From the IMG/VR virus record IMGVR_UViG_2534681703_000013: a stretch of DNA of 14,373 bases, one strand, 5' to 3'. The notes beneath the pieces were generated by a model. It searched no databases and was not told the DNA's origin. It worked only from the letters and a program-made list of their open reading frames with translations. The stretch comes from a virus (Duplodnaviria; Heunggongvirae; Uroviricota; Caudoviricetes). Both the position numbers and the translations under genes were made by a program. This document shows positions 1 through 14,373 of this stretch, one piece after another. The first letter of the stretch is position 1. Every line of letters starts with the position of its first letter.

Positions 1-938
1 GCTCATTGCGGACAAAGACCTTTGCCACTTTCTCAATATCACCCAGCGACCCGACGTTCTCCGGCTTGCCGCCCATCAACTGAAAGGGGATGCGGTGCGC
101 GTCCAGCAGGTCAGCGGCGCTGGCTTTTTTGATATTAAAAAAATCGTCCTTCGTTGCCACTTCACTGAGCGGGATAATTTTAATGCCGTCAGCTTTCCCC
201 TGCGGGGCATAGAGAAACAGATTTTTAAAGTTGTTGCGGCCTTTCGACTTAACCATGTTTTCGCGAAGCATTTCGTATATCGTTGCGGTCCTGCACGGCA
301 TCGGTGACGTACATGATATATCCGGCATGAGCGCCGTTTTCGTAATACTTGCGGCGGAACAGCGTGGCCGACTCATTCAGCCAGGCAGAGTTAAGGGCGC
401 TGAGATATTCCGGCAGGCCGTACAGCTCCTGATTAATATCCGGCTCCAGCAGGTGAAACACGGAGCCGGGCGCGAAAGGTGTCGGCTCGTTGAAGGACGG
501 CACCCACCAGTAAACATCCTCCTCCACGCCACGGCGGGTATATTTTGCCGGTGAGGTTTCCAGTCTGATGACCTTACCGGTGGTGCTGTAACGCTTTTCC
601 AGAAACGCATTACCGAACACCAGAAAATCCAGCACAAAGCGGCTGAAATCCTGCTGGGAAAGCCACGGATGCGGGATAAATGTTGAGGCCAGAATATTAC
701 GTTTGACGTAAATCGGTGAGCTGTGATGCACGGCAGCACGCAGGCTTTTTGCCAGACCGGTAAAGCTGACCGGCGGCTCATACCATCTGCCGTTACTGAT
801 GCACTCGACGTAATCCAGAATGTCACGGCGGTCGAGTACCGGCACCGGCTCGCCAAAGGTGAATGCCTCCATTTTCGGGGCGCTGGCGGTCATTGTTTTT
901 GCCGCAGGTTGCGGTGTTTTCCCTTTTTTCTTGCTCAT
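1..938 (-). pseudogene. Q: Portal protein gpQ, partial at window start and frame-disrupted. N-terminal 229 codons are ORF 249..938; the C-terminal part continues in another frame from about 274 to beyond position 1.
   Basis: ORF track 249..938 (MSKKKGKTPQPAAKTMTAS...) matches recalled P2 gpQ N-terminus (P2 gpQ about 344 aa from memory). My translation of the minus strand 1..274 in a second frame gives an open, protein-like continuation (YEMLRENMVKSKGRNNFKNLFLYAPQGKADGIKIIPLSEVATKDDFFNIKKASAADLLDAHRIPFQLMGGKPENVGSLGDIEKVAKVFVRNE...). Start ATG is at 936-938 and shares one base with the P stop (TGATG). Confidence 0.8.
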
Positions 939-2714
939 CAGTAAAACTCCAGAATGGTGGATGTCAGCGGGGTGCTGATACCGGCGGTGAGTGGCTCATT
1001 TAACAGAGCGTGCATGGTCGCCCAGGCGAGGTCGGCGTGGCTGGCTTCCTCGCTGCGGCTGGCCTCATAGGTGGCGCTGCGTCCGCTGCTGGTCATGGTC
1101 TTGCGGATAGCCATAAACGAGCTGGTGATGTCGGTGGCGCTGACGTCATATTCCAGACAGCCACGGCGGATAACGTCTTTTGCCTTGAGCACCATTGCGG
1201 TTTTCATTTCCGGCGTGTAGCGGATATCGCGCGCGGCGGGATAGAACGAGCGCACGAGCTGGAACACGCCGACACCGAGGCCGGTGGCATCAATACCGAT
1301 GTATTCAACGTTATATTTTTCGGTGAGTTTGCGGATGGATTCTGCCTGGGTGGCAAAGTCCATGCCTTTCCACTGGTGACGCTCAAGTATTCTGAATTTG
1401 CCACCGGCCACCACCGGCGGTGCCAGCACCACGCATCCGGCGCTGTCGCCACGGTGTGACGGGTCGTAACCAATCCAGACCGGGCGGGAGCCGAACGGAT
1501 TGGTGGCAAACGGCGCATAGTCTTCCCATTCTTCCAGCGTGTCGACCATGCAGCGTTGCAGCTCCTCGAACGGGAACACCGACGCCTTGTCGTCAACAAA
1601 TTCACACATGAACAGGTTTTTAAAATCGTCGGCGCTGTTTTCACGTTTGAGCTGCTCAATGTCGAACAGTGTGCAGCCACCTTTCAGGGCGTCCTCAATG
1701 GTGACAATCTGCCGCCACTGGCCGTCCGCACAGAGAAGCCCACCGGCAAGGGCGTTATGACTGACGTCGATTTCCACGCGTTCGGCGGCGCTGGCGCGTC
1801 CCCGGTTAAACAGTTCACCTGACCAGAACGGATAGGCGTCGTGCGCCAGCGTGGACGGGGTGGAGAAATAGGTCGAGCGCAGGTGACTCTGTGAGGCCAT
1901 ACCTGATGCCACCTTACGCAGTACCTGAAAATTCGGGATCCAGAAAATCTCGTCGACGTACAGGTCACCGTTATGGCTCTGTGCGGTGTTGGAGTTGGTG
2001 CCGAGAAAAATCAGTTTTGCGCCGTTATTGCCCAGGACAATCGGGTCACCGGTCAGGTCAACGTCAACCAGCCGGGCAAAGGCGATGATGTATTCGCGGA
2101 ACACATACGCCTGCGTTTTACTGGCCGACAGAAAAATCTGGTTATGACCGGTTTTCAGGGCGCGCAGCAGCGCCTCGCGGGAAAAATAAAACGTTGCGCC
2201 AATCTGGCGGGATTTCAGGATATCGCGGATGCGGTGCTCAAGCCCGGCGCGATACCAGTGCAACTGATAGTCGAAAGACTGCTCAAAGAAAATCTGCTCC
2301 AGCTTTTCGATGGCCTCGTCACTGAAAAAATTCTTTTTCGGTTTGCGACGCCCGCCTTTGTTGCGGTTAGCGACGTTCGGATTAAGGTCTGCCTCGTTGC
2401 CGGTCTGACTGTAACGGTTGACCCGTGCCAGTCGTTCAATCTGGCGTCCGAGCAGGTCAATTTCCTTGAAGTCACCGCCGGTTTTCTGCGGTTTGATGAT
2501 GAGCTGGGTCAGCCGCGCTTCCAGACTCATTTCGACACGGCTGATGGGGGCAACGCTGTCCCAGCCGTCGCGCTGTTTCCAGCTCTGCACCGTCGGGCGT
2601 TTCATCTGCAACATGGCGGCGATCCTGCGGCACGGAAAATCCCTGCCCAGTACCGAGCAGCGCCGCCTGACGACGCGGGTCGTGTAAAAGAGTGGTGTCT
2701 GTGGTGATGGTCAT
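938..2714 (-). CDS. P: Terminase large (ATPase) subunit gpP. The 558-codon ORF 938..2614 is intact, but the likely true N-terminus (ATG at 2712-2714, GAGGT Shine-Dalgarno) is in a different frame, implying a 1-bp indel near 2624-2625.
   Basis: ORF track 938..2614 (558 aa) matches recalled P2 gpP. Frame of ORF 2472..2744 reads MTITTDTTLLHDPRRQAALLGTGQGFSVPQ and then the P frame reads IAAMLQMKRPTVQSW, together a helix-turn-helix-like N-terminus. Spliced length about 591 aa versus about 590 recalled for P2. Confidence 0.85.
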
Positions 2715-2887
2715 GAATACCTCGCCGTGATGAATACACGGCAAGGCTACTGAGTCGCGTCCCGCGATTCGCTAAGGTGCTGTTGTGTCAGTGATAAGCC
2801 ATCCGGGACTGATGGCGGAGGATGCGCATCGTCGGGAAACTGATGCCGACATGTGACTCCTCTAATCACTATTCAGGACTCCTGACA
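2715..2887. promoter_or_regulatory. Divergent late-promoter region between P (leftward) and O (rightward). Contains an imperfect dyad TGT-N12-CCA at 2784..2801 resembling the TGT-N12-ACA activator element of P2 late promoters.
   Basis: 173-bp gap between divergent start codons. Dyad tgtGTCAGTGATAAGcca read directly; its centre lies about 78 nt upstream of the P start codon. Role by analogy to Ogr-dependent P2 late promoters (established knowledge); exact -10 and +1 not determined. Confidence 0.45.
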
Positions 2888-3742
2888 ATGGCAAAAAAAG
2901 TCTCAAAATTCTTTCGTATCGGCGTTGAGGGTGACACCTGTGACGGGCGTGTCATCAGTGCGCAGGATATTCAGGAAATGGCCGAAACCTTTGACCCGCG
3001 TGTCTATGGTTGCCGCATTAACCTGGAACATCTGCGCGGCATCCTGCCTGACGGTATTTTTAAGCGTTATGGCGATGTGGCCGAACTGAAGGCCGAAAAG
3101 ATTGACGATGATTCGGCGCTGAAAGGCAAATGGGCGCTGTTTGCGAAAATCACCCCGACCGATGACCTTATCGCGATGAACAAGGCCGCGCAGAAGGTCT
3201 ACACCTCAATGGAAATTCAGCCGAACTTTGCCAACACCGGCAAATGTTATCTGGTGGGGCTGGCCGTCACCGATGACCCGGCAAGCCTCGGCACGGAATA
3301 CCTGGAATTCTGCCGCACGGCAAAACACAACCCCCTGAACCGCTTCAAATTAAGCCCTGAAAACCTGATTTCAGTGGCAACGCCTGTTGAGCTGGAATTT
3401 GAAGACCTGCCTGAAACCGTGTTCACCGCCCTGACTGAAAAGGTGAAATCCATTTTTGGCCGCAAACAGGCCAGCGATGACGCCCGCCTGAATGACGTGC
3501 ATGAAGCGGTGACCGCTGTTGCTGAACATGTGCAGGAAAAACTGAGTGCCACTGAGCAGCGCCTCGCTGAGATGGAAAACGCCTTTTCCGCACTTAAGCA
3601 GGAGGTGACTGACAGGGCGGATGAAACCAGCCAGGCATTCACCCGCCTGAAAAACAGTCTCGACCACACCGAAAGTCTGACCCAGCAGCGCCGCAGCAAG
3701 GCCACCGGCGGTGGCGGTGACGCCCTGATGACGAACTGCTGA
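2888..3742 (+). CDS. O: Capsid scaffolding protein gpO (284 aa). ORF-track start at 2822 is an upstream extension; ATG at 2888 gives MAKKVSKFFRIGVEGDT.
   Basis: ORF track 2822..3742; internal start gives 284 aa, the length recalled for P2 gpO, with a recognisable N-terminus. Confidence 0.9.
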   Translation: MAKKVSKFFRIGVEGDTCDGRVISAQDIQEMAETFDPRVYGCRINLEHLRGILPDGIFKRYGDVAELKAEKIDDDSALKGKWALFAKITPTDDLIAMNKAAQKVYTSMEIQPNFANTGKCYLVGLAVTDDPASLGTEYLEFCRTAKHNPLNRFKLSPENLISVATPVELEFEDLPETVFTALTEKVKSIFGRKQASDDARLNDVHEAVTAVAEHVQEKLSATEQRLAEMENAFSALKQEVTDRADETSQAFTRLKNSLDHTESLTQQRRSKATGGGGDALMTNC

Positions 3743-3796
3743 CCGGCGTCAGTCCAGGAAAACCTTCACGATTAACCCTTAATTTCAGGAATAACT

Positions 3797-4870
3797 ATGC
3801 GCCAGGAAACCCGCTTTAAATTTAATGCCTACCTGTCCCGTGTTGCCGAACTGAACGGCATCGACGCCGGTGATGTGTCGAAAAAATTCACCGTTGAACC
3901 GTCGGTCACCCAGACCCTGATGAACACCATGCAGGAGTCCTCTGACTTTCTGACCCGCATCAACATTGTGCCGGTCAGCGAAATGAAAGGGGAAAAAATT
4001 GGTATTGGTGTCACCGGCTCCATCGCCAGCACCACCGACACCGCCGGTGGCACCGAGCGTCAGCCGAAGGACTTCTCGAAGCTGGCGTCAAACAAGTACG
4101 AATGCGACCAGATTAACTTCGATTTTTATATCCGCTACAAAACGCTTGACCTGTGGGCGCGTTATCAGGATTTCCAGCTCCGTATCCGTAACGCCATTAT
4201 CAAACGCCAGTCCCTTGATTTAATCATGGCCGGTTTTAACGGCGTGAGGCGTGCCGAAACCTCTGACCGCAGCAGTAATCCGATGCTGCAGGATGTGGCG
4301 GTCGGCTGGCTGCAGAAATACCGCAATGAAGCCCCGGCGCGCGTGATGAGCAAGGTCACTGACGAGGAAGGGCACACCACCTCTGAGGTTATCCGCGTGG
4401 GTAAGGGCGGTGATTATGCCAGCCTTGATGCACTGGTGATGGATGCGACCAACAACCTGATTGAGCCGTGGTATCAGGAAGACCCTGACCTTGTGGTGAT
4501 TGTGGGGCGTCAGCTACTGGCGGACAAGTATTTCCCCATCGTCAACAAGGAGCAGGACAACAGCGAAATGCTGGCCGCTGACGTCATCATCAGCCAGAAA
4601 CGCATCGGTAACCTGCCGGCGGTACGCGTCCCGTACTTCCCGGCGGATGCGATGCTCATCACGAAGCTGGAAAACCTGTCCATCTACTACATGGATGACA
4701 GCCATCGCCGCGTGATTGAGGAAAACCCGAAACTCGACCGCGTGGAGAACTACGAGTCAATGAACATTGATTACGTGGTGGAAGACTACGCCGCCGGTTG
4801 TCTGGTGGAAAAAATTAAGGTCGGTGACTTCTCCACACCGACTAAAGTGACCGCAGAGCCGGGAGCGTAA
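3797..4870 (+). CDS. N: Major capsid protein gpN (357 aa).
   Basis: ORF track 3797..4870; sequence and length match recalled P2 gpN; AGGA ribosome-binding site upstream. Confidence 0.93.
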   Translation: MRQETRFKFNAYLSRVAELNGIDAGDVSKKFTVEPSVTQTLMNTMQESSDFLTRINIVPVSEMKGEKIGIGVTGSIASTTDTAGGTERQPKDFSKLASNKYECDQINFDFYIRYKTLDLWARYQDFQLRIRNAIIKRQSLDLIMAGFNGVRRAETSDRSSNPMLQDVAVGWLQKYRNEAPARVMSKVTDEEGHTTSEVIRVGKGGDYASLDALVMDATNNLIEPWYQEDPDLVVIVGRQLLADKYFPIVNKEQDNSEMLAADVIISQKRIGNLPAVRVPYFPADAMLITKLENLSIYYMDDSHRRVIEENPKLDRVENYESMNIDYVVEDYAAGCLVEKIKVGDFSTPTKVTAEPGA

Positions 4871-4873
4871 CCG

Positions 4874-5617
4874 ATGACGAGTCCCGCACAGCGCCACATG
4901 ATGCGGGTCTCGGCAGCGATGACCGCGCAGCGGGACGCCGCCCCGCTGCGACATGCAACTGTCTATGAGCAGATGCTGGTCAAGCTGGCCGCAGACCAGC
5001 GCACACTGAAAGCGATTTATTCAAAAGAGCTGAAGGCCGCGAAAAAACGCGAACTGCTGCCGTTCTGGTTGCCGTGGGTGAACGGCGTGCTGGAGCAGGG
5101 CAAAGGTGCACAGGATGACATTCTGATGACGGTCATGCTGTGGCGTCTGGATACCGGCGATATTGCCGGTGCGCTGGAGATTGCCCGTTATGCCCTGAAG
5201 TACGGTCTGACCATGCCGGGTAAACACCGCCGCACCCCGCCGTACATGTTCACCGAGGAGGTGGCGCTCGCGGCCATGCGCGCCCACGCTGCCGGTGAGT
5301 CTGTGGATACCCGCCTGCTGACGGAGACCCTTGCACTGACCGCCACGGCAGACATGCCTGATGAAGTGCGCGCAAAGCTGCACAAAATCACCGGTCTGTT
5401 TCTGCGTGACGCTGGTGATGCCGCCGGTGCGCTGGCGCACCTGCAACGTGCGACACAGCTCGACTGTCAGGCAGGCGTCAAAAAAGAGATTGAACGACTG
5501 GAGCGGGAGCTGAAACCGAAGCCGGAGCCGCAGCCAAAAGCGGCCACCCGCGCCCCGCGTAAGACCCGGAGCGTGACACCGGCAAAACGTGGACGCCCGA
5601 AAAAGAAAGCCAGTTAA
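4874..5617 (+). CDS. M: Terminase small/endonuclease subunit gpM (247 aa), with a basic KR-rich C-terminus.
   Basis: ORF track 4874..5617; length and sequence match recalled P2 gpM; starts 4 nt after the N stop. Confidence 0.9.
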   Translation: MTSPAQRHMMRVSAAMTAQRDAAPLRHATVYEQMLVKLAADQRTLKAIYSKELKAAKKRELLPFWLPWVNGVLEQGKGAQDDILMTVMLWRLDTGDIAGALEIARYALKYGLTMPGKHRRTPPYMFTEEVALAAMRAHAAGESVDTRLLTETLALTATADMPDEVRAKLHKITGLFLRDAGDAAGALAHLQRATQLDCQAGVKKEIERLERELKPKPEPQPKAATRAPRKTRSVTPAKRGRPKKKAS

Positions 5618-5716
5618 CAACCGAATGCGCCCCGCGCCAGGGCGGCACGCCGGTCAGTGAGGGTGAATCACCTGACACTGCACCGGCGTCCACCGCCCGA
5701 CTTTTCAGAGGTAGTC

Positions 5717-6226
5717 ATGATGACGCTGATTATTCCGCGAAAGGAGGCTCCCGTGTCCGGTGAGGGTACGGTGGTCATCCCGCAACCGGCAGGCGACGAG
5801 CCGGTGATTAAAAACACGTTCTTTTTTCCCGATATCGACCCGAAGCGCGTCCGGGAACGTATGCGCCTTGAGCAGACCGTCGCCCCCGCCCGTCTGCGTG
5901 AGGCCATCAAGTCAGGCATGGCGGAGACGAATGCGGAGCTGTACGAGTACCGCGAACAGAAAATTGCCGCCGGTTTTACGCGTCTGGCGGACGTCCCGGC
6001 GGACGACATCGACGGTGAAAGCATCAAAGTTTTTTACTACGAGCGCGCCGTGTGTGCGATGGCGACCGCGTCGCTTTATGAGCGTTATCGCGGCGTGGAT
6101 GCCAGTGCGAAAGGCGACAAGAAGGCTGACAGCATTGACAGCACCATTGATGAGCTGTGGCGGGATATGCGCTGGGCGGTGGCGCGTATCCAGGACAAGC
6201 CGCGCTGCATCGTGAGTCAAATCTGA
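5717..6226 (+). CDS. L: Head completion/stabilisation protein gpL (169 aa). ORF-track start at 5657 is an upstream extension; ATG at 5717 (MMTLIIPRKEAP) follows a GAGGT Shine-Dalgarno.
   Basis: ORF track 5657..6226; internal ATG gives 169 aa, the P2 gpL length; stop overlaps the X start (TGATG). Confidence 0.88.
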   Translation: MMTLIIPRKEAPVSGEGTVVIPQPAGDEPVIKNTFFFPDIDPKRVRERMRLEQTVAPARLREAIKSGMAETNAELYEYREQKIAAGFTRLADVPADDIDGESIKVFYYERAVCAMATASLYERYRGVDASAKGDKKADSIDSTIDELWRDMRWAVARIQDKPRCIVSQI

Positions 6227-6429
6227 TGAAGACCTTTGCGCTACAGGGCGACACGCTCGACGCCATTTGTGTCCGGTATTACGGGCGCACTGAGGGCGTG
6301 GTTGAGACCGTGCTCGCCGCAAATCCGGGACTGGCTGAACTGGGCGCGGTGCTGCCACACGGCACCGCCGTCGAACTGCCCGACGTTCAGACCGCGCCCG
6401 TGGCTGAAACTGTCAATCTGTGGGAGTAA
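6226..6429 (+). CDS. X: Tail protein gpX (67 aa, LysM-like).
   Basis: ORF track 6157..6429 contains MKTFALQGDTLDAICVRYYGRTEG... starting at 6226; 67 aa matches P2 gpX. Confidence 0.88.
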   Translation: MKTFALQGDTLDAICVRYYGRTEGVVETVLAANPGLAELGAVLPHGTAVELPDVQTAPVAETVNLWE

Positions 6430-6432
6430 CGC

Positions 6433-6714
6433 ATGACAGCAGAAGAAAAAAGCGTCCTGTCGCTTTTCATGATTGGGGTGCTGATTGTTGTCGGCAAGGT
6501 GCTTGCCGGTGGTGAACCCATCACCCCGCGTCTGTTTATCGGGCGCATGTTGCTCGGTGGTTTTGTCTCGATGGTTGCCGGTGTTGTTCTGGTGCAGTTT
6601 CCTGACCTGTCACTGCCTGCGGTGTGCGGCATCGGCTCCATGCTGGGTATCGCCGGTTATCAGGTGATTGAGATTGCCATTCAGCGCCGCTTTAAGGGCA
6701 GGGGGAAACCGTAA
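6433..6714 (+). CDS. Y: Holin gpY (93 aa).
   Basis: ORF track 6433..6714; hydrophobic segments plus charged C-terminus (RRFKGRGKP); length matches P2 gpY. Confidence 0.9.
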   Translation: MTAEEKSVLSLFMIGVLIVVGKVLAGGEPITPRLFIGRMLLGGFVSMVAGVVLVQFPDLSLPAVCGIGSMLGIAGYQVIEIAIQRRFKGRGKP

Positions 6715-7211
6715 TGCCGGTAATTAACACGCATCAGAATATCGCCGCCTTTCTCGACATGCTGGCCGTGTCCGAAGGGACGGCGAATCATCCGCTGACG
6801 AAAAACCGGGGCTATGACGTGATAGTCACCGGACTGGACGGAAAGCCGGAAATTTTCACCGACTACAGTGACCACCCGTTCGCGCATGGCCGACCGGCGA
6901 AGGTGTTTAACCGTCGCGGTGAAAAATCCACGGCCTCCGGTCGCTATCAGCAGCTTTACCTGTTCTGGCCGCACTACCGCAAACAGCTTGCCCTGCCGGA
7001 TTTCAGTCCGTTGTCACAGGACAGACTCGCCATTCAGTTGATCCGCGAACGCGGTGCACTGGATGACATCCGGGCGGGACGCATTGAGCGCGCCATTTCA
7101 CGCTGTCGCAATATCTGGGCGTCCCTGCCGGGTGCCGGTTACGGTCAGCGTGAGCATTCACTGGAAAAACTGGTCACCGTCTGGCGTACTGCTGGCGGCG
7201 TACCGGCTTAA
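6714..7211 (+). CDS. K: Endolysin gpK (165 aa).
   Basis: ORF track 6714..7211; matches recalled P2 gpK; start overlaps the Y stop (TAATG). Confidence 0.9.
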   Translation: MPVINTHQNIAAFLDMLAVSEGTANHPLTKNRGYDVIVTGLDGKPEIFTDYSDHPFAHGRPAKVFNRRGEKSTASGRYQQLYLFWPHYRKQLALPDFSPLSQDRLAIQLIRERGALDDIRAGRIERAISRCRNIWASLPGAGYGQREHSLEKLVTVWRTAGGVPA

Positions 7212-7225
7212 ACGGAGTAAACACC

Positions 7226-7651
7226 ATGAAGAAATTATCCCTTTCACTGATGCTGAACGTGTCGCTGGCGCTGATGTTGGCACTGTCCCTGATTTACCCG
7301 CAGAGCGTAGCCGTCAATTTTGTCGCTGCCTGGGCGATTCTGGCGACGGTTATCTGTGTGGTTGCCGGTGGTGTCGGCGTGTATGCCACTGAGTATGTGC
7401 TGGAACGCTACGGGCGGGAGCTGCCGCCGGAATCGCTGGCCGTGAAGATTGTCACGGCGCTGTTTTTGCAGCCGGTGCCGTGGCGCAGACGGGCGGCGGC
7501 TCTGGTGGTGATGGTGGTGACGTTTATCTCGCTGGTCGCTGCCGGGTGGATTTTTACTGCGCTGATTTACCTCGTGGCGTCGCTGTTTTTCCGGCTGATA
7601 CGTACGGCCTGCCGTCAGCGTTTTGAGGGGCGGGAACCATGTCAAAACTGA
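7226..7651 (+). CDS. lysA: LysA, membrane protein affecting lysis timing (141 aa).
   Basis: ORF track 7226..7651; multiple hydrophobic helices; position and length as in P2. Confidence 0.85.
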   Translation: MKKLSLSLMLNVSLALMLALSLIYPQSVAVNFVAAWAILATVICVVAGGVGVYATEYVLERYGRELPPESLAVKIVTALFLQPVPWRRRAAALVVMVVTFISLVAAGWIFTALIYLVASLFFRLIRTACRQRFEGREPCQN

Positions 7652-8082
7652 TGATTGTGCTGGTTGTGTTGTTATCACTGGCGGTGGCGGGGCTGTTTCT
7701 GGCGAAGCATGAAAACGCCAGCCTGCGCGCCTCGCTGGACAGGGCGAACAACGTCGCCAGCGGGCAGCAGACGACCATCACCGTGCTGAAAAATCAGCTT
7801 CATGTTGCCCTCACCAGGGCAGACAAAAACGAGCTGGCGCAGGTGGCTCTGCGTCAGGAACTGGAGAACGCCGCGAAGCGTGAAGCACAGCGCGAGAAAA
7901 CCATCACGAGGTTACTTAATGAAAACGAAGATTTTCGCCGCTGGTACGGCGCTGACCTGCCTGATGCTGTGCGCCGGTTGCACCAGCGCCCCGCCTGCAC
8001 CGACGCCAGTGATTGTCCACAACGCCTGCCCGAAAGTGAGTCTTTGCCCGATGCCGGGCAGCGACCCGGAGACGAACGGTGA
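7639..8082 (+). CDS. lysB: LysB, Rz-like inner-membrane spanin (147 aa) with N-terminal transmembrane segment and coiled-coil region.
   Basis: ORF track 7639..8082; N-terminal hydrophobic stretch MSKLMIVLVVLLSLAVAGLFLA; position after lysA. Confidence 0.85.
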   Translation: MSKLMIVLVVLLSLAVAGLFLAKHENASLRASLDRANNVASGQQTTITVLKNQLHVALTRADKNELAQVALRQELENAAKREAQREKTITRLLNENEDFRRWYGADLPDAVRRLHQRPACTDASDCPQRLPESESLPDAGQRPGDER

Positions 8083-8209
8083 TTTAAGTGCCGATATCCG
8101 GCAGCTTGAGAACGCGCTGGCGCGCTGTGCCAGCCAGGTAAAAATGATTAAATACTGTCAGGACGAAAACGATGCTCAAACCCGACAGCCTGCGCAGGGC
8201 GCTGACTGA
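7919..8209 (+). CDS. lysC: LysC, Rz1-like outer-membrane lipoprotein spanin (96 aa), nested in the +1 frame of lysB and extending past it.
   Basis: Within ORF 7802..8209, ATG at 7919 gives MKTKIFAAGTALTCLMLCAGC with a lipobox-like LCAGC; proline-rich after the Cys; 96 aa as recalled for P2 LysC. Confidence 0.8.
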   Translation: MKTKIFAAGTALTCLMLCAGCTSAPPAPTPVIVHNACPKVSLCPMPGSDPETNGDLSADIRQLENALARCASQVKMIKYCQDENDAQTRQPAQGAD

Positions 8210-8639
8210 TGCCGTCACGGTGCTGAAAACTAACCCCGATATGCTGCGGATATTCGTGGATAACGGGAGTATTGCCTCCACGCTGGCGGCGTCGTTGTCA
8301 TTCGAAAAGCGTTACACGCTCAATGTCATTGTGACCGACTTTACCGGTGATTTTGACCTGCTCATTGTGCCAGTGCTGGCGTGGCTGCGGGAAAATCAGC
8401 CCGACATCATGACCACTGACGAAGGTCAGAAAAAGGGCTTCACGTTTTATGCAGACATCAACAATGACAGCAGCTTTGATATCAGTATCAGCCTGATGCT
8501 GACCGAGCGCACGCTGGTCAGTGAGGTGGACGGCGCACTGCATGTGAAGAATATCCCGGAACCTCCGCCGCCGGAGCCGGTCACCCGCCCGGTGGAGCTT
8601 TATATCAATGGCGAACTGGTGAGCAAGTGGGATGAATGA
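8172..8639 (+). CDS. R: Tail completion protein gpR (155 aa).
   Basis: ORF track 8172..8639; matches recalled P2 gpR length and sequence. Confidence 0.88.
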   Translation: MLKPDSLRRALTDAVTVLKTNPDMLRIFVDNGSIASTLAASLSFEKRYTLNVIVTDFTGDFDLLIVPVLAWLRENQPDIMTTDEGQKKGFTFYADINNDSSFDISISLMLTERTLVSEVDGALHVKNIPEPPPPEPVTRPVELYINGELVSKWDE

Positions 8640-9084
8640 GTTTAAGCGTTTTGAAGACCGGCTGACCGGACTTATTGAATCGCTGTCACCGTCAGGGCGT
8701 CGGCGACTGAGCGCCGAACTGGCGAAACGTCTGCGGCAGAGTCAGCAGCGCCGGGTGATGGCACAGAAAGCCCCGGACGGCACACCCTACGCACCACGCC
8801 AGCAGCAGAGCGCCAGAAAAAAGACCGGTCGCGTTAAGCGAAAAATGTTTGCGAAACTTATCACCAGTCGTTTTTTGCATATCCGCGCCAGCCCGGAGCA
8901 GGCATCAATGGAGTTTTACGGCGGGAAGTCGCCGAAAATCGCCAGTGTGCATCAGTTCGGTCTGTCGGAAGAAAACCGGAAAGACGGTAAGAAAATTGAT
9001 TATCCGGCGCGTCCTCTGCTCGGCTTTACCGGTGAGGATGTGCAGATGATTGAAGAGATTATCCTGGCTCACCTCGACCGTTAG
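8632..9084 (+). CDS. S: Tail completion protein gpS (150 aa).
   Basis: ORF track 8632..9084; start overlaps the R end by 8 nt; length matches P2 gpS. Confidence 0.88.
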   Translation: MNEFKRFEDRLTGLIESLSPSGRRRLSAELAKRLRQSQQRRVMAQKAPDGTPYAPRQQQSARKKTGRVKRKMFAKLITSRFLHIRASPEQASMEFYGGKSPKIASVHQFGLSEENRKDGKKIDYPARPLLGFTGEDVQMIEEIILAHLDR

Positions 9085-9116
9085 TTGTGCCATTCCCGAC
9101 ACCTCATCGTCACATT

Positions 9117-9138
9117 GCCGCCGGTATGACCCGGCGGC
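9117..9138 (+). other. Perfect hairpin GCCGCCGG-tatgac-CCGGCGGC (8-bp stem, 6-nt loop) in the S-V intergenic region; possible operon-boundary terminator or 5'-UTR structure of the V transcript.
   Basis: Read directly from sequence; no U-tract follows, so intrinsic-terminator status is uncertain. Confidence 0.35.
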
Positions 9139-9150
9139 ATCCTTCCCGTT

Positions 9151-9786
9151 ATGAACACTCTCGCAAATATTCAGGAACTCGCGCGCGCACTGCGCAACAT
9201 GATCCGCACCGGCATTATCGTCGAAACCGACCTTAACGCCGGTCGCTGCCGTGTGCAGACTGGCGGCATGTGCACCGACTGGCTTCAGTGGCTGACCCAT
9301 CGTGCCGGGCGTTCGTGCACATGGTGGGCACCTTCCGTGGGGGAACAGGTGCTGATTCTGGCCGTGGGCGGTGAACTCGACACGGCGTTCGTTCTGCCGG
9401 GGATTTATTCCGGCGATAACCCTGCGCCGTCTGCGTCGGCGGATGCACTGCATATCCGTTTCCCTGACGGGGCGGTGATTGAGTATGAACCCGAAACCAG
9501 TGCACTCACGGTAAGCGGAATTAAAACGGCCAGCGTAACGGCTTCTGATTCTGTTACTGCCACGGTGCCGGTGGTCATGGTGAAAGCGTTAACCCGCATC
9601 ACCCTGGACACACCGGAGGTGGTCTGCACCAACAGGCTGATTACCGGCACGCTGGAAGTGCAGAAGGGCGGGACGATGCGCGGCAACATTGAACACACCG
9701 GCGGTGAACTCTCATCAAACGGTAAGGTACTGCACACCCATAAACACCCCGGCGACAGCGGCGGCACAACCGGGAGTCCTTTATGA
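9151..9786 (+). CDS. V: Baseplate spike/assembly protein gpV (211 aa).
   Basis: ORF track 9151..9786; matches recalled P2 gpV. Confidence 0.9.
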   Translation: MNTLANIQELARALRNMIRTGIIVETDLNAGRCRVQTGGMCTDWLQWLTHRAGRSCTWWAPSVGEQVLILAVGGELDTAFVLPGIYSGDNPAPSASADALHIRFPDGAVIEYEPETSALTVSGIKTASVTASDSVTATVPVVMVKALTRITLDTPEVVCTNRLITGTLEVQKGGTMRGNIEHTGGELSSNGKVLHTHKHPGDSGGTTGSPL

Positions 9787-10130
9787 CAGCGCGTTATCTC
9801 GGAATGAATCGCAGTGATGGCCTGACGGTCACTGACCTTGAGCATATCAGCCAGAGTATCGGCGATATCCTGCGCACGCCGGTCGGCTCACGGGTGATGC
9901 GTCGTGATTACGGCTCGTTGCTGGCGTCAATGATTGACCAGCCGCAGACCCCGGCGCTTGAGTTGCAGATTAAGGTCGCCTGTTACATGGCCGTGCTGAA
10001 ATGGGAACCCCGCGTCACCCTGTCATCCGTCACCACGGCGCGCAGTTTTGACGGGCGAATGACGGTCACGTTAACCGGTCAGCACAACGACACCGGCCAG
10101 CCACTTTCGTTAACCATCCCTGTGAGTTGA
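9783..10130 (+). CDS. W: Baseplate wedge protein gpW (115 aa).
   Basis: ORF track 9783..10130; ATGA overlap with V; length matches P2 gpW. Confidence 0.9.
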   Translation: MTARYLGMNRSDGLTVTDLEHISQSIGDILRTPVGSRVMRRDYGSLLASMIDQPQTPALELQIKVACYMAVLKWEPRVTLSSVTTARSFDGRMTVTLTGQHNDTGQPLSLTIPVS

Positions 10131-10134
10131 AACC

Positions 10135-11043
10135 ATGCCGATTATCGACCTGAACCAGCTACCCGCACCGGATGTGGTCGAGGAGCTGGACTTTGAAACC
10201 ATTCTTGCCGAACGCAAGGCGACACTGATTTCCCTTTACCCGGAAGACCAGCAGGAGGCGGTCGCCCGTACCCTGACGCTGGAATCCGAGCCTCTCGTCA
10301 AACTGCTGGAGGAAAACGCTTATCGTGAGCTTATCTGGCGTCAGCGTGTGAATGAGGCCGCACGGGCGGTGATGCTGGCCTGTGCCGCCGGTAATGACCT
10401 TGATGTGATTGGTGCCAATTACAACACCACGCGCCTGATTATCGCCCCGGCAGATGATTCGACTATCCCGCCGACACCGGCAGTGATGGAGTCTGACACC
10501 GATTATCGTCTGCGTATTCAGCAGGCGTTTGAGGGCTTAAGCGTCGCCGGGTCGGTGGGAGCCTATCAGTATCATGGTCGCAGTGCCGACGGGCGTGTCG
10601 CGGATATCTCTGTCACCAGTCCGTCTCCGGCCTGCGTCACTATCTCCGTGCTGTCACGTGAAAATAACGGCGTCGCATCCGAAGACCTGCTGGCCGTGGT
10701 GCGTAACGCCCTTAATGGCGAGGACGTCAGGCCGGTGGCCGACCGCGTGACCGTGCAGTCTGCCGCCATTGTTGAATATCAGATAAACGCCACGCTTTAC
10801 CTTTACCCAGGTCCCGAAAGCGAACCCATCCGCGCTGCTGCCGTGAAAAAACTGGAAGCGTACATCACGGCACAGCACCGGCTGGGGCGCGACATCCGTC
10901 TGTCTGCCATTTATGCCGCTTTGCATGTGGAAGGCGTGCAGCGTGTCGAGCTGGCCGCACCACTGGCCGACATCGTGCTCAACAGTACGCAGGCGTCTTT
11001 CTGTACTGAATACCGCGTCGTGACGGGAGGCTCGGATGAGTGA
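10135..11043 (+). CDS. J: Baseplate assembly protein gpJ (302 aa).
   Basis: ORF track 10135..11043; length matches P2 gpJ. Confidence 0.9.
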   Translation: MPIIDLNQLPAPDVVEELDFETILAERKATLISLYPEDQQEAVARTLTLESEPLVKLLEENAYRELIWRQRVNEAARAVMLACAAGNDLDVIGANYNTTRLIIAPADDSTIPPTPAVMESDTDYRLRIQQAFEGLSVAGSVGAYQYHGRSADGRVADISVTSPSPACVTISVLSRENNGVASEDLLAVVRNALNGEDVRPVADRVTVQSAAIVEYQINATLYLYPGPESEPIRAAAVKKLEAYITAQHRLGRDIRLSAIYAALHVEGVQRVELAAPLADIVLNSTQASFCTEYRVVTGGSDE

Positions 11044-11647
11044 TTCGCGACTGCTGCCGACCGGCTCATCACCGCTTGAAGTCGCCGCCGCAAAAGCCTG
11101 TGCGGAAATTGAAAAAACGCCGGTCAGTATTCGTGAGCTGTGGAACCCGGATACCTGTCCGGCAAATCTGCTGCCGTGGCTGGCGTGGTCATTTTCGGTT
11201 GACCGCTGGGATGATAAGTGGCCGGAAGCGACAAAACGCGCTGTTATCCGCGATGCGTATTTCATTCACTGCCATAAGGGCACTATAGGTGCAATCCGCC
11301 GTGTGGTGGAGCCGCTCGGCTATCTGATTGAGGTGAGGGAGTGGTGGCAGCTCAACGAGGAGCCGGGGACGTTCCGCATCGTTGTTGGCGTGCTTGAGCA
11401 GGGTATTACCGAGGAAATGTATCAGGAGCTGGAGCGTCTCGTTGCTGATGCAAAACCTGCAAGCCGCCATCTGACAGGACTGGCTATCAGTTTAAGTACA
11501 ACCGGTAACATTTTTGCCGGTGCAGGATGCTATCACGGCGACGCCCTGACGGTTTATCCCTACACCCCGGAGGCCATTATTGTCGGAGGGGATTATTTCC
11601 CGGCCTCGGCCATTCATTTAATTGATAACCTGAGAGTAAACGCATGA
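11036..11647 (+). CDS. I: Baseplate/tail-fibre attachment protein gpI (203 aa; longer than the about 176 aa I recall for P2).
   Basis: ORF track 11036..11647; start overlaps the J end, stop overlaps the H start (ATGA). Confidence 0.85.
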   Translation: MSDSRLLPTGSSPLEVAAAKACAEIEKTPVSIRELWNPDTCPANLLPWLAWSFSVDRWDDKWPEATKRAVIRDAYFIHCHKGTIGAIRRVVEPLGYLIEVREWWQLNEEPGTFRIVVGVLEQGITEEMYQELERLVADAKPASRHLTGLAISLSTTGNIFAGAGCYHGDALTVYPYTPEAIIVGGDYFPASAIHLIDNLRVNA

Positions 11648-12972
11648 CAGTGAAATACTACGCCATTCTGACTAATCAGGGCGCAGCACGGCTGGCTAAC
11701 GCGACGATGCTCGGCAGTAAGCTGAATCTGACGCAAATGGCCGTTGGTGATGCGAATGGTGTCTTGCCGACACCAGACCCGGCACAGACAAAACTGATTA
11801 ACCAGAAACGCATCGCGCCGCTGAATCTTCTGAGTGTTGATCCGAACAACCAGAGCCAGATTATTGCGGAGCAAATCATCCCTGAGAACGAGGGCGGATT
11901 CTGGATCCGTGAGATTGGGCTTTATGATGATGAAGGCGTACTCATTGCGGTGGCGAACTGCCCGGAAACGTACAAACCGCAGTTGCAGGAAGGCAGTGGT
12001 CGTACCCAGACTATCCGCATGATTCTGGTTGTCACGAATACCGAAGCCATCACGCTGAAAATCGACCCGTCGGTGGTACTGGCGACCCGTAAATACGTGG
12101 ATGATAAAGTCCTGGAATTAAAGCTGTATGTGGATGACCAGATGAGAAACCACATTGCCGCACAGGATCCTCATACCCAGTATGCACAGAAACATAATCC
12201 GACATTTACCGGAGAACCAAAAGCGCCGACGCCTGCCGCAGGAAATAACACCACGCGGATTGCGACCACTGCGTTTGTACAGGCCGCTATTACCGCTCTG
12301 ATTAACGGTGCGCCTGACACGCTGGACACACTGAAAGAAATTGCCGCAGCTATCAACAATGACCCGAAATTCAGTACCACCATTAACAATGCGCTGTCAG
12401 GTAAGCAGCCACTGGATGAGACGCTGACTCATTTGAGTGGAAAGGATGTTGCCGGTCTTCTCGCATACCTTGGTTTGGGAGAAGGCTCTGCATTACCTGT
12501 TGGTGTGCCTGTTCCATGGCCTTCAGCCACACCGCCAACAGGCTGGCTGAAATGCAACGGTGCAGCTTTTTCTGCTGAAGAATACCCGGAACTGGCAAAG
12601 GCTTACCCGACAAATAAATTGCCTGATTTACGCGGTGAATTTATTCGTGGCTGGGATGACGGGCGTGGTATTGATGCTGTACGTGCCTTGCTAAGTCTTC
12701 AGAATGGAGGAGTGGAATCACACACCCACCAAGGGCAGCTCTTCAGAGTTAGTGATTATCGTACAAAAGAAATACCAGCATCAGAAGTTATGGGAAGAGG
12801 ATATATTGCAAGCCTGACGCCGGGTGCTGATAGCCCACTTGATTTTGATGATTATTCTGTATCTTCTAATCCAAATGGATATTTTGTCGGGAATCAGAGA
12901 ACAACAGCATATGGGATAAATGAAACCCGTCCACGGAATATTGCATTTAACTATATCGTGAGGGCTGCATAA
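11644..12972 (+). CDS. H: Tail fibre protein gpH (442 aa): constant N-terminal part followed by a variable C-terminal receptor-binding part containing a phage tail-collar-like motif (VGVPVPWPSATPPTGWLKCNGAAFSAEEYPELAKAYP...PDLRGEFIRGWDDGRGID).
   Basis: ORF track 11644..12972; position after I; collar-like motif recognised by eye; much shorter than recalled P2 gpH (about 669 aa), so mosaic. Confidence 0.85.
   Translation: MTVKYYAILTNQGAARLANATMLGSKLNLTQMAVGDANGVLPTPDPAQTKLINQKRIAPLNLLSVDPNNQSQIIAEQIIPENEGGFWIREIGLYDDEGVLIAVANCPETYKPQLQEGSGRTQTIRMILVVTNTEAITLKIDPSVVLATRKYVDDKVLELKLYVDDQMRNHIAAQDPHTQYAQKHNPTFTGEPKAPTPAAGNNTTRIATTAFVQAAITALINGAPDTLDTLKEIAAAINNDPKFSTTINNALSGKQPLDETLTHLSGKDVAGLLAYLGLGEGSALPVGVPVPWPSATPPTGWLKCNGAAFSAEEYPELAKAYPTNKLPDLRGEFIRGWDDGRGIDAVRALLSLQNGGVESHTHQGQLFRVSDYRTKEIPASEVMGRGYIASLTPGADSPLDFDDYSVSSNPNGYFVGNQRTTAYGINETRPRNIAFNYIVRAA
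12458..12483. other. Candidate site-specific recombination (inversion crossover) site: TTCTCGCATACC-TT-GGTTTGGGAGAA, 12-bp imperfect inverted half-sites around a 2-bp core, Hin/Gin/Cin/Pin type.
   Basis: Read directly. The half-sites match 10/12 as inverted repeats and fit the TTxTCxxAAACC half-site pattern of hix/gix sites. It lies inside H, encoding LLAYLGLGE, just upstream of the collar domain (constant/variable boundary). Confidence 0.6.
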
Positions 12973-13574
12973 TGGATAACGCTGTATTAAATAGCGAGTT
13001 TATTGCTACAAAGGCGGGGAATATTACCGTCTATAACTATGATGGCGAAACACGGGAATATATTTCCACATCAACTGAATATCTTGCTGTGGGTGTCGGT
13101 ATTCCGGCATTTTCCTGTCTGGAGGCACCTGGCATATACAAGGCTGGTTATGCAATTTGTCGCTCTGTGGATTTAAATTCATGGGAATATGTGCCAGACC
13201 ATCGCGGTGAAATCGTCTATAACACCGAAACGGGAGACGCCAAAGAAATCACAGCTCCGGGTGATTACCCCGAAAATACAACCACTATCGCCCCATTAAC
13301 GCCATACGATAAATGGGATGGTGAGAAATGGGTGACCGATACTGAGGCACAGCATTGCGCCGCAGTAGACGCGGCAGAAGCACAGCGCCAGTCACTGATT
13401 GATGCTGCAATGGCTTCCATCAGTCTGATTCAGCTGAAATTACAGGCCGGGCGGAGGCTGACGCAGGCAGAAACCACCCGCCTTAACGCCGTGCTGGATT
13501 ACATTGACACGGTGACGGCAACAGATACCAGCACCGCGCCGGATGTCATCTGGCCTGAACTGCCGGAGGTGTAG
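12972..13574 (+). CDS. G: Tail fibre assembly protein gpG (Tfa, 200 aa).
   Basis: ORF track 12972..13574; TAATG overlap with H; conserved Tfa C-terminal motif DTSTAPDVIWPELPEV. Confidence 0.85.
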   Translation: MDNAVLNSEFIATKAGNITVYNYDGETREYISTSTEYLAVGVGIPAFSCLEAPGIYKAGYAICRSVDLNSWEYVPDHRGEIVYNTETGDAKEITAPGDYPENTTTIAPLTPYDKWDGEKWVTDTEAQHCAAVDAAEAQRQSLIDAAMASISLIQLKLQAGRRLTQAETTRLNAVLDYIDTVTATDTSTAPDVIWPELPEV

Positions 13575-13989
13575 GCCATTCAATATCGGGGGCTGTTGAT
13601 GTATCAACACGCATCAGCAGCACACGGTATTTCTTCCATTGGGTGAGAGTTGAAGTTTCTTCATCAGTTGCGATACCAGCATCAACAGCATCCTGACGCC
13701 AGGATATTTCACTGTCAGCTTTTGCACGAAATGTGGCTTTCATGTTTTCTGCATCTGATATTTTCTGTTCTGGTGAAAGCGGCGGCTCATCAACCCATGC
13801 AAGGGTCCCTGAAACCATTCCCAGCATTTTTCCTGTTGGCTTATTTCCCCCATTAAATCTGACAGCATCCTCATCGCTGATTTCAATACCATCCTGCGGC
13901 CATGTCCCCTCCTTGATATAACTTTCATATAGCGCTGCGTTGTAGATTGCATTTTCGGACGGGCTGTAAACACTTTTAACTTTATTCAT
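13546..13989 (-). CDS. Alternative tail fibre assembly protein (Tfa', 147 aa) on the opposite strand, converging on G and overlapping it by 29 bp.
   Basis: ORF track 13546..13989; C-terminal motif VDTSTAPDIEWPTPP parallels that of gpG; GGGAGA Shine-Dalgarno 7-8 nt upstream of the ATG. Confidence 0.8.
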   Translation of the reverse strand: MNKVKSVYSPSENAIYNAALYESYIKEGTWPQDGIEISDEDAVRFNGGNKPTGKMLGMVSGTLAWVDEPPLSPEQKISDAENMKATFRAKADSEISWRQDAVDAGIATDEETSTLTQWKKYRVLLMRVDTSTAPDIEWPTPPAVQAR

Positions 13990-13993
13990 TCTG

Positions 13994-14373
13994 TTATCTC
14001 CCTTTCGCTATATAGCAAAGATTAAACCCACCGACGCCTGACATACGGGCTGTAAAACCCGTTCTTGAAGTACCAGTTGAGTTAACTCCATAAGCAGGCA
14101 TGGTTGTTGGAGAAAGCAGAGACTCCTGGATATCTGCCATTGTCAGTGTAATTGATTCGACCCGCGCGGGGAAAGGTAGCGGGAAAACAACATTCGTCCC
14201 TGTCTGTCCAACGGGGAAACCGAAAATACCCCATTGTCGTAATTACCCCTTCCGGCCCCTTACTCCATCCAGATTTAGGAATCGGCCAGTCTGCTGCTCC
14301 AGAGTGCCCCGTTGTAAAACTACTCATATCTGGTACTTGCCCGGTATCCGTTCCGACGTTCCTCGTTGCCGCT
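13994..14373 (-). CDS. Alternative tail-fibre C-terminal exon (Sv'-like), partial: open from beyond the window end. Two frames are open; the likely real C-terminus (...FPVGQTGTNVVFPLPFPARVESITLTMADIQESLLSPTTMPAYGVNSTGTSRTGFTARMSGVGGFNLCYIAKGR) ends at 13994, 4 nt before the Tfa' start.
   Basis: ORF track 14082..14327 is in a frame with no stop up to position 14373 (AATRNVGTDTGQVPDMSSFTTGHSGAADWPIPKSGW...). A second frame is open 13994..14242 and ends immediately upstream of Tfa'. Implies a 1-bp indel between 14085 and 14242. Confidence 0.55.

Follow-up and report, generated by a model that had tools for sequence, protein, structure and literature searches.

A single extra base in the portal gene Q of a P2-like prophage contig is probably a consensus error of a draft assembly

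[quoted passage not shown] The virion model of P2 divides gpQ into wing, stem and clip; the clip residues L240-Y243 form pairs with both the adaptor gpL and the adjacent gpQ subunit (bioRxiv 10.64898/2026.09.14.750843). The sequence analysed here, referred to as the window, carries a P2-like (Peduovirus) prophage whose portal gene is interrupted as deposited. The window is the entire contig AQEY01000031.1 (14,373 bp) of assembly GCA_000355295.1, the 2013 draft genome of Escherichia coli MP020980.2. This enterotoxigenic (ETEC) strain from Bangladesh was sequenced in 100-bp Illumina HiSeq 2000 reads which were put together with Celera Assembler (PMC5469772), and a mean coverage above 200x is stated for the same sequencing project (companion paper PMC4462620). 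The left end of the contig lies inside Q and the right end inside the invertible tail-fibre region.

Assignment of the interrupted gene to the P2-type portal Q, as made in the original prediction, is well founded. Q shares 98-99% nucleotide identity with the annotated portal genes of Peduovirus phages (among them a P2 record, pro483, P24C9), and portal genes at this level are present in more than 1600 complete E. coli genomes. The values are 99.0% with E. coli ECONIH5 and, over 940 bp, 98.3% with phage pro483 and 98.1% with the Peduovirus P2 record. This degree of identity rules out a pattern of ORFs arisen by chance. The synteny is canonical: Q overlaps the terminase gene P and follows directly downstream of it, and the Q-P pair on one strand is divergent from the capsid operon O-N-M-L, which continues on the other as X-Y-K-lysA/B/C-R-S-V-W-J-I-H-G. 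The final 98 bp of Q, corresponding to the last 32 codons, are past the left contig end. A PDB sequence search with the portal returned a weak match to an HK97-type portal (E = 0.04).

P2 prophages are known to possess a hotspot for anti-phage defence genes, and the region next to Q is consistent with it. In related loci that extend further (L138-L147, L001 and L148), a slot beyond the Q stop codon holds differing cargo, comprised of AAA_13 and AAA_15/AAA_21 ATPases, GmrSD, a DNA methylase, a reverse transcriptase with an HTH protein, and a FRG-domain protein. The window ends before this slot.

As deposited, Q does not form a 344-codon ORF, being broken at codon 222, or 64% along the intact 344-aa product, which agrees with the earlier estimate of about two thirds. 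The minus strand at the break reads GAC CGC AAC GAT ATA CGA AAT GCT TCG CGA AAA CAT GGT TAA, translated as ...DRNDIRNASRKHG and terminated by the TAA codon at 249-251, so that an ORF of 229 aa results. The same terminal residues, DRNDI-RNASRKHG, and the same stop at 249 had been read in the original prediction, together with a second, protein-like frame; this minus-strand frame, ...YEMLRENMVKSKGRNNFKNLF..., is indeed uninterrupted down to window position 1. Pairwise alignment with E. coli ECONIH5 and phage pro483 assigns the disruption to a single extra base at position 276, a T on the plus strand and an A on the coding minus strand (TTTCG[T]ATATCG on plus, CGATAT[A]CGAAA on minus). The prediction that one base near 275-277 has to be removed is thus narrowed to exactly this one. 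Its removal restores D-I-E-M-L-R and opens a 312-codon frame which reaches the contig end. The surroundings are an alternating ATAT run lengthened by one base, with homopolymers absent, as had been noted before. Coordinates of all features are collected in Table 1.

Table 1. Positions of the portal and terminase genes and of the private changes in the 14,373-bp window.
Feature	Position	Strand	Description
Portal gene Q of P2-like (Peduovirus) prophage	1..938	minus	codons 1-312 of 344; 98-99% nucleotide identity; Pfam PF04860
Truncated Q ORF	249..938	minus	221 native residues + RNASRKHG, then TAA; GenBank EMX44409.1
Extra base	276		frameshift in Q at codon 222 (intact gene: 344); gap in 136/136 relatives
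Q codon 222 region in the version carrying the extra base			CGATATACGAAA
Displaced Q continuation	1..275	minus	codons 222-312; open; encodes clip strand L240-Y243
Terminase ATPase gene P	938..2714	minus	frame-broken as deposited; only a 441-aa C-terminal product called in GenBank
Private cluster in P	2621..2655		substitution 2621, +C 2624, +C 2648, +CG 2654-2655; P codons about 20-32
Private +C	14238		135 bp from right contig end; breaks minus-strand alternative tail-fibre C-terminal segment (Gp53-like_C) in the invertible region

Residues 240-243 of the repaired product are L-F-L-Y and are encoded downstream of the shift; because of this position, the 229-aa product would be devoid of the clip and of everything beyond it. 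Similarity of the truncated ORF to the Phage_portal family (PF04860) amounts to 27.5 bits, under the gathering cut-off of 39.1, and an intact relative attains 52.6. The low score is due to truncation and not to divergence. Both features uphold the earlier claim that a truncated portal would be non-functional. The repaired Q product differs from intact 344-aa portals in one residue across 312 aa. Past the shift, its protein sequence is 100% identical to those of two related loci, L001 and L148, and all nine nucleotide differences from L148 in this segment are synonymous, with no non-synonymous change.

To assess how widespread the extra base is, 81-bp and 101-bp fragments were compared by megablast with 5426 complete E. 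coli genomes. Among the 1113 genomes matching the 81-bp query, none has the base at 276, every match spanning 80 bases. Likewise, exact scans for a 22-mer that includes the extra base found nothing in GTDB species representatives, IMG/VR and JGI metagenome contigs, and the intact 21-mer used as a positive control is found in at least 120 IMG/VR contigs. In the alignment of related loci, a gap stands opposite position 276 in all 136 that cover it. Alignment to related prophage portals, proposed with the original prediction, thus reveals one extra base against the relatives, and a continuous 344-codon Q ORF is present in 103 of the 106 fetched loci in which Q aligns over its full length. Frame-breaking deletions occur in the remaining three (L008, L017 and L056). 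Other forms of interruption were also observed: in L146 the portal is split into 286 and 55 aa, and in L147 it is interrupted by an IS21-family element with rve and IstB genes.

The extra base in Q is accompanied by further private insertions, so that the contig of 14.4 kb has six inserted bases in total, at 276, 2624-2655 and 14238, and every indel event among them is an insertion. In the terminase gene P, four inserted bases lie within 31 bp, or within 35 bp when the substitution at 2621 is included. They change ...LLYWQGFSVPQIAAM... into ...LLGTGQGFSVPQDRRH... (also written as ...AALLYWQGFSVPQIAAM... into ...AALLGTGQGFSVPQDRRH...) and break the frame. The break is located inside the N-terminal Terminase_5/HTH domain. 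Deletion of the four bases yields a protein of 590 aa, one residue off that encoded by a contig from the same patient (99.8% identity). None of the 1507 complete E. coli genomes has the P cluster, the best match being 95% with 97 of 101 bases aligned. A divergent natural allele was considered as the source of this cluster and rejected, as all 108 relatives are near-invariant there. When base 14238 in the tail-fibre region is deleted, the segment becomes identical to that of L129 in 126 of 126 aa. Possible templates of the inserted bases were sought with 9-mers spanning them on both window strands, and this search disclosed no convincing other copy. All 19 other genes of the contig are full length.

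Exact-protein look-ups in an index of 153 billion genes were used to trace the deposited products and the strain itself. The 229-aa portal product is confined to one contig. The 441-aa terminase fragment matched only error-laden, unrelated assemblies. Among these look-ups (portal, terminase fragment, H, O, N and V), none pointed to a second assembly of the strain, an isogenic sequence or a Logan re-assembly. Tail fibre H was found on 21 contigs, the closest 99.1% identical, baseplate V occurred in non-clonal relatives only, and scaffold protein O, with 2097 blocks, is too common. Three loci of related prophages in other public assemblies, L124, L125 and L127 (GCA_033660215.1, GCA_033660195.1 and Logan SRR29409931), align to the window over 5-12 kb with 13-36 gap openings each; nearly all of their late genes are fragmented, and the same 441-aa terminase fragment arises in them by a different route.

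The window has a rare allele of capsid protein N, for which the index contains exact matches on no more than five contigs. One of them is contig APZN01000100.1 (L148) of APZN00000000, the genome of MP020980_1, the other isolate of the same patient. In L148 both packaging genes are intact (Q of 344 aa and P of 590 aa), and all five inserted bases that fall in the stretch it covers are missing. With 49 mismatches to the window (99.5% identity), L148 cannot serve as a strict isogenic control. The mismatches are clustered at 113-288, 3436-3792 and 9204-9827, with only two from 3800 to 9200, and all of them except the one at 2621 are polymorphisms found in other prophages too. This patchiness points to recombination mosaicism or to duplicate prophages that were threaded differently. 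Accordingly, the isolates either harbour two distinct though related prophages, or the assembler took different paths through two P2-like copies present in each genome. The leftmost site that separates the window from L148, position 113, is roughly a read length away from the contig end. Together with the location of the contig ends, this suggests boundaries of repeats or inversions; the strain may also have a second P2-like prophage, for which no direct evidence was found.

A different kind of length variant separates genes O and N. Between the O stop codon (3742) and the N start codon (3797), the window has a 4-bp deletion at 3747-3754, by which one copy of a GTCA/AGTC tandem is gone in comparison with most relatives. 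L148 has the same deletion, and L141 is deleted at the equivalent place. This looks like a real intergenic polymorphism and not like an error.

To characterize the spectrum of private changes, each window position was scored against about 140 related loci. Where at least 35 relatives cover the window (9 kb), its private differences are limited to five inserted bases and a single substitution next to them. When seven related loci, some in complete genomes and others in drafts, were scored in this way, each had 0-19 private substitutions, and across about 81 kb none had a private inserted base. Because these control loci show private substitutions and no private insertions, variation in this prophage family is substitution-dominated, in contrast to the insertion-dominated window contig. 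In spontaneous mutation of E. coli, substitutions exceed indels about tenfold, and small deletions are more common than insertions. Genuine decay should not result in five independent insertions with at most one new substitution. Signs of relaxed selection are also missing, both downstream of the Q shift, where there is no non-synonymous change, and in the other 19 genes, which are full length.

Combining these results, we consider the extra base at 276 to be a consensus error of the draft short-read assembly and not a change in the bacterial DNA, with a probability of roughly 60%. This explanation is favoured because the changes are private and consist of insertions only, those in P are tightly clustered, the frames downstream are perfect, and the corresponding genes from the same patient are intact. 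It is also favoured because two of the three indel sites are within 300 bp of the contig ends (276 bp and 135 bp), and because the window represents a whole contig of a short-read Celera draft. We suppose that reads from near-identical prophage or tail-fibre sequences may have piled up near repeat boundaries, and that the consensus step would then have added spurious inserted columns at 276, 2624-2655 and 14238. The real prophage would in that case possess an ordinary portal gene of 344 codons and a terminase gene of 590 codons, both intact. Several observations count against a consensus error: Illumina data at more than 200x rarely yield indel errors, the context of 276 is non-homopolymeric, its distance of 276 bp from the contig end exceeds one read (100 bp), L148 is only 99.5% identical, and broken portals are genuine elsewhere (L146, L147, and three of the 106 full-length copies).

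A genuine recent +1 insertion is the strongest alternative, possible but in our view less probable. It would leave a 229-aa portal fragment without the clip and the C-terminal third, hence no portal ring and no packaging, and if the lesions in P were real as well, the prophage would be packaging-dead and freshly decaying. The deposited sequence does carry the base, in a non-homopolymer context and at reportedly high coverage; portals are naturally broken in related prophages, and a lesion in the adjoining packaging gene P suits a decaying element. However, five insertions with at most one private substitution reverse the usual spectrum of E. coli and are also opposite to the pattern in the seven related loci. 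Four events within 31 bp are hardly expected from independent mutation. Furthermore, two of the three sites are close to contig ends, no decay is visible downstream, and the changes were seen in no other genome, nor in the contig from the same patient. The original prediction regarded a genuine mutation as plausible given the non-homopolymer context. The wider evidence, i.e. privacy of the change, proximity of the contig end, the insertion spectrum and the intact downstream frame, does not support this view; the claim is unproven and on balance an assembly error is more likely.

Whether all insertions could be real at once, with the packaging genes Q and P disabled and capsid, lysis, tail and baseplate genes intact, was considered separately and is judged improbable. 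Such a prophage would be a freshly domesticated P2 element in an ETEC lineage, one that lyses the host and releases tails or empty particles in a tailocin-like, non-spreading manner. Programmed recoding, in which +1 ribosomal frameshifting or transcriptional slippage would read past a real extra base to give a full-length portal, is rejected as highly improbable: the downstream frame is intact and a +1 shift at GGT-TAA-G would regain the native frame at KSKGRNN, but the two-frame arrangement is absent from all 1113 genomes and, of the 106 full-length copies, 103 are plain continuous ORFs, so there is no conserved shift site, the nine shifted codons have neither a recognised slippery motif nor an upstream Shine-Dalgarno-like stimulator, and the rescued protein would still contain eight wrong residues.

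Should the extra base be real, the prophage would be unable to package DNA, and the terminase as deposited would be crippled too. The original prediction attributed the block in packaging to the portal; truncation of Q would indeed be disabling, but Q is not the sole obstacle, since P, whose break had not been reported, is also out of frame. A real lesion would place the element among the defective P2-like prophages, which are common and well understood, and the locus is thus ordinary in either case. If the base is a consensus error, the 229-aa "portal family protein" and the 441-aa terminase fragment annotated from this contig, and propagated by GenBank, may not exist in the cell. In scans of draft genomes, frameshifts in conserved phage genes should be checked against contig boundaries, other private indels of that contig and close relatives before a pseudogene is called.

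In comparison with described systems, the locus is closest to the gene for P2 gpQ (PF04860, HK97-type fold), which it resembles in 98-99% nucleotide identity and in gene order; it differs from it in the interruption at codon 222 and in the last 32 codons, which are beyond the contig end. It shares a discontinuous portal with defective P2-like prophages, exemplified by the IS21 insertion in L147, the split gene in L146 and the deletions in L008, L017 and L056. Those lesions are due to insertion sequences or deletions, whereas in the window single bases are inserted, privately and either in a cluster or close to the contig ends, in an element with no further sign of decay. Indel consensus errors of draft and long-read assemblies offer the third comparison. 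They share with the window the features that removal of single bases heals the frames, that the changes are private, and that the frames downstream are perfect; L124, L125 and L127 are extreme cases from the same prophage family. The window differs in having no more than six extra bases over its 14.4 kb and in coming from short-read data, in which errors of this kind are uncommon.

Follow-up and report, generated by a model that had tools for sequence, protein, structure and literature searches.

The large terminase subunit of phage P2, gpP (VPP_BPP2), is a protein of 590 amino acids, and in P2 and its Peduovirus orthologues the Q and P genes lie on one strand, with O, N, M and L divergent from them. 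Another P2 product, the tail chaperone E+E', is made by a programmed −1 frameshift. Sites of programmed frameshifting carry a conserved slippery sequence and are found in all relatives. Public assemblies also contain split or truncated gpP genes that result from errors of base calling or assembly, and singleton frameshifts of this gene are common there.

Here we describe a gpP gene with a broken reading frame. The window, the whole stretch of DNA analyzed, comprises 14,373 bp and is identical with contig AQEY01000031.1 of the draft genome of Escherichia coli ETEC MP020980.2. This ETEC strain comes from Bangladesh, and its genome was assembled by Celera Assembler from Illumina HiSeq 2000 100-bp reads (PMC5469772). 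The window covers the late region of a Peduovirus (P2-like) prophage. Its DNA is 97 to 99% identical to that of many phages and prophages, and its gene order matches that of P2: Q and P run leftward, while O, N, M, L and the lysis, tail and baseplate genes run rightward, followed by H and G, which encode the tail fibre, and by a portion of an invertible fibre segment. The contig stops inside that segment, and relatives carry a Resolvase-family invertase gene just past this point. Between O and N, at positions 3748 to 3756, the window is one unit short of most relatives in a tandem GTCA/AGTC tetranucleotide repeat; this 4-nt difference (at about 3750) is shared by a sibling isolate and thus represents a real copy-number polymorphism.

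The terminase gene as written and as repaired

Gene P occupies positions 938 to 2714 on the minus strand and is frame-disrupted as written. Its native start is the ATG at 2714-2712, which is preceded by a GAGGT Shine-Dalgarno sequence, and its stop codon lies at 940-938. An earlier, sequence-only reading of this DNA had proposed that the frame opened by this ATG drifts out of register, and translation of the minus strand confirmed this: the frame reads MTITTDTTLLHDPRRQAALLGTGQGFSVPQ and then continues with out-of-frame residues. The resulting upstream open reading frame of 80 amino acids (2472 to 2714, minus strand) extends from the native start to a stop codon at 2474-2472 and consists of 20 native residues, GTG, 7 further native residues and 50 out-of-frame residues. 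It gave zero Pfam matches, and no identical sequence is on record in the protein collection searched. Shifted by one base, translation gives ...RRIAAMLQMKRPTVQSW... and meets no stop codon before the one at 940-938, the gpP-frame continuation past the break being IAAMLQMKRPTVQSW. As that reading had also held, the sole start available to this long open reading frame is the internal ATG at 2612-2614 (minus strand), which is Met33 of gpP and yields 558 amino acids in place of the native 590. The 558-amino-acid product is not on record either, and the deposited annotation begins P at a downstream ATG, giving a protein of 441 amino acids.

Comparison of the gene with its relatives located the break. 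When the window was aligned to P2, fiAA91-ss and E. coli W, exactly one extra base was seen at 2624-2625 (minus strand), where the window has CC and the relatives have a single C, and the comparison with 20 close relatives gave the same result. The base is missing in all 15 relatives that cover the site, so that on the coding strand the window reads CAG-G-AT and the relatives CAG-AT. The one-base disruption at this position therefore stands. However, when only this base was removed, the predicted protein had no exact match anywhere in public contigs. Two further insertions are private to the window: an extra C at 2646 to 2648 (minus strand; CCC versus CC) and an extra CG at 2653 to 2655 (minus strand; TACCGAG versus TACAG). 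Together they add three bases in frame and convert LLYWQG into LLGTGQG, replacing a conserved YW with GTG. On the coding strand, the insertions in P thus amount to four bases: CG after GCTGCT, G in TGG and G in CAG|AT.

Removal of all four bases restores a protein of 590 amino acids that is found as an exact match on approximately 400 public contigs and is one residue apart from gpP of the sibling isolate MP020980.1, a protein named VPP_BPP2 in the collection searched. The repaired protein has the same three Pfam domains as P2 gpP. Its Terminase_5/HTH domain is complete (residues 12 to 69, 95.1 bits), with the GTG variant its score falls to 75 bits, and the open reading frame from ATG 2614 retains just profile positions 22 to 58 (49.6 bits); only after repair does the protein have the full N-terminal domain of P2 gpP. 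The Terminase_6N ATPase domain (203 bits) and the Terminase_6C RNaseH-like nuclease domain (161 bits) are the same in the written and the repaired protein. The merged N terminus put forward in the sequence-only reading, a helix-turn-helix segment running into IAAMLQMKRPTVQSW, was thus correct in kind, but it retained the nonnative LLGTGQG, and the second lesion had been overlooked. Its domains, its synteny and its near-identity place the gene in the P2 gpP family, and it is an ordinary P2-type large terminase with HTH-like Terminase_5, ATPase and nuclease domains.

The segment that the break separates from the rest of the protein is a standard part of this family. In the close relatives, gpP has 590 amino acids throughout and is encoded in one continuous frame, and its N-terminal segment is conserved across 414 phage records. 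Eight terminases of distant Peduoviridae (Burkholderia, Ralstonia, Pseudomonas, Mannheimia, Salmonella, E. coli P88 and Klebsiella) were aligned, and they retain the motif D.RR.A..LYWqG upstream of Met33. Homologues that begin at MLQMKRP, which would have pointed to a natural short form, were not found: no protein among the close relatives and distant Peduoviridae examined starts at Met33.

We therefore consider it highly improbable that the break is functional, either as a programmed +1 ribosomal frameshift or as the origin of a naturally shortened terminase made from ATG 2614. Two features could be taken to favor such a role, a stable hairpin that overlaps the site and an AGGA ahead of ATG 2614. 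The hairpin is a GC-rich nested structure within the coding sequence (2615 to 2667, minus strand), with a predicted stability of −17.9 kcal/mol in the window versus −17.6 kcal/mol in E. coli W (z = −2.4 versus shuffles in E. coli W), and it is equally present in relatives whose frame is continuous. The AGGA does lie 8 nt upstream of ATG 2614, as previously pointed out, but it is created by the inserted base: the relatives, which lack it, read GCAGATTGCC, and the window reads GCAGGATCGCC. The junction CCG CAG GAT CGC contains no slippery, hungry-codon or known −1/+1 motif, which bears out the earlier observation that a slippery heptamer is absent. The extra base occurs in no relative examined and thus has zero conservation, and a two-frame arrangement was not found in the relatives, all of which have the continuous 590-amino-acid frame. 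Moreover, the upstream segment is retained in all homologues, while the upstream frame of the window additionally bears the YW-to-GTG change, with its cost in Terminase_5 score, in a conserved motif. With no shift-prone motif, no conservation and an AGGA made by the insertion itself, programmed recoding and a natural short isoform are excluded for practical purposes.

The loop and bulge of the hairpin contain all four of the extra bases. We considered a templated (quasi-palindrome) mutation and rejected it, as the hairpin is not meaningfully more stable in the window than in E. coli W and the inverted repeat is not perfected by the insertions. The hairpin is formed by the sequence that encodes the HTH region of gpP and is conserved, the equivalent in one relative (L003) lying at positions 534 to 582.

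Extra bases private to one assembly

The window's version of the insertion cluster is represented by the strings GCAGGATCGCC, CTCGGTACTGGGCAG and CAGGATCGCC. The four extra bases of P occur in none of the 20 close relatives and in none of approximately 1,700 E. coli copies. They were likewise absent from 88 phage records and 1,513 complete-genome records of E. coli, where the best matches listed all align over 346 to 347 nt of the 350- to 351-nt query. Exact-string scans of IMG/VR with two variant strings, including a 20-mer across the extra CG, did not detect them. Among species-representative genomes, there were only three matches, chance 22-mers in unrelated bacteria without a terminase. 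On the basis of the IMG/VR and species-genome results, we rejected the idea that the window carries a natural allele acquired from some divergent phage. At the protein level, the window's junction is in no protein of the collection searched (about 15 billion sequences), and the 80-amino-acid frameshifted product used as a query matched only other, differing singleton frameshift fragments. Contigs that encode the identical 441-amino-acid product belong to other strains with homopolymer-deletion errors and lack the window's insertions.

The lesions of the window are not confined to P. In the portal gene Q (1 to 938, minus strand), a private extra T at position 276, 276 nt from the contig end, truncates the protein to 229 amino acids (stop codon at 249-251) versus 344 amino acids. 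This T is missing in all six relatives that cover the site; the deposited annotation splits the portal into two fragments, and the truncated product is EMX44409.1. Near the other end of the contig, at a distance of 136 nt, a private extra C at 14238 (minus strand) shortens the gene for an alternative tail-fibre C-terminal segment (Gp53-like_C; 13994 to 14373, minus strand) to 77 amino acids versus 142 to 143 in relatives. The other 20 genes of the window are full length.

In total, comparison with the 20 close relatives revealed 14 private substitutions, five private insertion events (at 276, 2624/5, 2648, 2653-55 and 14238) and zero private deletions. The placement of the insertions is uneven. 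Three of the five fall within 31 nt, which has a probability of ~1e-4 under random placement; if the events were independent, such clustering would hardly be expected, pointing to one event or one patch of error. Two of the three loci with private indels lie less than 300 nt from a contig end (P = 0.005).

The private substitutions show a different pattern. Of the 12 in coding sequence, counted in repaired frames, 11 are synonymous and 1 is nonsynonymous; the lineage therefore remained under purifying selection in intact frames until effectively the present. The synonymous sites include 191, downstream of the Q frameshift, and 2621, which adjoins the frameshift in P. The substitution at 2621 is a plausible natural synonymous change, so that the patch is not purely noise. 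Five insertions set against one amino acid change are not what gradual prophage decay would give, and neither the private substitutions nor the other genes, with zero private deletions, showed the relaxed selection of a decaying-prophage pseudogene. Bacterial pseudogenes are usually biased toward deletions, and a pattern of insertions only runs counter to real decay.

Two prophage copies and a probable assembly error

Positions 1 to 4003 of the window, which span Q', P, O and the 5' part of N, are repeated in the same assembly, with a second copy at the end of AQEY01000004.1, a 232-kb contig whose positions 1 to 4000 correspond to window positions 1 to 4003. The two Q-P-O copies of MP020980.2 share 98.3% identity, with 54 substitutions between them. 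The second copy joins a complete P2-like early region (int, cox, repB and A) and a chromosomal flank, and its presence implies that the strain holds two P2-like templates. In this copy, Q and the N terminus of P are intact. However, it carries private indels of its own: a deletion of TG splits P into 547 and 52 amino acids, an extra base splits O into 72 and 224 amino acids, and an A is missing from an A-run at the contig end; these indels correspond to window positions 1135, 3081 and 3998. Both contigs that cover the repeat therefore bear frame-breaking indels, private in each case and different between the two.

This prophage carries a pair of genes between gene A and the portal gene, encoding a reverse transcriptase (RVT_1, 325 amino acids) and an FRG-domain protein (454 amino acids), at 4611 to 7061 of AQEY01000004.1 and at 1434 to 3884 of APZN01000100.1. 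We take this site to be the tin/old cargo position of P2, and the pair looks like retron-type anti-phage cargo. Apart from the two sibling isolates, this exact FRG protein was seen in just one or two assemblies of read sets.

The sibling isolate MP020980.1 (APZN; contig APZN01000100.1; public read run SRR488362) comes from the same patient, and within its copy of the repeat (4495 to 8492) every gene is intact. Its unique flank is identical to that of AQEY01000004.1, with 0 differences across 4.7 kb; this flank is also all that a Logan contig (SRR446843) matches. Within the repeat, the sibling contig is mosaic, combining both copies of MP020980.2: at 52 informative sites it has 27 window alleles and 25 alleles of the other copy, and it switches between copies 18 times in 4 kb. 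Window-type alleles include C at 2315 and A at 2688. The two assemblies evidently represent a single clone, and they match perfectly in the flank but conflict within the repeat, where at least one of them must be chimeric. Compared with complete E. coli genomes, the best identities are 98.8% for the window, 99.4% for the second contig and 99.0% for the sibling, none of them exact; these values fit the divergence of 1 to 3% seen among the relatives and single out none of the three haplotypes as the natural one. The sibling lacks the P lesion, and its contig has the other-copy alleles at 2621 and 2640, at the insertion cluster. Its intact P is for this reason no proof that a window-type copy is intact at that point.

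Taken together, these observations suggest that the frame break in P and the YW-to-GTG change are probably consensus errors from short-read assembly of two near-identical prophages, a reading to which we assign a probability of roughly three in four from sequence comparison. Reads of the two copies would have been mixed during Celera assembly of the 100-bp reads, and the spurious bases would have arisen at that step; the true sequence would then encode an ordinary terminase of 590 amino acids. The affected sequence exists in more than one copy, the lesion is private to one assembly, and further private indels lie within the repeat and at contig ends, as expected of such an artifact. Counting against an assembly error, the extra CG and the extra T at 276 do not extend homopolymers, and indels are rare in Illumina reads. 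The sequence-only reading had suspected a base miscall, and an error is indeed likely, although one of assembly in a two-copy repeat is more likely than a simple homopolymer miscall.

The main competing interpretation, which we regard as unlikely, is that the extra bases are real and that one of two coresident P2-like prophages recently gained inactivating insertions in P, the portal gene and the tail-fibre segment. The insertions are present in the sequence as deposited, and with two templates in the strain the decay of one copy could be complemented; the sibling's use of other-copy alleles at 2621 and 2640 is still compatible with a lesion in the window-type copy, and the inserted base supplies ATG 2614 with an AGGA 8 nt upstream. 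That copy would make the 80-amino-acid fragment or a 558-amino-acid terminase without the first half of the HTH-like domain, and it would be packaged only with terminase and portal from the other prophage. Such a history, however, requires three insertions within 31 nt, improbable if independent, in addition to frameshifts in Q and the tail-fibre segment, and it also requires three different frameshifts in the second copy. Moreover, all of these changes are private to one assembly and missing from the sibling isolate, two of the lesions are close to the ends of the contig, and there is no other sign of decay, with the predominance of synonymous changes and the lack of deletions described above. 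A more specific version, in which the extra bases are real and the copy leans on the packaging proteins of its sibling prophage and is beginning to turn into a satellite-like or domesticated element, is less probable still. We favor assembly error, and the feature is most likely not biological.

Known systems and consequences for annotation

For annotation, the relevance of this locus is mainly one of hygiene, since a terminase of 441 amino acids and a portal in two fragments would be flagged as pseudogenes or as marks of a "defective prophage." The signature of assembly error in duplicated prophages described here consists of private indels that differ between the contigs of one repeat and lie at contig ends, alongside substitutions that are nearly all synonymous. 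If the lesion were true, it would represent one more defective copy of a P2-like prophage, which is common, and knowledge of the terminase would be unchanged.

Compared with P2 gpP, the gene in the window is distinguished by its frame-breaking base and by the net gain of three bases (YW to GTG) in the N-terminal domain. It is like programmed phage frameshifts such as that of P2 E+E' in that the full protein requires two overlapping frames to be joined, but unlike them it has no slippery motif, and the frame of its relatives is continuous. The closest parallel is with other split or truncated gpP genes in public records, in which a record-unique frameshift occurs on a single contig within an otherwise intact P2-like prophage. 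In KC618326.1, deposited as a complete phage genome, P appears as two open reading frames owing to a 1-nt indel at the equivalent of window position 2310; three assemblies with many homopolymer deletions, including one in the A-run at 2330, have the same 441-amino-acid call for a different reason; and the singleton N-terminal fragments of gpP include one from E. coli p0305293.15, another isolate whose name follows this type of project naming. Most of these split genes result from single changes in homopolymer length, whereas the window combines a cluster of three insertions, a GC-rich hairpin and a two-copy repeat.

Follow-up and report, generated by a model that had tools for sequence, protein, structure and literature searches.

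Our analysis indicates that gene H, in the 14,373-nt stretch of DNA examined here (hereafter the window), very probably encodes a tail fibre belonging to a P2-like (Peduovirus) prophage of E. coli, its tip being the arm now expressed from an invertible host-range switch of the Pin/Cin/Gin type. Host range may furthermore vary on two nested levels, i.e., (i) via the invertase switch, and (ii) via homologous-recombination exchange of a ~250-bp, very AT-rich insert cassette, carried on a needle-less gp37-like scaffold with one TfaE-type chaperone folding any insert; toward this fuller account we lean only slightly. The tip itself is a real but ordinary feature of a known and already annotated kind; a protein identical to H is present in NCBI under the name "phage tail-collar fiber domain-containing protein", where it occurs on 20 contigs.

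Gene H and its constant part

H occupies a P2-type late-operon position, being preceded by genes matching PF04865 (J) and PF09684 (I) and followed by a PF02413 gene, with relatives annotated alike. The late gene order is V-W-J-I-H-tfa, and annotated relatives continue with a recombinase and then with the tail sheath and tube genes. PHROG comparison also yielded matches to tail-fibre families. As the initial annotation had it, the protein is far shorter than P2 H (442 aa vs 669 aa; NC_001895, 12734..14743), and its C-terminus, as read from the ORF translation, is ...ETRPRNIAFNYIVRAA. Coordinates of all features are compiled in Table 1.

Residues 1-281 form the constant part of the fibre, comprising an N-terminal domain, with a presumed role in attachment to the baseplate, and one shaft repeat. 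Residues 26-258 are ~42% identical to P2 H. The shaft unit is present once in H, and twice in the P2-like H of T22 (499 aa); in P1 S, the stretch bearing the repeated-element annotations b1/b2 shows 62-74% identity to it, and the tail collar fibre of PDB entry 9d93 matches the shaft repeat region (E 7.7e-7). Two factors account for the shortness of H: only one shaft repeat, and a compact tip with an 84-aa insert and no long needle.

Table 1. Features of the H locus (positions in the window)
Feature	Position	Strand	Basis or remark
Tail fibre gene H	11644..12972	+	ATG start; intact ORF, 442 aa; constant part and collar-type tip joined in expressed orientation
P2-H-type N-terminal domain, residues 1-150	11644..12093	+	PF12571, E 1.6e-62; whole profile matched
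Shaft repeat, single unit, residues 184-266 (NPTFTG...TTAFV...APDTLDTLKEIAAAINNDPKF)	12193..12441	+	Repeat comparison with T22 and P1 S
Left 26-bp crossover site TTCTCGCATACCTTGGTTTGGGAGAA	12458..12483	.	H residues 272-280, in frame, encodes LAYLGLGE
Collar domain, conserved first part, residues 282-342 (SALPVG...RGWDDGRG)	12487..12669	+	PF07484; structure matches
Hypervariable insert, residues 343-426, 84 aa	12670..12921	+	Flanks conserved, insert unrelated among relatives
Conserved C-terminal segment ETRPRNIAFNYIVRAA	12922..12969	+	Aligns with T4 gp37 C-terminus and 9cuy
TfaE-type tail fibre assembly chaperone, 200 aa	12972..13574	+	PF02413, E 3.9e-32; cognate to collar tip
Second tail fibre assembly chaperone, 147 aa	13546..13989	-	PF02413, E 9.8e-33; phrog_188; cognate to alternative tip
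Alternative tip Hv', gp53-like C-terminal domain	13994..14373	-	PF21882, E 9e-8; runs past window end
Right-hand crossover site TTCTCCCAAACCAACGTTTATGAAAA	14373..14373	.	Only first base in window; remainder and invertase gene beyond

A collar-type tip with a hypervariable insert

Residues 282-442 of H form a compact tip, in which a collar scaffold (residues 282-342 plus the last 16 residues) brackets the 84-aa hypervariable insert. The tail-collar-like motif proposed in the initial annotation corresponds to PF07484 "Collar" at residues 287-334 (E 3.5e-15; score 56.1 bits, cut-off 24). By sequence, the collar matches the tip of T4 gp37 (2xgf; E 6.9e-17 with a single sequence, 9.5e-20 with a profile), as well as 9cuy (E 2.2e-16) and gp12 (1ocy/5iv5); by structure, a Foldseek search with the tip model returned 2xgf, 5iv5, and 1ocy as the best matches (E 1.5e-7). 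DNA identity between H and K-12 stfE amounts to 87-95% over the first part of the collar.

Structure prediction, which had been suggested for the tip, was informative for the scaffold but not for the insert. A first AF2 run with 20 close homologues aligned gave a mean pLDDT of 36 and was unusable, whereas a second run with 88 diverse sequences (mean pLDDT 61.9) modelled the collar and C-terminus with confidence, at pLDDT 78-94 over residues 282-342 and 67-82 over the C-terminal segment; this model is a monomer and cannot show trimer topology. The insert remained below pLDDT 50 in both runs, its fold not being modelled, and for that reason its receptor-binding role, return topology, and metal binding rest on analogy. 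The last 22 residues of H align with the C-terminus of T4 gp37 (...NIAFNYIVRLA, the form shared by the two being ...NIAFNYIVR(A/L)A), and the C-terminal segment is invariant or almost invariant in two homologue alignments. The T4 gp37 chain turns back to reach its collar (PMC12609058), and the C-terminal segment of H presumably returns likewise to complete its collar.

The fibre would be a trimer. As in T4 gp37, each chain would run out from the collar, build a distal receptor-binding surface with its insert, and come back to the collar; the insert is probably the surface that contacts the receptor. It contains one HxH motif (SHTH, residues 359-362, 12718-12729), which aligns with the AHSHS motif of T4 gp37, the first HxH of that protein, and its histidines might coordinate a metal ion at the three-fold axis. 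Counting against such a role, the T22 insert allele has no HxH motif. H lacks a long needle of the gp37 type with its HxH series, having a single HxH and only 84 residues between the collar segments.

The insert is the most AT-rich part of H (GC 0.42, GC3 0.25). In K-12 stfE, T22, and pro483, the flanks are conserved and the insert is unrelated to that of H; several discrete insert alleles occur among close homologues, and the allele of H is shared by just 1 of 150 cluster representatives (P0125, at 69% identity). Members of the collar-tip family normally have compact inserts, of 42-96 aa. Comparison of these relatives shows that the insert is exchanged as a sub-cassette within conserved flanks; this second mosaic level consists of a ~250-bp hypervariable cassette within the conserved collar scaffold and is nested under the crossover-site junction. 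In a phage collection of ~50,000 records, 1161 had collar-level similarity and none carried the insert at full length (best full-length identity, 61%); the insert allele is absent from isolated phages in that collection. A protein search with the insert alone returned 4 fragments and missed known insert-bearing proteins, a word-index limit that renders it uninformative.

Mosaicism and spread of the tip

The proposal that H is mosaic was borne out: its DNA is 97.3% identical to that of phage pro483 up to position 12484, the end of the crossover site, where identity stops. Horizontal exchange of the tip as a module likewise found support, as the tip occurs at 98-100% protein identity fused at LGLGEG, which the crossover site encodes, to two unrelated N-termini (P0011 and the e14 StfP-like P0019), and also as "off" ORFs. 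Joined at the crossover site, the collar tip follows other fibre bodies in e14-like, P2-like, and P1/p15B-like elements. Its overall range is 91-100% identity across e14-like elements, the P2 remnant of BL21(DE3), and a P1/p15B-like plasmid. The insert allele is present in 140 of 5426 complete E. coli genomes (2.6%), its carriers including the defective P2-like prophage of BL21(DE3), with the tip "off", and the P1/p15B-like plasmid; of 142 records that match the tip allele, 131 conserve it at 95-100%. The plasmid, pMB9698_1, encodes seven tandem collar tips with different inserts and one Tfa, next to a recombinase, and one of these seven is the 91% identical copy of the H tip.

Crossover sites, invertible segment, and chaperones

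Two inverted 26-bp sites with an AAACC-NN-GGTTT core flank the variable parts. The right site, one base of which is in the window, is complete in the 99.3%-identical locus L001 (site at 9373-9398, recombinase gene at 9454-10047). The left site is identical in HCM-28C-2, the T22 P2-like prophage, and pro483, matches the K-12 e14 site at 23/26 positions, and aligns with the annotated P1 cix (up to 21/26) and Mu gix (17-18/26) sites; the right-hand site likewise aligns with cix and gix sites, and its sequence equals that of the e14 site adjoining pinE. Within the segment, the H tip (Hv) and tfa lie on the + strand, and tfa' and Hv' on the - strand, with the constant part of H outside. An invertase gene directly follows the right site in HCM-28C-2 ("recombinase family protein"), pro483, and T22 ("DNA invertase").

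When orientations are compared across these different genomes, the collar cassette is "on" here and "off" in pro483, BL21(DE3), and AR_0013. A serine invertase encoded past the window end would flip the segment, such that the collar tip and its chaperone would be replaced by the gp53-like tip and its own chaperone, with a change in host range. Inversion has been experimentally demonstrated in EPEC P2-like prophages and in e14 (PMC4272514). Because the window ends before the invertase gene and contains just one base of the right site, we infer switching at the H locus from near-identical genomes, a circumstance that counts against our explanation. So does the frameshift of Hv' in the window sequence, caused by an extra C at 14238; the reading frame is intact (143 aa) in HCM-28C-2.

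The TfaE-type chaperone is 88% identical to K-12 TfaE and 92% to that of T22; the GC content of its N-terminal half is 0.437, and that of its C-terminal half is 0.559, i.e., normal. The second chaperone is not expressed from the late operon in the present orientation. The two Tfa proteins are alike only in their C-terminal ~74 residues (36-38% identity to each other's relatives), and a modular Tfa model, in which the N-terminal domain varies and the C-terminal domain is conserved, is attributed to North et al. 2019, as cited in PMC9608196. Tfa would recognise the conserved collar scaffold and drive trimerisation. Work on PinQ/StfE2 in anti-phage activity (PMC12529663) was set aside as a guide to function, since it concerns the gp53-like arm and not the collar arm.

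Base composition

The visual impression in the initial annotation that the DNA is AT-richer from about 12500 to the window end holds on average: windowed GC is 0.480 over 12500-14373, against 0.572 over 1-11643, and is below every upstream window of equal length (minimum 0.541). The low-GC region is however patchy rather than uniform, with two troughs at 12650-13250 (0.40-0.47) and 13600-14100 (0.43-0.455) separated by normal sequence at 13300-13600 (0.565), and the fall begins earlier, GC being lower (0.52-0.54) already from ~11250. The tip (12484-12972) has a GC content of 0.462, less than every upstream 489-nt window (minimum 0.503, mean 0.574, sd 0.025) and ~4.5 sd under upstream windows of equal size. 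At third codon positions, GC is 0.465 in H, 0.348 in the collar, and 0.25 in the insert, compared to 0.60-0.71 in upstream genes and 0.57 in gene I. Uniform GC without a collar match had been set beforehand as the outcome opposing a mosaic tip; what was found is a GC trough in the tip, together with PF07484.

Low GC was also found in the same module family elsewhere, i.e., in K-12 e14, pro483, and T22. Such composition is the mark of a mobile module that has had a separate evolutionary history, and need not mean that the module arrived recently. In P1-like elements, too, low-GC hot spots have been described at the loci that determine host range (PMC6906374).

Discussion

The AT-richness of the tip could in principle be a local compositional effect, arising from amino-acid usage or chance and not from horizontal exchange, and the somewhat low GC throughout gene I and the constant part of H (0.52-0.55), as well as the patchiness of the low-GC region, would agree with this. 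Yet the fall is strongest at synonymous third positions (0.25-0.35 vs 0.60-0.71), the tip lies ~4.5 sd below same-size upstream windows, the low-GC boundaries fall together with those of sequence homology, the same module is found in three unrelated element types, and low-GC hot spots at P1-like host-range determinants have a precedent (PMC6906374); we consider such a local effect very improbable. Similarly doubtful to the same degree is that H owes its shortness to truncation or decay within a defective prophage and does not function as a fibre, despite its being 227 aa shorter than P2 H and despite frameshifting insertions in the portal, terminase, and alternative-tip genes on the same contig. 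The H ORF is intact and ends in the invariant C-terminal motif of its family; the exact protein is found on 20 contigs, and 131 of 142 matching records show 95-100% conservation of the tip allele; the sequenced phage pro483, with the same constant part, has an even shorter H (399 aa); inserts of 42-96 aa are usual in the family; and all frameshifts are single-base insertions that look like draft-sequence error. Those in the portal and terminase genes, at positions 276 and 2624-2655, are private, being absent from the ~1500-1600 complete E. coli genomes with these regions, and that in Hv' is absent from the closest relative. If real, however, the portal and terminase insertions would mean that no infectious particles arise from the prophage, which counts against our explanation. 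A decaying tailocin-like element, as might be read from the frameshifted portal and terminase genes, was also considered and is unsupported, with the single-base insertions fitting draft-sequence error better.

A further alternative is that Tfa, rather than the fibre insert, is the adhesin, with Tfa staying on the tip and setting the receptor, in the manner of gp38 on T2 gp37 or of the role put forward for Mu Tfa, and the collar tip being merely an adaptor. The Tfa proteins of Mu and Ur-lambda do stay in the virion, that of Mu being said to aid receptor recognition (PMC9608196), and the N-terminal half of Tfa here is AT-rich, as is the tip. This arrangement is nonetheless unlikely: Tfa is 88-92% identical between loci with unrelated inserts, and in pMB9698_1 one Tfa gene serves seven different collar tips. 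It is accordingly the insert, and not Tfa, that carries the variation and hence the specificity.

The tip decides to which bacteria the phage, or a tailocin derived from it, attaches, and knowledge of its module boundaries thus helps in predicting host range and in engineering fibres. Many inserts of 50-100 aa appear to be accommodated by one conserved scaffold with one chaperone, which would make for a handy chassis for specificity swaps. Our understanding of phage biology is unchanged: mosaic tail fibres have long been known, as have invertible host-range segments and host-range modules of low GC, and the exact protein is deposited and correctly named.

Comparison with known systems

In bacteriophage P2, gpH likewise follows gene I (82% identical to its counterpart here) and shares the N-terminal PF12571 family; P2 H, at 669 aa, differs in having neither an invertible segment nor a match to the collar tip, and the sole match of P2 G here is a weak one, to the second Tfa (40% over 63 aa). 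The multiple-inversion regions of P1/p15B-like elements (Min-type), P1 C, and Mu G use the same recombination-site family as the H locus. The P1-like plasmid combines many tips with one Tfa, whereas the locus here has two tips and two Tfa proteins. The comparison of fibre tips proposed in the initial annotation showed related collars in e14 and P2-like prophages, but not in Mu and P1, whose variable tips had no similarity to the collar tip (tblastn, E 1e-3); only a match to the P1 S shaft repeat and a weak Tfa C-terminal match were obtained.

The T4 gp37 tip (2XGF) and the gp12 collar (1OCY, 5IV5) are homologous to the H tip in both sequence and fold. T4 fibres employ the chaperones gp57A and gp38, unlike the Tfa proteins here. 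The gp37 tip includes a small head and a long needle, built of six strands and containing seven HxH iron sites (PMC12609058), whereas that of H has 84 residues, one HxH, and no long needle.

The P segment of K-12 e14 (stfP, tfaP, tfaE, stfE, pinE) has the same design as the segment here (PMC12529663), and the same two tip classes, the collar tip (stfE) being paired with TfaE and the gp53-like tip with another Tfa. The right site is identical and the left matches at 23/26 positions, with TfaE 88% and collar DNA 87-95% identical. The fibre body is another one, with a short StfP N-terminus, and the insert is unrelated, such that the tips are 58% identical overall; moreover, the collar arm of K-12 e14 is off and annotated as a pseudogene, whereas here it is on.

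Among P2-like phages and prophages, Escherichia phage pro483, "P2" of E. coli O157:H43 T22, and the prophages of EPEC E2348/69 share the late-gene order found here. Such P2-like invertible loci have two convergent tfa genes and a collar-type tip as in H, with the invertase adjoining in these relatives. In pro483 and T22, the constant part of H is 97-98% identical to that here, and the left site is identical. The insert allele of H differs from those of these relatives. T22 differs further in having two shaft repeats (499 aa) instead of one and a second cassette (tfa' and Hv') that is just 35% related, and pro483 in its opposite orientation, the collar tip being off in pro483 and on in the window.

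Domain composition and length of tail fibre H

The tail fibre gene H is intact and joins a PF12571 domain to a tip (residues 282–442; nt 12484–12972) built on a tail Collar scaffold, with a crossover site lying in frame between them. The initial annotation had described H as short relative to P2, with a collar-like motif past the crossover site; both points held, with P2 H having 669 aa and the Pfam search returning PF07484 at 56.1 bits vs a cut-off of 24. The shortness has two reasons, namely a single shaft repeat unit and a compact tip. In T22 (P2-like prophage 'P2' of E. coli O157:H43 T22), H contains two such units in 499 aa, compared to the one here, and is otherwise 97.7% identical. In protein sequence the unit is also 62–74% identical to a stretch of the P1 tail fibre S where repeated elements b1/b2 are annotated; this adds another mosaic connection between P1 fibres and P2-like ones.

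Features of the window and of other loci carrying its fibre tip
Feature	Position	Strand	Size	Remarks
Portal gene Q	about 1-938	-		one extra T at 276 vs pro483, causing a frameshift
Terminase large subunit gene	938-2714	-		four extra bases at 2624, 2648, 2653, 2655 vs pro483
Gene I	11036-11647		203 aa	176 aa in P2
H	11644..12972	+	442 aa	intact ORF; C-terminal end ...ETRPRNIAFNYIVRAA
PF12571 in H	residues 1-150			E 1.6e-62 (Pfam)
Shaft repeat unit	12193-12441			single copy; H residues 184-266
Left crossover site	12458-12483		26 bp	TTCTCGCATACCTTGGTTTGGGAGAA; palindrome-like; in frame, H residues 272-280, LAYLGLGE
Tail Collar domain PF07484 in H	residues 287-334			E 3.5e-15 (Pfam)
Tfa	12972-13574	+	200 aa	downstream of collar tip
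Second Tfa	13546-13989	-	147 aa
Alternative tip Hv'	13994-14373	-		gp53-like C-terminal (PF21882); extends past window end
Right crossover site	first base 14373 (window's last base)			TTCTCCCAAACCAACGTTTATGAAAA; located from HCM-28C-2 chromosome (99.3% identical)
Carrier of tip			279 aa	N-terminus MAKNDFKAF...
Carrier of tip			263 aa	e14 StfP-like N-terminus MHRIDTKTAQ...
BL21(DE3) tip	L006 4474-5283 = NC_012971.2 about 891083-891892			97.9% DNA identity to window tip
Recombinase, pMB9698_1	L007 2777-3349
Seven collar tips, pMB9698_1	L007 3421-6783			promoter-less, tandem
Single Tfa gene, pMB9698_1	L007 6789-7400

The invertible segment

Beyond the left crossover site lie two arms on opposite strands, each pairing a tip with its cognate tail fibre assembly (Tfa) chaperone. 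In HCM-28C-2, the right site is followed by a recombinase gene and then the tail sheath gene. The site adjoining pinE in the K-12 element e14 is identical to the right site, while the e14 left site matches ours at 23/26 positions; in P1 and Mu alignments, both sites coincide with the annotated cix and gix positions. Arms on both strands and crossover sites of the e14/cix/gix kind together point to an invertible host-range segment of the Pin/Cin/Gin type, oriented so that the collar arm is expressed. The adjacent serine invertase would invert this segment, as demonstrated for e14 and for EPEC P2-like prophages (PMC4272514).

Relative to HCM-28C-2, where the Hv' ORF is intact (143 aa), Hv' has an extra C in a C-run at 14238 that causes a frameshift; if this insertion is real, inversion would give a truncated fibre. 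At their 3' ends the two convergent tfa genes share 29 bp (13546–13574), so mid-segment there is no gap between genes in which a terminator could sit. The sequence breaks off at the first base of the right site (14373); this may reflect repetition of the site and invertase in other prophages, or the presence of both orientations among the reads. Two 350-aa proteins, one from Citrobacter sedlakii and one from a JGI record, sit in the same 90%-identity cluster as the 200-aa Tfa under the name 'site-specific DNA-methyltransferase'; this may be a fusion, or else an oddity of clustering or annotation.

Exchange of the tip and of its insert

DNA identity of 97% to pro483 (a sequenced P2-like Escherichia phage), vB_EcoM-640R3 and others ends with the last base of the left site, at 12483/12484. 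The constant part of H and the two sites are the same in pro483; however, the tip expressed by that phage is a gp53-like one, giving an H of 399 aa, and its collar tip is off, whereas the collar tip is on in the window. Protein searches revealed the window tip, at 98–100% identity, fused to either of two unrelated N-terminal parts, with LGLGEG at the junction, as well as in 'off' ORFs of about 179 aa, and the insert allele occurs in 140/5426 complete E. coli genomes. The defective P2-like prophage of BL21(DE3) carries the same tip allele, off, beside a truncated recombinase pseudogene, so the invertase switch there is probably locked; other E. coli B derivatives also carry the allele, off in the defective P2-like prophage. 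The module thus spans element types, with the 96-kb P1/p15B-like plasmid pMB9698_1 (NZ_CP103469.1) holding a 91% identical copy as one among seven tandem collar tips. Among the seven, collar and C-terminal segments are close to identical and the inserts (60–100 aa) all differ, making the plasmid a library of inserts that nature has built on a single scaffold. The earlier suggestion of a horizontally exchanged module is borne out by this occurrence of the same tip on unrelated N-terminal parts, in the BL21(DE3) prophage and in a P1/p15B-like plasmid.

Mosaicism extends into the tip itself, as seen when its DNA was compared with K-12 stfE (of e14) and the P2-like T22 and pro483. Collar DNA (12460–12690) is 78–95% identical and the stretch from 12925 through the tfa gene 77–100% identical, with the intervening insert (about 12670–12921; residues 343–426) being unalignable. 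Close homologues of the tip fall into several discrete insert alleles. An exhaustive search matched 13,101 cluster representatives (E <= 1e-3), and among the best 150 of these the window's insert was common only to P0125, at 69% identity; no isolated phage in the phage collection searched carries it. Inserts in the collar-tip family are mostly 42–96 aa, with an HxH near the start in about half. Between loci whose inserts are unrelated, Tfa remains 88–92% identical. A variable insert on a conserved scaffold, together with a near-constant Tfa, indicates that specificity would map to the insert, with Tfa probably recognising the conserved scaffold. The fibre would assemble as a trimer, and the insert would form the distal surface that binds the receptor and carry a single metal site on the axis. 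Tfa would assist folding, which would start at the C-terminus, following the model that PMC9608196 credits to North et al. 2019.

Base composition and alternative explanations

AT-richness had been proposed, by eye, from about 12500 to the window end. Windowed GC content upheld this overall, with 12500–14373 (0.480) below every upstream window of equal length (minimum 0.541) and positions 1–11643 averaging 0.572, but the effect is patchy: troughs at 12650–13250 and 13600–14100 flank a normal stretch at 13300–13600 (0.565), and a slight fall begins from about 11250. The tip (12484–12972) has a GC content of 0.462, lower than every upstream 489-nt window (minimum 0.503, mean 0.574, SD 0.025). 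Chance or amino-acid-driven composition is excluded as the cause, given GC3 values of 0.348 for the collar and 0.25 for the insert compared to 0.60–0.71 for upstream genes (gene I excepted, 0.57), and given that the boundaries of composition and of homology coincide. In K-12, T22 and pro483, inserts are also low in GC (0.41–0.48), and collar GC3 is low in all alleles examined. Low-GC hot spots at host-range determinants are documented for P1-like elements (PMC6906374). The low-GC signal identifies a mobile module that has followed a history of its own, though by itself it gives no date for arrival in this prophage.

That H is instead a degenerate remnant is unlikely, since its ORF is intact, its protein recurs on 20 contigs, pro483 H is shorter still and compact inserts are typical of the collar-tip family. 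It is likewise unlikely that Tfa is the real adhesin, as seven inserts are served by one Tfa and Tfa hardly varies.

Prophage setting

The window corresponds to the late region of an E. coli prophage of the P2-like (Peduovirus) kind and is 97.9% identical to pro483 over 12.5 kb; its genes run in the order portal, terminase, scaffold, capsid, small terminase, head completion, lysis genes, tail completion, V, W, J, I, H, tfa. The portal ORF stops at 249 and reading goes on in a different frame; the responsible T was in none of ~1600 complete E. coli genomes with the region (best matches 150/151 nt), so it is an error of the draft sequence or else an inactivating mutation private to this prophage. 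Because of the extra bases at the 5' end of the terminase gene, its first ~30 codons are not in frame with the remainder, and translation from the first in-frame ATG gives 558 aa instead of 590; the insertions were in none of the ~1500 matching complete E. coli genomes (best matches 157/161 nt). Relative to pro483, 4 nt are missing at 3747, in the space that separates capsid gene N from scaffold gene O. Gene I is 82% identical to P2 I across the first 175 aa, but is longer by a C-terminal stretch of ~27 aa that pro483 I also has; the GC3 of gene I is already under that of genes further upstream.

Comparison with known systems

By sequence, the best solved relatives of the tip are the T4 gp37 tip 2XGF (E 6.9e-17; profile 9.5e-20), short tail fibre 9CUY (E 2.2e-16; profile 3.9e-21) and T4 gp12. 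The gp37 alignment spans the collar and first HxH (VESHTHQG vs VKAHSHSA in gp37), and the last 22 residues align separately (...NIAFNYIVRAA vs ...NIAFNYIVRLA). Structure prediction of the tip recovered the collar fold but not a confident insert: AF2 gave a pLDDT of 36 from a shallow alignment, and with 88 diverse sequences 78–94 for the collar, 67–82 for the C-terminal strand and <50 for the insert, with Foldseek against the PDB placing 2XGF first (E 1.5e-7) and gp12 entries next. The gp37 chain runs from the collar into a needle with seven HxH iron sites and a small head, then back to the collar (PMC12609058). The window's tip would work like a gp37-type tip but without the long needle; it is best kept apart from full members of the gp37 (collar, needle, head) architecture.

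The NCBI entry for the exact 442-aa protein reads 'phage tail-collar fiber domain-containing protein'. That P2, P1, Mu, lambda and T4 swap segments of their tail fibres has been textbook knowledge since the early 1990s, reportedly through work by Haggard-Ljungquist et al. in 1992 and Sandmeier et al. in 1992 and 1994. P2-like prophages with invertible fibre tips have already been described (PMC4272514), and the mosaic collar-tip H, a correct reading, is an ordinary one of this already known kind.

Follow-up and report, generated by a model that had tools for sequence, protein, structure and literature searches.

This locus raises the question of whether a 26-bp sequence inside the tail-fibre gene of a P2-like prophage is a working crossover site, at which a serine invertase exchanges one fibre tip for another, or a relic kept in a conserved stretch of the protein. 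Gin/Cin/Pin tail-fibre inversion switches are textbook systems. The DNA analysed here, called the window, is the complete 14,373-bp draft contig AQEY01000031.1 (assembly GCA_000355295.1), and the 26-mer TTCTCGCATACCTTGGTTTGGGAGAA occurs in it once, at 12458-12483 on the plus strand. An initial annotation had read this sequence as an invertase-type site that might be functional. We are highly confident that it is the crossover site on the fibre-gene side of an invertible segment of the Pin/Gin/Cin type, carried by a P2-like prophage. The site is very probably functional, and the earlier reading is supported by a partner site, an invertase gene, and both orientations of the segment in relatives of the window.

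The window covers the late region of a P2-like prophage. Portal and terminase genes lie on the minus strand, and the plus strand carries, in order, scaffold, capsid, small terminase, head completion, X, holin, lysozyme, lysA/B/C, R, S, V, W, J, I, H, and G. By Pfam families, this matches the late-gene order of P2-like phages (Peduoviridae), Q-P / O-N-M-L-X-Y-K-lysA-lysB-lysC-R-S-V-W-J-I-H-G, and relatives of the window are likewise annotated as P2-like prophages. The gap between S and V (9085-9150) measures only 66 nt in the window, whereas some relatives hold an extra minus-strand gene there (L002 2725-3468 and L011 2639-3424), which encodes ~250 aa with no Pfam family on record. Rfam, searched at gathering thresholds, gave no match. 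The fibre region is laid out as follows, where L001 is E. coli HCM-28C-2, a relative 99.5% identical over a 2.8-kb tail-fibre query.

11644-12972, plus strand: P2 H-like tail-fibre gene in its current state, 442 aa, constant N-terminus fused to a collar tip (open reading frame, translation, Pfam)
11644-12469, plus strand: constant fibre part Hc, outside the invertible segment (collinear up to the site between genomes of opposite orientation)
12458-12483, plus strand: left 26-bp crossover site, TTCTCGCATACC-TT-GGTTTGGGAGAA (gix/cix matrix score, unique in the window)
12470-12471, plus strand: 2-bp crossover core TT, putative point of staggered cleavage and strand exchange (start of the inverted alignment)
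12472-14372, no strand assigned: invertible segment, nearly whole, with only the inner half of the partner site missing (1912 bp core-to-core in L001)
12484-12972, plus strand: variable fibre tip 1 (collar domain), expressed in the window orientation (Pfam Collar)
12972-13574, plus strand: tail-fibre assembly (chaperone) gene 1, tfaE-like, 200 aa (Pfam Caudo_TAP)
13546-13989, minus strand: tail-fibre assembly gene 2, 147 aa, inverted and silent in this orientation (Pfam Caudo_TAP)
13994-14372, minus strand: alternative tip 2, gp53-like C-terminal domain, inverted, without its own start (translations; Pfam Gp53-like_C on the intact L001 copy)
14373, plus strand: first base (T) of the partner site TTCTCCCAAACC-AA-CGTTTATGAAAA, at the contig end (alignment with L001)

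The left site lies in frame in the H-like gene, where it encodes L272-E280 (LLAYLGLGE). Read as inverted repeats about the core TT, its two 12-bp half-sites agree at 10 of 12 positions, which confirms the position and symmetry first described. Dyad symmetry alone is unremarkable because three 26-mers in the window reach 10/12, where a binomial estimate gives ~0.5 expected. Symmetry was therefore rejected as stand-alone evidence, and the match to known sites of the family was counted instead. To avoid circularity, the weight matrix was built from only eight half-sites, those of the annotated Mu gixL/gixR and P1 cixL/cixR, taken from the annotated segment boundaries in the reference records. On this matrix, the left site scored 25.4 bits, compared with 6.1 bits for the next best position in the window and 16.8 for the best of 200 shuffles. 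This score bears out the hix/gix/cix-type architecture that had been proposed, and 12458-12483 has each element of a 26-bp site of this family: two imperfect 12-bp half-sites, a 2-bp core, and a consensus match. The observation of the site is real and far beyond chance.

The position of the site in the fibre is that of known switches. The H-like protein matches Pfam Phage_tail_fib (tail-collar fibre protein, N-terminal) at residues 1-150 and Collar at residues 287-334. The Collar domain starts seven codons downstream of the site, and LLAYLGLGE falls at the boundary of the constant and variable fibre parts, as had been claimed. The statement that S of Mu and S of P1 carry their sites at the equivalent junction holds in the annotated records, and the core position of the left site is the annotated P1 cix crossover position. 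Since no further site above 7 bits was found in the window or in L001, a shufflon-like third site was rejected and the locus is treated as a two-site system.

Downstream of the site, tip 1 and its assembly gene are followed by a second assembly gene and tip 2 in inverted order, a layout typical of invertible fibre segments. The two Caudo_TAP genes are in opposite orientation, one per tip. Tip 1 is 57% identical to the stfE-type tip of e14, and the tfaE-like protein is 88% identical to e14 TfaE. The inverted alternative cassette that the initial annotation placed here is indeed present, with the assembly gene at 13546-13989 and the gp53-like tip at 13994-14372, both on the minus strand. An inversion switch accounts for the absence of a separate start codon from the inverted tip. 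When the exchange at the cores was computed in L001, the fibre gene ran in frame into the gp53-like tip and encoded 405 aa. The constant 5' part is thus in frame with either tip, each with a chaperone gene, in the current state (442 aa) and in the computed flipped state of L001.

The partner site begins at the last base of the window and was followed in longer relatives. In L001, the sequence after the contig end reads TCTCCCAAACCAACGTTTATGAAAA. The site is completed in eight relatives, namely, L001, L002 (TUM2330), and the six contigs L009-L014, which encode an H protein identical to that of the window. Past the window end these relatives read TCTCCCAAACCAACGTTTA[T/A]GAAAA, with a single substitution in one of L009-L014, and the partner, TTCTCCCAAACC-AA-CGTTTA[T/A]GAAAA, lies inverted exactly at the window's end point. 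The cores, TT on the left and AA on the right, are identical when the sites are aligned in the same polarity. An inverted second site with an identical core is therefore present in the eight relatives, and the window holds its first base only. An inverted copy had been predicted beyond 14373. The inner half was exactly the predicted TTCTCCCAAACC, whereas the outer half differed from the prediction; a difference in the outer half-site between paired sites is seen also in Mu and P1.

The contig end itself coincides with this site. Contigs L015 and L017 also encode an identical H protein; L015 stops immediately past the AA core, and L017 falls 4 nt short of the site. Three independent draft contigs, including the window, thus end at or no more than 4 nt from the partner site. 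Draft assemblies appear to break systematically at the invertase-proximal site, and the crossover site would account for the ends of the window and at least two other contigs. These breaks fit mixed orientations in the sequenced cultures or repeats common to other pin-type loci. Some genomes carry up to 6 copies of pin-type loci, and such shared repeats could end contigs at the right site. The window contig runs unbroken through the left site.

A 197-aa gene with Pfam Resolvase and HTH_7 domains begins 55 nt past the partner site in all eight relatives, and in L001 the P2 sheath gene FI comes after it. The serine recombinase of roughly 190 aa expected beyond 14373 was thus found in every longer relative, with the gene itself outside the window. 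The relatives' recombinase is 86.7% identical to e14 PinE, 78% identical to P1 Cin, and 77% identical to Mu Gin. The catalytic Ser9 and the motif VRVSTNDQ (YVRVSTN-Q) are invariant in comparison with Cin and Gin, and the best match among solved structures is Gin (3uj3, E = 1e-94). Judging from the sequences of these relatives, the window's own genome presumably carries the partner site and the invertase gene as well.

The canonical requirements for inversion are two 26-bp sites and a Fis-bound enhancer (PMC3798978, citing Johnson & Simon 1985, Kahmann et al. 1985). The P1 enhancer is annotated at cin nt 19-90, and the homologous stretch in L001 aligns with it gap-free at 78% identity. Enhancers of this family have two Fis sites and lie in the 5' part of the invertase gene. 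Of the Fis-like G-N13-C 15-mers in the L001 stretch, the one at nt 22-36 is kept in L001 and Mu only, and the one at nt 71-85 is present in all three invertase genes. Identity at third codon positions in the enhancer stretch shows no clear rise against cin and gin, and conservation here is confounded by the coding sequence.

Both orientations of the segment occur among complete E. coli genomes. A 600-nt query across the computed inverted junction gave a contiguous match in four genomes, covering 600/600 nt at 97-99% identity in three and 95% of the query at 95% identity in the fourth. Four other complete genomes hold the window orientation (at least 80% of the 2.8-kb query). In this between-strain comparison of four complete genomes in each state, the end points of the inversion fall within the sites. 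L004 and L001 have collinear flanks and an inverted middle, with end points at L001 6868 and 8786, both contained in the L001 sites at 6859-6884 and 8773-8798. The inverted alignment of L003, L004, and L005 against L001 and L002 begins at the core position of the left site. L003 and L002 are in opposite orientation, with flanks that differ by 1 mismatch in 4321 bp (99.98%) on one side and are 99.6% identical on the other. Such near-identical flanks around opposite orientations indicate recent flipping and not an ancient rearrangement.

The pair L003 and L002 was dropped as a clean inverted pair for end points. The right end of L003 (strain 144) mixes the two tip sequences into a garbled, indel-rich hybrid that adjoins the right site, and for this reason L004 and L001 were used for the end-point analysis. 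Indels also cluster in the ~1.9 kb segment of the flipped-state complete genomes L003 (4300-6225), L004 (4300-6212), and L005 (4300-6205), with counts of 8, 13, and 25 gaps across these three assemblies. The flanks of L004 and L005 have zero gaps in ~6.7 kb, and the left flank of L003 has zero in 4.3 kb. The right-flank alignment of L003 has 7 gaps and begins 52 nt inside the segment. PGAP labels the segment genes "frameshifted" in flipped-state assemblies. The segment indels and the hybrid tip of L003 are probably a consensus artefact from reads of both orientations. An inversion switch would account for the clusters of "frameshifted" pseudogenes that are confined to the segment in long-read assemblies.

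Inversion of this kind is known in culture. Goldberg et al. (2014) demonstrated by experiment that inversion is ongoing in P2-like prophages of EPEC E2348/69, in which a hin-homologous invertase flips alternative fibre C-termini (PMC4272514). Both fibre states coexist in clonal cultures of that strain, as determined by sequencing (PMC4272514). One EPEC E2348/69 locus is a three-site, shufflon-like system (PMC4272514); the locus analysed here differs in having only two sites.

The evidence points to the following course of events. A serine invertase, encoded just past the contig end, would bind as dimers to the left site and to the inverted partner ~1.9 kb downstream, and the dimers on both 26-bp sites would assemble with the Fis-bound enhancer. 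Both sites would then be cleaved at the 2-bp core (TT at the left site; AA, or TT on the other strand, at the partner) through phosphoserine links. Rotation of the half-sites by 180 degrees and religation would flip the segment, and the matching non-palindromic cores (TT) would impose inversion as the outcome. H codons 1-275 would thereby be fused in frame to one of two tips, either the collar tip with the tfaE-like chaperone, as in the window, or the gp53-like tip with the second chaperone. The tip swap would be expected to alter the receptor specificity of the fibre. We infer the chemistry, the dependence on Fis and the enhancer, and the consequence for host range from family knowledge of Mu, P1, and related systems.

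The window site is equivalent to e14 pix, Mu gixL, and P1 cixR. A close counterpart is the Pin (P-segment) inversion system of e14, a defective prophage of E. coli K-12 (pinE, stfE/ycfK, tfaE/tfaP), whose pinE-proximal site, TTCTCCCAAACC-AA-CGTTTATGAAAA, is identical at 26/26 positions to the partner site of the relatives. The e14 ycfK site, CTCTCGAAAACC-TT-GGTTTGGGAGAA, shares the core TT and the whole inner half with the window site, and the 3 of 26 positions that differ are all in the outer half. The order of elements is also the same, with the constant fibre part, site, tip, tfa, inverted tfa, inverted tip, site, and invertase, and both segments measure ~1.8-1.9 kb. However, e14 is a lambdoid remnant, whereas the prophage here is P2-like (Peduovirus) and its fibre has a constant part of the P2 H type. 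The orientations compared also differ, and the collar tip expressed in the window is silent in the K-12 e14 record.

Mu and P1 resemble the locus in different ways. The Mu Gin/G segment has the same order, S-U-U'-S'-gin, with the invertase downstream and reading away from the segment. Its sites are likewise 26 bp long and built from 12-bp half-sites and a 2-bp core, and its crossover site is placed within the fibre gene where the constant part meets the variable part, as here. Mu differs in its core (TC/GA versus TT/AA here), in the length of the G segment (~3 kb), and in its unrelated constant fibre part. The P1 Cin/C segment shares the core TT/AA, and its fibre site in the S sense is TTATCCAATACC-TT-GGTTTAAGAGAA. 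The functional P1 cixR has an ATACC variant in the outer half-site, as does the window site. P1 differs in having cin at the opposite flank of the segment, as seen from S, and a C segment of 4.2 kb.

Phage P2 itself provides a reason to consider that the site could be a vestige, kept only for the conserved YLGL fibre junction with no inversion taking place. The N-terminal fibre domain of P2 H is homologous (~42% identity), and its YLGL junction contains a site-like sequence, TTATCGAATATC-TC-GGTTTACAGGAA (VIEYLGLQE; L020 2358-2383, NC_001895 13857-13882), whose inner half and core are those of Mu gixL. At 25.0 bits, this sequence scores as well as genuine gix/cix-type sites, although P2 lacks an inverted cassette, a partner site, and an invertase; the gene after G is fun(Z). 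The claim that P2 H carries such a junction without active inversion thus stands, and a high site score is possible where there is no activity. The window itself also lacks an invertase gene. Unlike P2, however, it contains a second chaperone gene and a second tip, both inverted, immediately downstream of the site, all longer relatives have the partner site and the invertase, and both orientations exist in nature with end points in the sites. The locus is set apart from P2 because of its cassettes, partner site, invertase, and two orientations, and a vestigial site is very improbable here. We regard it as still harder to credit that the junction is a hot spot of modular tip exchange, by homologous or illegitimate recombination, with the orientation differences as rare historical events. 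Similarities among many E. coli prophages do start or stop at or near the site, which shows shuffling of tips at the junction: matches H10-H12 and H20 to the 2.8-kb query begin at 860-871, and hundreds of inverted-junction matches end at 336-338. But the single mismatch in 4321 bp of flank between opposite states argues for recent flips, and the end points map to the 2-bp core region of a pair of inverted 26-bp sites beside a Pin-type invertase gene. Measurements in culture have also shown that prophage segments of this kind go on flipping (PMC4272514).

A different matter is whether this known type of switch is still intact in the strain sequenced here. Several indels distinguish the window from its relatives. 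An extra C at 14238 (TTGTCGTAAT in the window versus TTGTGTAAT in the eight other contigs long enough to cover it, L018 stopping short) is a 1-bp insertion that shifts the frame of the silent gp53-like tip, and it is unique among the ten contigs compared. The exact 36-mer across this insertion had no match in viral, GTDB-representative genome, or metagenome collections. At 276, a +1 insertion leaves a portal gene of 229 aa, truncated in comparison with the 344 aa of a 98%-identical relative. Four inserted bases at 2624-2655, at the 5' end of the terminase ATPase gene, leave a 558-aa open reading frame versus 590 aa in the relative, and a 4-bp deletion lies at ~3746, just after the scaffold gene, in comparison with the 98%-identical relative. 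These indels may be draft-assembly errors or signs of prophage decay.

If they are real, the prophage could be cryptic and the switch defective or decaying in this strain, with one fibre state a pseudogene and inversion either toggling between a working and a broken fibre or having no consequence. The insertions in the alternative tip, the portal gene, and the terminase gene would all agree with this, and e14 is a precedent of a defective prophage that still inverts (PMC4272514). On the other hand, the draft assembly is of 2013 vintage and may have introduced the indels, the insertion at 14238 appears in one contig of ten, and the genes between the affected positions are full length. We consider decay in this strain a possibility to be kept in mind, though not a likely one. 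Were the 14238 insertion real, a flip of the segment would leave this strain with a truncated fibre. Real frameshifts would turn the switch into one that toggles the fibre of a decaying prophage between intact and truncated, that is, an on/off phase switch in a cryptic element, possibly driven in trans by the invertases of other prophages; this further step is a speculative one that we think unlikely.

An active two-site crossover system at this locus would be ordinary and of a type already described: within the Hin/Gin/Cin/Pin family it belongs to the Pin type, and its host element is a P2-like prophage. Among 5426 complete E. coli genomes, 857 contain the module of partner site and invertase at a coverage of 80% or more. 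P2-like phage records with the relatives' invertase also exist, the closest being Peduovirus S164, at 99%, and a survey preprint reports that invertases are frequent at this P2 locus. With the module in about one-sixth of complete E. coli genomes and activity in P2-like prophages already measured, the locus adds little to the biology, and its practical value lies in annotation and assembly. For host-range prediction, a lysogen should be credited with two receptor-binding tips and not one.

The tips also show a minor difference beside the site. In TUM2330, the collar tip starts with GCGGCAAC (L002 6885-6892, corresponding to window 12484-12491), the same eight bases that start the alternative tip, which extends the inverted repeat to 22 bp. 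The window tip starts with GGCTCTGC, and 15 bp are identical. By sequence, the shared tip starts in TUM2330 hint at an exchange between the two tips beside the site.

Follow-up and report, generated by a model that had tools for sequence, protein, structure and literature searches.

The end of the contig studied here represents, with a probability of about 0.9, three-quarters (the left part) of an invertible tail-fibre segment of the Pin/Gin type, ~1.9 kb long between the crossover cores, that belongs to a P2-like (Peduovirus) prophage of E. coli. In the scheme that we propose, a 26-bp site divides gene H between a constant part and a C-terminal exon that is variable, and the segment consists of two cassettes arranged tail-to-tail, one comprising a StfE-like exon with a Collar domain (Sv) and Tfa, the other a gp53-like exon (Sv') and Tfa'. 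An invertase encoded just beyond the contig end would flip this ~1.9-kb segment by means of an inverted second site, after which the late promoter pV and the constant part of H would be read into Sv'-Tfa' and no longer into Sv-Tfa. Serine invertases of the Gin/Pin family pair inverted 26-bp sites and exchange the strands at the central dinucleotide. Each cassette would supply a receptor-binding tip together with the matching Caudo_TAP chaperone, so the virions produced after the flip would bear a different tip and would have a different host range. This last consequence we infer from the host-range switching precedents of Mu, P1 and carotovoricin, as cited in PMC4272514.

The preliminary description of this DNA had already interpreted the inverted cassette as a host-range switch, and this interpretation is supported by our analysis. 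The system is known in kind, and near-identical copies of it are present in many sequenced E. coli genomes. It carries little weight as a discovery, being a classic phage host-range switch whose behaviour in P2-like prophages was shown experimentally before. Its practical meaning lies elsewhere. Annotators label the spare exon as a free-standing gene and leave the invertible segment unmarked, while draft contigs tend to end at the crossover site; recognition of the switch explains both these labels and these contig ends. Any host-range prediction for this prophage has two receptor-binding tips to consider.

The expressed and the spare tail-fibre cassettes

The window, by which we mean the whole analysed stretch of 14,373 bases, is the entire draft contig AQEY01000031.1 of the assembly GCA_000355295.1 and contains a P2-like late region from the portal gene to H and G. 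It is colinear with the annotated P2-like prophage of E. coli HCM-28C-2 (NZ_AP038246), the identity being 98.3% over all 14,373 bases. Both the P2 late gene order and the P2-type H N-terminus (Pfam Phage_tail_fib) are present, which marks the stretch as a P2-like (Peduovirus) late region, and this P2-like element has the full head-gene set.

The whole tail-fibre gene H occupies positions 11644-12972 of the plus strand and encodes a 442-aa protein, identical in 21 public contigs, with the Phage_tail_fib N-terminus and a Collar domain in its C-terminal part. Its constant part (Sc; 11644..12471, plus strand) extends up to the crossover core and comprises the baseplate-attachment domain and the shaft (Phage_tail_fib at residues 1-150, E = 1.6e-62). 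The variable exon in the expressed position, Sv (12472..12972, plus strand), encodes a StfE-like tip (Pfam Collar at residues 287-334, E = 3.5e-15) that is 58% identical to StfE of e14. It is followed by the gene for the chaperone of Sv, Tfa (12972..13574, plus strand; Pfam Caudo_TAP, E = 3.9e-32), which is similar to P2 G and TfaE and 88% identical to the latter protein of e14. The state expressed in the contig is Sv-Tfa, i.e., a StfE-like Collar tip with a TfaE-like chaperone.

The second tail-fibre assembly gene noticed in the preliminary description, here referred to as Tfa' (13546..13989, minus strand), is indeed an intact ORF of 147 aa whose product, the chaperone for the alternative tip, matches Pfam Caudo_TAP with E = 9.8e-33. 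Its DNA shows no difference from that of a complete genome 99.6% identical to the window (L001), where the protein is annotated as WP_001544307.1. Tfa' is 41% identical to TfaP of e14 and 43% to Mu U, in both cases over the C-terminal half only. The two chaperone genes converge on each other tail-to-tail, as had been described, and the 3' ends of Tfa' and of the plus-strand Tfa/G (12972-13574) overlap by 29 nt. Each variable exon therefore has its own chaperone on the 3' side, and both Tfa genes match Caudo_TAP at E ~1e-32.

The alternative variable exon, Sv' (13994..14373, minus strand), would be silent in the present orientation. Its stop codon TAA at 13994-13996, 4 nt from which Tfa' starts, and the run-off of its other end from the contig are as originally reported, but its frame is broken by an extra C at 14238, which the preliminary description overlooked. 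The intact Sv' of the relatives matches Pfam Gp53-like_C (E = 3.7e-10), and a weak match to the structure of the AP22 gp53 fibre tip (4mtm, E = 0.0014) was also obtained. The homology searches proposed earlier have placed Tfa' and intact Sv' in a tail-fibre chaperone family and a fibre-tip family, respectively. A search of NCBIfam with the four fibre and chaperone proteins gave no matches, and with the invertase of the relatives it gave only matches far below the curated cut-offs.

The crossover sites and the sequence beyond the contig end

A pattern scan located a 26-bp crossover site of the structure TTCTCGCATACC-TT-GGTTTGGGAGAA inside H at 12458..12483, where the window reads TTCTCGCATACCTTGGTTTGGGAGAA. 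The core TT lies at 12470-12471, and the site sits at the boundary between the constant and the variable parts of the fibre gene. Against the e14 P segment, whose left site reads CTCTCGAAAACCTTGGTTTGGGAGAA, it has three mismatches, all of them in the outer half, and the inner half-site is identical. The search of the window alone for a partner of this site yielded nothing meaningful because the contig stops before the partner: the last bases are ...CGTTGCCGCT, and only the first 2 nt (CT, 14372..14373) of the right inverted-repeat arm are included.

The partner is found in the relatives. In L001, the left and the right sites pair as a 27-nt inverted repeat, 81% complementary, with 1,886 nt between the arms. 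The right arm, CTTCTCCCAAACCAACGTTTATGAAAA, is located at L001 11728-11754, and the end of the window aligns to L001 11729. Base for base, the right site of L001 equals its counterpart in the e14 P segment, TTCTCCCAAACCAACGTTTATGAAAA. Beyond the window, L001, L002 and L006-L011 all have it where expected from the alignment, and L012 has it in part; the relatives have just one inverted pair of sites. The last of these, the draft contig L012 (JAAPPN010000001.1), encodes the identical H and ends exactly at the core dinucleotide (...CTTCTCCCAAACCAA); the end of the window is 13 nt short of this point. Contig ends at the site can be taken as a hint of assembly-graph breaks due to mixed orientations in the culture, and as a hint only, since an invertase gene repeated elsewhere in the genome could also cause such breaks.

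Downstream of the right site, L001, L002 and all six of the further-extending contigs with identical H carry a gene for a 197-aa invertase and then the P2 sheath gene FI, past which the same prophage goes on in these relatives with FII, E, T, U, D and ogr. The 197-aa protein contains the Pfam domains Resolvase (E = 8e-53) and HTH_7 (E = 1e-12), which makes it a small serine recombinase; its match to the Mu Gin structures 3uj3 and 4m6f has E = 1e-94, and it shares 87% identity with PinE and 80% with Mu Gin. With a single inverted pair of sites in the relatives and a serine resolvase/invertase, not a tyrosine enzyme, as the recombinase, the system does not belong to the Rci-type shufflons, which have multiple sfx sites. 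Judging from these relatives, the right site and the invertase are probably present in the strain of the window too, and the expected continuation past 14373 would have TCTCCCAAACCAACGTTTATGAAAA at or near its start, followed by the 197-aa invertase and FI.

The Din-family switches are expected to have a Fis-bound recombinational enhancer within the 5'-terminal part of their invertase genes. In L001, the 5' end of this gene shows strong nucleotide conservation with e14 pin and Mu gin, including the 15-mer GTRTCAACAAATGAC. A crude scan of this 5' end for pairs of Fis-like 15-mers ~48 bp apart revealed no pair conserved among L001, e14 and Mu.

The downstream sequence was also the evidence that the preliminary description had named as decisive. 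It had maintained that the minus-strand exon lacks an N-terminal region of its own, and in the relatives Sv' does extend for only ~130 codons up to the crossover site, without the Phage_tail_fib N-terminal domain; beyond the site in L001, upstream of Sv', there are only 14 codons and an ATG (L001 11755-11809). The minus-strand genes could, in principle, belong to a separate, oppositely oriented prophage or form a complete independent fibre gene with no recombination switch. We found nothing in favour of this reading, which is conceivable solely since the 5' end of the exon is not reached within the window. An exon devoid of the N-terminus, followed by an invertase and then by FI and the subsequent late genes of the same P2-like prophage, excludes the independent fibre gene for the relatives, and for the window we consider such an arrangement to have practically no chance of being correct. 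The complete, independently expressed fibre gene lacking any site or invertase, which had been put forward as the finding that would overturn the switch, is not what the relatives contain; they have the inverted site and the Gin/Pin-type serine invertase in front of their own FI.

The NCBI pipeline calls the silent exon a free-standing 143-aa 'gp53-like domain-containing protein', a call enabled by the ATG outside the right site. This free-standing call of the L001 silent exon mirrors the e14 stfE 'pseudogene' (MPFACYFFIFINVGLGE...). When L001 9000-12600 was scanned for sigma-70 promoter and terminator consensus sequences, we detected no promoter-like site upstream of Sv', and the same scan of the same region found no convincing terminator between the convergent Tfa genes; both are weak negatives.

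Both orientations of the segment and the integrity of the spare exon

The claim that inversion joins the constant part of the fibre to either exon was borne out by an in-silico inversion of L001 between the two core dinucleotides. In the inverted sequence, H residues 1-278 are in frame with Sv' (...LAYLGLGE-AATRNVG...AKGR*), which is followed by Tfa'; the junction and the end of the fusion read ...GLGE-AATRNVGTDTGQ...GFNLCYIAKGR*. The frame of the window at the junction is the same as that of L001 (frame 1).

The predicted 900-bp inverted junction is found in four other complete E. coli genomes at 92-99% identity and 97-100% coverage. For two of these, L004 and L005 (strains 144 and 90-9281), the annotated prophage is the same P2-like one; its cassettes have changed places and its invertase is present. 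Over 5 kb, the inverted L001 gives a single alignment to L005 (98.5%) and to L004 (97.0%), whereas the native L001 aligns to them in three pieces, with the middle one reversed and the breaks at the two sites. Since the inverted L001 is colinear with two genomes and the junction is spanned in two more, both orientations exist in nature. Their occurrence is shown here across genomes, and active flipping in the strain of the window we infer.

A survey with the Sv'-site-invertase stretch as the query, in which the crossover core is at positions 392-395, found Sv' silent beside the invertase in 18 records and fused to the P2-type H in 9 records, where the similarity ends at 392-395. About 27 further E. 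coli records have a match that ends at query position 397, five bases past the core. Their initial classification as 'silent' copies was dropped: in the record that was inspected, the exon is fused to the constant part of another prophage. In this record (L018 2899-5681, NZ_CP042298), the Sv'-Tfa' cassette (99% identical) is on a short constant part, in a prophage with an e14/Mu-type baseplate that is integrated at dusA and encodes an invertase of its own, with the other cassette silent beside it. The presence of the same Sv'-Tfa' in an e14/Mu-type prophage indicates that the cassette is shared between phage lineages.

In L004 (3624-6426) and L005 (3624-6396), the annotation gives a frameshift for each gene of the invertible segment, while the flanking prophage genes are clean. 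These frameshifts could be a consensus artefact produced by reads of mixed orientation in long-read assemblies.

The frameshift of Sv' in the window deserves separate consideration. With the extra C at 14238, the reading frame changes 46 codons in from the window end, so that Sv' is not one open frame: the site-proximal part (14373 to ~14239) would meet a stop at 14082, and the part encoding the tip (~14237-13994) is in a different frame. Of the 56 matching E. coli records from complete genomes, none has this C, and in the three best matches among them it is the sole difference from the window. It is likewise absent from the other contigs encoding the identical H (7/7), in which Sv' is intact, as it is in L001. 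The window thus has no intact second tip, and it owes this to a private insertion. If the frameshift were real, the flipped state would yield a defective fibre.

Relative to its relatives, the window has further changes: a private single-base insertion at ~276 that frameshifts the portal gene, four such insertions at ~2622-2655 that frameshift the terminase gene, and a 4-nt deletion at 3745-3750, which is intergenic and past the gpO stop. The four terminase insertions do not occur in any of the 1,512 E. coli records that match there. The portal and terminase insertions suggest either errors of the draft sequence or a decaying prophage. At 14238, a draft-sequence error is more likely than real decay, since the C is private to this contig and other private insertions occur in the portal and terminase genes.

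It should nevertheless be considered that the switch may be frozen or one-way, i.e., that the architecture is invertible but the spare exon is truly frameshifted in a decaying prophage, so that the inversion toggles between a functional and a defective fibre or no longer matters. The extra C itself and the portal and terminase insertions in the same contig are what such decay would look like, and genuine decay of Sv' does exist: in L002 (strain TUM2330) the exon is disrupted by several indels and no CDS is annotated. With Sv' frameshifted in the window and carrying indels in L002, some copies of the switch are no longer two-way. However, the absence of the 14238 C from the complete-genome records and from the seven other identical-H contigs, and that of the terminase insertions from every matching record, speak against decay in this strain. 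Private insertions scattered over essential genes in one draft assembly resemble sequence errors more than biology. We therefore regard the frozen state as unlikely, although it is the most serious competitor of the two-way switch, which we continue to prefer.

Comparison with known invertible tail-fibre systems

The preliminary description compared the layout to Mu Sv-U / U'-Sv' and to the P1 C segment. The Mu layout is indeed the same, but it is to the e14 P segment with Pin, and not to Mu G or P1 C, that the module is most closely related. The P segment of E. coli K-12 (stfP-tfaP / tfaE-stfE / pinE) has the same gene order, with the constant part, an exon with its Tfa, the inverted Tfa with its exon, and the invertase, and the convergent overlap of tfaP and tfaE is 29 nt, as it is for the two tfa genes of the window. 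The two systems have the same right site and, on the left, the same inner half-site, and the proteins show the similarity already mentioned (invertase 87%, Tfa/TfaE 88%, Sv/StfE 58%). The differences concern the ends of the fibre and the host element. The StfP N-terminus is short, whereas the constant part in the window is the long P2-type H N-terminus (Phage_tail_fib); the second cassette here encodes a gp53-like tip, and its Tfa' is just 41% identical to TfaP, in the C-terminal half only; and e14 is a lambdoid remnant, while the present module resides in a P2-like prophage. In essence, the system amounts to a P segment of the e14 type placed where P2 has fun(Z).

In the Mu G segment with Gin (NC_000929), the order Sc-Sv-U / U'-Sv' / gin is the same as here, and the invertase, 80% identical, is also encoded on the plus strand, directly outside the right site. 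The 26-bp gix sites of Mu share the AAACC-NN-GGTTT core with the sites described here. The G segment is longer (~3.1 kb by the annotated boundaries versus ~1.9 kb), as are its variable exons (~335 and 320 aa in Mu, 167 and ~130 aa here). BLASTP of the fibre exons against Mu S and S' found no similarity at E <= 1e-3, and the match of Tfa' to Mu U spans 63 residues only.

The likeness to e14 raises the question of whether the cassette serves the bacterium, either through a chimeric fibre that blocks the adsorption of other phages, as reported for StfE2 of e14, or by allowing a defective, tailocin-like P2 particle to change its killing spectrum. StfE2 reportedly arises when the e14 P segment inverts, and it keeps T2 from adsorbing (PMC12529663). 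The tip expressed from our contig is StfE-like and its chaperone is close to TfaE, and in the window frameshifts affect the portal and terminase genes, the tail and lysis genes being open. On the other hand, the fibre gene lies in the P2 late operon V-W-J-I-H-G, which is silent in lysogens and Ogr-dependent, the full set of head genes is present, and the private frameshifts are probably sequence errors. A function domesticated by the host is, in our opinion, very improbable. The same small chance applies to its stronger form, in which the private portal, terminase and Sv' frameshifts would all be real and the prophage would produce head-defective, tail-proficient particles, with the cassette acting as an on/off control of the killing spectrum or as a StfE2-like adsorption block; any such host-serving role presupposes that the private frameshifts are real and that lysogens express the late genes. 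A phage host-range switch remains the preferred explanation.

P2-like prophages with invertible fibre segments have been described before. Salmonella Fels-2 with Fin is one of them. In EPEC E2348/69, invertible segments of P2-like prophages flip in culture, both orientations having been observed by sequencing and PCR (Goldberg et al. 2014, PMC4272514). By their description, the EPEC prophages represent the same phage family and the same kind of switch; one of the loci is a three-site, four-variant system, whereas the relatives of the window have two sites.

Between the portal gene and H-G, the late genes of canonical P2 follow the same order, which is also true of those that begin with FI; its H is 669 aa long, compared with 442 aa here. 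The preliminary description was mistaken in placing FI of canonical P2 directly after G: a terminator, fun(Z) and pF lie between these genes in P2, which has neither an invertase nor a second cassette there. In the prophage considered here, the G-FI slot is filled by Tfa', Sv', the right site and the invertase, these last two as seen in the relatives. A DNA invertase was reported to be frequent in the P2 Z/fun hotspot, with the adjacent genes inverted (bioRxiv 10.1101/2024.10.15.618418, 2024).

Another variable point of these prophages was noticed between S and V, where an extra minus-strand hypothetical gene (~247-261 aa) is found in some relatives (L002 5681-6424, L004 304-1047 and L008 2639-3424). 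The corresponding interval of the window (~9084-9151) is without the insertion, and the insertion point in the relatives is possibly a cargo or defence hotspot.

Follow-up and report, generated by a model that had tools for sequence, protein, structure and literature searches.

An extra base in the silent exon of a putative invertible tail-fibre segment on a P2-like prophage contig of Escherichia coli

Introduction

In the Din-family segments (Mu G/Gin, P1 C/Cin, e14 P/Pin) and in the two-variant P2-like locus of EPEC E2348/69 (PMC4272514), a shared constant part of the tail fibre is combined with two opposed exons. Invertible tail-fibre loci of this type are known in P2-like E. coli prophages, with both orientations present together in clonal cultures (PMC4272514). 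This kind of cassette is not new, and the cassette described here is itself annotated in intact form in dozens of RefSeq genomes.

The locus considered here lies at the right end of a 14,373-nucleotide viral record (IMGVR_UViG_2534681703_000013), the whole of which is referred to below as the window. Like the Din-family systems, it has an own Tfa chaperone for each exon, short inverted sites and representatives of both orientations in nature; in its relatives, a recombinase gene with Resolvase and HTH_7 domains is adjacent. Unlike the systems of Mu, P1 and e14, its backbone is P2-like; unlike all of the Din-family systems, one of its exons is frameshifted in this record, and only one orientation could give a working fibre.

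Two complete genomes provide the closest references. E. coli HCM-28C-2 (NZ_AP038246.1; gp53-like protein WP_464350780.1, Tfa WP_001544307.1, recombinase WP_000905107.1) is 99.8% identical over window positions 13540-14373 and has the same order of H, G, Tfa' and inverted exon. In strain 1008S13 (NZ_CP147053.1; fibre WP_341853488.1, 480 aa), the same exon directly continues constant H (LGLGE/AATRNVG, the slash marking the boundary). Both differ from the window in lacking the C at 14238, which leaves the fibre tip uninterrupted, and in having the right crossover site and the invertase gene. Strain MS 69-1 has the same cassette twice, once in its chromosome and once on another record of 64 kb (NZ_CP146678.1, 64,057 bp), which could be an excised or plasmid-like copy of the phage or an assembly duplicate.

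Results

Genomic context of the window

Over the 5,730 bases compared (window 8644-14373), 0 differences were found between the window and contig AQEY01000031.1 of the E. coli draft genome GCA_000355295.1 (locus L011). As this contig is also 14,373 bp long, the window is the entire draft contig. Positions 1-12484 or 1-13593 are 96.6-97.9% identical to Escherichia phage pro483, to "Escherichia phage P2" (strain T22 record) and to Salmonella phage MET_P1_103_31. The genes follow the P2-like late order (Q, P / O N M L X Y K ... V W J I H G), and the left end of the window falls inside the portal gene Q. Judged by this collinear gene order and high identity, the window is the late region of a P2-like (Peduovirus-type) prophage. 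In the spacer between O and N, at window position 3748, GTCA is missing relative to pro483 and strain 10034940-2, a length difference of 4 nt; the absence is not private to the contig, and match lengths suggest that some relatives are without GTCA as well.

The genes at the right end comprise:

11644-12972, plus strand: tail-fibre gene H, 442 aa (Pfam Phage_tail_fib 1.6e-62, Collar 3.5e-15)
12972-13574, plus strand: tail-fibre assembly gene G (Tfa), paired with the expressed exon (Pfam Caudo_TAP 3.9e-32)
13546-13989, minus strand: inverted tail-fibre assembly gene Tfa', paired with the silent exon (Pfam Caudo_TAP 9.8e-33)

Codons 1-280 of H (to 12483) form the constant part and are followed by a "collar"-type variable C-terminal exon. 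The identical 442-aa H protein occurs on approximately 21 public contigs, and the exact Tfa' protein on 764 contigs, within a cluster of 230 members. The H stop and the G start overlap in TAATG at 12970-12974 on the plus strand, and the convergent genes G and Tfa' overlap by 29 nt at their 3' ends, on opposite strands (13546-13574).

Crossover sites, recombinase and orientations

The constant part of H is accompanied by two opposed C-terminal exons, each with its own assembly gene: the collar exon with G on the plus strand, and a gp53-like exon with Tfa' on the minus strand. Two short inverted sites delimit this arrangement, one of them inside the fibre gene, and the right site could be located in HCM-28C-2:

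12458-12484, no strand assigned: left crossover site, inside H, TTCTCGCATACCTTGGTTTGGGAGAAG (inverted-repeat search of HCM-28C-2 and the same sequence in the window)
14372-14373, no strand assigned: first 2 nt of the right crossover site, at the contig end (position 4833 of the HCM-28C-2 locus aligns to window 14373; the right arm is 4832-4858 of that locus)

The pair in HCM-28C-2 (2919-2945 versus 4832-4858 of the locus) is 27 nt long and 81% complementary, and no other inverted pair of 14 nt or more was found there. The 27-bp sites may be similar to the gix, cix and pix consensus. The nucleotide homology of pro483 and vB_EcoM-640R3 to the window ends at 12484 and 12483, respectively. Because these breaks coincide exactly with the left crossover site, this site probably also forms a mosaic boundary, at which different variable fibre modules have been placed on a common constant part.

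In the relatives, a gene with Resolvase and HTH_7 domains directly follows the exon and is itself followed by the tail sheath gene; the window ends before that position. This recombinase gene (197 aa, PF00239 and PF02796) was found in six drafts with an identical H (L004-L009), where it starts 28-31 nt past the annotated exon ORF, and the same 197-aa gene is annotated as "recombinase family protein" in HCM-28C-2. The segment has the orientation of the window in HCM-28C-2 and in L004-L009, and is flipped, with the gp53-like exon fused to constant H, in strains 144 and 1008S13, so that both orientations occur across the relatives.

From these features we infer a Gin/Cin/Pin-type invertible tail-fibre segment, for which an invertase mechanism is predicted in this strain, the invertase gene lying beyond the contig. 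A segment of approximately 1.9 kb would be flipped by a serine invertase between two 27-bp inverted sites, one in H (12458-12484) and the other starting at the contig end. As assembled, the segment would let the phage produce a collar-tipped H alongside chaperone G; once inverted, it would supply the gp53-like exon to H codons 1-280, with translation of Tfa' starting 4 nt further on. Two further drafts with the same H protein, L010 and L012, likewise end within approximately 15 nt of the right crossover site. If the culture contained both orientations of the segment, as described for clonal cultures in PMC4272514, assemblers may well have broken off there, which would explain where these contigs end.

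The silent exon and its two reading frames

The exon has no start codon of its own and would be readable only after inversion:

13994-14373, minus strand: silent alternative C-terminal exon of H with a gp53-like tip, including the stop at 13994-13996 (homology after removing 14238; Gp53-like_C)

The original prediction had noted two open minus-strand frames at 14085-14242, and translation confirms that this is the exact stretch over which both are open. The first, frame A, reads AATRNVG...GVITTMGYFRF...VSAFSNNHACLWS, ends in ...NNHACLWS and is closed by the TAA at 14082-14084. The second, frame B, reads after a stop LRQWGIFGFPVGQ...CYIAKGR and is open from 14242 down to the TAA at 13994-13996. 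With the ATG of Tfa' at 13989-13987, frame B ends 4 nt before this start codon, as had been proposed, and the homologues all end in ...CYIAKGR at the same distance of 4 nt from tfa. The stop of frame A at 14082 had also been placed correctly; its gap to Tfa' is 92 nt, not 93 nt.

The window contains 95 ORFs of 50 aa or more, and no start codon in frame B would yield a product of that size. The second open frame by itself is not beyond chance; it is homology that lifts frame B above it. We consider frame B meaningful because it corresponds to the C-terminus of annotated gp53-like tail-fibre proteins and because the repaired exon (14238 removed, 125 aa) passes the Pfam profile PF21882 (Gp53-like_C), with 41.8 bits (gathering cut-off 24.9 bits), an E-value of 1.6e-10 and a match to profile positions 3-84 of 84. 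The suggestion that frame B is the more fibre-like and encodes the true C-terminus is supported by these results. As deposited, the domain is split over two frames: a Pfam search of frame A with its out-of-frame tail included gave no match, and the recorded gene call for the frame B fragment has a "weak" match only.

Both candidate C-termini were searched, as the original prediction had advised. The outcome was not one that would have refuted that prediction, namely homologues with the ending ...NNHACLWS or a frame B end without homologues. The frame B end ...CYIAKGR is matched by homologues. For the out-of-frame tail (...NNHACLWS, 51-52 residues) no relative was found among 5.8 billion protein clusters, and an exact look-up of the corresponding 81-aa ORF (14082-14327) showed it to be absent from a collection of 15 billion sequences and from the recorded gene calls. 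With a tail lacking homologues and an unrecorded ORF, frame A was rejected as a genuine C-terminus.

Compared with the final 125 residues of the 480-aa H' of 1008S13, the repaired exon has a single difference (T for I); compared with the corresponding stretch of the HCM-28C-2 protein it again has a single one (V for A). The intact 480-aa fibre of 1008S13 reads ...DVAGLLAYLGLGE/AATRNVGTDTGQVPDM...GVITQWGIFGF...CYIAKGR, with Tfa' 4 nt downstream, and its constant part ends in the same LGLGE (LGLGE/AATRNVG) that marks the boundary in the H of the window (LGLGE/G). By this intact fusion the exon is shown to be an alternative C-terminus of H, which in the window would be joined after E280. In one of the drafts (L004) no gene is called at the exon and a nonsense mutation was suspected; this was rejected, as the translation is intact and the ORF is merely uncalled.

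Among 50,697 deposited phage genomes, a DNA search with Tfa' and the exon (window 13590-14373) gave no nucleotide match. Protein homologues from deposited phages share 31-34% identity with the repaired exon and cover its residues 1-125 in a single frame. As there is no DNA match and protein identity is only 31-34%, no named phage can serve as a close reference. The module of Tfa' plus exon (13590-14373) was found in prophages only, in approximately 54 of 5,426 complete E. coli genomes.

The extra base at 14238

The original prediction of a 1-bp indel in the inverted tail-fibre exon was right in substance: the homologues read through in one frame, and relative to them the exon carries a single indel. 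The positions concerned are:

14238, minus strand: extra base, C on the plus strand and G on the coding strand (the only indel versus relatives)
14082-14084, minus strand: premature stop in the shifted frame, after 51 out-of-frame residues (translation)
14229-14232, minus strand: C4 run, not the indel site (CCCC in relatives too)

On the coding strand, relatives read ATT ACA CAA TGG GGT ATT TTC (I T Q W G I F) and the window reads ATT ACG ACA ATG GGG TAT TTT; the extra base shifts ACA CAA TGG GGT ATT (T Q W G I) to ACG ACA ATG GGG TAT (T T M G Y). The context is not a homopolymer, being TTGT[C]GTAA on the plus strand and AC[G]ACA on the coding strand, and the position of the insertion is unambiguous because the inserted G stands between C and A.

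Comparison with intact cassettes of related prophages, which had also been proposed, gave a single-frame exon without a C at 14238. Among complete E. coli genomes the closest match is the locus of HCM-28C-2; aligned with window 13540-14373, it shows a single substitution and a single gap, the latter opposite the extra C. In each of the further independent loci, a viral contig (L003) and the draft contigs with an identical 442-aa H (L004-L010 and L012), the gap at 14238 is the sole indel versus the window in the exon region. Strain 144 (L002) is also without the C and has homopolymer indels of its own. In its record (NZ_CP023364.1, 2867-5669), the flipped cassette carries three CDS flagged "frameshifted". 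Two of the gaps in its alignment with the window fall in runs of C, at window positions 14246 and 14256, which suggests that errors of assembly have entered this complete genome.

Should the deposited sequence be right, the flipped fusion would have 280 + 96 = 376 aa instead of 405 aa. After 45 correct exon residues the fibre would run through 51 nonsense residues to a stop lying 92 nt short of Tfa'. Missing from it would be 80 native residues, among them the greater part of the Gp53-like_C receptor-binding domain, and the tight coupling to Tfa' would be lost as well, from which we infer a loss of function of the flipped fibre. The assembled orientation would be unaffected, with G and the collar-tipped H intact.

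Distribution of the insertion

To establish how widespread the insertion is, a 68-mer around 14238 was searched in 5,426 complete E. coli genomes. It is present in 37 of them, and all 37 are without the insertion. The insertion allele was likewise not found in viral contigs (1 match, intact) or in metagenome contigs (4 of 4 matches intact), and among the GTDB representative genomes neither the intact nor the insertion allele was matched. Across the collections searched, the extra base is thereby shown to be private to AQEY01000031.1.

Other private insertions on the contig

The exon is not the only part of the contig with private insertions. Relative to all relatives, the portal gene Q has an extra T at 276 (gcatttcgTatatcg), which cuts its reading frame to a 229-aa ORF (249-938); that product is found on AQEY01000031.1 only, and the insertion is present in 0 of 1,113 complete E. 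coli genomes matching the portal stretch. The 5' part of the terminase ATPase gene P contains three insertions within 32 nt (C at 2624, C at 2646 and CG at 2654-2655; net +4), by which the gene is split into ORFs 938-2614 and 2472-2744. These were found in 0 of 1,583 matching complete genomes, the best of which reaches 94.4% identity. A private substitution at 2621 adjoins them.

Counted against small panels of relatives that cover 11.7 kb of the contig, the private changes amount to 5 insertion events (14238 included), 0 deletions and at most 29 substitutions. Three of the 5 insertion events lie outside homopolymers and 2 of the 5 within 300 nt of a contig end.

Discussion

Two readings of the exon are highly improbable on the comparison with relatives. 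The original prediction had located the change in the C4 run at 14229-14232 (G4 on the coding strand), where slippage would have given ...GVITTMGIFGF.... Deleting one C from this run does join the two frames, and yields an open frame of the right length, ...GVITTMGIFGFPVGQ...AKGR; the site is nevertheless wrong, as the relatives keep CCCC unchanged and differ at 14238. They encode QW at the junction (GVITQWGIFGF), which makes TM in the proposed junction two wrong residues, and all exact-pattern matches (ATACCCCATTGT...GTAATTACCCC) in viral and metagenome contigs retain ATACCCCATTGT with its run. A homopolymer-slippage origin is unsupported because the C4 run is kept in the relatives and the insertion lies in a non-homopolymer context, and we give it almost no chance of being correct. 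It is just as improbable that the two-frame layout is functional, either as a programmed +1/-1 ribosomal frameshift or with the short frame A product and its 92-nt spacer as the intended form. The two overlapping open frames speak for such a layout, and nothing else does. In homologues ranging from 99.8% DNA identity to 31% protein identity the tip is always in one frame, the frame A tail has neither homologue nor domain, and the two-frame layout, whose conservation among homologues would mark a programmed frameshift, is confined to one draft contig.

What remains to be weighed is whether the base at 14238 is an error or a mutation. We lean towards a sequencing or assembly error of the draft as its probable source, rather than biology, because the private indel spectrum consists of insertions throughout, the events are tightly clustered, and two of them lie less than 300 nt from the contig ends. 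A genuine private mutation, in a decaying prophage whose silent inverted exon is not under selection and has become a pseudogene together with the portal and terminase genes, is a serious alternative to which we assign somewhat less than even chances. That three genes (Q, P and the H' exon) are each frameshifted is also a normal picture of decay, up to approximately 29 substitutions in 11.7 kb indicate real private changes in this lineage, and with three of the five events outside homopolymers the insertions do not have the classic error signature of 454 or Ion Torrent data. The rest of the late operon is intact at the ORF level. At least 5 private indels against at most 29 private substitutions is a high ratio, yet not an impossible one for a decaying element. 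The contig is listed with "2 samples with this contig"; if these were independent assemblies, the insertions would be real. Against a mutation stand the absence of any deletion among the five private events, the occurrence of three of them within 32 nt, the nearness of two to contig ends, the fragmented state of the source draft, and the fact that the insertions are unseen in 5,426 complete genomes and in other draft, viral and metagenome contigs. Were the mutation real, inversion would switch the fibre to a dead tip. That the extra base is not only real but selected or tolerated so as to lock the host range is very unlikely; inversion would then act as an ON/OFF switch for infectious particles and not as a choice between two receptors, and the frameshifts in the portal and terminase genes would be due to artefacts or to decay at a later stage.

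Whether it proves to be an error of the draft, as we favour, or a mutation, the frameshift is a defect private to a single draft record, and in either case an ordinary one. As invertible tail-fibre cassettes of P2-like prophages are already documented, it carries little biological weight. Its value lies in annotation. Several insertions in AQEY01000031.1 are suspicious, and pseudogene or phage-viability calls based on this contig should be made with caution. The 81-aa ORF at 14082-14327 is spurious and not a gene; the region is a frameshifted, promoterless alternative exon of H, with ITQWGIF as its true junction.
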